Virus record (IMG/VR): IMGVR_UViG_3300028666_000022
Location: 186,001-250,000 of that record
DNA length: 64,000 bases
Strand: one strand, 5' to 3'
Shown here: positions 1 to 64,000 of the stretch, piece by piece
How positions within the stretch are numbered: position 1 is the first letter of the stretch
Layout of the letters: each line of letters opens with the position of its first letter
The notes under the pieces: model-generated
The model's input: only the letters and a program-made list of their open reading frames with translations
Told to the model about the DNA's origin: nothing
The model's database searches: none
Translations under genes and position numbers: made by a program

Positions 1-393
1 TAAAGATCGATTAACATAATTTCCAGATAAATCATTTGTATATTGAATTCCCTTAAAATTTGTATCTCCACTAATACTAAATGTTTTATTATTGACATTA
101 ATTAATGTATTTTTTATTAATGTGCCACCCAATTGAATACTTGTTCCTGATATATTTATACCATTTGTTGCATTAACTAACGATTTACTAATTAAATTAA
201 TATCTGCAACACCATTTTTATACCAATATTCTATACCACCAATATTTACGGTTAAACCAGTATATCTATATGATATTGGAACACCCAAATTTACTGCAGA
301 TGTAGATATCCAAGGCGTAGTAACATTTAAATATTTACTGTCAACTGGTTTACCAGTATTAATCGCTAAATTATCATTAAGTATTATTGACAT
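1..393 (-). CDS. Partial (runs off window) virion structural / tail-fibre-like protein
   Basis: Hand translation from ATG at 393: MSIILNDNLAINTGKPVDSKY...RYTGLTVNIGGIEYWYKNG...QLGGTL..., open to position 1. Absent from the ORF track because it is truncated. Gly/Thr/Asn-rich like its neighbours. Confidence 0.7.
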   Translation of the reverse strand, partial: MSIILNDNLAINTGKPVDSKYLNVTTPWISTSAVNLGVPISYRYTGLTVNIGGIEYWYKNGVADINLISKSLVNATNGINISGTSIQLGGTLIKNTLINVNNKTFSISGDTNFKGIQYTNDLSGNYVNRSL

Positions 394-421
394 CTCTTTA
401 TTTTATTTTCATATTTTTATT

Positions 422-2812
422 TTAGCTTACACACATTGGTACACCACATGCTGTTCCAGTTGTAGTACAACTAACATATACCATATAATTACAACCAGTC
501 CAACAACCTTGTGCTGATGTTACAGCAACAATACAATCCGTTGCAAATAAATTCCCAATACCACCAATACAACCATTATTTAAACTACTAACATACCAAC
601 AAGTTTTAACTGACGTACCATTTGGAACTGCAAACCATATATAATCACTTGGTGAACTGTTAAATATTATTGGTAGTGTACCACTAGCTGAAGCAATACA
701 TTTATTTCCTGCAGCAATATCAGAACTACCAAGTACCTGTGATGTACATTTTCCCCAATACCAAGGCAATATACCAGAAATTGATGATGAAGCAAAACTT
801 GTTGTTCCAGAAGACAATGGAGAACAATAATTACTACCACCACTTCCTTTTGGTTGAATACCAGAATTATATGTTGTATCTACTGACCATGTTTGACTTC
901 CACCAGAAACAACATAATTATTAGCTGTTTTAACTACGCTTGAACCACTACAAACATATAAACCCGCTACTTGAGAGCCAGTAAAACAATATTTATTTGC
1001 AGTTCCACTTCTAAATGGAGAAGTACTACAATATTGTGGACTAATAGATCCTCTATTAAAACATCCAGTAATATTTAAACTAGATATTGAACATCCGATT
1101 TCAAATGTACCTGAAGGAGATAATAAAATTGATGTACTTGGTGCAGTTAATGTACCAAATAATTCTGGTGCTAAAATATCTTGAAATAATTGAAATACTG
1201 TTTTTCCTGTTAATGCAGTACCAATAGTAATTCCACCAACAGTACATGTTGCTGGTGAATTTAGATTATATTTTGCATCATGAACTACAATAGTATTACC
1301 TACTTGGGATAATGCAGTACTACCACTACCCAATAATGAATTAAATCGTAAACAATTGTTTACTTTAGAATCAAATAAACCAATACCAGTTCCAATATTA
1401 ACAGCATTTGTCGTACCTGACGTAGTACCAGTGCTTGTTTGTGTTGCGCCAGAAATAAAAACAAAATTATCATCATAAGAAACACGTATAAGATCATTTG
1501 TTTTTGACATTATGGTTCTTAAATGAAGTTGTTGATTTGTTTTATTTACATAAACTGGTCCACCAATATTATATGTTGTTCCAGTAGTTAAACTACCACT
1601 AACATTTAAAACAACATTACCACCATTATTATATGCTCCTGTTGACCATGTAATACCACTATACATTGCACCAACAGCAGGAAACGCATTTAGAAATGTA
1701 CCAACAGTTTTTGTTATGTCACCATCAACCAAAATCCAACCAACTTGATTTGTTAATCCAGTATAAGTATTATATATCCATGATTTAACTGGAGTTGGTA
1801 TTGTTCTAACATAACCTCTTCTTAATGGTCCATTATAAATTGGAGAACCAATCCTAATTATACCATTAATATCTCTATAATAATAATTATAAACCGAATC
1901 ATATTCACCATTGTAAGCAGGATTAATAGTATTTGATATTATTAATTTTTGTATTCCAGTGCTTCCACTAAAATATCCAACATTTGTTGCACCAGTAACT
2001 GTTTTATTTAAAAATGTTTGTGTTGTACCAGTATATGTATTAAACTGTCCTAATGTAACACCTAGTTGTGTTTGTGTAGTTCCTCTATATTGTATAACAA
2101 TACCAGTATTACCACTAGCTAAAGTAATTAACATTGGTTTAGAAACTTGAGTTAAACCAGTTGGTGAAAATTTAGATAATTTTCCAGAAATACTTGCTAA
2201 ATAATACGTTCTCCCTGCAGTTAATGTTCCACCACTATAATCAACTACACCAGTAGTATTAATATTACCAGAAAAAGTTAAAGTAAAATTACTAATATCT
2301 TTTACAGTACTTACAATACCTAATGGTTCAACCGAAATCGCAGTTGTTGTAGAAACTTTAATAAAAATACTACCATTAAATCCAATTACATCTCCAACAA
2401 TAAAACCATGTGTCAATTGATAAAAATCTTTTGATATTTTTTCCCCCGCTGTAGAAGTACCACCACTAGTAAGAAAAACATTCCAATTGTTATTATCAGC
2501 AAGTGCAGTTAATTTTTGATTAGTAGTATATCCACTCCATACAGAATATGCTACAGATGGTTGTAAATGATATATTATATTATTTTCATATACATGAATA
2601 AGCATTCCTAATCTACGTTGTCCACTAGACAATCCATCAAAATTAATTCCATTAGTATAATCAACTGGTAACGCATCTCTTTCTACTATTGTCGAAACTT
2701 CCATGTATCCACCAACACCCAAAATTGAATGATGTGTACCATAAGTATCACCAGATGAACCTCTAACTATTGGAGAAGCTAATAATGTACCTGTATAATA
2801 TTGACCTGCCAT
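422..2812 (-). CDS. Virion structural protein (fibre/decoration-like), S/T/G-rich, Cys-rich C-terminal region
   Basis: 796 aa, beta-rich composition, THGFIVGDVIGFNG and LTAGRTYYLASISG segments typical of phage structural proteins; 18 Cys, all in the last ~310 aa. Confidence 0.6.
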   Translation of the reverse strand: MAGQYYTGTLLASPIVRGSSGDTYGTHHSILGVGGYMEVSTIVERDALPVDYTNGINFDGLSSGQRRLGMLIHVYENNIIYHLQPSVAYSVWSGYTTNQKLTALADNNNWNVFLTSGGTSTAGEKISKDFYQLTHGFIVGDVIGFNGSIFIKVSTTTAISVEPLGIVSTVKDISNFTLTFSGNINTTGVVDYSGGTLTAGRTYYLASISGKLSKFSPTGLTQVSKPMLITLASGNTGIVIQYRGTTQTQLGVTLGQFNTYTGTTQTFLNKTVTGATNVGYFSGSTGIQKLIISNTINPAYNGEYDSVYNYYYRDINGIIRIGSPIYNGPLRRGYVRTIPTPVKSWIYNTYTGLTNQVGWILVDGDITKTVGTFLNAFPAVGAMYSGITWSTGAYNNGGNVVLNVSGSLTTGTTYNIGGPVYVNKTNQQLHLRTIMSKTNDLIRVSYDDNFVFISGATQTSTGTTSGTTNAVNIGTGIGLFDSKVNNCLRFNSLLGSGSTALSQVGNTIVVHDAKYNLNSPATCTVGGITIGTALTGKTVFQLFQDILAPELFGTLTAPSTSILLSPSGTFEIGCSISSLNITGCFNRGSISPQYCSTSPFRSGTANKYCFTGSQVAGLYVCSGSSVVKTANNYVVSGGSQTWSVDTTYNSGIQPKGSGGSNYCSPLSSGTTSFASSSISGILPWYWGKCTSQVLGSSDIAAGNKCIASASGTLPIIFNSSPSDYIWFAVPNGTSVKTCWYVSSLNNGCIGGIGNLFATDCIVAVTSAQGCWTGCNYMVYVSCTTTGTACGVPMCVS

Positions 2813-2824
2813 TTCTAATTTATT

Positions 2825-3799
2825 TTAAACTACTATAATACTAAATGTTCCAGTTACTCTATTATCTGATCTTGCAACATAATATTGATTACTATATCCA
2901 TTTGTGTTTACAAACGTATTCGTATACAATGTACCAATATTTATATTTCCCCATGCATTATTTGGTAATCCATTTACAGTAAATGTTGGAGTTCCCAATA
3001 CTTTAGGATATGTATAATAAAAAAATTGATTATTTAACGTTATATTAATATTAAGTGCTTTAGTTGTTGATAATATACCAGTCGTAGCACTTAAAACTGG
3101 ATTTATTGCTGAATTACTATATAATGTAGCGTTACCAAAATAAAACTTCTTATTTTGCCAATTAATTGCTGTTGTTGAAGTAGTTGTTTCATTACAACAC
3201 GAAATTGCACATAAACTAAAACCAACTGACGTGCAAGTAATTCCTGAAGCTGGTGTTGTACAAATAAATGGATAAGTATAACTTACTGTTCCACCTGTTG
3301 TCCCAACAGAACCATTTGTTAATATTGCACAATTATATAATCCACTTCCATTAGTACTCCCACTTATATTACGAATAGGATACGTATTCCTTACTACATT
3401 CCAACATAAATTACCCACACTACAATCACCAAATTGCCTTGATGCACCACCAGTTGCAATACTTAAACTTGATGAAGGTCCAACTGCAGGAAAAAAATAA
3501 TTTTCAAGAAAGCATTGAACCGTACATCCTGTACCTGTATTTACTGCTGGAATCCCAGAACGAGTAGTAATACGATTTGTGTTAAAAACAGGAGTACTAC
3601 CAGCACCAGAACAGTGTAATTTAATTTTACCACCAATATATGTTAAAACAGTACCAGTAGTAGCACCAGTTGTAGCATCAATTTCAATTCCCTTTGATTT
3701 TAATACTCCAACAAAATTAGTCGTACCTGACATAGTTAAAGTACTACCAGTCAATTGTTTAAAACTTACATCTTCCAGATTAGGCCTAGCAAAGAACAT
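2825..3799 (-). CDS. Virion structural protein, S/T/G-rich with Cys-rich middle
   Basis: 324 aa, composition like the neighbouring gene; GTATTTATA motif upstream. Confidence 0.55.
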   Translation of the reverse strand: MFFARPNLEDVSFKQLTGSTLTMSGTTNFVGVLKSKGIEIDATTGATTGTVLTYIGGKIKLHCSGAGSTPVFNTNRITTRSGIPAVNTGTGCTVQCFLENYFFPAVGPSSSLSIATGGASRQFGDCSVGNLCWNVVRNTYPIRNISGSTNGSGLYNCAILTNGSVGTTGGTVSYTYPFICTTPASGITCTSVGFSLCAISCCNETTTSTTAINWQNKKFYFGNATLYSNSAINPVLSATTGILSTTKALNINITLNNQFFYYTYPKVLGTPTFTVNGLPNNAWGNINIGTLYTNTFVNTNGYSNQYYVARSDNRVTGTFSIIVV

Positions 3800-3870
3800 A
3801 TGTCTATATTGTATTTATATTATTTTTAATAATTTTAAATAAATTATATTATGTATTTTAATTTATTTAT

Positions 3871-3879
3871 TATAAATAC
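3871..3879 (-). promoter_or_regulatory. Candidate late promoter motif GTATTTATA
   Basis: TATAAATAC on + strand = GTATTTATA on the coding strand; recurs upstream of several structural genes. Confidence 0.5.
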
Positions 3880-3899
3880 AAAAAATTTTAATTAAAATC

Positions 3900-3935
3900 A
3901 AAAATCCTCACAAGATTTAACTTATGAGGATTTTT
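3900..3935. terminator. Intrinsic terminator hairpin downstream of helicase
   Basis: AAAAATCCTCA...TGAGGATTTTT inverted repeat with A/T runs on both sides. Confidence 0.7.
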
Positions 3936-3958
3936 AAAACAATAGTATGGCAATACTA

Positions 3959-6820
3959 TTAAAACTTATTTTTATTCATTTTCATTAATGTATTAATTAA
4001 AAACTTATCACTATCAGTCATTTCATCAACATTATTTATTCTACTCTCAACATCTTCAATACTCTCTTGCGTAATATTATGTTTTTTTAAAATATTTTCA
4101 TGTATCTCTTTATCAACATCAACATTATTATCAGATTCAATTTCAAGTAAATCATGTGCTGGTTGAACATTTTCTTCAACAATAATTGCTTCAATAATAT
4201 CATTATTTTTAGAATTATCAAACTCTTTAATATTATTTCCAAAATCCATTATATCCCCAACAGTTCTATTATCAGAACCATCTGTTGGGATAGCATCACA
4301 TATTCTAGCATGAAATTCTACGGCACTTGCTTTACTCTCTAATTTCTTAATTTCATCATCACCATATTTTTTTATACCTTTATATCTATTACTAGTATAT
4401 CTATCATCCTTAATAATAATTTCCATACTATCATTATTGAAAATACAGTCTTTAAATGTTTGTCCATCTTGAGCAAATCTAGCTTTAAGAATTCTAATAT
4501 TAGCCAAATGTGCTTCTTTTTGATCTGGTGTTTTAGCTACCGACATAAAAAAATGTGCTTTCTGTAATCTTTTAATTGATCCACCAGTATGATGTGATTC
4601 TACTAATTCTTGATCGATTGATCCGCGTCCTCCCTGTAATGCCGACCATGATGGTATATCAAAATCTGCTGCCATTGCTTCAAATGATTTTATTACGACA
4701 AGTTCAGCATCATTTTTATCATTTGTTTTTTTATGTGAATCAACACAATCAAGATAATCAAGAACTAAAATATCAAACTTAAATCCATGTTTTTTTTGAT
4801 ATCTTAAAATCCAACTACGAATATCTTTCATTGTTGTATCTTCTTGACTCATTCTTTTAATAATAAGTCTACCCTTATTTCCTAATTGTTCTATTTTTTC
4901 ATTTACTTTCTTTATGACAATATCATTATTATCATTAATTTCACTTAATTTAACATCACTCCAAATAGTATAATGTTTCCTTTTAATTTGATCTTCCGTA
5001 TCTTCAAATATTATTTGAAGTACATTATAATCTAATTCACGTGCAGTATTAGCTATTTTAGTTAAAATCGTTGTATTATGTGTTAATATATAATCATCAG
5101 TAACATATAAATGATCATCATTTTCAACATATATACATTGTGCATCTTCTTCATGTGAATAAGAAATATTCGAAATATATTTATTATTTTTATATTTTTC
5201 TCTATAAATAACACGATCTTGTTTTCTTTTTAACCTAAATGGTATTAACGTATTGTCAGAAAACGATAATGTTAAAATATACGATTTTTGTCCAATTCTT
5301 ATTTCATTATTATATTTATATTTTGGTATTTTTTCTCGTATACTACAAAATCCACCCAAAGATAAAATTAATTCTTTTACGTCTAAAGCTAATTGTTTAG
5401 AAACACTACAATATTGTATTCTTCCATTTTTTGATGCGTAACCATCAGTATCTAATAAACCATTTAATAATAAAATTCTATTTTCAATACTATTATATTT
5501 GTAATCATCAGGTATAAATTTATTATTAGATAATTTATCAAATAAATTATATTTTTTTAATTCATTTGAACATTTAAATAATCTTATAACAAATAAATCA
5601 TTTTTTTTATTTTTTAATTGTTTTATTGATATATTTTTATCATAAAATTTTTTAATATTATTAATAATTTCAATATCTCCACTAGTTATACGACTATCTC
5701 TCATATAACCATCACCTAACATAGCTCCAATTACATAAGGATGGATTAATACATTTTTCTCATTAAAATTAACTGGTTGAATTATTGGTATTCTGTAATT
5801 TAATTTATTTTCTGATTTTCCGGTCAACCTATAATTTTTCAGTAATGAATCAACGGTTAATGGTTTATATGTATAATTTGGTTTTTTTATATATTTACCC
5901 TTTATTTTAGTACTTAATGTTCGTTGATTTATTGAATTTACTGCCCAAAGATGTTCTTTATCACAAAATGTGGTTGTTTGATCATTAAATTCAATTTTAT
6001 AAATCGGCCTTTTCCCTTGTGGAAAAACACCTAAAACCTTTTGTGATTTTCCATCACTTCCAATAACTAAATCATTAACTTTAACATCACCCATTTTAAT
6101 CCATCCATTTGGTGTAAGTATTTTGGATGTAAGAGGTTGTGCTTTACCAACGCCACTAGGTGTTAAAATTAAACCAATTTCACCTTTACCAAGACCCCCA
6201 CCAGTTAATTCATCAATTACTTGAATACCAGTTGGTATTGTTTGTCTAAATTCTTTTCTTAATGCTTTTTCAATTCCTTCAGTAACATCAGTACCATAAT
6301 CTTCATCATCACCAATATGTCCAATTTTTTGAATTTTTTCTTCAATTAAAGCCAGAGTATTTTTTATTTTAATATCTCCATTTTTTGTCTTATCTAAAAT
6401 AAATTCACCTAATTTTCTATATTCTTGTTGTCTTATGAATGTATGTGTTGCTTTTTGAATTACATCGCCATCGTGTAATAATTGTTTATTTAAAACTCTT
6501 TCATTCCATAATTCAATTCTCCTAATAACTGAAAATAATGATTCTTCTTCAATTACATTATTCGGAGTTTTAAACTTATTTATGGCTTGATGTATACTTT
6601 GATTTTGAAGATTAGGTACTTTCTCAAATTCCTTAATAAATTCAAGTATAATTAGAAATAATCTTTTTAAATTAGGATCATCAAAATATTCAACAGCAAT
6701 ATCTGGTATTATTTTTTCTGCAAATTCTGGTTCTACCAACAGTTGCCACATTAATCTTTGTTGAAATTCAGGACCTAAATATGCTGTTAAAGTATTATCT
6801 TTATCAATATGCTCACTCAT
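3959..6820 (-). CDS. Replicative DnaB/T4 gp41-like helicase, interrupted by an intein
   Basis: IPTGIQVIDELTGGGLGKGE, Walker A TPSGVGK/T split by the intein, Walker B ILVLDYLD, ALQGGR, ILKARF. Confidence 0.9.
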   Translation of the reverse strand: MSEHIDKDNTLTAYLGPEFQQRLMWQLLVEPEFAEKIIPDIAVEYFDDPNLKRLFLIILEFIKEFEKVPNLQNQSIHQAINKFKTPNNVIEEESLFSVIRRIELWNERVLNKQLLHDGDVIQKATHTFIRQQEYRKLGEFILDKTKNGDIKIKNTLALIEEKIQKIGHIGDDEDYGTDVTEGIEKALRKEFRQTIPTGIQVIDELTGGGLGKGEIGLILTPSGVGKAQPLTSKILTPNGWIKMGDVKVNDLVIGSDGKSQKVLGVFPQGKRPIYKIEFNDQTTTFCDKEHLWAVNSINQRTLSTKIKGKYIKKPNYTYKPLTVDSLLKNYRLTGKSENKLNYRIPIIQPVNFNEKNVLIHPYVIGAMLGDGYMRDSRITSGDIEIINNIKKFYDKNISIKQLKNKKNDLFVIRLFKCSNELKKYNLFDKLSNNKFIPDDYKYNSIENRILLLNGLLDTDGYASKNGRIQYCSVSKQLALDVKELILSLGGFCSIREKIPKYKYNNEIRIGQKSYILTLSFSDNTLIPFRLKRKQDRVIYREKYKNNKYISNISYSHEEDAQCIYVENDDHLYVTDDYILTHNTTILTKIANTARELDYNVLQIIFEDTEDQIKRKHYTIWSDVKLSEINDNNDIVIKKVNEKIEQLGNKGRLIIKRMSQEDTTMKDIRSWILRYQKKHGFKFDILVLDYLDCVDSHKKTNDKNDAELVVIKSFEAMAADFDIPSWSALQGGRGSIDQELVESHHTGGSIKRLQKAHFFMSVAKTPDQKEAHLANIRILKARFAQDGQTFKDCIFNNDSMEIIIKDDRYTSNRYKGIKKYGDDEIKKLESKASAVEFHARICDAIPTDGSDNRTVGDIMDFGNNIKEFDNSKNNDIIEAIIVEENVQPAHDLLEIESDNNVDVDKEIHENILKKHNITQESIEDVESRINNVDEMTDSDKFLINTLMKMNKNKF
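5075..6142 (-). mobile_element. Intein (356 aa, class 3-type, Ala1) with LAGLIDADG homing endonuclease
   Basis: Begins AQPLTSKILTPNGW after GVGK and ends YILTHN/T. Block B CDKEHLW, block F AQCIYV, LAGLIDADG motifs PYVIGAMLGDG and LLNGLLDTDG. Confidence 0.9.
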
Positions 6821-6927
6821 TATTAATATATAACATATAAAAATACTAGGAATATCTGTAAAAATGTTATTATAAGATCAAAAATTTAGTTCAATCTTAT
6901 AATAACATGAATTTTAAAAAAATTGTT

Positions 6928-7263
6928 TTAACCAACAAGTTTTGTTAATAAACTACCTACTTCTATAAGTTTTGCATTTTCTATTGTCATTTCGTTAAGC
7001 AAAACATATAAATTATCTGTAATATTTTGTGGACTTTTTTCTTGAATATTATCAACTTTTACATCAACGTCTGGTTGAGTAAATTTACTAACACATCTTG
7101 AGAGGTAATTACTATTATCTCTCATTTTTAATATTTCGTTTCTAAATCTATCTAATATTTTATCAAATTCAGCTTTATCTTCAAGAATTTTATCTTGAAA
7201 AGTAGGATTCCTTGTACCATAAGTATTATTAGAATTTGATTCATTGTATGCACCAGCTATCAT
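6928..7263 (-). CDS. Hypothetical protein
   Basis: 111-aa ORF in operon orientation. Confidence 0.6.
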   Translation of the reverse strand: MIAGAYNESNSNNTYGTRNPTFQDKILEDKAEFDKILDRFRNEILKMRDNSNYLSRCVSKFTQPDVDVKVDNIQEKSPQNITDNLYVLLNEMTIENAKLIEVGSLLTKLVG

Positions 7264-7297
7264 AATATTAATTTTTAATTAATGAATCTCATTATTT

Positions 7298-7933
7298 TTA
7301 AACTCTAGTCATTCTTCTTATCATTTCTTCCCTTTTTGGAACTGAAAGTTGTCTTATTTGATCAATTGTTAATCCACAAGTATTAATCAAATCATAATCA
7401 TTCCACATATTTTTAATATCATTTTTCTTTATTCTATCAAAAATACTATCTGTTATTTCAACAACAGTATCTACTACATCAACAGAATATCTTGCAACTG
7501 GATTAAATCCATCAACATAAAATAATCTTTCAACTATTGGATTTTGATTTATATATAAACCCATTTTACATTCAACACCTCTAATAGTTTTTTCTTCAAT
7601 ATGTTGAACTCTCGTTTGTGGATTATAACGAATATCATTTCTATCTTCTTCAGGAAATGAATTTATTAAATTCTGCTGGTAATAATAAAGATCATAATAT
7701 ATATTCGGAGAATTATCAACATTAATATCTTCTCTTCCTACTTCAGCAATTACATCATACTTCTTTTTTGATAATACTTTCTGTAATTTACTTATTGCCT
7801 TTGGCAAAATATCCCTAATGTCTATGGAATACCTAGTAAAAGGATTAAATACATCAGCATCAAAAATTTTTTCACATAATAATACATTCCCCTGATATAA
7901 GGAAAACCTAAAAGCATTGTTATTATCACTCAT
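7298..7933 (-). CDS. Hypothetical protein (start revised to ATG at 7933, MSDNNN)
   Basis: The upstream extension in the ORF track is low-complexity and overlaps another small ORF; a TAnnTTTG box at 7965-7972 precedes this ATG. Confidence 0.65.
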   Translation of the reverse strand: MSDNNNAFRFSLYQGNVLLCEKIFDADVFNPFTRYSIDIRDILPKAISKLQKVLSKKKYDVIAEVGREDINVDNSPNIYYDLYYYQQNLINSFPEEDRNDIRYNPQTRVQHIEEKTIRGVECKMGLYINQNPIVERLFYVDGFNPVARYSVDVVDTVVEITDSIFDRIKKNDIKNMWNDYDLINTCGLTIDQIRQLSVPKREEMIRRMTRV

Positions 7934-7964
7934 ATTTTTAATTATTAATTTGTTTATAACACAA

Positions 7965-7972
7965 CAAATATA
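7965..7972 (-). promoter_or_regulatory. Bacteroidota-type -7 promoter box TATATTTG
   Basis: CAAATATA on + strand, intergenic, upstream of ATG 7933. Confidence 0.45.
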
Positions 7973-8001
7973 AATTATATTTTTTAATAGTAAAAGGGTT
8001 T

Positions 8002-8136
8002 TTAAAAAAATATAACAGAAATTAAAATAATTAATTGCACTAAATAAAATATTATTAAATATATGGCAAATAAAAACCATATAATTAATTTATTATTAGT
8101 TCCAATCAACTTAAACACATTGATAATTCTTTTCAT
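8002..8136 (-). CDS. Small single-pass membrane peptide (44 aa)
   Basis: Hand translation MKRIINVFKLIGTNNKLIIWFLFAIYLIIFYLVQLIILISVIFF; tightly packed behind 8148..8348. Confidence 0.4.
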   Translation of the reverse strand: MKRIINVFKLIGTNNKLIIWFLFAIYLIIFYLVQLIILISVIFF

Positions 8137-8147
8137 AAAATTATTTA

Positions 8148-8348
8148 TTAAAATAAATTAAAATAATCACTACACAATCCTCCAAATACCATTGCAAATA
8201 AATAACCAACAGGTATTGTACAAAAGAAAAACATTAAATACCAAGGATCGAAATGTAAATAATGCACCCCAATATAAGGAAATAACATTATTATAAATGT
8301 AATAATTATAATAATTAAGAAACATGAATAACCCACAATTTTTTTCAT
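8148..8348 (-). CDS. Small membrane protein (2 predicted TM segments)
   Basis: 66 aa, two hydrophobic stretches. Confidence 0.55.
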   Translation of the reverse strand: MKKIVGYSCFLIIIIITFIIMLFPYIGVHYLHFDPWYLMFFFCTIPVGYLFAMVFGGLCSDYFNLF

Positions 8349-8362
8349 AATTTTTCTTTTAA

Positions 8363-8827
8363 TTAAACATTTTCAATATTATATTCTTCAGGTATTAATA
8401 ATTCACATTTATTTGTATTATATATTCCAAACGTACTATCAATTTCTCTAAATTTATCTTCAATTTTATTTAATATTAATCCAGACAACATAAAAAGTTT
8501 AGCATTATATTCATCATAAGGAAAATCAATAATAATTTTTTTAAATTTTATTTCTTCAACAACAGGAATTAATTCATTTTTACTATATTCTAATAATTTA
8601 TATAATAAAAAATTTTTCTTAATATTATGATCAAATGAAACTAATTCTAAATTTATTTCATTATTATTCGTATTTTTTGAAATAAAAATAAAATATTTAA
8701 ATTTTTCTGAATCATATGTGCCATTAATCTTAATTTGTTCTTCTTTTTGTTTCTCATATTGTTTTCTTAAATCATCAAAACCTAAACGAAAAACAGTATT
8801 TATTTTTTCTTTTTTCATATTAATCAT
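8363..8827 (-). CDS. Hypothetical protein
   Basis: 154-aa ORF overlapping the exonuclease stop. Confidence 0.55.
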   Translation of the reverse strand: MINMKKEKINTVFRLGFDDLRKQYEKQKEEQIKINGTYDSEKFKYFIFISKNTNNNEINLELVSFDHNIKKNFLLYKLLEYSKNELIPVVEEIKFKKIIIDFPYDEYNAKLFMLSGLILNKIEDKFREIDSTFGIYNTNKCELLIPEEYNIENV

Positions 8828-9876
8828 AATTTAGTTTTACTATTTTTATAATACTCTGTTAATAACTGTTTTTCATTCATTATTACAGTATAAAACGGTT
8901 CGATATAATTAACAAATGTACTTCCATACACAGTCAAAAATTCATCTTCCACCATCATTTTATATAAATTCTTACTTCCTCTATTCTCTGGTGATAATGG
9001 CATTTCTAATTGTTCTAACTCATTTAAAGCCTGTTCATTTAAAAACGGTTCTTTTAAATTTATTAATTTATGATTTAATTTTAACCTCTCGACATTATTT
9101 AATAAATTCTCAAATGCCTTTAATGGTTTTAATTTCTTTGAAACTCTTTCCTTATTTAATTCTGCAGCTTTTTGACACACATCTTTTACACTAAAATGTT
9201 TGAACTGCATCTCTGGAAAATATTTTAATAATGTCGGTTCTTTTAACCCATCAATTCCTTTTATATTATCTGAAACATCTCCACATATTATTTTCATTGT
9301 TAATGCATTGGAATAATGATAACCAAAATTAAAAAAATAATTGGACTTTGTTACTGGCTGCTCTATATTTGAAAATATTATCGTTATATTCAAATCTAAT
9401 AATTGTGAAAAATCTCGATCATTGGTGAATATATGAATTTCTTCAGTATTATTATGATCTATGCAATATTTAGCAATTAGGTCATCAGCTTCCACCTCTA
9501 ATATTTCTAACTGTCTTACGAAGATTTCCTCAAGATAAGCTTGCGTCCTCTTGCGATTTGATAAAATACTCTTTGATTTCTCTTCTTCTCTTTTGATTTC
9601 AGCTTCAGACATTTCGATCTGGCTGTACCACTCCTTATTCTTTCTTGTAGATTTATAATCACTTGATAATCTGTGTCTTAGAACCCCACCATTTTGTCCA
9701 TCCCAACAAACAATAACTTTATTTATTTTATAATCTTTAATTAATTTACGTAATTTTGTGAGAAATCCATATAATCCAGAAATTTGCCCAAATGATTGTG
9801 TAAAAGTACTCTTACCTCCTTCAAATGAACGTTTTAGTAAATAATTACCATCAATTAATAATGTTCTATTTTTCAT
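8824..9876 (-). CDS. 5'-3' exonuclease / flap endonuclease (Pol I N-terminal or T4 RNase H-like)
   Basis: LLIDGN, VCWDG, YKSTRK, EADDLIA, TNDRDFSQL, GDVSDNIKGIDG motifs. Confidence 0.9.
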   Translation of the reverse strand: MKNRTLLIDGNYLLKRSFEGGKSTFTQSFGQISGLYGFLTKLRKLIKDYKINKVIVCWDGQNGGVLRHRLSSDYKSTRKNKEWYSQIEMSEAEIKREEEKSKSILSNRKRTQAYLEEIFVRQLEILEVEADDLIAKYCIDHNNTEEIHIFTNDRDFSQLLDLNITIIFSNIEQPVTKSNYFFNFGYHYSNALTMKIICGDVSDNIKGIDGLKEPTLLKYFPEMQFKHFSVKDVCQKAAELNKERVSKKLKPLKAFENLLNNVERLKLNHKLINLKEPFLNEQALNELEQLEMPLSPENRGSKNLYKMMVEDEFLTVYGSTFVNYIEPFYTVIMNEKQLLTEYYKNSKTKL

Positions 9877-9879
9877 TTC

Positions 9880-11496
9880 TTATTTTGTTTTAGGGAAAAA
9901 ATCATCTAACCAGCCATTTTTAGATGCAAAATCATAGAAACTTCTTTTTTTTGCTGCATAGTCTTTTCTACATGAATATTCTGTAGCATGATTTTTACAA
10001 ATAACATAATTATATTCAATTTTAGGTTTTTTTGGTAAAAATTCATCCAACCAATTAAATTTTACACAAACACGATATAATGTTTGGTTTTCTTTAGATA
10101 AAATACATCTATTCGAATATTTCAATGTTTCTTTTCTAGCATTTTCTTTATTTAAATAAAATTCTCTTGTTGTTAAATCTCTTTTTTTAATGGGGAATAA
10201 TTCATCTAATAAATTAAATTTAGTACAAAGACGATAAAGAGTATGATTCTTACTATAAAGCTCACTTCTGTTTTTAAATCCAACAACCTTATTTCTACAA
10301 TAAATTTCATCTTTATTTAATATTGGAAAAAATTCATTCAACCAATTATTTTCTAAGCAAATTCTATAGATTTTGGGGTTAGATTTATATAATTGTGTTC
10401 TATTTTCAAACTTTATTACTATATTTTTTATTTCTTCTTTATTTATTTTATTTTCAATTATTGGGAAAAATTCATCTAGCCATTTAGATTTTAAAGATTT
10501 AGAATATGCTGTTCCTTCATAATCGAAAAATGCTCTTTTATTAGTAAATTTAGATGCGACTAATTTACAACGAGATTTGGTCCAATAATTTTTTCCTTTA
10601 GATTTTTTTGTGTTCATATTAACACATACTTCATCTAAAATCCCCATTTGTTGAGCTGTTGAATAAGCACTACTGTTTTTAGCAAAAGCTGTACGTGTTT
10701 CAAATTTTTTTGCTTCTTCGAAAATTAGTTCTTTAGTCCACTTTCTTTGATTTCCACCTAAACTACCAGTTTTTGCTTTATTAATTTTTATTAATCCTTG
10801 TTTTTCTTTTTCTTCGAGAACAACACCTTCCATTTCAGATGCTAAATGAGCATTAATTATTCCAGAAATTTCTATTACTGGTTTAACACTATTTTTAATA
10901 ATATTATTTTTTTTTATAAATTCGAAAATACTACCTTCTCTCATATGATCACCATGTCTTCTTTTTATATTATTAGTTACACCAACATAAACATATTTAT
11001 CAAAAAATGTATATGAATATATCATTCTTTCTGTTTCTAAAACAACCGATTTTTTATTCATATGATCACATATTTCATTTAAAAAACCAGATTCTTTAGA
11101 AAAATTATAAATTTCTCGATTATTTTTATGAAATTCAGATTTAGTTTTCCATTTTTTAGAAAATTCTAAACATTCTAATTTAGACCATTTATCTAATTTA
11201 ATACATTCGTAAATTTCAGTAAGCCATCCATTTTGTCTAGCTACTGCACAAAGTGATAATTCTGAATGAGCCAACTCAAGTATTGAAGAATAAGTTCTAG
11301 CTATCTCCAAACATTTTGTTTTATTCCAAAATCCATTTGGTTTATGTTTTCTATTTAAATTTTTTAAAAGTTCTTTATTCCACCCTTTTCTATAAATTAA
11401 ATTATAAATGATTTTATTTTCCCTTTTTAAATCAATTAAATTCTCATAATTTTCAATTATTTTAATACAATCTTCTTTAGTATATAAACTTTTCAT
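9880..11496 (-). CDS. GIY-YIG endonuclease flanked by nine ~40-45 aa helical repeats
   Basis: IYSYTFFDKYVYVGVTNNIKRRHGDH...E...N catalytic core; repeats of the form W-T-K-x-x-C...Y...W-L-D-E-F-F-P. ATG at 11496 preferred over TTG at 11508. Confidence 0.75.
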   Translation of the reverse strand: MKSLYTKEDCIKIIENYENLIDLKRENKIIYNLIYRKGWNKELLKNLNRKHKPNGFWNKTKCLEIARTYSSILELAHSELSLCAVARQNGWLTEIYECIKLDKWSKLECLEFSKKWKTKSEFHKNNREIYNFSKESGFLNEICDHMNKKSVVLETERMIYSYTFFDKYVYVGVTNNIKRRHGDHMREGSIFEFIKKNNIIKNSVKPVIEISGIINAHLASEMEGVVLEEKEKQGLIKINKAKTGSLGGNQRKWTKELIFEEAKKFETRTAFAKNSSAYSTAQQMGILDEVCVNMNTKKSKGKNYWTKSRCKLVASKFTNKRAFFDYEGTAYSKSLKSKWLDEFFPIIENKINKEEIKNIVIKFENRTQLYKSNPKIYRICLENNWLNEFFPILNKDEIYCRNKVVGFKNRSELYSKNHTLYRLCTKFNLLDELFPIKKRDLTTREFYLNKENARKETLKYSNRCILSKENQTLYRVCVKFNWLDEFLPKKPKIEYNYVICKNHATEYSCRKDYAAKKRSFYDFASKNGWLDDFFPKTK

Positions 11497-11510
11497 TTTA
11501 AAATACAATT

Positions 11511-11541
11511 AAAAAGTGAATGGCATTTTACTACCATTCAC
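11511..11541 (-). terminator. Intrinsic terminator after recA-like gene
   Basis: GTGAATGG...CCATTCAC stem followed by a T-run on the minus strand. Confidence 0.65.
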
Positions 11542-11553
11542 ATATAAATTTAT

Positions 11554-12669
11554 TTATTCACCTTTTTTTTCTAAAAAATTACTAACATAAGATGAATCAT
11601 CATTATTAGTAATTTCAGTAATTTTCGTTTCAATATCTTCAGCATTTATATCATCACCAAAAAGATTTCTAAAATAAAGTATATTTTTCTTCTTATATAA
11701 ATCAATTTCATCAGGAAATACAAAACCATGTGGTGTTGATATTATAGTACCTTCCATTGATATACCCCCTAGTGGACCATCAACATGATTTTTCGCGATA
11801 TTAACCTTTGCCTCTATACCATAAGACACATCACGTTTTTTGGAAGTAGCTGTAACTCTTTTAGTTCCATGTGTAATTATGCCGCCAAAGTTATAAATTA
11901 ATCTTGAACCGAAGAAAAACGTCTCGCCCCCTTTGTGCTTAACTACTTTATTCATAGAGTCGTACCAGATCTTTTGAACACACACGATAGTGTTAGTATA
12001 TTGTTTATTTATTTTTCTACTATTTGGAATCGTATTATTAAGTAATGACATAAATGATTTTTCATATGCTCCAGAATTCCACATATTATTATCACTCTCA
12101 CTCTTTTCTAAAGCATTTATTGTTTTAATACAATTTAACGTACCAATTGAATCAATTCCAAAAAATAATTCATAAGGTAAATTACCTGCATTTTGTTCAT
12201 CTAAAAAGAAGTAAATACATTTAGCAAGATCTTCAATAGAAGCTTCATTTCTATCTTTATCTTGTTTTTTACCGAAATTTTCAAGTAAATATTCATTATC
12301 AATTAAAATATAATCACCTTTCCAATCGAAACCCATTAATTCTAATCTATCAACACCTAAATTATTTTCAGTATCGATAATAATTGGTAACAACCCCATT
12401 TTCTGCGCGTTAACTAAGCCACGACAAACAGCGGTCGATTTTCCGGTATTGGAGTACCCACGACACAAATTAACAAATCCCTTAGCAAAGCCGGGCAGTC
12501 CAGTTGATTTTTCAAGTGCATCATCGCATTTAATCCATTGTAATGGTTTATCTGGTATATCTTCAGCACCAACCTTTTTCTTAAAATCATTTAAAGAAAA
12601 TTCCTTTTTTGCAGTAGGTTTTCTAACTGGATTATTAACAGGAACTTCAATATTTTCTTTTTTAGCCAT
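11554..12669 (-). CDS. RecA/UvsX-like recombinase
   Basis: Walker A RGYSNTGKST, IIIDTE, FGIDSIG, KGG...F, KNHV. Confidence 0.85.
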   Translation of the reverse strand: MAKKENIEVPVNNPVRKPTAKKEFSLNDFKKKVGAEDIPDKPLQWIKCDDALEKSTGLPGFAKGFVNLCRGYSNTGKSTAVCRGLVNAQKMGLLPIIIDTENNLGVDRLELMGFDWKGDYILIDNEYLLENFGKKQDKDRNEASIEDLAKCIYFFLDEQNAGNLPYELFFGIDSIGTLNCIKTINALEKSESDNNMWNSGAYEKSFMSLLNNTIPNSRKINKQYTNTIVCVQKIWYDSMNKVVKHKGGETFFFGSRLIYNFGGIITHGTKRVTATSKKRDVSYGIEAKVNIAKNHVDGPLGGISMEGTIISTPHGFVFPDEIDLYKKKNILYFRNLFGDDINAEDIETKITEITNNDDSSYVSNFLEKKGE

Positions 12670-12733
12670 AAAATTTAATTTAAAATATTACAATTATTTA
12701 CTGTGAAATATATTATTCACATATTTAAAAAAT

Positions 12734-12766
12734 AAAAAGATAGGGACACTAAGTTCCCCATCCTTT
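12734..12766 (-). terminator. Intrinsic terminator after SSB gene
   Basis: Minus-strand AAGGAUGGGGA...UCCCUAUCUUUUU stem with G-U pairs and U tail. Confidence 0.6.
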
Positions 12767-12778
12767 AAGAGTATGAAA

Positions 12779-14005
12779 TTAAAAGGGTAAATCTTCGTAG
12801 TCGTTATCACTAGAGCCACTAGTTTCATCAATTTCTAGTGATTCATCAGCAACTTTACTTTTAGCAGTAATATCGACAGCATCTTCACTATAAGTACCAA
12901 CTTTACTAGGAGTAACATTAGTAATGTTTACACGTGCATCATTTTCGTCTAAATCAGAAGCTTGTTGAAAATCATCTTCTTCATCAGCATCAAGATTTCT
13001 TTGACGAGTATTAGCTTTTTCTTCCAAGTCAGGACGGCCCGGAAAAACCCAATGTTTATTTTTTTGATCAGTATCTTCCCAATAAGGAGAAGTACCATTA
13101 ACGATCATTTCAAGGAATTCTAAAGCAGTTGTATTAGGAGCAACTTTAGGTTTAAAAACATCTCTCCAAGTAATATCATCTTCAAGCCATTGTCTTGCAA
13201 CAATAGAATCATTATGAAGAGGTGATTTACCACGTGCAGTAATAGCTGAAATAGACTTATATGTCTTACCCTTTTCTTTACTAAAAGTAGCTACAGTATC
13301 AGCCATAGTAATATAAAGATCAGTACCATTATTAACATCAGCAAAACTAACACCGTTAATGTCAATATAATCTTCAAGAACTGGATATAACTTATCTATC
13401 GTACCCTGATTTTTGAAACTATGTTTAAATCTCCAAAATTTAACACCGTTATTTTCTCTCGATCTATCTATACCCCTTACGATATAAAATCGTTTTGCTT
13501 CCCAATTATTTGCTTCAAAGAATATAGCTTTATTTTTTTCAAAAACTACTTTCTGAGCGTCAGTTAAAATTTCTTTTTTAATGAACTTAATTGATTGATC
13601 TTGTTTAGCAAGAAGTTTCTTAGCTCTTTCACAAAGAGGACATGGAGCAGAAACTAAAATAGGATTTCCATTACCGTCTAACATCACATTACCATCCTTA
13701 TCATATTTTTTTACTTTAGGATCATTGTGAGCTGGACAATAAACAACTGTGTTAAGTTTTTTAAAACCACCTGCAGCGTTAGTTGGAACAACGTGAAAGA
13801 ATGCTTCTGTGTAAAAATTTTTAGATTTGTAAGGTAAGATTCTAAAGATTTCTTTAGTGTTTCGAGGAACAAAATACTTTGCCAGTATTTCTTCTTTTGT
13901 TTTTTTCTTATCTTTCACTTGATTTTTTTGGTAGTCAGAAAAAGATTTTCTGAATTCAGACAAATCACCACCTTGTGGGTTTGTTGTTGCATTTTGATTT
14001 TCCAT
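12779..14005 (-). CDS. Single-stranded DNA-binding protein (T4 gp32-like)
   Basis: FRILP, Zn-ligand-like H...YCP...PCPLC, GVKFWRF, acidic tail DYEDLPF; adjacent to recombinase. Start revised to ATG 14005 (MENQ). Confidence 0.8.
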   Translation of the reverse strand: MENQNATTNPQGGDLSEFRKSFSDYQKNQVKDKKKTKEEILAKYFVPRNTKEIFRILPYKSKNFYTEAFFHVVPTNAAGGFKKLNTVVYCPAHNDPKVKKYDKDGNVMLDGNGNPILVSAPCPLCERAKKLLAKQDQSIKFIKKEILTDAQKVVFEKNKAIFFEANNWEAKRFYIVRGIDRSRENNGVKFWRFKHSFKNQGTIDKLYPVLEDYIDINGVSFADVNNGTDLYITMADTVATFSKEKGKTYKSISAITARGKSPLHNDSIVARQWLEDDITWRDVFKPKVAPNTTALEFLEMIVNGTSPYWEDTDQKNKHWVFPGRPDLEEKANTRQRNLDADEEDDFQQASDLDENDARVNITNVTPSKVGTYSEDAVDITAKSKVADESLEIDETSGSSDNDYEDLPF

Positions 14006-14058
14006 TTTTTGATAATTACAAATAAAATTATTTTTTTCAATTATAAAAATTGACAATA

Positions 14059-14087
14059 CAAATATATTTCTAAGTTTTTATAAATAC
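14059..14087 (-). promoter_or_regulatory. Tandem promoter candidates upstream of SSB: TATATTTG (14059-14066) and GTATTTATA (14079-14087)
   Basis: Both motifs lie in the intergenic region on the coding strand. Confidence 0.45.
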
Positions 14088-14132
14088 TAGAGTTTTAAAA
14101 AATAAATTAAAAATATTTTTAAAACCTTATTC

Positions 14133-15566
14133 TTACATTATCCCATTTGAAGCAATTGTAAATAATAAACTTTGTTTATTTTCATAATAATTTCCATTTT
14201 TCATTCTAATTTGAAGATAATAATCTTGAGGTATTAACCACGAGGTGTCTAAATTGAATTCAAAACCAGTACTAGTTCTATTTACAGCAGTAAATGGTAT
14301 AACATCGATTTCGTATTTACTTCCAACTGTAATATAAACACGATATTCAATTTCTAAAGGTAAAAAATTATTTTGATTTGGGTATAATTCTTTAAGACTT
14401 AATCTAATTTTTTTAATAACACCAGCGATTATTTTTTCGTTTTCATTAATTCCCCAAAAATTAAAATAATAATTAGCAAAATTGATTTGATTTGAGAGGT
14501 TGAAATTATAATATCTATTTGGAGAAATTAAATAGAATTCATTTTCATGTACAACTTGTTTATTGTTAACTGTTATTGTCCATAAATCTCTAAATAAAAC
14601 TGCATCTGGATATGTTTGTGAATCAATATTTAGGGTAATTTTATATATACCTTTAGATACGTGAGTAACATTATTACCACTTACTGAAGTAACGATATTA
14701 TCTTCATGATCATAAATGTCTACTTTATTAACAATAATGTCTTGTGAAGAATTACCTATATTAGAATATAAATATAGATCATTATCTTTATCTAAAAAGA
14801 AATAATTTCTATCATCGGTAATTGTATCATCAATTATTGTTTCAATATATGGTTCATAGAAGGTATTTGTATGTTTTGCATGAAAAGCAACGGCATTAAT
14901 AAATTCAGTTTGTAAATCCTCGATATCGTCAGGAAATTTAATTCCAATTCCAAATGTATCACCATTATATATTGTTGTTCCAGTATAACCAGTTCCTAAT
15001 AATCTTTGATTTAAATAATCAGTAATATCTAATTCAATATTTTCATTACCCATATTAAATTCTTGACTTCCAATAATATTTGTTATTCCAGAAATATATG
15101 ATCCTCCTGCAACAGTCCAATCGGTACCTGCTTTTCTTTTTTCCCAATTAGCAATTTGTTCAGGAGTTAATACTGGAACTGTGTCTACATATATTGTTTG
15201 ATTATTAGAATAAGAAAAATCATAACCAGCACCCTCATCCCAATCTTCATTTATATTAAAAAAATCTAAACTAAATGCAGAAGCTCTTTCAATATTTAAA
15301 CTATATGATCTTTTACCAATGTATTGTGAAGCATTGGCAATAGTATTCGTCATGTGAAGCACATGTTTAGTTATTCTATTAGGATTAATCAAACCCGAAG
15401 ATATTTTAGTTTGAAGAGGTTCTAAATCAATATCAAAAATAAATCTACTAACTTGCTTATTAACAGATCCATAAAAAATTTCGTGGACTGGATTTAAGGA
15501 ATTATTCGTTAAATTACTACTAATTAAAGTATCATTCTTTTTTAAATATGAATGGAAAATACTCAT
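14133..15566 (-). CDS. Probable virion structural protein
   Basis: 477 aa, SRFIFDIDL, EDWDEGAGYD, DITDYLN, HTNTFYEPYIE segments with an Ig-like C-terminus; preceded by GTATTTATA. Confidence 0.55.
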   Translation of the reverse strand: MSIFHSYLKKNDTLISSNLTNNSLNPVHEIFYGSVNKQVSRFIFDIDLEPLQTKISSGLINPNRITKHVLHMTNTIANASQYIGKRSYSLNIERASAFSLDFFNINEDWDEGAGYDFSYSNNQTIYVDTVPVLTPEQIANWEKRKAGTDWTVAGGSYISGITNIIGSQEFNMGNENIELDITDYLNQRLLGTGYTGTTIYNGDTFGIGIKFPDDIEDLQTEFINAVAFHAKHTNTFYEPYIETIIDDTITDDRNYFFLDKDNDLYLYSNIGNSSQDIIVNKVDIYDHEDNIVTSVSGNNVTHVSKGIYKITLNIDSQTYPDAVLFRDLWTITVNNKQVVHENEFYLISPNRYYNFNLSNQINFANYYFNFWGINENEKIIAGVIKKIRLSLKELYPNQNNFLPLEIEYRVYITVGSKYEIDVIPFTAVNRTSTGFEFNLDTSWLIPQDYYLQIRMKNGNYYENKQSLLFTIASNGIM

Positions 15567-15577
15567 AACATTTTTTA

Positions 15578-15586
15578 TATAAATAC
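15578..15586 (-). promoter_or_regulatory. Candidate late promoter GTATTTATA
   Basis: 11 nt upstream of ATG 15566 on the coding strand. Confidence 0.55.
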
Positions 15587-15590
15587 TAAC

Positions 15591-15618
15591 AAAAAAGAGT
15601 ATAATTAAATACTCTTTT
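15591..15618. terminator. Intrinsic terminator hairpin
   Basis: AAAAGAGTAT-aattaa-ATACTCTTTT perfect inverted repeat. Confidence 0.65.
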
Positions 15619-15644
15619 AATATGATTTATTAATTGTTTTTATC

Positions 15645-17615
15645 TTATTTTACACCCCTAAATTTCTTCCAAAGATTAAATAATTCTTCCCTTTGATTAT
15701 CATCTAAATTATCAAAACCAGCTTTTCTATATTCCAAATATTTTTGTTGATCTTGAGGTAATGTTGAAGTACTAGAATCTTCTTGAATTTCATCATTTTC
15801 TACTTCATCACCAACATTTTTTGGTTCAAAACCTAATAACATATCTGTCATTTGTTTATCTTTATCGTCATCAAAACCCATTTTACTAAAATCTGGTTCA
15901 ATTGCAGGTATTGGATCTTCATTTCTATCTAATTCTCCCGGCATACCTTCTTGATTTTCTTCAGCATCCATAGCTGCATTATATTGTGCTGAATCATTAG
16001 GACTATCCTTAACTGTGTAATACTTTTTATTGGTCGAAAGATGATCGATCACAATTTCAATAGCAAACATAGGATCATTAGTATGTTCCATTTCTACCTT
16101 TAATCCCATTAATATTTGTTCAGGATCAAATTCTAATGTTGAATTATTTTCACCATCACCACCGGGAATTAATTCACCAACTTCTTCTTTTTCTTTAGCT
16201 AATTGTTGTACTTTATCTACATCTGATTCTTCTGAATCATTATTAATTTCTACTCCCGTAGGTATTTCATCATTTTCAATTTCATCTTCTTCACCTAATT
16301 TAACCTTCTTTGTTTTATTTTTCTTTTTTTCACTAGGATAATTTTTCTCAGGACTAAATTCTTTTCCAATTGTATCTGGATAATCCCCTTCATTCATTCC
16401 TGTAGATATTTTTTCTTTATAATATTTTTCACCAGAAGGATCGTTATCTTGTTTTTCAAAAATATCATATTTTTCGCCTTTAATCATGTAACTACCTTGA
16501 TAAATTCCTTTACCTTCATAAAATTGACCAACTTTATATGTTAATGATTTGTTTTGTTTTTTTGAATTATTAATATTATTTGTTTTTTCTTTTTTTAATC
16601 TTTCAACTTCATTTTGAATTGAATCAATTGTTGTTTCTTCACCTCTATTTCTTAAATTAGAAATTGCTTGACGTATAATTGCTTGCTTATCTGGTGAAAT
16701 ATCGGGAATTTGTTTATTATTTGTTCTAGGTTTAGTTCTTGTTGGGTATTGGTCGGTTTCGATTTCATTAACGTTTTGATTTTCTAATTTATTTATTTCA
16801 GCTTGAATTTCATGAACATTAGGATGATATTGTGGTCTACCCATCTTTACTATTATATTATCAATTGCTTTTAAAATTAAAGCTTTCTTTTCTGGAGATA
16901 AACTTTCTAATGGAGATTTCGTACTTAAAATGCCTTTAGGTTTTGCTGGATATTCATTTCTAATATCACTTAATTCTTCTGCAATATATTTTTCTAATTC
17001 TGGAGATTTAGTTCTTAATTCAGGATTAACTGGTTTTTCATCTGCATATCCTTTTCCTGTTTGCATTCTATCTGAACCACCACCATAAGGATAACTATCT
17101 TTTTTCATTGCATCGATCATTTGTATTGCTTCAGCTAATTCATCTGATTGTAGTTCTGGACTTTTAACATCAACAAATTTACTTACAACATCATATAATT
17201 CATTACTATTTTGAGAATTAAAATTTGTTAAATCATTTTCATTCAATTCAAAAGTTTGTGTTCCATCACCATTTTTAAATGAAAACTTTTTTAATTCAAC
17301 TGTTTTAATATTATAAGTTCCATCTTGATCAGCTTCATCATAATTTACTTTAAAAATAAATTGATAATTATTTTTATTATCGTCCACGCCATTTATTTGA
17401 ACAATGCTTTCATCATCAGTCATTTGTATAGTGGTATTATTACTTCCACCACCTTGTATAGATAGTTCACCATTTTTTAATGCTTGAAATCCAGTAGTTA
17501 ATATACCATTAACGTCAATACCAGTATTAATATCTTCATTAATTTTTACTTTATTAACTTTTTCTATCATTTCAAAAAGTCTATCTTTACTACCTCTGGT
17601 TTTATAAATTTTCAT
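15645..17615 (-). CDS. Acidic multi-module protein with DUF5661-like domain, probable head-internal protein
   Basis: FDPEQILMGLKVEMEHTNDP...EIVIDHL...YY (DUF5661-like), internal helical duplication, several I/L/V-x-E sites. Confidence 0.55.
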   Translation of the reverse strand: MKIYKTRGSKDRLFEMIEKVNKVKINEDINTGIDVNGILTTGFQALKNGELSIQGGGSNNTTIQMTDDESIVQINGVDDNKNNYQFIFKVNYDEADQDGTYNIKTVELKKFSFKNGDGTQTFELNENDLTNFNSQNSNELYDVVSKFVDVKSPELQSDELAEAIQMIDAMKKDSYPYGGGSDRMQTGKGYADEKPVNPELRTKSPELEKYIAEELSDIRNEYPAKPKGILSTKSPLESLSPEKKALILKAIDNIIVKMGRPQYHPNVHEIQAEINKLENQNVNEIETDQYPTRTKPRTNNKQIPDISPDKQAIIRQAISNLRNRGEETTIDSIQNEVERLKKEKTNNINNSKKQNKSLTYKVGQFYEGKGIYQGSYMIKGEKYDIFEKQDNDPSGEKYYKEKISTGMNEGDYPDTIGKEFSPEKNYPSEKKKNKTKKVKLGEEDEIENDEIPTGVEINNDSEESDVDKVQQLAKEKEEVGELIPGGDGENNSTLEFDPEQILMGLKVEMEHTNDPMFAIEIVIDHLSTNKKYYTVKDSPNDSAQYNAAMDAEENQEGMPGELDRNEDPIPAIEPDFSKMGFDDDKDKQMTDMLLGFEPKNVGDEVENDEIQEDSSTSTLPQDQQKYLEYRKAGFDNLDDNQREELFNLWKKFRGVK

Positions 17616-17657
17616 GTTCTAAAAATATAATCTAATTTATTGTTATTTTTTCTTATT

Positions 17658-18143
17658 TTATTCGAATATTTCTGGATATTTTTTCCCAAACTCTCTCATT
17701 ATTAAACCAGCTTTTGAATTTGCTTCGTTTTCAAATTCACTACCATCTTCACCCGAATCTGATTTTAATTTACCTTCTTTATATTGTTTAGTGTGTACTA
17801 ATTCATGTCCTAATGTTCTTAATACATCAGCTAAATTTCTATTAATTGCCACTACTCTTATTTCATTTGCTTCTGGTGTATTTTTACCAAAAGATTTCAT
17901 TTCTTGAGCTTCCTTATTATCATAAGATATTATGATTCTTGGATTATCATCACCTAATTCAAGTTTTTCTTTAACAAAATCAATAAAAATATTAATTATT
18001 TTATTCTTTTCATTAATAGGAAGTACTTCTTCGTTTAATTTCTTTACTGGTTTTTCTTCTTTTTTTTCAATAGGTAGTTTATTAACTTTTTTCATCATAT
18101 CAAAAAGTCTTTCCTTGCTACCTTTTTGGCTAAAAATTCTCAT
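17658..18143 (-). CDS. HExxH zinc-metalloprotease-like small protein, probable head-associated
   Basis: LRTLGHELVH...EFENEAN motif; N-terminus paralogous to 15645..17615. Confidence 0.6.
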   Translation of the reverse strand: MRIFSQKGSKERLFDMMKKVNKLPIEKKEEKPVKKLNEEVLPINEKNKIINIFIDFVKEKLELGDDNPRIIISYDNKEAQEMKSFGKNTPEANEIRVVAINRNLADVLRTLGHELVHTKQYKEGKLKSDSGEDGSEFENEANSKAGLIMREFGKKYPEIFE

Positions 18144-18171
18144 TAAAACATGTGAATTAAAATAAATTTAT

Positions 18172-18301
18172 AAAACATTCAATAATTATTTTTATCAGGA
18201 ATCTCGCTTCCGCTTCGAACACCATTAAAGAAATACTTAGTGTTCACCCTTGAGTCACTGTTCTTCCAGCTAAATAATCTACTCTTTGTATTGAATGTTT
18301 T
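18172..18301 (-). ncRNA. Candidate structured non-coding RNA (~130 nt rod-like fold)
   Basis: 13-bp terminal inverted repeat AAAACATTCAATA/TATTGAATGTTTT, apical GAACAC/GTGTTC stem, GC content visibly above background, no ORF. Strand assumed from flanking genes. Confidence 0.5.
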
Positions 18302-18317
18302 TATTTTCAAATATTTT

Positions 18318-19070
18318 TTAATCGTATTGACTAAAACTATTCTGTATATCTATTTTAGATGACTTCGGTAAATCATCAAAATCTGCAATATATGTACCAT
18401 CTGGTAATTCTCTTATACCTTTTTCTTTACCATTTCTTTCATTAAATGAATTGCCTTGCCAAAAATCATTTAAATTAAAATAATAAGGATATGATACATT
18501 CGTTTTATTCATTAATTTTTCACTATTTGTAGGTTCTCTAACCTCTTGAACATCTGCATTCAATGCTTCTAATTTAGAATTTAAACCCTGAACAGTAGTA
18601 TTTAAACCTTCTAATTGATCATTAATGCTTTGCATTGCTGCAATATTATGTTTAATTATATCATTCTGAATATCATCAACTTTTTGAACTGGTTGAATAG
18701 ATGCGTTAATATCTGCTCCCATTGGATTTACTGGGGCAGTAGTTGTAGGTGGAGCAATACCTGCAGTACTATCAATAGGTGGTTGTGTTGCTTCTCTATC
18801 AATTGGCTGATCATTTGATGGTGCAGGAGGTTCACTTCCTTCTGGTTTAGGTGCATCTTCTTGATCACCAGCTTCATTTGTAAAAGAAGGACTTGCTGGA
18901 ACAGGTAATCCATCACTAGTATTATATAATTCAACAGGAAGATTATCAAATTCTTCGTTATTATCTACCAGTGGACGATATTTAGGAGATTCATTGATCT
19001 TATAATCATAACGATATTTAATCTTCCTAAGTTGTTCCTCAAAAAGTTTATCTTTTTTTATATCTTTCAT
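18318..19070 (-). CDS. Hypothetical protein with Pro-rich linker and coiled coil, probable head-associated
   Basis: KINE and FTNE sites, acidic/Pro-rich middle, coiled coil, SYPYYFNLNDFW. Confidence 0.55.
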   Translation of the reverse strand: MKDIKKDKLFEEQLRKIKYRYDYKINESPKYRPLVDNNEEFDNLPVELYNTSDGLPVPASPSFTNEAGDQEDAPKPEGSEPPAPSNDQPIDREATQPPIDSTAGIAPPTTTAPVNPMGADINASIQPVQKVDDIQNDIIKHNIAAMQSINDQLEGLNTTVQGLNSKLEALNADVQEVREPTNSEKLMNKTNVSYPYYFNLNDFWQGNSFNERNGKEKGIRELPDGTYIADFDDLPKSSKIDIQNSFSQYD

Positions 19071-19082
19071 ACACTAAAAATA

Positions 19083-19235
19083 TTAACCTCTAAGCAATAA
19101 ACGACCATCTTCGGTAATAAATTGTTTTTCTAATCTTTCAACTTTAAGATTTAATTTTTTTGTTTTAACACTTTCTTCCTCACTTTGAGGAACATCATTA
19201 AAATTATCGAGTGTTTTTTCGATGTTTTTATCCAT
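19083..19235 (-). CDS. Small hypothetical protein (50 aa)
   Basis: Hand translation MDKNIEKTLDNFNDVPQSEEESVKTKKLNLKVERLEKQFITEDGRLLLRG; GTATTTATA directly upstream. Confidence 0.6.
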   Translation of the reverse strand: MDKNIEKTLDNFNDVPQSEEESVKTKKLNLKVERLEKQFITEDGRLLLRG

Positions 19236-19254
19236 GATAATTTATATTATTTTA

Positions 19255-19263
19255 TATAAATAC
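19255..19263 (-). promoter_or_regulatory. Candidate late promoter GTATTTATA
   Basis: 19 nt upstream of ATG 19235. Confidence 0.55.
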
Positions 19264-19273
19264 TATGTAATTA

Positions 19274-19909
19274 TCATTTTGTTAACAACGTAACTAAAAA
19301 TCTTTTAAGATGAGTAAAATTTGGAAGTATCTTATAATATTCAATATATTTATCACCATCTAAATCGATGATTGAAGCATTTGTTCTTTGTAATAATTTG
19401 TCTTTGATTTCATCAATATTAAATTGAAAAAATTTGTAAATATTAATGTCAACACCAAATATTTTATTTTCAGATAAGAGATATATCATCTCATTTTTAA
19501 AATTATATAATATATCTGCTTTTTCTGGTATTTTATTTAATAAGTCTTGAATGTTTTTTATTTGAGAAAATATAGGATCAACAATAATATATTCATATTT
19601 AGAAAAGAAATAAAATTGTGGTACTAAATTTATAAAATTTTCAATACCATTTACATGAGATGATTTACTTTCTTCAAAACTACATTCCCAATATAATTCA
19701 TTTGTTATTATTTTCTTTTTTAGAATATCTGCATTTTGAATAATATTATTATTTGGATTACTAGCTTTCATAAATGACCATCCTACATATAAAGTAGGTA
19801 ATCTTTTATCTAATTTATCGTATTCAATCGATTCTTTATAATAATTTATATAATCAACTTTTATGTGGTTAACTAGTTCTTTTTCATAGATAATATTAGC
19901 AAGTTTCAT
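19274..19909 (-). CDS. Hypothetical protein
   Basis: 211 aa, LPTLYVGW motif; no function recognised. Confidence 0.6.
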   Translation of the reverse strand: MKLANIIYEKELVNHIKVDYINYYKESIEYDKLDKRLPTLYVGWSFMKASNPNNNIIQNADILKKKIITNELYWECSFEESKSSHVNGIENFINLVPQFYFFSKYEYIIVDPIFSQIKNIQDLLNKIPEKADILYNFKNEMIYLLSENKIFGVDINIYKFFQFNIDEIKDKLLQRTNASIIDLDGDKYIEYYKILPNFTHLKRFLVTLLTK

Positions 19910-20152
19910 TTAAATATCATTATTTAATATATTATAAAATTTACTATTTTTATTAATTTTATTTGATTTATTTATCATTTTTTCGGTAAGTATTAAAATT
20001 TTAATTTTAAACCAACCATCAGTATCTTTATACACATAACTATAATCAGAAACTATTTCATCATTTTCTTTTTTACATTTACTTATATATTTTTTTCTTT
20101 GTTTATTTAATTCAGTTTTTGCTTTCAATTTAGTTTTGTATCTCATAAACAT
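19910..20152 (-). CDS. Small basic hypothetical protein
   Basis: 80 aa, abuts both neighbours. Confidence 0.45.
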   Translation of the reverse strand: MFMRYKTKLKAKTELNKQRKKYISKCKKENDEIVSDYSYVYKDTDGWFKIKILILTEKMINKSNKINKNSKFYNILNNDI

Positions 20153-20794
20153 TTATTTACTGTTAGCAATAAAATGTGAATAGTAGGTGCTTGTCTTTAT
20201 ATTTTTAAAATAATATTTTTCATCATCCGAAATATTATTCATATCGGTATAATACCAAGGAACATGCCTAGCACAATAAGGAATATTAGTTCTTATACTA
20301 TTAAATGATTTAAGTCTTGTACGATATAAAGAAAATGTGGTATCTGTTGCAGCATCAAAATACATATCATCTAACGGTCTTGTCCAGTATCCACCTTCTG
20401 TTTTCCTAACAAAATTACTAAATTCAATATTAGGTAAATCATCTATTCTTAAAGATAATGCACATTTTTCATATTGAGGATATTTATCTAAACCTCTTCT
20501 TAGTACATCTAAGAAATCTTTAGGAACTCCAGTTAAATCTAAATCAGAATCTGTTACTATGTATTCATCATCTATTCCCAATTTAAATAATATTCCAGCA
20601 TCCCAAATAACTGTGTGACCAAAATTATGATCTAATAAAACCGTTTCATATTTACAATTTTTATAATAATCTAATAATGGTTGATATGTACTTGCATTGT
20701 CTATAAAAATAGGATCTACCCCACAATTATGTAAATAATCTGCCATTTTCATTGGCAACAATAATCGATTATTATTTATTATTAATGCTTTCAA
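20153..20794 (-). CDS. Glycosyltransferase family 2-like (GT-A fold), TTG start
   Basis: FIDNASTY, HNFGH, YIVTDSDL (DxD), DTTFSLY, HVPWY. Confidence 0.7.
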   Translation of the reverse strand: MKALIINNNRLLLPMKMADYLHNCGVDPIFIDNASTYQPLLDYYKNCKYETVLLDHNFGHTVIWDAGILFKLGIDDEYIVTDSDLDLTGVPKDFLDVLRRGLDKYPQYEKCALSLRIDDLPNIEFSNFVRKTEGGYWTRPLDDMYFDAATDTTFSLYRTRLKSFNSIRTNIPYCARHVPWYYTDMNNISDDEKYYFKNIKTSTYYSHFIANSK

Positions 20795-20808
20795 AATATT
20801 TTAAAATT

Positions 20809-21042
20809 TTAATATATAATATCCTTATCATTAATGCCTAACCAAAGCGTTCTTTGTAATACATCAATCATTTCTGGATTTCCATTACTATAACCACCAT
20901 TACTAAAAATATGCCAACCAGTTTTTCTTAAATAATTAACCATTTCTTCATCACATAAATTTATTTCTACATGATACTTATAATTTTCCCAACCATTTGG
21001 TAAAATTTCAGTATTTGTCATTCTAGGATCAAAAAAACTCAT
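20809..21042 (-). CDS. Hypothetical protein
   Basis: 77-aa ORF in operon. Confidence 0.5.
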   Translation of the reverse strand: MSFFDPRMTNTEILPNGWENYKYHVEINLCDEEMVNYLRKTGWHIFSNGGYSNGNPEMIDVLQRTLWLGINDKDIIY

Positions 21043-21043
21043 T

Positions 21044-21469
21044 TTATTTATTTTTAATTAATAATAAACCTTCATATAATCCAATTTCGAGTGCTTCTTC
21101 ATAAGAATCATAAGTAACATCATTTTTATCAAGATTAATAAACGCATAGAATTGTTTATAATTTACATAAAGATGATATTTACATTCAGAATTTTCATTA
21201 GTAGAATCAATTGCAAATGGAACTATAACAATTTGAATATTGTGTTTTTCTCTTAACCATTTTTGTAATAAACTCTGTTCTGGTGCTGCAATATATCCTC
21301 TATATTCTACACCATAATATCCACATAAATTAGAATAAACTTTCCATAAAGAGGGACTTCTTTCTTCATTATTAACAACAGGAATTCTATATTCCATTAC
21401 AGTTTCTTCATCAAATCCAACTTCTTTAGCTAATACTGCAGTTTTGTGTTCAATTATTTGGTTTTCCAT
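21044..21469 (-). CDS. Phage hypothetical protein
   Basis: TAVLAKEVGF...APEQSLLQKWLREKHNI...YDSYEEALEIGL; start taken as MENQ. Confidence 0.6.
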   Translation of the reverse strand: MENQIIEHKTAVLAKEVGFDEETVMEYRIPVVNNEERSPSLWKVYSNLCGYYGVEYRGYIAAPEQSLLQKWLREKHNIQIVIVPFAIDSTNENSECKYHLYVNYKQFYAFINLDKNDVTYDSYEEALEIGLYEGLLLIKNK

Positions 21470-21470
21470 T

Positions 21471-22091
21471 TTAATTATCATTCATTATTATTTCTTTATA
21501 TTCTTCAAAACTAACTAGTTGTAATAATTCTTTTCTATTTTTATCAAAATCTTCCCAATTAAGATTGTAGATATTATAATCTAACATTTTATTTTCTAAA
21601 ATATTTCTCTTCGTAATAATAGTACATCCCCAATCTTCATCAACAACAAAACAACTCCAATCTTTTAACTCATGTTTAATTAAAACAACTGCTTTATATA
21701 CATCACCATTCCATTGTCCTTTTGTTTTTAAATATTCTTCATAAGATCTTGCATGATATTCTGTTGGTGGATTACAATCGTGCATTATTATAAATCCACC
21801 TTCATTAAGACATTTTATTGCGTTATAGACATCCTTATATGATTGTTCTGCAGTATGCATTCCATCCACAAATATAACATCATATTTATTATTACCTACT
21901 CTATTATAAAAGAAATTATCACTAGTAGTAATATATGTACAATTACCAATAGGATTTGGATCTACCGATTCTTTTATTAAAGAATTTATTTTATCGAAAT
22001 TTTCTTCTGGCCTCTCTACACCAATTTCAAGATAGGTTTGAAAATTATACTTTTCAAATAGTAGATTAATTATTTCTGTTCTAGTTGTCAT
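21471..22091 (-). CDS. Class I SAM-dependent methyltransferase (Methyltransf_24-like)
   Basis: YLEIGV, SVDP, YDVIFVDGMH, GGFIIMHD. Confidence 0.85.
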   Translation of the reverse strand: MTTRTEIINLLFEKYNFQTYLEIGVERPEENFDKINSLIKESVDPNPIGNCTYITTSDNFFYNRVGNNKYDVIFVDGMHTAEQSYKDVYNAIKCLNEGGFIIMHDCNPPTEYHARSYEEYLKTKGQWNGDVYKAVVLIKHELKDWSCFVVDEDWGCTIITKRNILENKMLDYNIYNLNWEDFDKNRKELLQLVSFEEYKEIIMNDN

Positions 22092-22106
22092 AAATTTTTA
22101 TTTTAA

Positions 22107-22289
22107 TTATTCTAATTCATTATTTAATACGTTTGCCATTTCATAAAATATATGATCATATATATCACCATCAATATAATCAAATAATTCAGCAAATAAC
22201 ATATTGTTTAGATTTTTATCTAATCTTACTAAATGATTAAAAATATCATTTTCAAGATCACATATTATATCTTCTGTGTTTCTAAACAT
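22107..22289 (-). CDS. Small acidic hypothetical protein
   Basis: 60 aa, translationally coupled to its neighbour. Confidence 0.45.
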   Translation of the reverse strand: MFRNTEDIICDLENDIFNHLVRLDKNLNNMLFAELFDYIDGDIYDHIFYEMANVLNNELE

Positions 22290-22489
22290 TATTTTAATTC
22301 TTCATCTAGTATATTATTCATTTCAAAATCTAAATATTCTATATTTAAATCATTCCACATGTTACATATATTAACATTCATATTATTATTTAATATATTA
22401 TGTATATTCTTAATTAATTCAACATTTAAGTTTTTAATATAATTAAAATCATAAGAAGATATTTTTTCATTTTCAAATTTATTTTTCAT
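22289..22489 (-). CDS. Small Asn-rich/acidic hypothetical protein
   Basis: 66 aa ending EMNNILDEELK, similar to the end of 22107..22289. Confidence 0.45.
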   Translation of the reverse strand: MKNKFENEKISSYDFNYIKNLNVELIKNIHNILNNNMNVNICNMWNDLNIEYLDFEMNNILDEELK

Positions 22490-22511
22490 AACCCAAAATT
22501 AAATAATATTT

Positions 22512-23222
22512 TCATTTAATTCCATGTTTATTAAAAATATTTTCAATTATTTTAATATCTTCTTGATTTAACTCAGCTTCACCATATATTGATTTATGCC
22601 AATCTTTAAGTAATTTTCCATGTTCCATCACATGTCCGAGAGCAACTACAAAATTATTTACTGGAAGTAATATTGCTGCATTATCATATTTTGCAGTATC
22701 TCTAGTTTCCCATTGCCAAGGATTTATATTCTGAACTAAATATTTTTTAAAATATGATGTTTTCCATATTGAATATTGTAATGATAGTCGATAATCAGCA
22801 TTTTGATTTATTTCAGAAATATTATAATTACCAAAATTTTTAATACAACTACTTCCACCATAGAAATCTGAAGGTGTTTTTGTTAACCACATTCTTCCAA
22901 AATTTGGAATTTCTTTAATGGTTTTAATTATTTGATCTAAAAAATCATTATTAAATTCAGTAGTAACAACACAATCATCATTACCATAAATGAAATATTC
23001 ATCATTGAAATCATTAAAAAATTTAATTAAATCATTACTAAAATTCTGTGCTCCGGTATCTTCACCTAATGATATGAATTTCCAATTACCTAAATCAAAA
23101 TCTAATGTTTTATATCCTAAAACTGTAATATCTAATTCAGAACCACCAAATTTATCTAATGAATATTTATTAGCTTCTAAAATATTACGATATTTATCAC
23201 ATGTGGGAATTATTATTTTCAT
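22512..23222 (-). CDS. Putative glycosyltransferase (GT-A-like)
   Basis: IIIPTCDKY, YFIYGNDD, SLQYSIWK, NPWQWE; glycan-cluster context. Confidence 0.55.
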   Translation of the reverse strand: MKIIIPTCDKYRNILEANKYSLDKFGGSELDITVLGYKTLDFDLGNWKFISLGEDTGAQNFSNDLIKFFNDFNDEYFIYGNDDCVVTTEFNNDFLDQIIKTIKEIPNFGRMWLTKTPSDFYGGSSCIKNFGNYNISEINQNADYRLSLQYSIWKTSYFKKYLVQNINPWQWETRDTAKYDNAAILLPVNNFVVALGHVMEHGKLLKDWHKSIYGEAELNQEDIKIIENIFNKHGIK

Positions 23223-23233
23223 AAAAAATATAA

Positions 23234-24211
23234 TTATTTCTTATCTTTAAGAATATTCATCCAATTATTCACCATATCTTTCATTAATTCTTCCACTGTT
23301 TGTTCTGGTTTCCAATTAAGAATAGTTTTAGCTTTAGTTGCATCACCTCGCAAATATGGTAATTCTTCTGAACGTAAATATATTGGATTTTGTACAACAT
23401 AATCTTTATAGTCCATATCTAAATATTTAAATACCATATCACATATTTCTCTAATTGATGTTGCTATTCCTGTTGCAATTACAAAATCATCAGGAACTTC
23501 ATGATTTACTATTTTCCACATAGCTTTAACATAATCAACACTAGAACCAAAATCCCTATATGTATCTAAATTACCTAATTCAATATTTTTTCTTAATCCC
23601 AATTTAATTTCTACCGCTTGCTTACATATTTTTTGTTCAACAAAATTTGAACCCCTTCTTACACCAGTGTGGTTAAAGAGAATTCCCACACATGCATGTA
23701 AATTATATGCTCTTCTAAAATGACGAACTAAATTAATTGAAGCAACTTTACTTATTCCATAAGGACTTGTTGGATTAAAAGGGGTGGTTTCTCTTTGATA
23801 TAAATCTTCATCTACATTTAAACCAAATGATTCTGAGCTTCCAGCAAAATAATATTTAGCATCAGGACAAATTAATTTATATCCCTCTAAAATATTTTGA
23901 TTTCCCTTAAAATTAACATCCATTACATAGGTTGGCACGTCAAAACTGACTCGTACATGGCTCATAGCCGCTAAATTAAAAATATAATCAGGATTTGAGT
24001 TTTTTAAAAATCTATTAACTGATACTGAATCAGTAACATCGCCATATTCACAATGAATTAAATTTTTAATGTGTTCTAATCTATATTGTTGATTTTCGGC
24101 AACACTATGTCTTCTGACCATTCCATATATGTTATGACCCATCGATAATAAGTAATCAGTTAGGTTACTGCCGTCCATGCCTGAAATTCCAAACAATGCA
24201 ATATTACTCAT
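23234..24211 (-). CDS. gmd: GDP-mannose 4,6-dehydratase
   Basis: GISGMDGS, NLAAMSHVRVSF, GSSESFG, ETTPFNPTSPYGISK, GILFNH, LGNLDTYRDFG. Confidence 0.92.
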   Translation of the reverse strand: MSNIALFGISGMDGSNLTDYLLSMGHNIYGMVRRHSVAENQQYRLEHIKNLIHCEYGDVTDSVSVNRFLKNSNPDYIFNLAAMSHVRVSFDVPTYVMDVNFKGNQNILEGYKLICPDAKYYFAGSSESFGLNVDEDLYQRETTPFNPTSPYGISKVASINLVRHFRRAYNLHACVGILFNHTGVRRGSNFVEQKICKQAVEIKLGLRKNIELGNLDTYRDFGSSVDYVKAMWKIVNHEVPDDFVIATGIATSIREICDMVFKYLDMDYKDYVVQNPIYLRSEELPYLRGDATKAKTILNWKPEQTVEELMKDMVNNWMNILKDKK

Positions 24212-24238
24212 GTTTATATTATTTATAATTTAATTTTA

Positions 24239-25096
24239 TTAAGATGCTATATCTAAAGTATGTTTTTTACCACATCTTTTACATTTAAAAATTTCTAATT
24301 CAAATTTTTCTAAATTACGATGAATATCATCTATTAATTTTGTTTCAATAGGTTCATCATTTAACCAATCAATATCAGATTCTAAATTTAATAATTCTGG
24401 ACAAAAACACCAATCTGGATTATTCTTAATTTCTTCTTCTAATTGATATTTTTTTCTTATTTCTTTATTTAATTTCTTTTTGTTACTCATTTTATTATTT
24501 TTAAATATATCCATATTAGTTAAATCAGGCCAATCAGTAACAACCCATTGTTTAGGTGGAGTATTAATAGCATTATCTAATCTTTCTAATCCCAATTGTG
24601 CTGCTTCCGGTGTTAAATAATAGTGATAACCAATAGTATCAATATTTTGTTCTCTCCAAGGTATATCAGGTAATCTACCATCATATGAATTTTTTTTCAA
24701 TTCTAATGCAGCTTCTTTATTATCTGTTAAAATTATTCCAGCACGTCCAATTTTCAAATGTTTTCTATATTGGAAAGACAGTGACATGAAAGTATTTGGA
24801 ATATAACTATTTCTTTTCCAAAGAACTGCAGCATCAATTACTTTTTTAGTTAAATAATAATAATCAACCCAATTTTCATCTTTCCATTCTAAATTAATAT
24901 TTAATTTATGTGCTAAAAAGGGAATTGATAAATATGTTCTTTTAGGAACTGTTATTTTGGTTGCCTTTGTATGTCTTAAACATAATTCAATACCATGTGT
25001 ACATGAATCAACAGCAATTGCATATGGAGATCCAAAAAACTCACATATTTTATCTTCAAATAATTTTACTGTTTCAAAATTTATATTATTATTCAT
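24239..25096 (-). CDS. Short DegT/DnrJ/EryC1/StrS PLP aminotransferase with an unrelated C-terminal CxC/CxxC extension
   Basis: FEDKICEFFG, AVDSCTHGI, IDAAV, SFQYRKHLKIGRAG (PLP Lys), GYHYYL; second ATG at 24490 starts the extension. Confidence 0.8.
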   Translation of the reverse strand: MNNNINFETVKLFEDKICEFFGSPYAIAVDSCTHGIELCLRHTKATKITVPKRTYLSIPFLAHKLNINLEWKDENWVDYYYLTKKVIDAAVLWKRNSYIPNTFMSLSFQYRKHLKIGRAGIILTDNKEAALELKKNSYDGRLPDIPWREQNIDTIGYHYYLTPEAAQLGLERLDNAINTPPKQWVVTDWPDLTNMDIFKNNKMSNKKKLNKEIRKKYQLEEEIKNNPDWCFCPELLNLESDIDWLNDEPIETKLIDDIHRNLEKFELEIFKCKRCGKKHTLDIAS

Positions 25097-25112
25097 TAGG
25101 TTTTTAATGATT

Positions 25113-25292
25113 TTAATTATTTAAATCTCTATCTAATTCATTACTTATTTCAAACAATTGTTGATTATCACTCACCCAAATTTCCCGATAAATTTCATCA
25201 TTCAATTTTAAAATTAAATCACAATATAACTCAATACTTATTTGTTCACAATATAATATTTGTTCCTTATTTTCAACTAAATAATGAATCAT
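25113..25292 (-). CDS. Small acidic hypothetical protein (59 aa)
   Basis: Hand translation MIHYLVENKEQILYCEQ...QLFEISNELDRDLNN; below the ORF-track cutoff. Confidence 0.4.
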   Translation of the reverse strand: MIHYLVENKEQILYCEQISIELYCDLILKLNDEIYREIWVSDNQQLFEISNELDRDLNN

Positions 25293-25294
25293 TT

Positions 25295-25492
25295 TTAATC
25301 TTTATTATTATCTTTTTTCTGAAAATCACCATCTGCATCACAATGTGACGGAGGATATCCAAGCTTTTTCAAACTATAGTGACGTAAAATTCTTTGTATT
25401 ATATTATAAATACCAGTAAAGATACCACCAATTAAAAACATAAATCCTAACCAAATCCAAAAATCACTAAAAATAAATTTTAATTCTTCCAT
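25295..25492 (-). CDS. Small membrane protein
   Basis: One TM segment followed by GYPPSHCDADGDF. Confidence 0.6.
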   Translation of the reverse strand: MEELKFIFSDFWIWLGFMFLIGGIFTGIYNIIQRILRHYSLKKLGYPPSHCDADGDFQKKDNNKD

Positions 25493-25509
25493 AATAATAT
25501 ATTTTATAA

Positions 25510-25647
25510 TTAAATTTCAACTAATATTTCATCATTTTCTAATATAATTATATTTTTAATACGATTTTCTTCGCCAGTTTCATTATTTATTTCAGGTAAT
25601 GAATTTATTTTCTTTTTTAAATTTTTAATTGAAATACTATTTTCCAT
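25510..25647 (-). CDS. Small hypothetical protein (45 aa)
   Basis: Hand translation MENSISIKNLKKKINSLPE...EILVEI; fills the operon gap. Confidence 0.4.
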   Translation of the reverse strand: MENSISIKNLKKKINSLPEINNETGEENRIKNIIILENDEILVEI

Positions 25648-25659
25648 AATTATAATTTT

Positions 25660-26085
25660 TTATAAATATTCTTTTTTAAAAAATAATCTCTTATACCAAG
25701 ATAACTTAGAAAATTTATCTAATATTTTATTGGTATTATTTTTAATTATTTCATCTATTTCTTCTTGTTTTAATTTTTCGTGTTCTTCTTTTAAATTAGA
25801 TATTAAATCAATACTTTCTTCTAAAATTAAACACATTGTCCCATTATCAATAGCAATAGGAATTCGTTTTCCTTTTAATTTATTAAGATTATTCCACGAT
25901 ACAATATCACATTTAATATCATTAACTAAATCTTTACCGTAACTTATTTTGTGAGCTAATAATATTTTTTCACGATCATAATTTTTAACTCCATCAATCA
26001 TGAGTTTTGTATGTCCACATCCCCTTGTATTCAGATAATAGTCATATAATATTATAAGTTTTTCTAATGTTTTAGTTTCTTCCAT
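25660..26085 (-). CDS. Hypothetical protein
   Basis: 141 aa, TRGCGHT...PIAIDN. Confidence 0.55.
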   Translation of the reverse strand: MEETKTLEKLIILYDYYLNTRGCGHTKLMIDGVKNYDREKILLAHKISYGKDLVNDIKCDIVSWNNLNKLKGKRIPIAIDNGTMCLILEESIDLISNLKEEHEKLKQEEIDEIIKNNTNKILDKFSKLSWYKRLFFKKEYL

Positions 26086-26097
26086 GATAATTTATCA

Positions 26098-27821
26098 TTA
26101 AATAATATTATGTTCTCTTAAAATTTTCTCAATATTATCATAATCAAAATACGCAATTCTAATTAATTTAATATTTTTATCTTTAGCAAATTTATTTTTT
26201 ATTTCATCATTAATTTGTAGTTCTTTAAATTTTTCTTCTCCACCGAAATGTTTAATAATTTTATAATGTTGTATACCGTCAAATTCAATTAGAATGTTTT
26301 GTTCTGGTAAATAAAAATCAAATGGTAAAGATTTTTTATTTCTGCAATTTTCAAATTTTTTTTGATAAATAAAATTTATATTATTTTCTTTTAAAATTTC
26401 AGAAATTTTATTTTCACCCTTTGATTCGTTACATTTAGGACAACAATTATCACGATTTATAAAATTAATGTAACTTACATACCAAATATGATTATCTTTA
26501 TTACATCTTAAATGAATTTTTGTTTGATTATTTTTATATAAAAATTTTTCTATTAATTCATAATTTTTCTTTTTGCATTTATTTAGAACATTTTTTTCTG
26601 CTTCTTCTTGTGTTATTTTTAAAACATTAACACATTTAGAACATCCATGATCTTGACTCACAAAACTACTATAAATTGTTTTCCATATATAATTATCTTT
26701 TTTACATTTTAAATAAATAGTTGTTTCATTATTCACATATATAAAATTTTCAACTAATTCATAGTTTTTTTCTTTACATTTTTTCAAAACTTTTTCTTCA
26801 GCTTCTTGTTGTGTTATTTTTATACTATTTCCACATTTAGGACAACCTTGATTTTGATTAATAAAATTATCATATTTAACATTCCACACATAATTATCTT
26901 TATTACATTTTAAATGAATTTTTGTTTGGTTATTTTCATATGAAAAGTTTTCAACTAAGGTATAGTTTTTTTCTATACATTTTTTTCTGCTTCTCCTTGT
27001 GTTATTTTTGAAACATTACCACATTTAGGACATCCACTTTTATTATGAATAAAACTATCGTATGTTGGTGTCCATTTATACTCATCAATAGTACATTTTA
27101 AATGAATTTTTGTTTTTGTACCTTTATAAATAAATTTATCAAATAAAACATATTTTTTTTCTTTACATTTTTCTAAAACTCTTTCTTCGGCTTCTTGTTG
27201 TGTTATTTTTAAATTTCCATTACATTTAGGACAACCTTGATTTTTATTTATAAATTTATTATATCTTACAAACCATTCATGTTTATCTTTATTACATTTT
27301 AAATGAATTTTTGTTTTATGGTTTTTATAAATAAAATTTTCAACTAATATATAGTTTTTTTCTTTGCACTTTATTAAAACTTTTTTCTCTGCTTCTTCTT
27401 GTGTTATTAATGGTCTATTACCACATTTAGGACATCCACTTTTACTATGAATAAAACTATCATAAATTATATTCCATATATAATTATCTTTATTACATTT
27501 TAAGTGAATTATAGTATCGTTATTAACATATATAAAATTTTTAATTAATTCATAATTTTTTTCTTTACATTTCTCTAAAACTTTTTGTTCGGCTTCTTGT
27601 TGTGTTAATCTTAAGTTTCCACTACATTTAGGGCATCCTTGATTCTTACTAAGAAAATTATTATAAGTTACATACCAATCATACTTATCTTTGTTACATT
27701 TTAAATGAATTTTTGTTTTATTATTTTTATATGAAAAATTTTCAACAAGAATATAGTTTCTTTTCTCACACTTTTTAAAAACATTTTCTTCTGCTTCTTG
27801 TTGTGTTAATTTCTTTAACAT
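26098..27821 (-). pseudogene. Frameshift-split endonuclease: seven ~67-aa Zn-ribbon repeats plus C-terminal PD-(D/E)xK/Vsr-like nuclease
   Basis: ORFs 26973..27821 (4 CPKC repeats) and 26098..26889 (3 repeats + SKGENKI...LPFDFYLP...LIEFDGIQH) join in the -1 frame at the A7 run 26980-26986. Confidence 0.75.
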
Positions 27822-27855
27822 TAAATAATTTTAAACATAAATTTATTTTTAAATT

Positions 27856-28407
27856 TTAATAACAATATCCCAATTCCTTAGCCCCTTTTAATATTAATTC
27901 TTTATCTCTTTCACCTATTTTTCTTGCTGGACTTCCACCATAAATACACCACTGTTCAGTACTTTTTTTCAATAATGAATTTGCTGCTAAAACACTGCCC
28001 TCTGCCATTTCAACATAAGGTAATACAACAGAATTAACTCCCACTAATGAAAATCTTCTCATGATTATTTTATTACCAATAAGATTTCTATATTTTAATG
28101 GTACTATTGGATTTATTAATCCTTTTGTAAAATCATCACTTATAACCACAATTTTTGACCCCGATCCAATGTTTGTGAAGTCTTCCATAATTAATTCACC
28201 TGTAGGGCCACCTAGCACAGATACTCCATTTCCAATGTGTATATATGATCCTAATTCAGCAGAAACAGAAAAATAAACATATCCATCAATCGAAACATGA
28301 TTTTCAATTTCAACTAATTCTGGTTGTGTTATTTCACACCACTGATGGATTCTAACATCTTCACCAATTTTCTTAAAAAGATTATCATATCTATCGGTTC
28401 TTACCAT
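27856..28407 (-). CDS. Hexapeptide-repeat (LbH) acyltransferase
   Basis: IGEDVRI, HIGNGVSV, NIGSGSKI, VGVNSVVLP, YGGSPARKI. Confidence 0.85.
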   Translation of the reverse strand: MVRTDRYDNLFKKIGEDVRIHQWCEITQPELVEIENHVSIDGYVYFSVSAELGSYIHIGNGVSVLGGPTGELIMEDFTNIGSGSKIVVISDDFTKGLINPIVPLKYRNLIGNKIIMRRFSLVGVNSVVLPYVEMAEGSVLAANSLLKKSTEQWCIYGGSPARKIGERDKELILKGAKELGYCY

Positions 28408-29052
28408 TTAGATTCCTCCATCGATTTTTAAATTACTTCCACAAACATAATCATTTTCAATTAAAAAAACAATGGTTTTAAATAATTCTTCAACAGTACA
28501 AAATCTTTTTAAACCTATTTTATTTTTCGCCATTTCAATAAATTTCTCATCTACTTTTTCACCCATTCCATATTCTGTATACCCCAATTGAATTGTATTA
28601 CATGTTATTCCATATTTAGCATTTTCTTTATTTGCTGTACTTATTAATCTATCTAAAAATGCTTTTGAAGCACAATATATTGAATTCTTTGGAATGTTTT
28701 GTTCAGAAAATACTGACGATATTGCAATTATTTTACCACTTTTCTTTTCAATCATTCTAGGTAAACAAGCAGCTAATATATTAATATTTCCCATGATATT
28801 AACATTTAACATATCAATAATTGATTGATAATTATCTTCATTAATATCATTTAAAAATACATCAAATTTTTTACCAGATAAATTCAAAACAATATCAACA
28901 TCGTTGACTTCAAAAAAATGTTGTACTTGTTTTAAATTAGTAACGTCAACAATTTTACTACTTATTGCAAGTACTTCATAATTTTCCTTCAATAATGGAA
29001 TTAATTTAGAACCTAAACCACCTGTTGCACCAAAAACAGCAATTGTTTTCAT
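28408..29052 (-). CDS. Short-chain dehydrogenase/reductase (FabG-like)
   Basis: GATGGLG, NVNIMG, AISS, YCASK, GITCNTIQLG, IDGG. Confidence 0.85.
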   Translation of the reverse strand: MKTIAVFGATGGLGSKLIPLLKENYEVLAISSKIVDVTNLKQVQHFFEVNDVDIVLNLSGKKFDVFLNDINEDNYQSIIDMLNVNIMGNINILAACLPRMIEKKSGKIIAISSVFSEQNIPKNSIYCASKAFLDRLISTANKENAKYGITCNTIQLGYTEYGMGEKVDEKFIEMAKNKIGLKRFCTVEELFKTIVFLIENDYVCGSNLKIDGGI

Positions 29053-29058
29053 AAAATT

Positions 29059-29871
29059 TTATATATTATTTAATATAATATTCCATGTTGGTGTAATATT
29101 CAGAAAAGAACTAACATTATTTTCAATAAATTCATCATCAATATATTTAGTATGATTAAATATTACCATTTTCTCATCAACATATAATTTATTATTATAT
29201 TTTTTGGCATTAAATTGGATATACCATGCACCACATTGGTATACATTATCAACAATTTTTATTTTTAATTTTTCATGTGTTATTTTTGAGATCATCCATT
29301 GAATCCCAGCATGATGTGAATTAATTTTTACAAATTCATCCCACTCTAAAATTATATTATCTCTTAGTTTAAGAAATGTTTTTTTATTTCCAATCAAAAT
29401 CGATCCAGTAAATTCATTAAAAATTTTTAAATATTCAAATTGTTCAGAATTAATAAAATTTAAATTTTTTGTAACGTCATATAATGTCATAGGTGGATTA
29501 GCAGAATAAACAGAAATAATTTGATCTTCTTCTGGTATTAAATTATTTAATTCAATATCTGTCATTTCTCGTTGCATTATTGTATCTGCATCAATCTGAA
29601 TTATTACGTCATCATCAGAACAATTTAAATAATCAATAAATTCACCACCTTGTGGACAAACAAAATCACATCTATTTTTTGGATAATCAGAACGATACGT
29701 ATAAATTCTTTTTCTTTCCATTAAATAATATTCACCAATATAATCATTAGGTAAAAAATCAATAAATCCAACAACAAATCTGTCTTTCCAATATTTTTTT
29801 ACTGAATCAAATAATGGTTTTGATTTTTCATAATAACTACTTGTTACTTGCGTTGTTAATATAAATTTCAT
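29059..29871 (-). CDS. Putative glycosyltransferase-like protein
   Basis: IIQIDAD (DxD), FTGSILIG; cluster context. Confidence 0.5.
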   Translation of the reverse strand: MKFILTTQVTSSYYEKSKPLFDSVKKYWKDRFVVGFIDFLPNDYIGEYYLMERKRIYTYRSDYPKNRCDFVCPQGGEFIDYLNCSDDDVIIQIDADTIMQREMTDIELNNLIPEEDQIISVYSANPPMTLYDVTKNLNFINSEQFEYLKIFNEFTGSILIGNKKTFLKLRDNIILEWDEFVKINSHHAGIQWMISKITHEKLKIKIVDNVYQCGAWYIQFNAKKYNNKLYVDEKMVIFNHTKYIDDEFIENNVSSFLNITPTWNIILNNI

Positions 29872-29922
29872 TTTTTATATATAATATTTCTAATTAACCT
29901 AATGATCATATTAATAATATTT

Positions 29923-30618
29923 TTATCTAGGCTTTGGATATTTAGTTTCTCCCACAACATCTAAAATATCTACATTATTCCAATCAAAATTATTAACATC
30001 AGCTATTTTTTTACCTAAATATTCACTATGACAATATAATCCACCAACTGGTCTATTTCTCAAATATTCATCAGCTAATAATGAAAATCTTCCAACAATT
30101 GGATTTGACATACCTGCCTCAATACATTCAAAACCAAGTGCTTTTGAAAATAAACACTTTAATGCCATATCACTAAATTGAAAAAAATGCCAAGGTCTTT
30201 CATGTGAAGAAAAAGAAAAATGTGTTTCAATCATTACAATTCCCCCAATTTTTAATAATTTAGAAATTTCTATAGCAACAATCCAAGGCATTGCAAAATG
30301 TTCAAAACACGCACTACTGAATATTATGTCAAATTTTTCATCTTCATTAAAATATGAAGAAAGTTTATGTGCATCACCAACAACATCAACATTTTTTCCT
30401 GCATAAAAATCAAATCCAACATATTCTGCATTAGAAAATTTATTTCTATTTTTAGCGTTAGTTACTTCACGACTCCCCACTTCTAATATTCTCATTCCAC
30501 TTTTATTCCCAATAGAATATAAATAATTTTGCCATTTAGAATGATTAATTGTTTCTGATAGAGGAACATCTGGTGCTAGAAATTGTCTATCATAAAATAC
30601 GTTATTTTGATTTTCCAT
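29923..30618 (-). CDS. Class I SAM-dependent methyltransferase
   Basis: ILEVGSR, YVGFD, VDVVGDAH, FDIIFSSACFEH, LLKIGG. Confidence 0.85.
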   Translation of the reverse strand: MENQNNVFYDRQFLAPDVPLSETINHSKWQNYLYSIGNKSGMRILEVGSREVTNAKNRNKFSNAEYVGFDFYAGKNVDVVGDAHKLSSYFNEDEKFDIIFSSACFEHFAMPWIVAIEISKLLKIGGIVMIETHFSFSSHERPWHFFQFSDMALKCLFSKALGFECIEAGMSNPIVGRFSLLADEYLRNRPVGGLYCHSEYLGKKIADVNNFDWNNVDILDVVGETKYPKPR

Positions 30619-30649
30619 TGTTAGTTTATTTTAAAATTTAAAATTATTT

Positions 30650-31027
30650 TTATTTGATTATATTAAGTTTTGAAGTTATGTTTTTATGTTTCTTTCTATG
30701 TTTAAGAACACGATATGTTGGTACTTCAAACTCTTTTCTTTTGAAGACTCTTTTCACCATTTTTTTACATAATTCTTTTATTTCTTTATTATTGAGTTCA
30801 TATTTTGATTTTAATATTGAATATATTTTATGATAACTAACATGTATTTCATTATTATCTAAATCATATGTTAAATACCATTCTCCTTTTCTGTAAGATT
30901 CAATTATCCCATCATTTATATTATCTTCTAAAATTATTTCTTTAAATTCTGATTGTTTAAATGATTTCAATAAAAATTTACTTGCTTCCTGAATATTTAT
31001 TTCGTTTTTCATATTATGAATAATCAT
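30650..31027 (-). CDS. Hypothetical protein
   Basis: 125 aa, overlaps the MT-A70 stop. Confidence 0.5.
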   Translation of the reverse strand: MIIHNMKNEINIQEASKFLLKSFKQSEFKEIILEDNINDGIIESYRKGEWYLTYDLDNNEIHVSYHKIYSILKSKYELNNKEIKELCKKMVKRVFKRKEFEVPTYRVLKHRKKHKNITSKLNIIK

Positions 31028-31599
31028 AATTTTATACTATTTTCCACTTCATTTCCGAAAACGTCCCAACCTTCTGTTTGTTGCCTTGCAAACAATTCAA
31101 CACGAGGTAAATCACCCATTAATTCAATTATTCTTTCTCTAAAAATATCTGGCTTCTTAGAATGTTTTTCATTTAAAGCAAATATTGTTTCTTCGTTAAA
31201 TTCTTCTTCAGCTAACTGAACAGATCTTATACCATGATTAATTACTTTAGGTTTTCCTTTAGTTGCAATTAAACAAAATTCTGATAATTGCCTTGAATAA
31301 AACCCCATTCCAAAACCAAGTTTATCATTTTTGGTTGTTTTAACCCAATTGAATCCTGACATTGTTTTTACCTTAAAACCCCAAGATTTAACAACTCTAA
31401 GTGCTTCTTCTGGTTGTGATGCCACCCACCACATAAATAAAATACAATCATCTGCAGCTATTTCACTTACTGGTAAATTACAAATTTCATCAACAGTCAT
31501 GGTTTTATATTGTGCTTCAGAACCACTTTTCATACTACCACCAGTATTTTTATTATTAAAACTCCAAGGACAATCAGCGTATATGATAGAATATTTCAT
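31024..31599 (-). CDS. MT-A70 family adenine methyltransferase
   Basis: YSIIYADCPW (DPPW variant), LFMWW, WGF, WVK, GMGFY, HSKKP, RVELFAR, GWDVFGNE. Confidence 0.88.
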   Translation of the reverse strand: MKYSIIYADCPWSFNNKNTGGSMKSGSEAQYKTMTVDEICNLPVSEIAADDCILFMWWVASQPEEALRVVKSWGFKVKTMSGFNWVKTTKNDKLGFGMGFYSRQLSEFCLIATKGKPKVINHGIRSVQLAEEEFNEETIFALNEKHSKKPDIFRERIIELMGDLPRVELFARQQTEGWDVFGNEVENSIKL

Positions 31600-31613
31600 G
31601 ATAATATTTTTAA

Positions 31614-31877
31614 TTAAGATATTTCTGATTGAATAACTTGACCCACATTATATTCATCTAATGTATATTTCAAAAAAAATGTGGAATTATCTAATGGATT
31701 AACAATTTTCCAATCTTCTAAATATCTATTCCACATTTTTTTATAATATAAATTACTTGATTTATTAATTCGATTTTTAAAATATTTTAAAAGATATTCG
31801 TGTGCTTTGATTTTATCTTCTGCCATCACAAAATATTCTTCACCATGATCGTTTGGATTAAAATGATATTGTTTCAT
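31614..31877 (-). CDS. Hypothetical protein
   Basis: 87 aa; TAATTTTG box at 31900-31907 upstream. Confidence 0.5.
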   Translation of the reverse strand: MKQYHFNPNDHGEEYFVMAEDKIKAHEYLLKYFKNRINKSSNLYYKKMWNRYLEDWKIVNPLDNSTFFLKYTLDEYNVGQVIQSEIS

Positions 31878-31933
31878 AATTTTATTATTAATGTTCTCAC
31901 AAAATTAAATAAATTATAATTAATATCCTAGTT

Positions 31934-32869
31934 TTATTTAAAATATTTTATAATTGATACTCCCCATGTCCAACCTGAACCTACTGCTGGCATAATTAGA
32001 ATATCACCATTTTTTATTTTATTTTCTCGATATAATCCATCTAATGCCATTGGTATTGAAGCACCTGCAGAATTACCATATTTAATCATATTTAAAACTA
32101 CTTTTTCGATTGGTAGTCGAAGTATTTCTGCAGTTTTAATAAGAACATTAATACTTGGTTGATGTGGAATTAGCCAAGAAATGTCTTCAACACTTAAGTT
32201 ATTTTTATTTAAAGAATCTAATATTGTATATGGTAATGTTTTTGTAGCAAATTCAAAAACTGCTTTTCCATTCATTTGAAATGTTTCACCGTGATGACAA
32301 GTAAAAATATCTTTTCCTATGCCATCACCATAAATATCAGTACTTATCCAACCACCTTCTGTTTCAGAAATAATTATACTTCCAGAACCATCGCCAAAAA
32401 ATACGCAATTCCGATCACTCCAATCAGTAATTTTAGAATATGTTTCTGAAGCAACCAACAATATATTTTTATATTGTTTTGTTTGAATTAAATTAGTTGC
32501 TAATTGCATTCCATACACAAAACCAGAACAAACTGCATTAATATCAAATGCTGGACAAGTTATATCTAATTTTGACATTAAAATACATGCTGTTGAAGGA
32601 GATATTCTTTCAGGACTTGAGGTAGCAAATATTATTAAATCGATTTGATTTTTATTTAAACCACTATCTTCAATTGCATTTAATGCTGCTCTATATGCTA
32701 AATCTGAATTACTTTCTTCTAAGACAACATGTCTTTCTTCAATACCTAATTTATTTTTAGTCCACTCAGGATTTGTATTTTTATTTATTAAATAAACTTC
32801 TTCGTTATTTAACGTTTTTAATGGAACATATGATCCAATGCCTTTTATTCCAACATTGTTTATTTTCAT
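31934..32869 (-). CDS. fabH: 3-oxoacyl-ACP synthase III (KAS III)
   Basis: GIGSYVP, GIEER, AFDINAVCSGF (Cys), FGDGSG, IPHQPS (His), YGNSAGASIP (Asn), GSGWTWG. Confidence 0.92.
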   Translation of the reverse strand: MKINNVGIKGIGSYVPLKTLNNEEVYLINKNTNPEWTKNKLGIEERHVVLEESNSDLAYRAALNAIEDSGLNKNQIDLIIFATSSPERISPSTACILMSKLDITCPAFDINAVCSGFVYGMQLATNLIQTKQYKNILLVASETYSKITDWSDRNCVFFGDGSGSIIISETEGGWISTDIYGDGIGKDIFTCHHGETFQMNGKAVFEFATKTLPYTILDSLNKNNLSVEDISWLIPHQPSINVLIKTAEILRLPIEKVVLNMIKYGNSAGASIPMALDGLYRENKIKNGDILIMPAVGSGWTWGVSIIKYFK

Positions 32870-33703
32870 TTATTTTCTGGAATTAAAATATTTTATTATT
32901 ATATTTCTATAAAATTCATTGGCAATAAATTTTTCATCTTTTGAAATAAATTCAAACTTAAAAAAATTATTAGAACATGTTGAAAATGCAATTGGAATTG
33001 GTGATTTAAGATCAACAAAATCTATTGGGTATTCATCACCAATGTTTTCTAAACCAAGAATATTTAATATTTGATTAGTCATATGAATAAAAACATATGA
33101 TGTAGGATGACTTGCATATAGAAATAATCTTTTCTTGCTTATATTTTCTTTTATATAATCATGTACTTTTATATCGGTATATTTATCTTTTTCTTTTAAA
33201 ATCTTCATTGTTTTATCATGTCTTTCATCATAATTAAAATCAATTTGATTATTATCATATTTCAATAAAATTTCATTCAATGATAAACCAGATTTTATTA
33301 AATCATCAATAATTTCGATATTTTTAGTAACACTATTATACCCATCCCTATTGCACCATTCATCAGTAACATCTCCATTAAGTGCAGGTACTAAAGGCCA
33401 TAAACTAAAATTATATACATAAGGTATTGAGATTGTTATACATGTTGATTTCAATAATGACTTCAAATAATTTGTTGAATTTTTACCATATCTATCGTCT
33501 AATGGTTGATAAATAAAAACATCTGTATCTCTTAATGAAGTATAATATTTGTCAATTAATATTTCATCATTATGAATCATTTGATAGTTACGAACAACGT
33601 CAGTAATATTATATTTATCTCTAAATTCTTGACTTTCATTAAGAAATTTAGCAATTGCTCCACCTTGGCAAGTAGCAAATATAAAAACATTTAATTTATT
33701 CAT
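32870..33703 (-). CDS. WcbI-family polysaccharide acetyltransferase-like protein
   Basis: FATCQG, DVFIYQP, LFLYASHPT match the WcbI NCQ...HP pattern. Confidence 0.7.
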   Translation of the reverse strand: MNKLNVFIFATCQGGAIAKFLNESQEFRDKYNITDVVRNYQMIHNDEILIDKYYTSLRDTDVFIYQPLDDRYGKNSTNYLKSLLKSTCITISIPYVYNFSLWPLVPALNGDVTDEWCNRDGYNSVTKNIEIIDDLIKSGLSLNEILLKYDNNQIDFNYDERHDKTMKILKEKDKYTDIKVHDYIKENISKKRLFLYASHPTSYVFIHMTNQILNILGLENIGDEYPIDFVDLKSPIPIAFSTCSNNFFKFEFISKDEKFIANEFYRNIIIKYFNSRK

Positions 33704-34124
33704 TTAAAAACACTTTATCTAGCTTCTGTCCTTGATATTTCCCCGTTTTCATTTCCAGTACTTTCGTTTTATCTTCTAATATAGTATAGGTATGTCCACC
33801 TCTTAAAGTAAAGCTACAATCACCTTCTTCAAGTATTGATTCAGCAATTATATTATCATCAATATCATAGAAAGTACATTTAACCTTTCCTCTTAAAACA
33901 ACCCATGATTCTTGAGCAATTCTATCATTATCGGTTACTTCTCTTATTATGTGTTTATGTGGCCTAAATGTTTTACCTTTATCCATTTTAAGTGCTGCAC
34001 ATTGAATAAAATTATCTGGTTCAATTATTTCAAACCTAAAATCATCCATTTTATCAAAATCATCAAATCTATATATCACATGTAATAAAAGATTAGGATC
34101 TACTTTTGAGAATATTTTTTCCAT
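33696..34124 (-). CDS. Cupin-fold protein (WbuC/sugar isomerase-like)
   Basis: FRPHKH...QESWVVLRG...GGHTY...EMKTG. Confidence 0.7.
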   Translation of the reverse strand: MEKIFSKVDPNLLLHVIYRFDDFDKMDDFRFEIIEPDNFIQCAALKMDKGKTFRPHKHIIREVTDNDRIAQESWVVLRGKVKCTFYDIDDNIIAESILEEGDCSFTLRGGHTYTILEDKTKVLEMKTGKYQGQKLDKVFLNE

Positions 34125-34132
34125 TTAATTTA

Positions 34133-35626
34133 TTATATTAAAAAATCTTTATATATTTCATTATATTTTTGAAGATTAGATGTAGTGCGTTTCACAATAA
34201 AACCATATTCTGGCGAAATATAAAATGTATCCCAAACACTGCCCCAATCTAAATAAGTATTTTTATTATCTGTTTTAAAATAATCAATAATCACATTAGT
34301 TGCCATGCTTGCACTAAATAAATAATAATTATCATTACCTAATTTATTTATGTTTTCAATTGCATTAATAATTTCTTGTTTAGCTAAATAACAATTTATT
34401 GTTGGTATACTAATGTGGGTAAAATTAAAAAATTTGCTTAATTTCTCTAAATATTGTGGTCCAATCAATACTAATTTTTTTGTTTTTAATACGTCTAATA
34501 ATTTTAGGTATTTTTCTGGACTTTGTTCATGGGTAATCCTAATAAAATCATAGTTTAAATATGATAATTGTGGATTTTTATTTTTTAGATCATTTAAAAT
34601 ATTTTTTACGTGAGGGAGTTGAGCATACCAATAATCAAAAGATTCTAAAACATAATTTTCATCATGAACATAATTTAATAATGCATTTTTTAATTCAATC
34701 GACATTTCTGGAAAATATACATGACCATCACAATTAGCGTTATTTGGAGTTTCACCAATTATTGCAATTAATTCACCATCATTATATCTTGAATATTTAA
34801 AATGTTCATTATTTTTAATTTTATTAAAATAATAATCAAAATCTTTTGTATAAAACATATTATTTATTATTTGTTTTATTTTCATATTTGGTTCAGGAAT
34901 TCTCTCACAAAGACCAACATTTGTTGTTATATTTATTTGTATTAATTTTTCTTCTGCTAATATTCTATAAAAATTTTTTGCATCATTTTTTTGAATTTCA
35001 TCTATATTTGAAACAGTTGCACGAGTTTTACTACTGTGATGAATAATCGGAGAACTATAAACTAAAGCAACATTATAACCAGCATTTACTGTTTTTGCAA
35101 AAACATAATCATCACCACCAAAAATTATTAATTCTTTTGGTATTTCTGGCATTATGTTTCTTCTTATTGTAAAATCCCAACCCTGATAATATACTGGATC
35201 TAATATCTTATATTCTAACGTGCTCTTAGTTTCAATATAATTAGGATTATTTGTTACATGTATAACAAAACCAACTTGTGTTTCTAAATTAAAAACATTA
35301 ATAGTATCATCAATAAATTTATTAGATAATTCAACATCGTTATTTAAAAAACACAAAAATTCACATAAACAAATATTTTTAAAATTATTCCAAATATGAT
35401 TAAGTGGTACATTCTCAGAATTTCTAAGTACGATAATTTTATTGCTTTCACAATAATTTAGAAAATCTTGAGTACCTTCTTCACTAGAATTTTGATCATA
35501 TAAATATATTTCAAAATTTTTATTTGTTTGATTTAATAAATCATATATACACTTCTTTGTTAATTGAAGTTGATTTAAATTTACTACAACAACTCCAATT
35601 TTATTTTTTTGAATTTCACTATTCAT
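34133..35626 (-). CDS. Two-domain glycosyltransferase (GT2 plus a second, possibly GT-D-like, domain)
   Basis: YDQNSSE, FLNNDV, FGGDD; second half KYSRYNDGE...SASMAT...LDWGSVWD. Confidence 0.75.
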   Translation of the reverse strand: MNSEIQKNKIGVVVVNLNQLQLTKKCIYDLLNQTNKNFEIYLYDQNSSEEGTQDFLNYCESNKIIVLRNSENVPLNHIWNNFKNICLCEFLCFLNNDVELSNKFIDDTINVFNLETQVGFVIHVTNNPNYIETKSTLEYKILDPVYYQGWDFTIRRNIMPEIPKELIIFGGDDYVFAKTVNAGYNVALVYSSPIIHHSSKTRATVSNIDEIQKNDAKNFYRILAEEKLIQINITTNVGLCERIPEPNMKIKQIINNMFYTKDFDYYFNKIKNNEHFKYSRYNDGELIAIIGETPNNANCDGHVYFPEMSIELKNALLNYVHDENYVLESFDYWYAQLPHVKNILNDLKNKNPQLSYLNYDFIRITHEQSPEKYLKLLDVLKTKKLVLIGPQYLEKLSKFFNFTHISIPTINCYLAKQEIINAIENINKLGNDNYYLFSASMATNVIIDYFKTDNKNTYLDWGSVWDTFYISPEYGFIVKRTTSNLQKYNEIYKDFLI

Positions 35627-36458
35627 GTTTAGCTAAATTTAAAATATAATTATATTCAAATAATTCTTTTAATTGTGTTTTATAATCAGGAACAATAATA
35701 TTAATGTTATTACGTATTGTAATTAATGAACGATCACATTTTATTGGTGTCCTGAGTGGAATAACATTTACATTTAATTTATATGTTTCAGAAACTAATT
35801 TAACTAAATCATATTTATTTATTGAATTTTCAGTAAAAACATGTTTTACTCCTTTCCAAAACATATTTTCATTAATTATGTCTTCACATATTTTTACAAA
35901 TTCTAAACAAGTAATGCCATTCCAAATATGATTAGTATACCCGTTTACTGTCTTATTTTTATTTGATTTAACAAATTCAATAAAAGACATTTTATTTTTT
36001 AATTCTTCACCAATTATTGAAGTTCGAATAACAGTTGCATTTGATGGTTCGCCCAATGCTTTTGTTTTTCCATAAACATCTATTGCATTTGTAGAATCTT
36101 CTTCTGAATATTTACCACGTAAACCATCAAAACAACAATCTGAACTAGGTTGTAGCATATTAACCTTAAATAATTCACAAATATTAGCTAATTTTCGTGG
36201 AAAAACAGAATTAATATTAATAAAATCTAAATCATCAATTCCATTTCTTTGTTTTATTATTCCAATACAATTAATTACCACATCTCCAACATTAATATCT
36301 TTATTTTTTAATACTAACATAATATCACTAGAATTTGTTAAAGATAAATCATTAAAATCTTTTCTGTTTATATCAATAACATCAAAATTTTTTAATTTAA
36401 AATATGTACTAACATATCTTCCTAACATTCCGGTACTGCCAAATACAAAAATTTTCAT
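35619..36458 (-). CDS. RmlD-like NDP-4-keto-6-deoxysugar reductase
   Basis: GSTGMLG, INCIG, SSDCCFDG, YGKTK, IRTSIIG. Confidence 0.85.
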   Translation of the reverse strand: MKIFVFGSTGMLGRYVSTYFKLKNFDVIDINRKDFNDLSLTNSSDIMLVLKNKDINVGDVVINCIGIIKQRNGIDDLDFININSVFPRKLANICELFKVNMLQPSSDCCFDGLRGKYSEEDSTNAIDVYGKTKALGEPSNATVIRTSIIGEELKNKMSFIEFVKSNKNKTVNGYTNHIWNGITCLEFVKICEDIINENMFWKGVKHVFTENSINKYDLVKLVSETYKLNVNVIPLRTPIKCDRSLITIRNNINIIVPDYKTQLKELFEYNYILNLAKHE

Positions 36459-36464
36459 AATAAA

Positions 36465-37460
36465 TCATTTTTTTAAAAAACCACCATTCATTAGTAATTT
36501 ATAAAGATAATTCTCATCTTTAATATTGTCTGCTGATGAAAATTCTATAAAATTAACTTTTTTATTTTTTTCTATATGTGAATAATCTTTATTTATTTTT
36601 ATTGAAGGTAAAATTATAAAATAATTTTCATTAAAAATATAAGATTTTTGAGATTCATGTTCTGATATTAATACTTCATGTATTTTTTCACCTTCTCTTA
36701 TACCAACTTCCTCAATAATAGTATCTTTATTACCATAATAATCAACCAATGCTTTACCCAAATCTTTAATATAAAAACTAGGCATATTCATAACAAACGT
36801 TTCTCCACCAATACTATTTTCAACTGCTTGAAATAATAATTCAATTGCTTCTGAAAGTGTTAAGAAAAATCTTGTCATTATGTTACTAGTTATAGTAATT
36901 TTATTATTCGTTTTGATTTGATCAATAAAATATGGCACAACACTACCATTAGATCCTAAAACATTTCCACCTCTTATACAAACAAAATTAGTATCAGTTG
37001 TTAAATTATTTGCTTGAATTGTTAATTTTTCACCAACTGCTTTAGTTAATCCATATAAATTATTTGGACTGACCGATTTATCTGTTGATACATCAATAAA
37101 ATATTTTATTTTATATTTAATTGCTGAATTAATTAAATTAATTGTACCATTTATATTTGTTTTAATTGCTTCTTGGGGTAAATTTTCACAAATAGGAACA
37201 TGTTTAAGTGCAGCTAAATGAAAAACATAATCAATATTGTTATTACTAAACAATCTATCTACTGCTTCAGCATCTCTAATATCACCAATAACATATTCAA
37301 TTATTTTATTATTAAATTTTCTTTGCATATTTACCTGCGCAAATTCACCTCTTGAAAAAATTATTATTTTCTTAGGATTTTTTAATAATAATTGTTTTGT
37401 TAATTCGTTTCCCCATGAACCAGAACCACCATCAATTAATATTGTTTTATTTTTAAACAT
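36465..37460 (-). CDS. UDP-GlcNAc 4,6-dehydratase (FnlA/CapE/PseB family)
   Basis: GGSGSWG, IIFSRGE, IGDIRD, HLAALKHVP, STDKS, YGLTK, RGGNVLGSNGSV, MTRFFL, GEKIHE. Confidence 0.88.
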   Translation of the reverse strand: MFKNKTILIDGGSGSWGNELTKQLLLKNPKKIIIFSRGEFAQVNMQRKFNNKIIEYVIGDIRDAEAVDRLFSNNNIDYVFHLAALKHVPICENLPQEAIKTNINGTINLINSAIKYKIKYFIDVSTDKSVSPNNLYGLTKAVGEKLTIQANNLTTDTNFVCIRGGNVLGSNGSVVPYFIDQIKTNNKITITSNIMTRFFLTLSEAIELLFQAVENSIGGETFVMNMPSFYIKDLGKALVDYYGNKDTIIEEVGIREGEKIHEVLISEHESQKSYIFNENYFIILPSIKINKDYSHIEKNKKVNFIEFSSADNIKDENYLYKLLMNGGFLKK

Positions 37461-37463
37461 AGA

Positions 37464-38234
37464 TTATATTTTAATAAAATTCGGATATTTTATTACCCAT
37501 TCTTTTAATTCTTTATGATTTACTTCTTCTAAAGAAACGAATCTTTTTTTAAAGATTTCATCATTTCTATTAAATAGATCAATACCACTTTCCAAACATT
37601 TTATAATATGTTCTTCATTATTTATTTCAACATTATTTGTTTGTATTTCAGAATATGATTCTAATTTTAATTTAATTCTATCTTTATCACCAAGAAAACT
37701 ATAATGCCAACCACCATTATTAATTATCTTAATATCTCTACCACTAAATAAACGAGTATCTTGTGGTGATTTTACGTATTTTTTCTTGATTACTACTGTA
37801 CCAAACCATTCTTGATTTTGTATGCAATTCACATAATAATAAAACAATTTTTGTTTTAATTTAAAAATATCATAATTATTATTAATTCCTTCTAATATTG
37901 CATCTGGATTAGGAATTTCATCAACATCTGAAATAATAATATAATCATTGTCATTTGCTGAACTTAAACCTTGAATAATTAGATTTCTATTATAGAACTC
38001 ATTTTCCCATGCATCACTATATGGTAATTTATCTACACTAATATAAATTATCTTATCTGAATATTTTTCAAATAAATTTTTATTCTTTTCATAATACATT
38101 TCTTTTTCATTTCCAGTAAATGTTGTTCCTGCTTCAACTAATACAAAATAATCAACCACATTATATAATGTCATCAACCTAAGTTCTAATAACTCAAGTT
38201 CATTAAAAAATATAAAACAGTCAAAAATTTTCAT
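37464..38234 (-). CDS. Glycosyltransferase family 17 (GlcNAc-transferase-like)
   Basis: IFDCFIFFNELELLELR, VDYFVLVEA, TFTG, ISDVDEIP, GGWHYSF. Confidence 0.85.
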   Translation of the reverse strand: MKIFDCFIFFNELELLELRLMTLYNVVDYFVLVEAGTTFTGNEKEMYYEKNKNLFEKYSDKIIYISVDKLPYSDAWENEFYNRNLIIQGLSSANDNDYIIISDVDEIPNPDAILEGINNNYDIFKLKQKLFYYYVNCIQNQEWFGTVVIKKKYVKSPQDTRLFSGRDIKIINNGGWHYSFLGDKDRIKLKLESYSEIQTNNVEINNEEHIIKCLESGIDLFNRNDEIFKKRFVSLEEVNHKELKEWVIKYPNFIKI

Positions 38235-38240
38235 AAAAAT

Positions 38241-39317
38241 CTATATTTTTCCTAACAAAACATTAATTATTATGTCTGAAACATTTTCAATCAAATAACC
38301 ATCGGGTACAATCCATTTATTTTTTCTTTTATTTATTATATTATATGCTTCAATAATATTTTCTGTTTTCGTACCACACAATATACTTGAACCGCATTCA
38401 ATTAATTCTTGTCTTTCAGTATATTCTCTAATTACTAATGATGGTATGCCAAAAATACATCCCTCTTCTGGTGTGGTTCCCGAATCACTTATTATACATT
38501 TAGCGTTTCTTTCTAATTTAACAAAGTCAAAGAATCCAAACGGTTCAGAAACAATAATATCTTCATTTAATTTTATGTTAAATAATTTAAGTTTATTTCT
38601 AGTTCTAGGATGTATCGAAAATACTATTTTTTCTTTACTATCTTTATCTATAATATTAATTGCATTTATGATATTTCTTAATGTTTCTTCATTATCTACA
38701 TTTTCAGAACGGTGTGCAGTAACCAAAACATATTCATTTGAATAAAGATTTAATTTTTTTAAAATATCACTATTACTAATATCAAAACTATAATTTTCTA
38801 ATACTTCAAATATTGGATTGCCTGTTTTAAACACATTATTTTTACTAAATCCAATATCTAAAAGATTTTGTTTACTATTTTCGATATAAGGAAGATTATA
38901 CGTTGATACATTATCAATTATTCTCCTATTCATTTCTTCTGGAACTCTATTATCAAAAGCTCTATTACCTGCTTCCATGTGATATACTGGAATTTTATGT
39001 TTTGCAGCAACAATAGCAAGCAATGCTGAATTAGTATCTCCAAGAATTAATATTTTGTCTGGTTTTTCTTTTATTAATATTTTTTCAAATTCAATAATAG
39101 CATTTCCTAAAAAATCTCCAAATGATTTACTCTCGTGTTCAAAATAATAATCTGGTTTTCTAATTCTTAGTTCATTGAAAAATATTTTACTTAAATTATA
39201 ATCAAAATTTTGATTAGTATAAACCAAAACATGATCAACCAGTTTGTTTAATTTTTCTACTATTACTGATAAACGTATGATTTCTGGTCGAGTACCAATT
39301 AATGTTAATATTTTCAA
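38241..39317 (-). CDS. Non-hydrolysing UDP-HexNAc 2-epimerase (FnlC/WbjD-like), TTG start
   Basis: GTRPEIIR, LGDTNS, HMEAGNRAFD, TGNP, TAHRSEN, HPR, SDSGT, RQE. Confidence 0.88.
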   Translation of the reverse strand: MKILTLIGTRPEIIRLSVIVEKLNKLVDHVLVYTNQNFDYNLSKIFFNELRIRKPDYYFEHESKSFGDFLGNAIIEFEKILIKEKPDKILILGDTNSALLAIVAAKHKIPVYHMEAGNRAFDNRVPEEMNRRIIDNVSTYNLPYIENSKQNLLDIGFSKNNVFKTGNPIFEVLENYSFDISNSDILKKLNLYSNEYVLVTAHRSENVDNEETLRNIINAINIIDKDSKEKIVFSIHPRTRNKLKLFNIKLNEDIIVSEPFGFFDFVKLERNAKCIISDSGTTPEEGCIFGIPSLVIREYTERQELIECGSSILCGTKTENIIEAYNIINKRKNKWIVPDGYLIENVSDIIINVLLGKI

Positions 39318-39339
39318 AATATTTTAAATTTTATTATAT

Positions 39340-41256
39340 TTATTTTTTATTTACTTCGTAATCAGTTTCTAATGTAGTGACTCCATAATATAATAATCTA
39401 TTTTTATTACGTAACTCATCAAGATTAGGCATTGAATAAAATGCTCTTGGATGATATTGATGTACAACTGAAATATCATCAGAAATACTTAAATTTAACC
39501 CCAATCTTTTTATTCTTAATAAGAATTCATTATCATCATATTCAATTCCCTTTGCATATCTTTCATCAAAACCACCTAATTTTTTCATGTTTTTTCTAGT
39601 CATTGCTGAACAAAAATGATAATAACATGGTCTATGTTTTGAATGATTATACCAACCAACATCATTTGTTATTCCTTGTGGCAATGTTTTTAATAAATTA
39701 GGAATTGTATTATTTTCACAATATTTATATAATTCATTTGTTAATTTTTCATCTAATGAAAATGTTGACATAGTAATATACTTAGTATCATCAATATTTT
39801 TATTAACATAACTAAGTACATCATGAACATGTAAACATTCAGGATTTTGAATTATAATTATATCCCCAACAGCAGCTCGTATTCCAACATTAAATGGTAC
39901 ACAAGGATTGACATACCATTTATCTTCTTTTTCTAATCTAATTATCTTTAAAAATGAAAATTCTTCAAGATATTCTTCTAATCTATGTTCTGGTGAACTA
40001 CAATCATCAACAACAATTAATTCAAAATTTTTAAATTCTGATTTTTCGATAGATTTAAGTGTTTCAAAAAACTGCTTCTTTCTATCGAAATAAGATGTGA
40101 TAATCGATATTTTTGGTTTTTGGTTTTTAATTAAAATACAACCATTTTTATCTGTTTTTGTTTTAATTACTTCGTTAGCAATTTTAGAAAATGTTGTTTT
40201 ATATTCATTATGATTATTTTCATTTAAAATATTATTATATTTTTGTGATGTAGCATGTCCACCATACCAATGATAACCAATAGAATTTAAATTAAATTCA
40301 TTAATACCTAATGATCTACTAAAACTATAATCAACTTTAGTCCAATCTAAACCATATAATAATGTTGTCGATAAATTATAAAACTTTAAATTAGAATATT
40401 TTGAAATTATTTTATTATATATTTGAGTAAAAGGGCTATGACCAAATTTTTTATAAATTAAATGAACACCCATCGATTGATAATCACTTTCATTATAATT
40501 ATTTACACCAAATTCAAATAATTTTTTATAATATTCATTATTAATTGATGCGCCTAAAAATCCTATAGTTAACCACCAAACCTTATAATCTGTTTTAGAT
40601 TGATATTCATGGATTATTGTATCATAACCACCATCAACAATTTTATTATAAAAATCATCTATCGGTCTAAAAAACAACACGTCCATATCACAATAAAATC
40701 CACCACCAACGAATAATTGATAATATCTAAATAAATCGCTTTCGTGTACTGGTGATATATTTTTTAATTTATCTTGTACTTCTTTGGGAAACTCAACCAT
40801 TTCTATTTTAATATTTAATTCTTTAAGTTTACTAAAATAACTACTACCAGTATACATATAATAATCTTGTTCATCTGTTCCTTTCCATGCTTTATCTTTT
40901 ACATTATTATTTGATACAAATAAAGTAATATCCCAATCTGGATTCATTTTTCTAAATGAAAATATTGTCATATATCTCATCCAAGATAAATCACAACCAC
41001 TCCAATAAAAAAATATTTTTTTTGGTATTTTTCTCGATAAAGAAAAAGTATTAACTTTTTTTATTTCAATAATTTCTTTTTGTTCTATATTTGCTGATAT
41101 AACAGGAGCTTTAGGTTTACCGTATATTCTTAATTTATCTGCTTCATCCATTTTTTTATTCTCTTTTTTATCAATAAAAATTCCTTGCTTATTTCTAAAT
41201 TCTATATTTTTTTTTATTTGATTTTTTAAATTAAACCTTTCTTTTTTTACTCCCAT
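39340..41256 (-). CDS. Fused glycosyltransferase (GT32/DXD-type plus GT2)
   Basis: IPKKIFFYW, SDLFRY, GGFYCDMD; then ISIITS, IVVDDCS, LGGFDE, YDDNEF, VHQYH. Confidence 0.85.
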   Translation of the reverse strand: MGVKKERFNLKNQIKKNIEFRNKQGIFIDKKENKKMDEADKLRIYGKPKAPVISANIEQKEIIEIKKVNTFSLSRKIPKKIFFYWSGCDLSWMRYMTIFSFRKMNPDWDITLFVSNNNVKDKAWKGTDEQDYYMYTGSSYFSKLKELNIKIEMVEFPKEVQDKLKNISPVHESDLFRYYQLFVGGGFYCDMDVLFFRPIDDFYNKIVDGGYDTIIHEYQSKTDYKVWWLTIGFLGASINNEYYKKLFEFGVNNYNESDYQSMGVHLIYKKFGHSPFTQIYNKIISKYSNLKFYNLSTTLLYGLDWTKVDYSFSRSLGINEFNLNSIGYHWYGGHATSQKYNNILNENNHNEYKTTFSKIANEVIKTKTDKNGCILIKNQKPKISIITSYFDRKKQFFETLKSIEKSEFKNFELIVVDDCSSPEHRLEEYLEEFSFLKIIRLEKEDKWYVNPCVPFNVGIRAAVGDIIIIQNPECLHVHDVLSYVNKNIDDTKYITMSTFSLDEKLTNELYKYCENNTIPNLLKTLPQGITNDVGWYNHSKHRPCYYHFCSAMTRKNMKKLGGFDERYAKGIEYDDNEFLLRIKRLGLNLSISDDISVVHQYHPRAFYSMPNLDELRNKNRLLYYGVTTLETDYEVNKK

Positions 41257-42869
41257 GTCTCATTTATAACATTTTCATATAATTCTAATATTTTTTTAGT
41301 TGAATAATTACTATGATATTTTATAACATCTTTTGGAACTTCTTGTAATTCTTTACTTAAAATATTACCCTCTTTATCTACACTATAAATAATTCCGGGT
41401 TTTCCACATAAAAATCCTTCTATTGTTGTTCGACCTTTAAATATTCCTGCAGTATAATCACATTTTTTTAAATAATCTTCAACGTTTGATTTAACTCCCA
41501 AATATTTTACGTGTTGATTATTTAAATCAAGTAATTCATTAATGTAATCATTATTATCTGCACCGATAATCCAAAGTTCTTGATTATTTTCTTTTGTTGT
41601 TTGAATCAAATCTATTATAATATTTTTTCTCAAATGATCTAATGTTCCTATAAATAGTACTACTTCTTTTTCATTTTTTATTTGTTTATACTTAGTATTA
41701 AACCTATTAGAATCAAACGGATTATCTATTTCAACAATATTTTCTTCATCAATACCAAAATTTTTAATATAATTAGTAATTGATTCTCTAATTGAAATAT
41801 ATTTTTTTATTGTTGGATTAATAATTGGTTCTTCAAATACTGGAATAACTTCACTTCTTACATGCATAACTGCAGGAGTATTTGGTATTAATTGTAATAT
41901 TAACTCACCAATAGGTTTATGATTAATATGTATTATATCAAATTCAACTTCATTTTTAATAAAATTAAATCTACCTTCTTGATCTAAAATATAATTAGGT
42001 AAATTTGCATATGAATATACTTTAACACCATTTTTTCTTGCTTTATCATATAAAGGATTACCAACAACAGATGATATAATTGTAACATCACACCCTAATT
42101 TAACTAATTCTTTTGATAACTCATAGTTTGAAACTTCTGAACCAGTATAATTTTTAAAAAATTGACAACAAATTAATACTCTTAACTTATCTTCAGAAAC
42201 ATGTCTTATTGGTAAATCATATTCTTTTACAAATTTTTGTCTATTCTCTTCCCAACTTTGATTAGTTATTCCAATAGATTTATGTAAAACTCTTATTGAG
42301 GTAATTACTCCTATGTTATTGTTACTCAGATAGTTATCTACTACGAAGGAATGATCATAATAGTGGTACTTACCATAATTTTCATTAAATTTATTCGTAA
42401 TTTTATTACAATCAACAGCCATAAATAATCCATCAATTGTTACAACTGGTTTTATTCCTTTATATTCATTTGAATATTCACTTACCCAAGTATTAATACC
42501 ATCTGAATGTTCTACCACCCCCACCATTTTACTGCGATCGCTCCAAAATACAGCACTATCACTCATAAACGTACTACCTGCAACACCTAATATAGAATAA
42601 TCACTATTATTAAAATAATTTAATAATATTTTACCCCAATTATTTGTTTTTATAATTATATCGTTATGACAAAATACCATTATAGAATTTTCAGTATTAT
42701 GTTCTTCAATAGCTTTATTATAAATTTCAGATAGTGAATATTGATTATAGTTAGTATAACATATTACTTTATGTTTTACACCAACAGTACTATCTATGTG
42801 TTTAATAAATTTTTGATTCTCATCATCAGAAAGATGCGAGGAAAATACGACAACTATATTATTCTTCAT
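41247..42869 (-). CDS. Fused glycosyltransferase (GT-A domain plus GT4-like domain)
   Basis: LSEIYN, VFCHNDI, LGVAG, IDGLFMA, YHYYD; then TGSE, NPFD, LFIG, GRTTIEG. Confidence 0.8.
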   Translation of the reverse strand: MKNNIVVVFSSHLSDDENQKFIKHIDSTVGVKHKVICYTNYNQYSLSEIYNKAIEEHNTENSIMVFCHNDIIIKTNNWGKILLNYFNNSDYSILGVAGSTFMSDSAVFWSDRSKMVGVVEHSDGINTWVSEYSNEYKGIKPVVTIDGLFMAVDCNKITNKFNENYGKYHYYDHSFVVDNYLSNNNIGVITSIRVLHKSIGITNQSWEENRQKFVKEYDLPIRHVSEDKLRVLICCQFFKNYTGSEVSNYELSKELVKLGCDVTIISSVVGNPLYDKARKNGVKVYSYANLPNYILDQEGRFNFIKNEVEFDIIHINHKPIGELILQLIPNTPAVMHVRSEVIPVFEEPIINPTIKKYISIRESITNYIKNFGIDEENIVEIDNPFDSNRFNTKYKQIKNEKEVVLFIGTLDHLRKNIIIDLIQTTKENNQELWIIGADNNDYINELLDLNNQHVKYLGVKSNVEDYLKKCDYTAGIFKGRTTIEGFLCGKPGIIYSVDKEGNILSKELQEVPKDVIKYHSNYSTKKILELYENVINETWE

Positions 42870-42891
42870 TATTAATTTAATTTACCAAAAG

Positions 42892-42922
42892 CAAATGTAA
42901 TTAAATTAATTTAATATTGCAA
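42892..42922 (-). promoter_or_regulatory. Bacteroidota-type promoter heading the glycan cluster (TTG-N20-TACATTTG)
   Basis: CAAATGTA at 42892-42899 and CAA at 42920-42922 on + strand, intergenic. Confidence 0.45.
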
Positions 42923-42925
42923 GAA

Positions 42926-43240
42926 TTAATTTTTTTTAAATGCAGTTAAAGCTGTTTCGTAATCTGCTTTTGCTTTTGATAAAGGAAATGGAATTCTAAT
43001 AACTTTTTGATTTGGGATATCAAATTCGCTAACATATTGATTATTACTTAATAAAATTAAAAAATCGTAAAATGGACTACCATAATATTTTTGTGATAAT
43101 TTATCTAATCTACTAAATTCAGTGTTCCATGTTTCATACTTATCACTTGAATTAACAGGTAAATTAACAAATGGCATCATGTCTATTGTTCCATCATTGT
43201 TTCTTAATATTGAATATCTATCGTAATCATTTTGCTGCAT
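42926..43240 (-). CDS. Baseplate wedge / LysM-like tail protein (gp53-like)
   Basis: RLDKLSQKYYG...LILLSN...DIP...IRIP pattern; located among tail genes. Confidence 0.7.
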   Translation of the reverse strand: MQQNDYDRYSILRNNDGTIDMMPFVNLPVNSSDKYETWNTEFSRLDKLSQKYYGSPFYDFLILLSNNQYVSEFDIPNQKVIRIPFPLSKAKADYETALTAFKKN

Positions 43241-43296
43241 AATGTACTTTATTTTAATATATTATATCACTTTATTTAAAGTATTATTACAATTAT

Positions 43297-46200
43297 TTAT
43301 CTAACATTAGTTAAAGCTTTTGTTAAGTTATTCTGTTCTACTGTTAAAATATTACTCATATATGCTTCTTGTTTATCTGCCTCAGTAGAAGGACGATAAT
43401 ACATACCATCTTTACTAAAAGTTGAATTAGCATATTGATTAAAAGTAACTGCATTCTGAAGTGCATCAATTGGTCCTTTTAATGATTGACCACCTAAAAC
43501 CTTCATTTGTAGGGTTATTTTGGCACTCATATATTGTACACCAAAATTTTCGGGATTAGTATCTAAAATTGCGTCACTATAATCAATAGTTAAATTTTCA
43601 ATAATAACTTTAGTATAGAATTGATCACCAATTCTTAAAACACATATTGGTTGACGGCCAAATACAGAATTTCTAGCAGTTAAATTACCTTGTGAATCAA
43701 CAGTATCAAATCTTTTAGCAGAACCTTGTCTCATACATTGATGTAAAAATGTTAATCTTCTATGAAAATCTTCTGGTGTTTGACTATGAAAAACAGGGTA
43801 AAAATAATTACCAGAGATCGATTTAAATCCTTTGAGAATACCACCATCATTTGAACCGTTTTCTAAATCTACTGTTCTTTCTTTAAAAACATTTTCACTG
43901 GCCTTATTACTGTTTTGTTTTTTACTTATATTATCAGCAGCAGCATTATCTTTTTTTAAATTTTGAACTGCTTGAGTATCTGTTGTTGTTAATGGTTGTA
44001 CTTTTTTATCAACAGCAACATTATTTCTAATTACTTTAATTTCGGCATATCTTTCAAAGATAACAGCAGGATCTTCATTTTCTAAAGCTAAATTTCTATT
44101 TTCAGCAGTAGTACTTCCAATAGAACTATATGTAATATTAATACCTAATTTATCTGGTGTATTAGCAAATATTGCTTTTATTCTTTCAGTAACAAAAATT
44201 TGAGCTACTTGTGCTCTTCTTATTCCTAAAGATTGATTATTAACATCAGTACCACTTTTAGAAGCAGCACCAGTGATTATAATATCATAATATTTTCTAT
44301 TAACTTCATTACTATAAACATTTCTTAATATATTATTTAATGGACAATCTCCATTAAGATTATATTGTGAAAAATTAGGTGGCAATAATGATAAATTTAA
44401 ATGTAAATTATTATCTGGAGCACTTCCTGTTAATCCAGTAACTATATACACACTACTATTAAAACCATTACCTTTAATTTTAGTTGATTCAAAACATCCA
44501 TCATCTATTTCATAAGCCATTGTTTTATACAAATAATCAATAACTGTTGTTAAATTATCTTTTTGTGTTGGATAATCATTCGGAAAATACATTTTAATTG
44601 ACTGAGGTGATAATACATCGGGTTCTGCCATATCAACTGGTCCAGTTATTATTTCTTGTTTTTTATTATTTCCGTCCTGTATTTTATTTGGATTAACAGT
44701 AGGTGGTGTAATTGGATTATATGATTCACCCCCAAATGCAAAAAATTCCGAAATTAATCTATGTTTATCAGTACCTTGATATAATTGATTTTTTAAATTC
44801 ATTGGATAGTCAACAATTAAAGAAAAACTAACTGTCGCACTTCTTTCACTATACATGTAACTATACATTGGTTCATTTCTACCAACCATAACAGTAGGTT
44901 CAAATTTAGCAGATTCACTTTCATTTACTTCCATATTATATGGAGGAAACCACATTAATCTACCATTAAATTGTCCTACTTCACTAATTGGAATTGTTGA
45001 ACCATATTCATCATCAATAATACCAACACCATCACTACCAATAACTCTAACAGCAAGATTTTCAATACTAAACATTAAATTTTTACTATTAACTTTACCT
45101 TCTTTATCTAAAGTAGGATGAATTCTAGGTATAACACTATTATATGTTACTGAATCAGGATTTCCACCATAAACTTGATTTCCATTAAATCTAATTGCTT
45201 TAGCAAATCTATCGTATTGATCTAACATTGAATGTTGTCTAATACCAGTTTTTCCAGCAGTTCCATTTTTTTGAGAATATGTACTATTACTAGCAGCCCA
45301 CATTGCTGAACCATTAAAACCAATTACATTTTGTCCTTTTTTAAATGCTTTTCTTGTAATATCAACAACACCACCTTCACTTGCATTTAATAAATTTCTA
45401 GTATATTCTAATAATCCAGAATATACATTAAATCTAGTTAAATCAGGAGTTAAATTATTTACTTCTTTTTGAACATTTAAACTATTACCACGTGAATCAG
45501 CAATATTTTTATTTGCATTTGAAGATATACCATCTCTACCCCAAACTATTTTATTATGAATATCATCATTTTCATCACTAGTACTAATCCAACTATTTTC
45601 TATTTGACTTATTTGAAATTCATCTTTTTTTACTGTTTCTCCAAAATTATACTTAACAAAATTATAATCTGGTGCATATTCTTGTGTTGTATTAGGATAT
45701 TGAGGATTAGTTCTATTCATAGAAATAACCATATCTCCATTAGCATCATTAATTGATCCTTGTTTTGATTGAGTACTACTATATGGATTTAAATTAAAAA
45801 AACTATAATAATTTTTAAATTTATTAAGTGGATTAGCAAATGAACCAATAATATTATTTCTTTTAGTTAATGGCATTTCAACATCAACACTAGATTGATT
45901 TAATACTGAATCATTATTAGAACTAATACCAAAATAATTTGAAGTACTAAATCCTTCTTTATATAAATTTTGATTAAGTGCTTGATATAAAAATGTTAAT
46001 TGTCCACTACCACTATTTTTTATAAAATCAGCATTAGTTGATGTTTTAGTAAATGGATAATTTTGTTCTGGATTAGCAAATACTATAGCATTTAGAAATT
46101 GTTGAAATGTAGATATACTATTAGGTTTAGTTATTTTATAATCTATATTTTTATTAAAAACGTGAGTATTTTTACTTCCATCAAATAAATTAGCTAATTT

Positions 46201-46563
46201 AATAGTTGGTAACGTTTGTTGAGAAATATGTGAAGTAGCATTATAAGCTAATTGTGTACCTAACATTGCTAATCCAATTTGAGCAAGTGGTGTATTTGGA
46301 GTACTTACTAATCTACCTATAACAGTATTATTCAAATCAAATGCTTTGAATGGCATAATTAGACTAGTAACACTATTAACTGAATTTATTATATTTTGAG
46401 ATTTAGTTTCTTCAGTTAATGGATATATTCTATTTGAATCATATAAATTCCTAGATAATAGTTTTTTTCTAAAATTATTATTTTCAATTAATAATCTTGA
46501 TGGACTTATATTAACATTATCTATTGACGTTGAAGTATTATTAATTGGTTTACTACCAGCCAT
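43297..46563 (-). CDS. Large baseplate hub / tail-initiator-like protein with embedded OmpA-like domain
   Basis: MWFPPY...VGRNEPMYSY...ERSATVSF and FGRQPICVLRIGD segments flanking ITGAAS...NNQSLGIRRA...RYAEI; downstream of tape measure. Confidence 0.6.
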   Translation of the reverse strand: MAGSKPINNTSTSIDNVNISPSRLLIENNNFRKKLLSRNLYDSNRIYPLTEETKSQNIINSVNSVTSLIMPFKAFDLNNTVIGRLVSTPNTPLAQIGLAMLGTQLAYNATSHISQQTLPTIKLANLFDGSKNTHVFNKNIDYKITKPNSISTFQQFLNAIVFANPEQNYPFTKTSTNADFIKNSGSGQLTFLYQALNQNLYKEGFSTSNYFGISSNNDSVLNQSSVDVEMPLTKRNNIIGSFANPLNKFKNYYSFFNLNPYSSTQSKQGSINDANGDMVISMNRTNPQYPNTTQEYAPDYNFVKYNFGETVKKDEFQISQIENSWISTSDENDDIHNKIVWGRDGISSNANKNIADSRGNSLNVQKEVNNLTPDLTRFNVYSGLLEYTRNLLNASEGGVVDITRKAFKKGQNVIGFNGSAMWAASNSTYSQKNGTAGKTGIRQHSMLDQYDRFAKAIRFNGNQVYGGNPDSVTYNSVIPRIHPTLDKEGKVNSKNLMFSIENLAVRVIGSDGVGIIDDEYGSTIPISEVGQFNGRLMWFPPYNMEVNESESAKFEPTVMVGRNEPMYSYMYSERSATVSFSLIVDYPMNLKNQLYQGTDKHRLISEFFAFGGESYNPITPPTVNPNKIQDGNNKKQEIITGPVDMAEPDVLSPQSIKMYFPNDYPTQKDNLTTVIDYLYKTMAYEIDDGCFESTKIKGNGFNSSVYIVTGLTGSAPDNNLHLNLSLLPPNFSQYNLNGDCPLNNILRNVYSNEVNRKYYDIIITGAASKSGTDVNNQSLGIRRAQVAQIFVTERIKAIFANTPDKLGINITYSSIGSTTAENRNLALENEDPAVIFERYAEIKVIRNNVAVDKKVQPLTTTDTQAVQNLKKDNAAADNISKKQNSNKASENVFKERTVDLENGSNDGGILKGFKSISGNYFYPVFHSQTPEDFHRRLTFLHQCMRQGSAKRFDTVDSQGNLTARNSVFGRQPICVLRIGDQFYTKVIIENLTIDYSDAILDTNPENFGVQYMSAKITLQMKVLGGQSLKGPIDALQNAVTFNQYANSTFSKDGMYYRPSTEADKQEAYMSNILTVEQNNLTKALTNVR

Positions 46564-47391
46564 TGAATTTATTTTTTATAAATACTTGCTTATTAATTTT
46601 GATTGTTGTAGTTTTACCTTGGGATATTATATACTTGGCTTAAAATACTTATATATCTATATTTCAATCTCTTAATGTTGAGGGTGATATTAAGGTTTTC
46701 TTAATAAGAATTAAAGAAAGATCTTAATTTAAGTAATTCTTCTTAAATTAAGAAGAAAAATATTTGGGTATAAATATAGTATGATTTTAAATGAAAAATA
46801 TTCAAACCAGAATTTATTCAAAATAATTATATATCTTTGTTTTTAAAACTGAATTTCAAAAAGAAATGAATATAATATCCCCTTACTGTCGAGTTTTTAT
46901 TAAATTAATTAATTTAATCACAAACATTGTAAATTCGTTTTTGCTTTGTAAAAGCGAGAAAGAGTTTTGTTTATATATTTATCTTTCGTAAGAAAAGATT
47001 CGTTTGAAAGTAAAAAACTTGTCGAAGTTACAAGAAATAATTTACATTTCAAAGTACTAACTTAAATTTTCGTCAAAAATATTTAAGTTATTTTCTAAGT
47101 ACTTAATAATCAATAAAAATATTTTTAAATTTTTTTAAAAAATATGCTAGTAATTTTCTAATTAAGAAGAAGTTTTAATAAAATATGGTTTTGAAAATCG
47201 GGAATATTAATTTTATACTTCAATAAAATCTAATTATATTTAAATATTTACTTTAAATACGATCTCATATAATTCTATTACTTAATTATTTATATACGTT
47301 CACTTAAAGTAAAGTGATTCTTTAAATAGAATATAATAAGTATTTAATTTAGAAAAGATTATAATGTTTTATTTAAAGTAAAACTTTAACG
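46564..47391. other. ~830-bp AT-rich non-coding region with multiple hairpins
   Basis: No ORF >=60 aa on either strand; several inverted repeats. Confidence 0.7.
46577..46585 (-). promoter_or_regulatory. Candidate late promoter GTATTTATA
   Basis: 13 nt upstream of ATG 46563. Confidence 0.55.
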
Positions 47392-49914
47392 TTAACCATT
47401 TCCAGTTAATCCAGCTTTACCGTCATAATTTTTATTTCTAATATATGCACCTGTTTTAGTAGCCTCATGAAATTTATAACCATCTATATTCATAGTTATA
47501 TTAGAAACAACAGCAACTTGTTTATCAGTAAATTCAACTTTTACTCCATTTTTTAATAATTTAGATATTTCAGCAAATATACTTCCTCCTTTTGTATTCA
47601 TATTAGAAATTGATTCAACTGCATTTTTTACTGCAATAAAATCTTCTTTACTACCAGACATAACAGTATTTATTTGTTTAAAAGCATCACCTACTCTAGC
47701 TATAGCATCTGCATGTCCAGCAATTGTTTTCATTGTACCAGCAAATACTAATAATCCTAAACCTCCTGTTGTAAATAATGCCATACTACCAGCTAATGTT
47801 GCAATTCCAGCACCTAAACTTAACATAGATGCACCTGCTCCTTTACCAGCAGTAACCAGTTTTGAGAGCCCATCACCCATATATCCAATACCTGCAGCAG
47901 CAACTCCAATACCTCCACCTACCATTAAAACAGCAGCACCTAAAGCAAGTAATCCTACAGCACCAGCAGTGGCAGAACCAGCAACTAAAGCAATTCCAAT
48001 AGCAGCAGCAGGAAATGTAATTGCTAATGTAGTTGCAATTGATTTTAATGTATCTGCTTGTTTATCAGTTAATTTACTCATTGAATCAGCCAATTTACTT
48101 AATCCAACAGCAGCAATAGCTATACCACCACCAACACCTGCAGCAGCAGCACCTACCCCAACACCCATACCAAGTGCTTTTAAGCCTTGTCCTTTAGCTA
48201 AAGCACCACCAGCATTCATTTTATTTACTTGACCAACATCAAATGCTCTTTGAGCACCCTGATTAAGAGGAAGACCATTTTTACCTATTGTTGGAGTAGC
48301 ACCACCAAAACCGGGTAATTTACCAACTAAAGAACCAGCAACTTTATTTAAAATCATTCCACTGGCTTTAAATGCTACACTAGCAGCCATAAATGTAGCA
48401 GCAACTTTAAGCCAAGCAGGTGCTATTTGTGGTCCAGTTAAAAATTTAATAATACCTTCAGCATAGGGTCTAACAGAAACCATTACTTTATTTATACCTT
48501 GTAATATTGGTAATAATCCAGTTTTTAGTTCAGCAATACTTGCTTTAAATGCACTCTCTAAATCCTGTGCTGCTTTTGCCCTATCTTCTAAACTTACACT
48601 TTGTTTTGCAAATGCTTCTGCTTCTGTTTTAGTTAGAGATGAAATATCTCTCATTTGACCACCAAGTTCTACTTGAAATTTACTACTTTTACTGTTAAAA
48701 ATAGCAGCTCCTTTAATAAGTTCTTTTTCACGTCCAGTTAAACCAGTTCCAGATAATTCTGAATTCATTTTATCTAGTTCTGCTCTTCTTTGTGCAATTT
48801 GTGTTAACTCACTAGCTTGCATTCCTAATGATTTAGCAACTGCAGCAAGTCTATCTCTATCAGCAGGACTAATAAATTTTTCAAAAGTTCCATCGGCCAT
48901 TTTTCTAAATGAAACAACACCTTTGGTCATATCTGAAATTTTTTCAGTGAATTTAGCTGGATCATTACGACTTAAAAATAACATTTCAAATGGATCTGTT
49001 TTTGCAAATTCACCACCCATGACTTGTAATTGTGCAGCTAAATCAATAGCACCTTCAAGACTTTTAGCAATGTCAGCAGCATTAAGTGCATCAGTCATAC
49101 TAACTTTTAATTTTTCTCCACTTGCTGCCATTTGAGCAATACCTTTTGCTCCAGATTGAAAAGTATATGTATTTAATCTTTTAAAATTATCATTAACATT
49201 TTTTAATACCTTAGTAGTATTAACACCCATTCTTTCAGTAGTATCAACAATACCTTGAACAAAATTCATTGTTGATTTAGCATCTAAACCAATTAATTCA
49301 AATTGAGATCCTAATCTTGTTGCTTGTTCAATTCCTAATCCAGTTCCTTTACCAATAGCTGCAATATCTTTAACCATTTCTGCAGATAAAACCCTAGCTC
49401 TTCCAGTTTCATCAGCAAAACCTTGCATTACTGTTTGTATGTCTTCAATATTACCACCTAAACTAGCTACAAATCCAGCAGACTGTTCAAATGAATTTCT
49501 CATTAATTCTGCTTTTGTACCTGACATTCCAAGACTAAGAATTGTTTGACGAATAATTTTGTCAGACTGCATTAAATATTGAAAACCAGATTTTAATTGA
49601 GAATTAAAGCTAGTAAGTGTAGAATTTATTGTTTTTCTTAATTTCTGTTCATCAGTTAATTTATTATTAATACCACCTTGACTTTTCTCAATATCAGATA
49701 ACAACTTTTTTTCATCTTCGGTTAATTTACTACCTTTAGATTTTAAATCATTTATTAATTTTTGATTATTTAAATTAATTTCTTCTTGTTTTGCTCTGGC
49801 CGAACCTAAATCATTAATACTTAAAGATAAATCTCTCTGTGCTTTTAAAGCATCATTTTGTTGTTGTATTAATCTTATATTGTCTGAAAAATTTTTTTTA
49901 TCATCAGCAGCCAT
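47392..49914 (-). CDS. Tail tape measure protein
   Basis: 840 aa, helical Ala/Gly-rich with hydrophobic segments, directly downstream of a frameshifted chaperone. Confidence 0.8.
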   Translation of the reverse strand: MAADDKKNFSDNIRLIQQQNDALKAQRDLSLSINDLGSARAKQEEINLNNQKLINDLKSKGSKLTEDEKKLLSDIEKSQGGINNKLTDEQKLRKTINSTLTSFNSQLKSGFQYLMQSDKIIRQTILSLGMSGTKAELMRNSFEQSAGFVASLGGNIEDIQTVMQGFADETGRARVLSAEMVKDIAAIGKGTGLGIEQATRLGSQFELIGLDAKSTMNFVQGIVDTTERMGVNTTKVLKNVNDNFKRLNTYTFQSGAKGIAQMAASGEKLKVSMTDALNAADIAKSLEGAIDLAAQLQVMGGEFAKTDPFEMLFLSRNDPAKFTEKISDMTKGVVSFRKMADGTFEKFISPADRDRLAAVAKSLGMQASELTQIAQRRAELDKMNSELSGTGLTGREKELIKGAAIFNSKSSKFQVELGGQMRDISSLTKTEAEAFAKQSVSLEDRAKAAQDLESAFKASIAELKTGLLPILQGINKVMVSVRPYAEGIIKFLTGPQIAPAWLKVAATFMAASVAFKASGMILNKVAGSLVGKLPGFGGATPTIGKNGLPLNQGAQRAFDVGQVNKMNAGGALAKGQGLKALGMGVGVGAAAAGVGGGIAIAAVGLSKLADSMSKLTDKQADTLKSIATTLAITFPAAAIGIALVAGSATAGAVGLLALGAAVLMVGGGIGVAAAGIGYMGDGLSKLVTAGKGAGASMLSLGAGIATLAGSMALFTTGGLGLLVFAGTMKTIAGHADAIARVGDAFKQINTVMSGSKEDFIAVKNAVESISNMNTKGGSIFAEISKLLKNGVKVEFTDKQVAVVSNITMNIDGYKFHEATKTGAYIRNKNYDGKAGLTGNG

Positions 49915-49929
49915 TAGAATAGTATTTTA

Positions 49930-49938
49930 TATAAATAC
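49930..49938 (-). promoter_or_regulatory. Candidate late promoter GTATTTATA
   Basis: 15 nt upstream of ATG 49914. Confidence 0.55.
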
Positions 49939-49949
49939 AAAAAATAAAA

Positions 49950-49974
49950 AAATCGAGATTTAATGTCTCGATTT
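49950..49974 (-). terminator. Hairpin overlapping the stop of the chaperone frameshift product
   Basis: AAATCGAGA-tttaatg-TCTCGATTT with a downstream T-run on the minus strand. Confidence 0.6.
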
Positions 49975-50166
49975 ACTATTCGCTTGATCTTGTAATCTTT
50001 CTATTTCATCATTTTCTTTTTGTAATAAATGAAGAAAATATCGTCTTTTATAAATAGGAATATTTTCTATATAATCTGCTTGAAATTTTGCATGTTTAGT
50101 TAAAATATAAATTTCTTCCTGAACCATACGTTTATAAGATTCTACTAGTTCGAGGGGAAAAAAAAA
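49960..50166 (-). CDS. -1 frameshift extension of the tail assembly chaperone (G/GT-like)
   Basis: Slippery T9-C4 run at 50154-50166; the -1 frame reads PLELVESYKRMVQEEIYILTKHAKFQADYIENIPIYKRRYFLHLLQKENDEIERLQDQANSKSRH*. Confidence 0.7.
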   Translation of the reverse strand, partial: FFFPLELVESYKRMVQEEIYILTKHAKFQADYIENIPIYKRRYFLHLLQKENDEIERLQDQANSKSRH

Positions 50167-51077
50167 TCCACACCTACGCTCAAAGTAGCATTAAATTTAT
50201 AACCATCTTTAGCTGTAAATTCATAATTCATATCTACATCAGGACTAACTTCTAATATTTTTTTACGAATAGTATATGCATCGAGTGCTGGCATAGCATC
50301 AACAAATTTATCAATATAAGCTCTTTCTGTTTTTTCATTAATTGCAACAATATGTGCTTTTAATTTTAATGTATTATATTGACTAACATCTTCATTATAA
50401 GCTTCTTTAATTGCTTCTGCTTTTTTAAAAATTTGATTTTCATCACCTGAACTAAGTAATCTAAATACAACTGTTTTTTTACGCATAGGTAACTCAACAA
50501 CGAAATTTCCATCTTCATTTGGAAGTTCAACTAATGTCTTATATTTTAATTTTAATAAATTAACAGTGGTTTTAAATGGAATACCACTTCTAGGATCAGT
50601 TACTTGTACAGTATAATCTGAACCATAACTTGAAGTACGAAGAAATAAAATAATTGCATTTCTATCACCAGCTAACAAATGTTCAGGATTAACTCCACTG
50701 GTTTTAATTTTTCTTTTTAATAATAAATCTAAAACACTACCATTTTCAATTAATGAAGGGGTTGTTAATAAATCTTCATCTTTAGATGTCATATATTCAA
50801 CATTTACTTCAGAAATGTGATTAGCATCGAATAAACCTTTTGATGGTAATTTAATTAATTCATAAGAAGTCATTAAATCAGGATCAGTTTCTTTTGACAT
50901 TGTTTTCTCAAAATCTTGAGGATTAAAAGGTTTGGCTCTTGGTACTGAATCAGTAATTACTTTATTATTGTTTGGTAATGAATCAATATTATCTGATGTA
51001 TTATTAGTACTTTCTTTATATTTTTTTAAAACATCAGAAATGTTTTCTTTTTTTGGTTGATTCAAATTTTCTTTCAT
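50145..51077 (-). CDS. Tail/baseplate assembly chaperone (T4 gp26-like)
   Basis: IKLPSKG, YMTSKDEDLL, GDRNAIILFLR...YG, PDVDM, ends VGVDFFFPSN; upstream of tape measure. Confidence 0.75.
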   Translation of the reverse strand: MKENLNQPKKENISDVLKKYKESTNNTSDNIDSLPNNNKVITDSVPRAKPFNPQDFEKTMSKETDPDLMTSYELIKLPSKGLFDANHISEVNVEYMTSKDEDLLTTPSLIENGSVLDLLLKRKIKTSGVNPEHLLAGDRNAIILFLRTSSYGSDYTVQVTDPRSGIPFKTTVNLLKLKYKTLVELPNEDGNFVVELPMRKKTVVFRLLSSGDENQIFKKAEAIKEAYNEDVSQYNTLKLKAHIVAINEKTERAYIDKFVDAMPALDAYTIRKKILEVSPDVDMNYEFTAKDGYKFNATLSVGVDFFFPSN

Positions 51078-51108
51078 TTTATAAAATTTTATATTTTATT
51101 ATTGTTTT

Positions 51109-51117
51109 TATAAATAC
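51109..51117 (-). promoter_or_regulatory. Candidate late promoter GTATTTATA
   Basis: 31 nt upstream of ATG 51077, in the divergent intergenic region. Confidence 0.5.
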
Positions 51118-51253
51118 AAGCATTTTAAAAAATTTATAAAATAATATAAAAATAATTCAAGATTATTTAAAATTTTACGTATTAGTAGTTAAAGTAAAAC
51201 TTTAAGTAGAATAAAAGAATTAATTTAAATAATAATTGTATTTCATTGATTAA

Positions 51254-51379
51254 ATGAAAACTAAAATGAAACAAAATAGTGTTGATTCTAAAAAAGAAGA
51301 AAAAATTTTAGAAGTAGAAAATAAAAATTCTAATAAAGATGATCTATTAGAATTGGATGGAGAAATAACAGCATTATAA
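51254..51379 (+). CDS. Small hypothetical protein (41 aa)
   Basis: Hand translation MKTKMKQNSVDSKKEEKILEVENKNSNKDDLLELDGEITAL. Confidence 0.35.
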   Translation: MKTKMKQNSVDSKKEEKILEVENKNSNKDDLLELDGEITAL

Positions 51380-51388
51380 TATTTTTAT

Positions 51389-51706
51389 ATGACTGAATCA
51401 AAAATATTAGTTATTTATATTGGTGTTGCTGGAATAAGATCTGAAGACATTTCAGATTATGTTAATAAAATTTATAAAACAATTTGTCCACCAACATTTT
51501 CTGGCTCGATTGTAGTTATTCCAATTCAAGAATTGAATACTAGAATTGAGTGTATTAATCCTAAATATATTACGAACGAAGAATTAATAAAAGAACATAC
51601 AGAATTAATGACTAATTTACAAAAAGAATTAAAATTTCAATTAGAACAACTAAAAGAAAATAATAAGATTAAACAAAATAAGAAAAAGAAGAATGAAAAT
51701 AAATAA
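51389..51706 (+). CDS. Hypothetical protein
   Basis: 105 aa, ILVIYIGV...TRIECINP. Confidence 0.6.
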   Translation: MTESKILVIYIGVAGIRSEDISDYVNKIYKTICPPTFSGSIVVIPIQELNTRIECINPKYITNEELIKEHTELMTNLQKELKFQLEQLKENNKIKQNKKKKNENK

Positions 51707-52493
51707 TATAATAAATTCATTTAAAAATAAATTTCAAACAAAACTAAATCTTAATTCTAAATTAAAAATAGGAATTGATATAAATGAAGTTCTACGAGCA
51801 CGTTGGCTACAAATGGATAAATATTACTATTCTGAATTTCAAAATGAATTATTAAGTCCAGATCAACCTTATGTTTATGACTTTTTTAAATACTATAAGT
51901 GGGAAGATACTGTTGAAAATAGTAAAGTATTACGTGAGCCGGGAGAATTACCTGAAGATATTAATCCTATTGATTATCAAGTAGATCCAATTACTGGTGA
52001 AGCTCCTGTTGATTTTCTTTTATTTAAAAAAGATGAGGAAAAAAAATTAACTGCTAAAGAAGTTTATAATAGGTTCATGTATGAAGATTTTGTATTTGAA
52101 ATATTTGGTACTGCACCTATTATGTATAAAGGAATGGATTTACATGTTAAAAATTTTTATGAAAAATATAAAAATACTGTTGAATTTATTCTCATCTCAA
52201 AAGAAAATGAATTTAGTATACCATCAACACTTATGTTTTTAAGCAGAATGATGAGTAGATTTACTAAATATAAATTTATTAAGACCGATGATGAAATATG
52301 GTCAGATGTTGATATTTTAATAACTACAGATCCTGATATTATTGATTCTAATTTACCTAAAGGAAAAAAAATAATTAAATTAGATAGGCCATATAATATG
52401 AAATGTAAAAAAACTGGTTTAATTAAAGATTTAATTCACATAAACGATTTATTTGATAATGAAGATTTTAAAAAAATAATTAAATATGAGTAA
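51693..52493 (+). CDS. HAD-superfamily 5'(3')-nucleotidase-like protein
   Basis: KIGIDINEVLR (degenerate DxD motif), DILIT, RPYN. Confidence 0.55.
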   Translation: MKINNIINSFKNKFQTKLNLNSKLKIGIDINEVLRARWLQMDKYYYSEFQNELLSPDQPYVYDFFKYYKWEDTVENSKVLREPGELPEDINPIDYQVDPITGEAPVDFLLFKKDEEKKLTAKEVYNRFMYEDFVFEIFGTAPIMYKGMDLHVKNFYEKYKNTVEFILISKENEFSIPSTLMFLSRMMSRFTKYKFIKTDDEIWSDVDILITTDPDIIDSNLPKGKKIIKLDRPYNMKCKKTGLIKDLIHINDLFDNEDFKKIIKYE

Positions 52494-52830
52494 TATTAAA
52501 TATAAATTTGAAATAAACGATACTGTTTATTATATTGAAACAACACCAAATCCACATAAAGAAATATGTGAAATGTGTTTAAGTGAAGGATTTCTTTTAA
52601 GAAAAGACAATAGTAGTATTATTTGTCCAAAATGTGAAGGTAAAAAAATGTTTTTTAATTCTGGTTCAATAAAACAAATAATTAAAGAAGATAATGTTAG
52701 AAACATAACAATTAAAATAAATGAAAAAAATATCATTGCTAAATATTATTTAAGAAACAATAATAAAAAATTTTATGAAGATGAATTATTTTTAACAGAA
52801 AATGAAGCAGAAAATAATAAATTAAAATAG
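52486..52830 (+). CDS. Small protein with CxxC-CxxC zinc finger
   Basis: CEMCLSEG...CPKCEGK. Confidence 0.55.
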   Translation: MSNIKYKFEINDTVYYIETTPNPHKEICEMCLSEGFLLRKDNSSIICPKCEGKKMFFNSGSIKQIIKEDNVRNITIKINEKNIIAKYYLRNNNKKFYEDELFLTENEAENNKLK

Positions 52831-52874
52831 TTAAAATGAATAAAAAATAATAAAATATAAAAATAATAATTAAT

Positions 52875-54020
52875 ATGAGCGAAGAATTAATGAATAACGA
52901 AGTACAAAAGGCTGATTCAGAAAAATTAGAAAAAATTAAACTTTCTTTAGATAAAATATCTAATAAAAAATCAAAATTTCTTTTCTGTGTTCCTGAATCA
53001 CAAAATCCTAATGCAAGTGTATATGAAATTTATTTTCATGCTACAGTTGTAAAAAATATGGGTTATGAAGTACTCATTTTAGTAGAAAAGGGTGATTATG
53101 TAATACCTACTTGGGTTGAACAAGAATTAACAGATTTTAAACATATTCCAATGGCCGATCCTAAATTAACTGTTGGACCAGAAGATGTGATGATTATTCC
53201 AGAAGTATATTCAAATATTATGGAACAAACAAAAAATCTTCCATGTATACGAGTTGGTTTATTACAATCTGTTGATTATATGTTAAATGGGCTAATACCG
53301 GGAACAGATTGGAAATCATTTGGAATAGATAATATTATAACAACATCACAGACAATAAAAGAATGGATTGAAACATATTATAGTAAAAATAAATTTAATA
53401 TTATTACTTATGATATTGGTATACCAGAATATTTTGAAAAATCAACAGTTCCACAAAAACCAATAATTTCAGTTGTTGGTAGAAATGCAAATGAAATATC
53501 TAAACTAGTTAAATTATTTTTTAGTAGATATCCTCAATATAGTTGGGTAACATTTGATCCAATGCTTACTAAGAGTAAACCACCTCAACAAATGAGAAGA
53601 GTTGATTTTGCTAAAAGATTGGCTGGAAATTTTGCTGCTGTTTGGGTAGATAGAATAGCTTCTCTAGGTACATTTCCATTAGAATGTATGAAATCTGGTG
53701 TAATTCCAATTTGTTTAAAACCAGATATTATGCCAGAATATTTACTTGAAAGAGGTGAAAATTCTGAAGATGTTAAAGTAGTTGATGGTGCAGGTGTTTG
53801 GACAAGTAATTATTATGATATACCTGTTTTAGTTGGTGAAGTACTAATAAAATATCTTGATGATGCAATTATGCCTGAATTGTATGCTTCAATGGATAAA
53901 ATAGTTGAAAAATATACTCAAGAAAATTCAGAAAAACAATTAGTTAATATATATCAAGGTTTAGTTGATACTAGAATTGCTTTATTTAAAGCAGCAATTG
54001 AACCAACAGAAAATAAATAA
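52875..54020 (+). CDS. Putative glycosyltransferase (GT-B/GT4-like)
   Basis: IIPE, WVDRIASLGTFPLECMKSG (Ex7E-like). Confidence 0.65.
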   Translation: MSEELMNNEVQKADSEKLEKIKLSLDKISNKKSKFLFCVPESQNPNASVYEIYFHATVVKNMGYEVLILVEKGDYVIPTWVEQELTDFKHIPMADPKLTVGPEDVMIIPEVYSNIMEQTKNLPCIRVGLLQSVDYMLNGLIPGTDWKSFGIDNIITTSQTIKEWIETYYSKNKFNIITYDIGIPEYFEKSTVPQKPIISVVGRNANEISKLVKLFFSRYPQYSWVTFDPMLTKSKPPQQMRRVDFAKRLAGNFAAVWVDRIASLGTFPLECMKSGVIPICLKPDIMPEYLLERGENSEDVKVVDGAGVWTSNYYDIPVLVGEVLIKYLDDAIMPELYASMDKIVEKYTQENSEKQLVNIYQGLVDTRIALFKAAIEPTENK

Positions 54021-54050
54021 GAATAAATATTATTAATAAAATATAAAGAA

Positions 54051-54869
54051 ATGAGTAAAGTCACAATTATAATACCAGTACATGAATATAATGATGTAGT
54101 ATCTAATTATTTAGATAGAGCTATAGAATCAATTCAAAAACAAGAGTTTATAGAAGAAAAACCTAGTGTAATTATAGTTTATCCAATTGATATTGATGTT
54201 CAAATTAAAGATAATGTTTCTAAATACGATGAAAATTTAAAAACAATATTAGTAAAGAATGAGGGTAAAACTGATTATCAATCTCAAGTTAATTTAGCTG
54301 TTGAATCAGTAGATACTGATTATTTTAGTGTTCTTGAATTTGATGATGAATATAGTACTACTTATTTTAGAAATGTAAATAAATATATTAATTCATATTC
54401 TGATATTGATATGTTTCTAACAATGATGATTGAAGTCAATGAAAAGAATGAAGGTATTAAATTAACTAATGAAACTGTTTGGGCACAACAATTTGTTGGT
54501 GAGAATGGTGAGATGGGTTATTTAAACGTAAACTCCTTGAAACAATATACAGACTTTAAATTATCTGGTGCTGTAATTAAAAAATCTGAATTTAAAAATA
54601 TTGGTGGGTTTAAATCAAATATTAAATTGACCTTTATGTATGAATTCTTACTCAGAGCATTAAATAATACTTGTAAAATATTTACTATACCAAAAATTGG
54701 CTATAAACATCTTGCGACCAGAGAAGGTAGTTTGTTTGATAATTATCTGAAGAATATGCCTGTAGATGAAAGGAAATTTTGGTTTGAAACAGCAAATAAA
54801 GAAGCTAATTTCATGAATGACAGAGTGATTGATATGACTAGATTGCAAAAAATAGTTGTTTCAGAATAA
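54051..54869 (+). CDS. Glycosyltransferase family 2
   Basis: VTIIIPVH, AIESI, LEFDD, IGGFK, YEFLLR. Confidence 0.75.
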   Translation: MSKVTIIIPVHEYNDVVSNYLDRAIESIQKQEFIEEKPSVIIVYPIDIDVQIKDNVSKYDENLKTILVKNEGKTDYQSQVNLAVESVDTDYFSVLEFDDEYSTTYFRNVNKYINSYSDIDMFLTMMIEVNEKNEGIKLTNETVWAQQFVGENGEMGYLNVNSLKQYTDFKLSGAVIKKSEFKNIGGFKSNIKLTFMYEFLLRALNNTCKIFTIPKIGYKHLATREGSLFDNYLKNMPVDERKFWFETANKEANFMNDRVIDMTRLQKIVVSE

Positions 54870-54897
54870 TAAATAATTTTATATAGAATTACTATGA

Positions 54898-55770
54898 ATG
54901 AGGAAAGTTGATCCAGAAAATGCACAATATTTTGCAGAAAGAGAAGAACGAGCTGTTTTTAATTATATAAATTCAGATTTATTAGAAGAAAAAAATAGAA
55001 TTTATAATGAGGTTCTAATTGAACCATTCAGAAAAATGATAGAGTCTATTTTAAGAAGGTATCCAATTCATATAGGTAATTATGAAATGTATGAGGTTGA
55101 AGCCAATGCTCTAACACATTTGATTGAACACATGATTAAATATAGACCGTTTATTATTGAACAAAGTAAAGATGAAATTAAATGGGTTAAATTAAATAAT
55201 AATTATAGATTTTGGTATGTTGAAGATGCTAACGAAAAATTAAATTTGTTAATTAGTGAAAATAATGGGTTTAGTTATAGAATTTTCAATTCCAGAGCTT
55301 ATAGTTATTGTCAAACAATCATCAGAAATTATTATAAAGATCATAGTAAAAAAAGTTATAATGAAAAAAAAATGATACTATCATTTGATGATTACGCAGA
55401 TGAAATTGAAGAAAGTGATGAATATGTATATGAAATTGAGAATGATGAACACAATCATTTAGATAAATTAATTAAGAATGTAATTGATAAAATAGAGGAA
55501 AAAATTAATAATGATCCTCTTATTAAAAGAAATGAATTTATTGTTGGAGATGCTATAATTAATGTTTTAAATAATTGGCATCTCCTTTTTATGGAAGATA
55601 CTCCAGACGGTAAATATAATAAAAGAATTACCAATAAATTTGCTAAAAATAAGATCTTATTATACTTAAAAGAACAAACTGGCTTATCAACAAAAGAAAT
55701 ACGATTAGCAATAAAACCCTTTAAAGACGTATATTTCATTGAAAAGATAGGTTATTGGAAAGAAGAATAA
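54898..55770 (+). CDS. Putative phage sigma factor (gp55-like late sigma)
   Basis: FRKMIESILRRY...RAYSYCQTIIRNYY resembles sigma region 2 of phage late sigmas; C-terminal HTH-like LKEQTGLSTKEIR. Confidence 0.5.
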   Translation: MRKVDPENAQYFAEREERAVFNYINSDLLEEKNRIYNEVLIEPFRKMIESILRRYPIHIGNYEMYEVEANALTHLIEHMIKYRPFIIEQSKDEIKWVKLNNNYRFWYVEDANEKLNLLISENNGFSYRIFNSRAYSYCQTIIRNYYKDHSKKSYNEKKMILSFDDYADEIEESDEYVYEIENDEHNHLDKLIKNVIDKIEEKINNDPLIKRNEFIVGDAIINVLNNWHLLFMEDTPDGKYNKRITNKFAKNKILLYLKEQTGLSTKEIRLAIKPFKDVYFIEKIGYWKEE

Positions 55771-55776
55771 AATATT

Positions 55777-56055
55777 ATGAAAGAAAGAAAAAATACGATT
55801 GATGATGTTCTTCTTAATTATATGAGAAGAAGTGGTAATACAATTAGGCAAATTGATGCTGCAATACAACTATTATATAATGGATATATTGTTGAAGTTA
55901 AAGATCATTGGGAAAATGGTAAAAATAAACGAGCAAATATTGGTTTATTTTTGAGTATTCTAAAGAGATTAGAATGTGAACATAATTTAAATGGTTTAAT
56001 TGAAGAAAATAAAATTCGAATAGATAGAAATAAATGTGAAATAGAATTGTTATAA
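55777..56055 (+). CDS. Hypothetical protein
   Basis: 92 aa. Confidence 0.55.
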   Translation: MKERKNTIDDVLLNYMRRSGNTIRQIDAAIQLLYNGYIVEVKDHWENGKNKRANIGLFLSILKRLECEHNLNGLIEENKIRIDRNKCEIELL

Positions 56056-56061
56056 ATTATT

Positions 56062-56427
56062 ATGAAAAAAGTAAAAGAAAATAAATCATCGATTGGTAAT
56101 ATATTAATTACAAAAGAATTGTTCATTGAAACAATGAATATGATTGAAAAACAAATGGAACATGATCATAAATGTAATAATGCTTTTAGTATAATTTTAC
56201 CTAACGATTATACTTCAGGTTATGATAGTCATTGGATTTTTAATCAATTACTTAAATTAATTAAATTAGCATTTAATGATGATAATAAAGATTCTTGGAT
56301 TGATTATTATATTTGGGATCTTGAATTTGGTGTAAAATATAGAGAAGGTAGTTGTACTAATGCCGATGGAAGTATTATTGATTTAAGTAATACTGAAAAT
56401 TTATATGAATTTTTAATTAAAAAATAA
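56062..56427 (+). CDS. Hypothetical protein
   Basis: 121 aa, WIDYYIWDLEFG...LYEFL. Confidence 0.6.
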   Translation: MKKVKENKSSIGNILITKELFIETMNMIEKQMEHDHKCNNAFSIILPNDYTSGYDSHWIFNQLLKLIKLAFNDDNKDSWIDYYIWDLEFGVKYREGSCTNADGSIIDLSNTENLYEFLIKK

Positions 56428-56451
56428 TTATAATAATTTATTGTAGTTAAA

Positions 56452-56460
56452 GTATTTATA
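56452..56460 (+). promoter_or_regulatory. Candidate late promoter GTATTTATA (plus strand)
   Basis: 15 nt upstream of ATG 56476; orientation flips with gene strand. Confidence 0.55.
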
Positions 56461-56475
56461 ATAAATTATATTGAA

Positions 56476-57081
56476 ATGAGAATATGTATAACGTGTAAAG
56501 AAAATAAAGAAGATTCTTGTTTTCATAAAGATAAAAGTAAACCAGATGGAATATATACTATATGTAAACAATGTTTAAAAAATAAATATCATACAGATGA
56601 ATTAAAAATTAAGAAAAGAGAATATGATAAACAATATAGAATAAAAAATAAAGAAATTTATGCTGAAAGACACAAAATATATCAAAAAAATTTATCATTA
56701 GAACAAAGAGCAAAATATAATCGTGAATATAGACATAGACATGCAGATAAATGGAAAAAATGGGACTTAGATTATAGAAATAAAAATAAATGTAAATTTG
56801 CATGGAGAGCAGTGTTACGTAATTTTTTTATACGTTTTGGAATAAAGAAAAATGGTTTAACATGTAATCTTTTAGATTATGATTTTGAAAAATTTAAACA
56901 AAGAATAGAATTTAATTTTAAAGAAGGTATGAGCTGGAATAATTATGGTGAATGGCACATTGATCATAAAAAACCAATATCTAAATTTAAAATAGATACA
57001 CCACCACACATAGTAAATGCATTATGTAATTTACAACCATTGTGGGCAAAAGATAATCTATCCAAAGGTAATAAATTTTAA
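56476..57081 (+). CDS. HNH homing endonuclease with N-terminal zinc finger
   Basis: CITC...CKQC; GMSWNNYGEWHIDHKKP...NLQPLWAKDNLSKGNK. Confidence 0.85.
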   Translation: MRICITCKENKEDSCFHKDKSKPDGIYTICKQCLKNKYHTDELKIKKREYDKQYRIKNKEIYAERHKIYQKNLSLEQRAKYNREYRHRHADKWKKWDLDYRNKNKCKFAWRAVLRNFFIRFGIKKNGLTCNLLDYDFEKFKQRIEFNFKEGMSWNNYGEWHIDHKKPISKFKIDTPPHIVNALCNLQPLWAKDNLSKGNKF

Positions 57082-57106
57082 ATAATAATATTAATAATTA
57101 AACCAA

Positions 57107-57499
57107 ATGGCAAGGCCAACTCGTAGAAAGCTTAAATTCGATGAAGAAAGTGTAAATAAATTACTTCAAGAAATTTATGACGAATCTCATAATATCAGAT
57201 CTAAAATAGCTCGTTTATTTAGTAAATGGGAAAGTAAAACTAAAGAAAATGGTGAAATTGCTGCAATAGGTGATCAAATAGTTAAACTTATTGCTGCAGA
57301 AGCAAAAAACCAAGATCAGAAGATCATGCTTTTAAAATATTTAAAAGAGGTTGTTTTTGATATTAAGTCTAATAAAGGAAAAGATGACGATAATCCAGAA
57401 AATTTAGGTGTTGTTACATCAGAAAAAAGAAATGAATTACTTAGTTTTATTGAATCTGAAGTAGAAAGAAGAGAAAAAACTAAAAATAAAGATAAATAA
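57107..57499 (+). CDS. Hypothetical helical protein
   Basis: 130 aa. Confidence 0.6.
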   Translation: MARPTRRKLKFDEESVNKLLQEIYDESHNIRSKIARLFSKWESKTKENGEIAAIGDQIVKLIAAEAKNQDQKIMLLKYLKEVVFDIKSNKGKDDDNPENLGVVTSEKRNELLSFIESEVERREKTKNKDK

Positions 57500-57507
57500 T
57501 ATCATTA

Positions 57508-58809
57508 ATGGCTCTTACTGATGACAAAAAAAATGTTTTTACTACTATAGGTGCATATACTAGCTTAATGCAAGCTAAAACTCCACCTGAAGGTAATAAT
57601 ACATTTTCATCAATAAATAATAGTAATGAAGTTGTACCTTTTTTAATAGATATTTTAAAAATAGTTGTAGGAACAACAGCACTGCAACAATTAACCGGAG
57701 AATTACTTACTAATTTTATTACTACTGTTGAACCAGATATGAAAGCTGGTGTTAAAAAACAAACAATTCAACAAAATTCAAATGAACCACTTCCGGGTTA
57801 TTTTAAAACAAATGGTATTAATGTACCAGTTAAAAATATTGATACTAACGGAAAATTAAAAACAAATCCTAATTCAGAAACAGGTAATTTATTATATGAT
57901 AATTCTAAGCCAAATTTTGATAATACTGCATATCAAGCAATACAAAATGCTGGAACAGATACTACATATAATAATTTAGTTATTAATTATAATTCATCTA
58001 CAGACAGTTTTAATTTTAAACCTAATCTTGCAACTAATTCTAATCCTACAATTGGTGATTGGACATCTTCTTTTATTGATAATACAACAATTGTAAATAA
58101 AAAAGAATTTATGACTAATGTAACAAATTCTTTTTATGGAACAGTAACAACAAATCAAAATAAATCAGTAAATGAAGTATATAATGAATTATTATTAAAA
58201 AAATTATTAGAACAATTAATTGCTGGTAATGATAGTTTTGTTATTTCACCTGAAGATTATGATGCATTATTAAGACAAGCACAAGATTTAGTTAATGGAA
58301 CTGTTAATTATAATCTTGGTTGTGGTAGTATGCCAGCTAATTTTCAGTTGAATGATATGACTACACTAATTAATAATATTTCTAATTCAGTAGATCCACA
58401 TTATGTTGGAAATCAATTAAATAATACAATAAATAATAGTGTTAGTGATCCAAGTATTAACGATGAAAATAAAGAAACAATTAAAGATAATTTTTTTCAT
58501 AGATTAATTGAAATAATTACATTAATGTTAGCAACAGCAGCAACTACTTCACCACAAATACGAACATTATTAGCTATAACAAGTGCATTTCAAAATAACG
58601 GAGTAGTTAAAATTGGAGATCCTAAAAGCGATTTAGCTAATTTTAAAATATATTTAAATTGTATTATTAAAATAGCAATGAAATTAATTAATAAATTTAT
58701 TTATGATTTAGTTGTTGTTTTTTTAATTGCATTAATTAGTCCTGTAATTAAAAAAATATTAAAAGAAAAAATAAATCAATATATTGGAATAATAAGATCA
58801 TTAACATAA
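57508..58809 (+). CDS. Probable virion structural protein
   Basis: 433 aa, Asn/Thr-rich with hydrophobic C-terminal helices; upstream of baseplate genes. Confidence 0.5.
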   Translation: MALTDDKKNVFTTIGAYTSLMQAKTPPEGNNTFSSINNSNEVVPFLIDILKIVVGTTALQQLTGELLTNFITTVEPDMKAGVKKQTIQQNSNEPLPGYFKTNGINVPVKNIDTNGKLKTNPNSETGNLLYDNSKPNFDNTAYQAIQNAGTDTTYNNLVINYNSSTDSFNFKPNLATNSNPTIGDWTSSFIDNTTIVNKKEFMTNVTNSFYGTVTTNQNKSVNEVYNELLLKKLLEQLIAGNDSFVISPEDYDALLRQAQDLVNGTVNYNLGCGSMPANFQLNDMTTLINNISNSVDPHYVGNQLNNTINNSVSDPSINDENKETIKDNFFHRLIEIITLMLATAATTSPQIRTLLAITSAFQNNGVVKIGDPKSDLANFKIYLNCIIKIAMKLINKFIYDLVVVFLIALISPVIKKILKEKINQYIGIIRSLT

Positions 58810-58815
58810 TAGATT

Positions 58816-58983
58816 ATGAATAAAGAAGATAATACTAAAGTATCGCTGAATGATATTGTTATGTATAGTTCAAATACATCAATAAGTAGTAATTTAAATT
58901 ATAAAATAAGTAGTAATGTTAATACGAGTGCTACTCATTTAGATTTTAATAAAATTACTTGGAATTATACTACTAATAAATAA
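58816..58983 (+). CDS. Small hypothetical protein (55 aa)
   Basis: Hand translation MNKEDNTKVSLNDIVMYSS...WNYTTNK; fills the gap between genes. Confidence 0.35.
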   Translation: MNKEDNTKVSLNDIVMYSSNTSISSNLNYKISSNVNTSATHLDFNKITWNYTTNK

Positions 58984-58989
58984 AATTTA

Positions 58990-59397
58990 ATGGCAGTAGA
59001 TTTTAATAATATTGATTCAATAATTGGTGGTTTTACTAAGATACTAAATCTATCTTCTGTTGGTGGACCTCCACCAGTACCAACTCCATTAATTTTAGTT
59101 GGTGTTCCAAGTAGGCCGGGATTATCACCAACTAAAATTGCATCACGTATTATTAGTAGAAAAGGAGAAGCTGGATTACCTGTTGGAGATTTACCTTCAG
59201 GTGGTGCTTCACCAGACGAAATAATGGAAAGAATTAGAATCGAAGAAATTGTTAAAGCAATTCAAGAAGATGGTATTATCACTGTTGCTATTCCTCCGGG
59301 AATTACATTAAGTGCTGCAGGAACATCACCATCTGGACCTGTAACAGTATTTGGTTCAACAATAACATTTTCAACAGGTTATGGAATAATACAATAA
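58990..59397 (+). CDS. Probable baseplate/spike-associated protein
   Basis: Pro/Gly-rich, RPGLSP, ITVAIPPGI...GPVTVFG. Confidence 0.5.
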   Translation: MAVDFNNIDSIIGGFTKILNLSSVGGPPPVPTPLILVGVPSRPGLSPTKIASRIISRKGEAGLPVGDLPSGGASPDEIMERIRIEEIVKAIQEDGIITVAIPPGITLSAAGTSPSGPVTVFGSTITFSTGYGIIQ

Positions 59398-59400
59398 ATA

Positions 59401-59619
59401 ATGGATGATTTAAACACATATTCACCTACAGAATTACTTAAGTTAATTAACGATCTTAAAGTAGAACATGATATACTAAAGGAAGAATTGGTTAATTACA
59501 CTTATGAAGTTGATGAACTTGAAGGTAAAATTAATAAAAAATTAGAATTATTATCAAATATTGAAAAAGAATATATTACATTAATAGAAGAATTAAATAA
59601 TAGAGAAAATAATATTTAA
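59401..59619 (+). CDS. Small coiled-coil protein
   Basis: 72 aa with heptad pattern. Confidence 0.55.
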   Translation: MDDLNTYSPTELLKLINDLKVEHDILKEELVNYTYEVDELEGKINKKLELLSNIEKEYITLIEELNNRENNI

Positions 59620-59622
59620 AAA

Positions 59623-60513
59623 ATGGGTTTTGATAAACCAATATTACAAACTAGTGATCCATATAAAAAGGAAGGTACTACTACACAAGTTACTAGAACA
59701 ATTTATTATGGTGAAGTCGTTTCTATTGAAGATGATACTGATGGTGGTAGAATTAAAGTTAAAATTCCTGATTTTGATAATAAAACAGCTAATGCTGATT
59801 TACCATTTTCATATCCATTAATGCCTAAATTTTTTCATGTATATCCTAAAGTTGGAGAAATGGTGAGGATTTTTATTGAAGACATTAAATATCCTCAGAG
59901 AAGTCGTTTTTGGGAAGGTAGTATTATTTCTCAACCTCAAAAAATAGAATTTGATTCAATTTATACTGCACTCTCAACAACAAATATGGCTTTAACTAAT
60001 CCAGAACCTGCAGTTAGTACATATCCTGATGCAGATGGTATATATCCAACAAAAGAAGATATCGCTATTGTTGGTAGAGTTAATACTGATGTTATTTTAA
60101 GACTTAATGAAGTTCATTTAAGAGCAGGAAAACATGAAAATGGTAATGTTTTAAAACTAAATACAACCAATCCTGCTGAAATTAGTATGGTTTATGAACC
60201 ACTTCTAACTGGAAACACATATTATAGTAATACTCTTATTTTAAGTGATAAAATAGCTTTTATTTCTCATTCTGGTAATCCTAAATTTAAAGCAGCTAGA
60301 ATAACTGCAGAAGATAGAAATAATATTTTCAAAAATGCCCATCCCACTGTTAGGGGCGATGTTTTAGTTGAAGCACTAAATATATTGAGAAATGCAATAA
60401 TTAATCATATTCATCCCTATTCTAAAATGACAGCAGATAAAGAATCAATCATTACTGATTTAGAAAAAATAGATTTTGATGGAATGTTACAAAATAATAT
60501 TGTAATTAATTAA
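59623..60513 (+). CDS. Baseplate spike protein (gp5/VgrG OB-fold N-terminus)
   Basis: GEVVSIEDDTDGGRIKVKI...PKVGEMVRIF...RFW; C-terminal NHIHPY metal-binding tip motif. Confidence 0.75.
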   Translation: MGFDKPILQTSDPYKKEGTTTQVTRTIYYGEVVSIEDDTDGGRIKVKIPDFDNKTANADLPFSYPLMPKFFHVYPKVGEMVRIFIEDIKYPQRSRFWEGSIISQPQKIEFDSIYTALSTTNMALTNPEPAVSTYPDADGIYPTKEDIAIVGRVNTDVILRLNEVHLRAGKHENGNVLKLNTTNPAEISMVYEPLLTGNTYYSNTLILSDKIAFISHSGNPKFKAARITAEDRNNIFKNAHPTVRGDVLVEALNILRNAIINHIHPYSKMTADKESIITDLEKIDFDGMLQNNIVIN

Positions 60514-60521
60514 AATATTAT

Positions 60522-60551
60522 TTTGTTTATTAAAAATATTTTATATATTTG
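60522..60551 (+). promoter_or_regulatory. Bacteroidota-type promoter TTTG-N18-TATATTTG
   Basis: Intergenic, upstream of the NUDIX gene. Confidence 0.5.
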
Positions 60552-60588
60552 CTGAAAGAAATATTTTAGTTAACCTAATTGTTATAAC

Positions 60589-61116
60589 ATGGAAAAGTCT
60601 GCAGGTCTTTTAATTATTTTAGATAATAAATATATTCTTTTAGGTCATCCTACTGGTTCAGCATGGGAAACTAAATTAACCTTTTCTAAAGGTCATTTAA
60701 AACTAAATGAAACTGCACTCGATGCAGCAATTCGTGAAACTAAAGAAGAATTTGGAATCAATATTCCTTTAGATCTTATTGACAAAACAGAACATATTGT
60801 ATATTATGAAGATAAGAAAGGTTATACATACAAAATAGTTAAATATTTTATTGTAAATATTAATCTTAATGATTGGTATAATATTATGGGTAAAAATTTA
60901 AATTCTAAGAATGAATTGATTATACCTAAAAATATGTTACAACAAAGTGAAATCGATTGGGCTGGATTTCTCAGTAAAGAAGAAGCTCAGGATAAGATTT
61001 TTTGGAGATTCAATGATGTTTTAAATCATGTTGTTGATAAAAACGTAACTTTTACTGTTCTAACTGAAGAAGAAATTGAAGCAGATAGAAGTTCGGCTTA
61101 TAGTTATTTACTATAG
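60589..61116 (+). CDS. NUDIX hydrolase
   Basis: KGHLKLNETALDAAIRETKEEFGI Nudix box. Confidence 0.85.
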   Translation: MEKSAGLLIILDNKYILLGHPTGSAWETKLTFSKGHLKLNETALDAAIRETKEEFGINIPLDLIDKTEHIVYYEDKKGYTYKIVKYFIVNINLNDWYNIMGKNLNSKNELIIPKNMLQQSEIDWAGFLSKEEAQDKIFWRFNDVLNHVVDKNVTFTVLTEEEIEADRSSAYSYLL

Positions 61117-61148
61117 ATAATCAATGGATACGAATTGGATATATTCAT

Positions 61149-62681
61149 TTATAATTTTAATTCATATATAGTATTACCACAATCATAGATTCTATAGTAA
61201 CCCTTTTCTAACATTATCTCATGTTCAGTTTTAGATGGATCAGAATTTTCATTATGATCAGAAAAATAATGCCTATTCAAATCACCCGGTTTAATATATA
61301 AATAATTTGGTTCAGTATTTTTAATAAATTTAAAACCTAATTGTTTAATTGAATCATTATTTAGTTTTCTATCTATTGAAATAGTTATTAGTTTAGGTTT
61401 ATATGTATTCTTAAAATAAGATAAGAATTTACTCGCACAACCATTAATTTTTGTGTTTAATTTATTAGTAAATCTAAGTATCTCATATTCATTATTTAAA
61501 TTATTTTTAAAACACATAACTGATACTAAATCATTATTATAAAACAAACCAATTCTAATATCACTTTCAATAACTCCAGATAAATGATTAATATATAAAA
61601 AATTATCTACTTCTATTTCATTAATTTCTTTAAGTTCACATTTATTAATATCTATTATGTTGTTAAATATGTTTAATCTACATAAAATATTTGAAACTAC
61701 AACATCGGTTTTAAATAATATTTCATCCTCGAAGAAATGTAATAATTTAATTTCTCTTTTTTCACATAATAGAGTTTTGTTTAAATGATAATCATTATTT
61801 TTATAGAGTTCACAATGCCAGTACATGCCATTAATTTCAATGGCTAATTTATATTTTGGTAAATTAATATCTAATTCTAAGCCACTTAGTAATTTTCTAT
61901 TATTTAATTCGTATTCAATGTTATTTTCTTTTAATTTGTTAATAATTATTTCAACAATGCTTGAAAAAGACTTTCTTTTATTACAATTTAAACAAATTTT
62001 ATTTCCTCGATATAGTCTTGATGTTATTAAATTGCTATCAATAACAAATTCACTTTTACATATATTACAATAAAAATGCACAACACCATTATCACGTTTA
62101 ATAAATTTTAATGTATCATCATTAATTCTGTTTAACATACGTTTTAGATTGAATTCATCTCCACTTAAAACTAATTGTTTTCTATTATCAATAACTGATT
62201 GAATTTTCATTGGACTATCAACACCATAATTATTAAATAATGTATTATTAAATTTTTCTCTAATTTCCTTAGATTGTAAAGGACTTTCAACTCCATAATT
62301 TTTAAGTGTAGTTTGCTTTTTCTTTTCTTTAACAGAATCTAATTGGTTATGGCTCTCAACACCATATTTATTCATATTACTATCTTTAATTTTTTCTTTA
62401 TGTTCTTCTGAGGAATTTAAACAATTAATTGAACAATATTTACTATGTCCCTTATTAAGAGTATCGACAAATTTTACGTTATTACCACAATTTGGACATT
62501 TAGGAACATCTTTTAAATCATTAATATAAAGATAAACTTTTTCTTTAAAAGGAATTGTTTTATCATTTGAATTTTCAATAATTGCAGTATATAACTCATT
62601 ATGATTTTTACTAAGCCAATTTTCGGTTGTTTTAAATCCAGATTTATTGTCTTTTAAAAAGAAATCTTTTACATTTTCCAT
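61149..62681 (-). CDS. Homing-endonuclease-like protein (Zn fingers, KYGV repeats, PD-(D/E)xK/Vsr-like domain)
   Basis: CPNC...YCS..C; three YGV[ED]S repeats; ELDINLPKYKLAIEINGMYWH; C-terminal GYYRIYDCG. Confidence 0.7.
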   Translation of the reverse strand: MENVKDFFLKDNKSGFKTTENWLSKNHNELYTAIIENSNDKTIPFKEKVYLYINDLKDVPKCPNCGNNVKFVDTLNKGHSKYCSINCLNSSEEHKEKIKDSNMNKYGVESHNQLDSVKEKKKQTTLKNYGVESPLQSKEIREKFNNTLFNNYGVDSPMKIQSVIDNRKQLVLSGDEFNLKRMLNRINDDTLKFIKRDNGVVHFYCNICKSEFVIDSNLITSRLYRGNKICLNCNKRKSFSSIVEIIINKLKENNIEYELNNRKLLSGLELDINLPKYKLAIEINGMYWHCELYKNNDYHLNKTLLCEKREIKLLHFFEDEILFKTDVVVSNILCRLNIFNNIIDINKCELKEINEIEVDNFLYINHLSGVIESDIRIGLFYNNDLVSVMCFKNNLNNEYEILRFTNKLNTKINGCASKFLSYFKNTYKPKLITISIDRKLNNDSIKQLGFKFIKNTEPNYLYIKPGDLNRHYFSDHNENSDPSKTEHEIMLEKGYYRIYDCGNTIYELKL

Positions 62682-62705
62682 ATTATTTAAAATTTTTATT
62701 ACAAA

Positions 62706-63338
62706 TTATTTTATGTTTAACCATGTCTTTCCAAGAATTATTGAAGATATTGTTGCTTGTGTTACATTGTATATTTTAGCTATTTTTGTTTGTGTAAAAT
62801 TTTCCACAGTAAATAACTTTCTAATATTTATTATGTCATCAGATTTTAATTTCGACATTGGGTGTTTTTCACATGTAAAAATTCCTTTTCTACTTATAGA
62901 AATTTTGTTTTTACTTTCTTCGGAGAGTTTATAATTAAATTTTGGATGTAAATTTCCTTTCTTACCATACATAGGATTTTTATCACCAGTTTTTTGATTA
63001 GAAGGAATTTTAGTATCTTTATTAAGATTTTTATTTATGTGAATTTCTTTTGGATCATTAATGTTATAACCAAAATTCTTATCAAATGAATTGTAATATA
63101 AAATATATTCCTTTTCTTTAGTTAATAAGTCATCAAGTTTACATTCTTCAACTATGAAAAATTCAAAAGCAGTTATAGTATATTTGTTCCAAGATAATTG
63201 TAGATGAGAGTTGTGATGTTTATTGTGATTTAAATACCATTTGTGATCACGCCATCTTTTACTTATATTGGTAGAACTACCAATATAAATTTTATTATTT
63301 ATTTTATTAACAATTATATAAATTCCAGTTATTATCAT
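62706..63338 (-). CDS. GIY-YIG homing endonuclease with NUMOD3-like and HTH domains
   Basis: TGIYIIVNKINNKIYIGSS...RWRDH...GYNI; KNPMYGK, LSEESKNKIS; start revised to ATG 63338. Confidence 0.88.
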   Translation of the reverse strand: MIITGIYIIVNKINNKIYIGSSTNISKRWRDHKWYLNHNKHHNSHLQLSWNKYTITAFEFFIVEECKLDDLLTKEKEYILYYNSFDKNFGYNINDPKEIHINKNLNKDTKIPSNQKTGDKNPMYGKKGNLHPKFNYKLSEESKNKISISRKGIFTCEKHPMSKLKSDDIINIRKLFTVENFTQTKIAKIYNVTQATISSIILGKTWLNIK

Positions 63339-63344
63339 ACAATA

Positions 63345-63383
63345 AAAATTTAACCACAAATACAAATATTATATCTGTGGTTA
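63345..63383 (-). terminator. Intrinsic terminator after the tail tube gene
   Basis: Minus strand TAACCACAGATA...TATTTGTGGTTA followed by AATTTTT. Confidence 0.6.
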
Positions 63384-63401
63384 CTATAATTAAAATTAAT
63401 T

Positions 63402-63893
63402 TTACAAATTAAGAATGCATCGCCAAGGTTGTATCGTTAATTGAACTGTTTGAAGTGCATCATCTTCATAACTACTTTCTCCAAAATCAATTGCAACAAT
63501 TTGACATTGTTCAAGAAACCATTTTTCAACCTCAATACCAGTAGGATCTAATGCTTTAAGAAGGATATTTTTTGCATAACCAGATTTATAACCTTGCCTC
63601 CCAGTAAGGCTTTCAGCGTGTAATCGAACCCACTCCATTAATTGTTGTGATGTTGATGGACCAATAGGATCAAGAAATGTAATTTGCATTTCATCCCAAG
63701 TATATCTACCTGCAACATAATTCTGTTCATTCATAAATTGAATTGGAACTGAATTTATTTTCATTGAGGGTCTTTTAAATTTTTGTACTTTCCATACTTC
63801 GATCCCAAGTTCGTCAGCAAATTCTGCAAAGAATCTGTTTACTCTCTTAGGTTCAAAAGTCATGGGTATACCCCTGATTAATTCACCAGCCAT
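63402..63893 (-). CDS. Tail tube protein (T4 gp19-like)
   Basis: FEPKRVNRF, RP, YVAGRYTW, ITFLDPI, LMEWVR, LDPTG, EKWFL, DFG. Confidence 0.8.
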   Translation of the reverse strand: MAGELIRGIPMTFEPKRVNRFFAEFADELGIEVWKVQKFKRPSMKINSVPIQFMNEQNYVAGRYTWDEMQITFLDPIGPSTSQQLMEWVRLHAESLTGRQGYKSGYAKNILLKALDPTGIEVEKWFLEQCQIVAIDFGESSYEDDALQTVQLTIQPWRCILNL

Positions 63894-63939
63894 AGTATTT
63901 ATATTAAAAATAAAGTTATCATTATAATCTTATGTTTAA

Positions 63940-63948
63940 CATAAATAC
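63940..63948 (-). promoter_or_regulatory. Variant late promoter GTATTTATG
   Basis: CATAAATAC on + strand upstream of the tail tube gene. Confidence 0.4.
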
Positions 63949-64000
63949 TGAATATTTTGGAAAATGTAAATAAAAAAGAATTGATTGAATATTTTCTCAC

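What the first reader, a model, noticed from the sequence alone, without database searches (positions are those of the whole stretch)
26098..27821. Seven-repeat zinc-ribbon nuclease with hypervariable positions in each repeat
Seen: ~67-aa (~201-nt) repeats with scaffold TQxEAExxVxxKCxxKNYxLxxxFxYxxxxTxIHLxCxKDxxxWxxxYxxFxxxxxGCPKC. Variation concentrates in two patches (KNNK/VNND/KNHK/KGTK/ENNQ/VNNE/KNNQ and VTYNN/IIYDS/VRYNK/PTYDS/VKYDN/TIYSS/VSYIN), followed by a Vsr/PD-(D/E)xK-like nuclease. Inference: a modular DNA-reading array whose specificity can be reshuffled by recombination between repeats, potentially programmable.
Basis: partly seen in the sequence, partly recalled or inferred. 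Interest (0 to 1): 0.6.

Follow-up and report, generated by a model that had tools for sequence, protein, structure and literature searches.

The report
Broken seven-finger phage homing endonuclease
This is a selfish "homing endonuclease" gene of a 340-kb T4-like soil phage: seven tandem zinc-finger DNA-binding repeats joined to a Vsr-type DNA-cutting domain. It belongs to a large, already described family, and in this genome a 13-base deletion has broken it.

Summary
The repeats are real. On the minus strand there are seven in-register 201-nt (67-aa) units, followed by a 108-aa nuclease domain. Each unit is a CapR-homology / DUF4379 zinc finger, the DNA-binding module of phage homing endonucleases. 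The nuclease is Vsr-like, of the EDxHD family whose prototype is I-Bth0305I, and its catalytic residues are present.

The gene is free-standing and mobile. Four related phage contigs lack it at the syntenic locus, and a fifth carries a 61%-identical copy at a different intergenic site.

Seven repeats is not unusual. Relatives with the same architecture carry 2 to 10 repeats, and other proteins carry up to 14. This genome also holds two intact paralogues, with 7 and 5 repeats.

The "two hypervariable patches" claim holds only weakly. Those 9 positions carry 21% of the variability, and at least 20 of 67 positions vary. The most variable stretch lies on the strand after the first zinc knuckle, which I infer to be exposed.

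In this genome a 13-nt deletion between 8-nt direct repeats frameshifts repeat 5. Another rhizosphere sample keeps those 13 nt, which gives one 578-aa ORF. A further assembly carries a second, 53-nt deletion. The gene is therefore decaying.

Modular, recombining CapR arrays were already proposed in 2023. This is a new member of a known kind, and its DNA-reading rules are untested.

The parts
27618..27818 (-). Repeat 1 (CapR-homology zinc finger, type A). The ATG start codon is at 27821-27819.
27417..27617 (-). Repeat 2 (type B)
27216..27416 (-). Repeat 3 (type A)
27015..27215 (-). Repeat 4 (type B)
26827..27014 (-). Repeat 5 (type A), only 188 nt. It is broken by the 13-nt deletion, so the reading frame changes inside it.
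26973..26984 (-). Deletion scar and premature stop. One copy of the 8-nt direct repeat AAAAATGT remains (26977-26984, minus strand). The TAG that ends ORF1 is at 26973-26975. In run X2, 13 nt (minus strand TTTAGAAAAATGT) sit between 26976 and 26977.
26626..26826 (-). Repeat 6 (type B)
26425..26625 (-). Repeat 7 (type A)
26592..26644 (-). Stretch of 53 nt that is deleted in an independent assembly (L014). The deletion lies between 11-nt direct repeats ATGTTCTAAAT. The stretch is present in this window.
26101..26424 (-). Vsr-like (EDxHD) nuclease domain, 108 aa. Conserved residues, numbered in the 242-aa model, are E138 (26413-26415), D170 (26317-26319), E181, D183, H187 (26266-26268), D207 (26206-26208) and K210. 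The stop codon is at 26098-26100.

Best explanation
This is a free-standing homing endonuclease gene (HEG) of a 340-kb T4-like jumbo phage from rhizosphere soil.

The intact protein is 578 aa. It has seven tandem 67-aa CapR-homology/DUF4379 zinc fingers, each with zinc ligands C41-x2-D44 and C62-x2-C65. Type A and type B repeats alternate, so the unit of duplication was a 402-nt pair. A C-terminal Vsr-like nuclease of the EDxHD family follows.

Inferred mechanism: the finger array lies along a long stretch of DNA and holds the nuclease on a target in a related phage that lacks the gene. The target probably lies in or near the conserved sugar-modification genes that flank the HEG. The cut is repaired from the HEG-carrying genome during co-infection, which copies the HEG and its neighbouring markers into the recipient.

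In this genome the gene is inactivated. A 13-nt deletion between two AAAAATGT direct repeats in repeat 5 shifts the frame and stops translation after 282 aa.

Shown here: the repeats, the domain identities, the fold, the presence of the catalytic residues, the patchy and position-variable distribution among relatives, and the series of alleles.
Inferred: DNA binding by the array, site-specific cleavage, homing, and the location of the target.
For: Domain identity:
- Pfam CapR 97.4 bits against a cut-off of 24.2, plus DUF4379 and DUF723.
- PHROG 559/681/9084/7140, labelled 'HNH/homing/intron-encoded endonuclease', with E down to 1e-63.

Fold:
- AF2 model of repeat 6 + repeat 7 + nuclease, pLDDT 97.
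- The nuclease aligns to Vsr 1cw0_A (Z 11.2, rmsd 2.6 A, 103 residues) and to the I-Bth0305I catalytic domain 3r3p_B (Z 10.6, 92 of 98 residues).

Catalytic residues:
- E138, D170, E181, D183, H187, D207 and K210 are conserved in 106-136 of 145 relatives, and all are present here.
- The D170-H187 spacing of 17 equals the D196-H213 spacing in I-Bth0305I.

Zinc site:
- C41, C62 and C65 are nearly invariant.
- Position 44 is D, C or H in 956 of the roughly 1070 repeats with a residue there.

Mobility:
- Four related contigs (L019-L022) keep the order KASIII-Hexapep-x-DegT-epimerase with no HEG.
- L015 has a 61%-identical 5-repeat HEG two genes away, between KASIII and SDR.

Host genome: a 339,898-bp record with terminal repeats and a T4 gp23-type capsid gene at E 1.6e-64.

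Breakage is real, not an assembly error:
- The same 13-nt-deleted allele appears in contigs of runs X3, X4 and X5 and in an ENA assembly.
- The X2 contig (432 nt, 26894-27312, no other differences) carries the 13 nt. Placing them gives one 578-aa ORF.
- L014 adds a 53-nt frameshifting deletion.
- The microhomologies are 8 and 11 nt, which I reason is too short for an assembler to join on.

Literature: CapR is a zinc-finger DNA binder derived from phage HEGs. Free-standing HEGs sit between conserved genes and cut at a distance from their own gene.
Against: No activity of any kind was tested, and the target site is unknown.

The intact allele is documented by a single low-depth contig (depth about 5) that covers only 26894-27312. 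Window 27366-27555 was not covered in X2 by any listed piece, and the only listed piece at 27313-27365 comes from a diverged relative (8 differences in 80 nt). Whole-gene intactness in that sample is therefore not proven.

The nearest relative is only 61% identical, so no recent homing event can be reconstructed.

The homodimer prediction for the nuclease domain gave no verdict.

The frameshifted allele dominates the samples examined. That would also fit a selected truncated product.
Confidence: 0.8

Rival explanations
1. One reading: the array is a modular, code-like DNA reader. Each repeat (or A/B pair) would read a fixed few base pairs through a handful of variable residues, so that shuffling or editing repeats re-programmes the target, as in TALE or C2H2 arrays.
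For: - Variable positions 47, 49 and 51 alternate with the invariant W48 and Y52 and the hydrophobic position 50 on the strand after the first zinc knuckle. I infer that they share an exposed face with the conserved basic K36 and K/R40.
- The same positions are among the most variable across 1073 family repeats. Within-array and family-wide variability correlate at rho 0.53.
- Repeat number varies from 2 to 14 in relatives.
- Exact tracts of up to 34 nt are shared between repeats.
- The nuclease is 79% identical in DNA to a paralogue whose array is of a different subtype. This indicates domain swapping.
- A similar idea has been published.
Against: - Repeats are only 52-67% identical, and at least 20 of 67 positions vary.
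- dN/dS is about 1 at positions picked after the fact, which gives no sign of positive selection.
- No positional orthology of repeats with the nearest relatives was found.
- In I-Bth0305I the flanking DNA-binding modules contribute mainly non-specific contacts.
- No repeat-DNA structure exists.
Confidence: 0.12
2. The frameshifted allele is functional. ORF1 (four zinc fingers, no nuclease) would act as a stand-alone DNA-binding protein, either as a repressor or as a protector of the target site. This would parallel the domesticated CapR of the PLE satellite.
For: - The truncated allele is the one found in the source assembly, in three other runs and in an ENA assembly.
- ORF1 keeps four complete fingers that fold with high confidence, pLDDT 95.5.
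- There is a precedent: CapR is an HEG-derived DNA-binding domain used as a repressor.
Against: - A second frameshifting deletion downstream is what neutral decay predicts. It is uninformative about ORF1.
- No independent truncations were seen at the same point in relatives.
- There are no expression data. No RNA run holds the locus.
Confidence: 0.1
3. The full-length protein is still made from the deleted allele. This would happen by a -1 ribosomal frameshift or by transcriptional slippage on the A-run (GCA GAA AAA AAT GTA TAG) just before the stop.
For: - The required shift is -1.
- The heptamer A AAA AAT lies in the right phase, two codons before the stop.
- The product would lack only about 4 residues of the helix of repeat 5.
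Against: - The genome is about 79% A+T here, so A-runs are everywhere.
- The motif is just the ordinary AEKN codons of every repeat.
- No stimulatory downstream structure was sought or seen.
- The additional 53-nt frameshift in L014 argues for decay.
Confidence: 0.04
4. It is a nuclease used for something other than its own spread. Examples would be excluding competing phages or degrading host DNA, with the array giving affinity rather than a unique target.
For: - Three members of the family sit in one genome, two of them intact.
- I-Bth0305I tolerates most single substitutions in its site.
- HEGs are known to cause marker exclusion between related phages.
Against: - The patchy, position-variable presence among syntenic relatives is the signature of a mobile element.
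- Ready loss of function in nature argues against an essential role.
Confidence: 0.08

Closest known systems
I-Bth0305I and the EDxHD (Vsr-like) homing endonuclease family, which includes the Hef-type free-standing endonucleases of T4-related phages (PMC3239194)
   Same: - C-terminal Vsr-fold nuclease (Z 10.6 to 3r3p_B, 21% identity).
- The same D...H spacing and the conserved acidic residues.
- N-terminal DNA-binding modules with a C-terminal nuclease.
- A phage host.
   Different: - I-Bth0305I is encoded in an intron. This gene is free-standing.
- I-Bth0305I binds DNA through two NUMOD/helix-turn-helix motifs. This protein has seven zinc-finger repeats.
- Dimerisation and target are unknown here.
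CapR-domain T5orf172 homing endonucleases of ICP1, T5 (orf141), the Vibrio phage Helene and others, and PLE CapR (PMC8096241, PMC10448857)
   Same: - The same zinc-finger DNA-binding repeat (Pfam PF21817).
- Tandem 'beads on a string' arrays of up to 6 repeats have been reported.
- Deletions and duplications by recombination between repeats.
- Swapping of arrays and nuclease domains.
   Different: - The nuclease is Vsr-like rather than T5orf172/GIY-YIG-like.
- The first knuckle is C-x2-D rather than C-x2-C.
- There are seven repeats.
- The deletions seen here are out of frame.
Metagenomic and phage relatives with the same architecture, for example P0129 (590 aa, 7 repeats), P0126 (663 aa, 8 repeats) and P0001 (444 aa, 5 repeats, 61% identity). 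JGI annotates them as 'very-short-patch-repair endonuclease'.
   Same: N CapR repeats followed by a nuclease of about 108 aa. There are 2562 relatives at E<=1e-10 within the 145-460 aa length range alone.
   Different: Sequence and repeat number only. Most relatives have 3 to 5 repeats.
Klebsiella jumbo phage RaK2 gp420 and Muenster gp353, annotated 'endonuclease'
   Same: - Tandem CapR repeats 42-47% identical to these.
- Free-standing, between uvsX and uvsY in a jumbo myovirus.
- Repeat number differs between sister phages, 4 against 3.
   Different: - A different C-terminal domain, which I did not examine further.
- Fewer repeats.
C2H2 zinc-finger arrays and TALE repeats
   Same: Tandem small DNA-binding modules. 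Variation lies partly on a presumed contact surface.
   Different: - An unrelated fold.
- Much less uniform repeats.
- No known residue-to-base rule.
- No structure with DNA.

Membership tests
CapR homology / DUF4379 / DUF723 zinc-finger repeat | Match to the curated profile above its cut-off | tested here: met
   PF21817 scores 97.4 bits (cut-off 24.2) with 4 stretches in ORF1 and 37.9 bits in ORF2. PF14311 scores 70.1 bits and PF05265 scores 52.7 bits.
CapR homology / DUF4379 / DUF723 zinc-finger repeat | Two pairs of zinc ligands (CxxC ... CxC/CxxC) | tested here: met
   C41-x2-D44 ... C62-x2-C65 is present in all seven repeats. In 1073 family repeats position 44 is D in 520, C in 363 and H in 73, all of which can bind zinc. 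C41, C62 and C65 are nearly invariant. This is a variant of the published CxxC...CxC. Metal binding itself was not tested.
CapR homology / DUF4379 / DUF723 zinc-finger repeat | Sequence-specific DNA binding | not testable with these tools
   Known only for PLE CapR. No solved complex with DNA exists.
EDxHD (Vsr-like) homing endonucleases | Vsr-type nuclease fold | tested here: met
   Model pLDDT is 97. Vsr 1cw0_A gives Z 11.2, I-Bth0305I 3r3p_B gives Z 10.6, and Foldseek probability is 0.99 for both.
EDxHD (Vsr-like) homing endonucleases | Composite catalytic motif E, D, H, D | tested here: met
   E138, D170, H187 and D207 are present and are conserved in 126-136 of 145 relatives. The D-to-H spacing of 17 matches I-Bth0305I D196/H213. 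The residue correspondence rests on spacing and conservation. It was not checked on superposed coordinates.
EDxHD (Vsr-like) homing endonucleases | Homodimer through the nuclease domains | tested here: inconclusive
   Complex prediction on two copies of the nuclease domain returned no verdict.
EDxHD (Vsr-like) homing endonucleases | Site-specific cleavage and homing | not testable with these tools
   There is only indirect support. The gene is absent from 4 syntenic relatives and sits at another site in a fifth.
Free-standing phage homing endonuclease gene | Intergenic position between genes conserved among relatives, with patchy presence | tested here: met
   The gene lies between the hexapeptide acetyltransferase gene and small ORFs inside a conserved sugar-gene cluster. 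L019-L022 lack it, and L015 has it between KASIII and SDR.
TALE-like array with hypervariable code residues | Near-identical repeats that differ at only a few fixed positions | tested here: not met
Repeats are 52-67% identical in protein. The 20 most variable positions are spread over the whole unit.

The most novel reading that the evidence does not exclude
CapR-type fingers, perhaps as A/B pairs, may read DNA additively through the inferred exposed face of the knuckle hairpin (positions 38, 47, 49 and 51, with help from 31/33/34 and 53/54). Natural arrays of 2 to 14 repeats would then be a third kind of modular, re-programmable protein DNA reader, already fused to a nuclease. This locus, with its intact and broken alleles and two paralogues carrying different arrays on nearly the same nuclease, would be a convenient entry point.
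Probability: 0.1. Interest if true: 0.75.

Novelty: new member of a known kind. Interest (0 to 1): 0.3.

Why it matters
For genome annotation, this is an ordinary selfish element, and a pseudogene in this genome. It should not be annotated as two separate genes.

Two points have wider use.

First, the locus gives a clean natural series for one phage population: an intact allele, a 13-nt deletion, and a 13-nt plus 53-nt deletion. All the deletions lie at short direct repeats inside the array. This documents how repeat-rich homing endonuclease genes decay once they have nothing left to cut.

Second, arrays of 7 to 14 CapR fingers turn out to be common in metagenomes, yet no structure or specificity rule exists for this finger. 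That is a real gap. If the fingers prove additive, they could become a compact protein-only targeting scaffold.

Tried and rejected
I searched the two ORFs separately instead.
- A sequence search of the PDB, with the single protein and with a 145-sequence profile, found no relative for the nuclease. It gave only weak DUF4379 hits in kinetoplastid mitoribosome factors. The nuclease had to be identified by fold.
- An exhaustive fold search with the 4-repeat model found nothing above Z 5.8 and no DNA complex. The DNA-facing side of the repeat therefore could not be established. I also had no access to the model coordinates, so my statement about the exposed hairpin face rests on the strand periodicity of conservation, not on measured distances.
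- Complex prediction for a nuclease-domain homodimer gave no verdict (score 0.00). This is neither evidence for nor against dimerisation.
- Nei-Gojobori dN/dS gave 0.31 for the scaffold and about 1.0 for the variable patches. The patches were chosen because they vary and the codons are extremely AT-rich, so this is not a test of positive selection.
- I looked for positional orthology of individual repeats with the nearest relatives and found none. Each repeat's best match is another repeat of the same array, at 67-72% against 64-69% outside it.
- Searching IMG/VR with ORF2 gave only distant loci at 34-36% identity.
- The Hef paper (PMC1275590) is not held. Hef's membership in the family is quoted from the I-Bth0305I paper.
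- An NCLDV capsid search was negative, but it had no positive control. The phage assignment rests on the gp23 hit.
Full report
**What is there**

The feature lies on the minus strand. Tandem Repeats Finder reports a 201-nt period (6.9 copies, 26431-27812) and a stronger 402-nt period. Translating the minus strand shows seven units whose TQxEAE anchors are exactly 201 nt apart. The exception is the fifth to the sixth, which are 188 nt apart.

The units are 52-67% identical in protein and 70-81% in DNA. Odd repeats resemble odd repeats and even resemble even, so the array is (A-B)(A-B)(A-B)A. After repeat 7 comes a 108-aa domain and then the stop at 26098-26100.

The gene is not intact in this window. 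ORF1 (26973-27821, 282 aa) ends at a TAG inside repeat 5. The remainder is open in another frame.

**What the parts are**

Each repeat is a CapR homology domain. PF21817 scores E 5.6e-28 and overlaps DUF4379 ('probable treble clef zinc finger') and DUF723. PHROGs places both ORFs in endonuclease, homing endonuclease and intron-encoded nuclease families.

CapR is the DNA-binding zinc-finger module of phage homing endonucleases. Mutating its cysteine pairs abolishes DNA binding (PMC8096241).

In an alignment of 1073 repeats from relatives, C41, C62 and C65 are nearly invariant. Position 44 is D (520), C (363) or H (73), so the zinc site here is C-x2-D ...

An AlphaFold2 model of repeat 6 + repeat 7 + C-terminal domain has pLDDT 97. 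Its C-terminal domain superposes on:
- Vsr endonuclease 1cw0_A: Z 11.2, rmsd 2.6 A, 103 residues.
- The I-Bth0305I catalytic domain 3r3p_B: Z 10.6, 92 of 98 residues, 21% identity.

E138, D170, E181, D183, H187, D207 and K210 are conserved in 106-136 of 145 relatives, and all are present here. The D170-H187 spacing equals that of D196 and the general base H213 of I-Bth0305I. The nuclease therefore belongs to the Vsr-like 'EDxHD' homing endonuclease family. That family also contains the Hef-type free-standing endonucleases of T4-related phages.

**Where it lives**

The window is positions 186001-250000 of a 339,898-bp IMG/VR virus record with direct terminal repeats, estimated 100% complete. 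GC content is about 24%. The record encodes a T4 gp23-type major capsid protein at E 1.6e-64, so it is a T4-like jumbo phage. All public runs that hold the locus are rhizosphere metagenomes.

The gene sits in an intergenic slot of a sugar-modification cluster. It follows a hexapeptide acetyltransferase gene and precedes four small ORFs and a DegT-like gene.

**It behaves as a mobile, free-standing homing endonuclease gene**

Four related phage contigs (L019-L022) keep the order KASIII, acetyltransferase, one gene, DegT, epimerase. Their proteins are 46-71% identical to this phage's, and none has an endonuclease gene at the locus.

A fifth relative (L015) has the closest homologue: P0001, 444 aa, 5 repeats, 61% identity. 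It lies two genes away, between KASIII and the SDR gene.

[quoted passage not shown] Those enzymes cut a conserved gene at some distance from their own gene (PMC2988022).

**The break is real and recent**

Repeat 5 lacks 13 nt. Contigs of three other runs (X3, X4, X5) and an ENA assembly (L014) carry the same deleted allele.

A contig of run X2 (432 nt, window 26894-27312, no other differences) carries 13 extra nt between 26976 and 26977. On the minus strand these read TTTAGAAAAATGT. They complete the helix of repeat 5 (…AEKNVLEKCIEKNY…) and turn the region into a single 578-aa ORF.

The deletion removed one copy of the direct repeat AAAAATGT plus the 5 nt between the two copies. L014 is otherwise identical to the window over 2.8 kb, but it has a second deletion of 53 nt (window 26592-26644) between 11-nt direct repeats. 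That deletion is also out of frame.

Microhomologies of 8 and 11 nt are, by my reasoning, too short for an assembler to join on. These are therefore biological deletions.

One caveat applies. The intact allele rests on a single contig at depth about 5. In X2, window 27366-27555 was not covered by any listed piece, and 27313-27365 only by a piece from a diverged relative.

The picture is a homing endonuclease gene in the decay phase of its life cycle.

**Is a seven-finger array unusual? No**

The family is very large:
- Phage GenBank records with a tblastn match: 548 for ORF2 and 386 for ORF1.
- The word search found 2562 proteins at E<=1e-10 in the 145-460 aa length range.
- The exhaustive search of cluster representatives found 6555 at E<=1e-3.

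I counted repeats with an HMM built from these repeats. Among the 255 proteins fetched, those with the same architecture (repeats followed by a C-terminal nuclease of about 110 aa) split as follows:

| Repeats | Proteins |
|---|---|
| 2 | 8 |
| 3 | 43 |
| 4 | 69 |
| 5 | 35 |
| 6 | 15 |
| 7 | 8 |
| 8 | 4 |
| 9 | 1 |
| 10 | 2 |

Other architectures reach 14 repeats: P0139 has 1041 aa.

RaK2 gp420 has 4 repeats and its sister phage Muenster has 3 at the same site. T5 orf141 has 2.

The same genome also holds two intact paralogues:
- G000:C1:142724-144424: 566 aa, seven repeats of the DUF723/DUF4379 subtype with C-x2-H ... C-x2-C ligands. Its nuclease is 79% identical in DNA to this one.
- G000:C1:121182-122468: 428 aa, five repeats.

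Nearly the same nuclease on an unalignable array is direct evidence of domain swapping.

**The 'hypervariable patches'**

The most variable windows are 47-51 and 56-60. The linker and positions 15 and 23 vary as much as the patches.

Variability within the array tracks variability across the family, with rho 0.53.

In the model, 36-41 and 47-51 form the hairpin that carries the first zinc knuckle. Positions 47, 49 and 51 vary, while W48 and Y52 are fixed and position 50 stays hydrophobic. On the partner strand, K36 and K/R40 are conserved basic residues and I37 and L39 are hydrophobic. From this periodicity I infer one exposed, partly basic, partly variable face, which is a reasonable DNA-contact surface. 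I could not check this on coordinates.

No solved structure of this finger with DNA exists. The best fold matches are DUF4379 domains of kinetoplastid mitoribosome factors, at Z 5-6.

dN/dS is about 1 at the variable positions and 0.31 on the scaffold. The positions were chosen after the fact.

The 4-repeat model has pLDDT 95.5 and pTM 0.60. It has confident linkers inside the r1-r2 and r3-r4 pairs and a dip between the pairs. This fits a two-repeat structural unit.

**Comparison with what is known**

Barth, Nguyen and Seed (2023, PMC10448857) reported all of the following:
- T5orf172 homing endonucleases commonly carry several CapR/DUF723/DUF4397 fingers 'like beads on a string'.
- Such modularity could diversify targets.
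- Repeats recombine, for example an in-frame 228-bp deletion in ICP1 gp174.
- Arrays and nuclease domains are exchanged.

What differs here is the Vsr-like nuclease partner, the C-x2-D knuckle, and the fact that the recombination seen at this locus destroys the gene.

For I-Bth0305I, the only characterised enzyme with this nuclease, most specificity lies in the 14 bp under the nuclease dimer. The flanking modules add mostly non-specific contacts over a footprint of about 60 bp. That is a caution against assuming the array sets the target. However, those modules are helix-turn-helix motifs, not zinc fingers.

**Verdict**

The object is a new member of a known and very populous kind, and it is a pseudogene in this genome. 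The modular-reader idea is plausible, already in the literature, and untested. Nothing here shows a simple code.

I rate interest at 0.3. The value lies in the allele series and in pointing to an unstudied DNA-binding finger that nature uses in arrays of up to 14.

Noticed in passing
G000:C1:142724-144424 (L017:1225-2925, minus) and G000:C1:121182-122468 (L018:1183-2469, minus), outside the window: Two intact paralogues of the same endonuclease family sit in this phage. One is 566 aa with seven DUF723/DUF4379-type fingers (C-x2-H...C-x2-C), and its nuclease is 79% identical in DNA to the window's. The other is 428 aa with five fingers.
   Followed up: partly
window 61149-62681 (minus): A 510-aa ORF matches PHROG 3339 'homing endonuclease' (E 1.1e-90), PHROG 559 and Pfam DUF7487. 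It shares only a short CxxC-plus-helix-plus-'IExxG' stretch with the nuclease studied here (BLASTP E 3e-4). It is probably another free-standing endonuclease gene.
   Followed up: partly
window 3959-6820 (minus): A 953-aa DnaB-like replicative helicase is interrupted by a LAGLIDADG_3 domain at residues 450-507. It is probably an intein with its own homing endonuclease.
   Followed up: no
window about 23234-42869 (minus): A long single-strand cluster of sugar-nucleotide and glycan genes: GDP-mannose-dehydratase-like epimerase, DegT-like aminotransferase, hexapeptide acetyltransferase, SDR, methyltransferases, MT-A70, KASIII and several glycosyltransferases. It is conserved in part in related jumbo-phage contigs, so the phage probably makes or modifies a glycan.
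   Followed up: partly
window 24239-25096 (minus): The DegT-like ORF is only 285 aa. Relatives align to residues 2-198 only, and Pfam covers only a small N-terminal part of the 360-position profile. The C-terminal part, about 87 aa ending in a CxxC, is unmatched. Between this gene and the acetyltransferase gene, relatives have one gene of about 275 aa, whereas this phage has the endonuclease plus four small ORFs.
   Followed up: no
window 25630/27837 (run X2) and 26622/27286 (run X4): Two weak contig joints were seen. The X2 joint skips 2206 nt, which would remove the endonuclease gene and the 141-aa ORF (depth 34, only 20 nt on the short side). The X4 joint skips 663 nt inside the array, has 79 other letters between the two sides, and shows 8 mismatches. 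They may come from HEG-less or shorter-array relatives, but they are too weak to count as evidence.
   Followed up: no
G000:C1:299326-300744 (minus), outside the window: A T4 gp23-type major capsid gene lies in a 565-aa open frame. It matches Pfam Gp23 in two pieces separated by about 340 nt.
   Followed up: no
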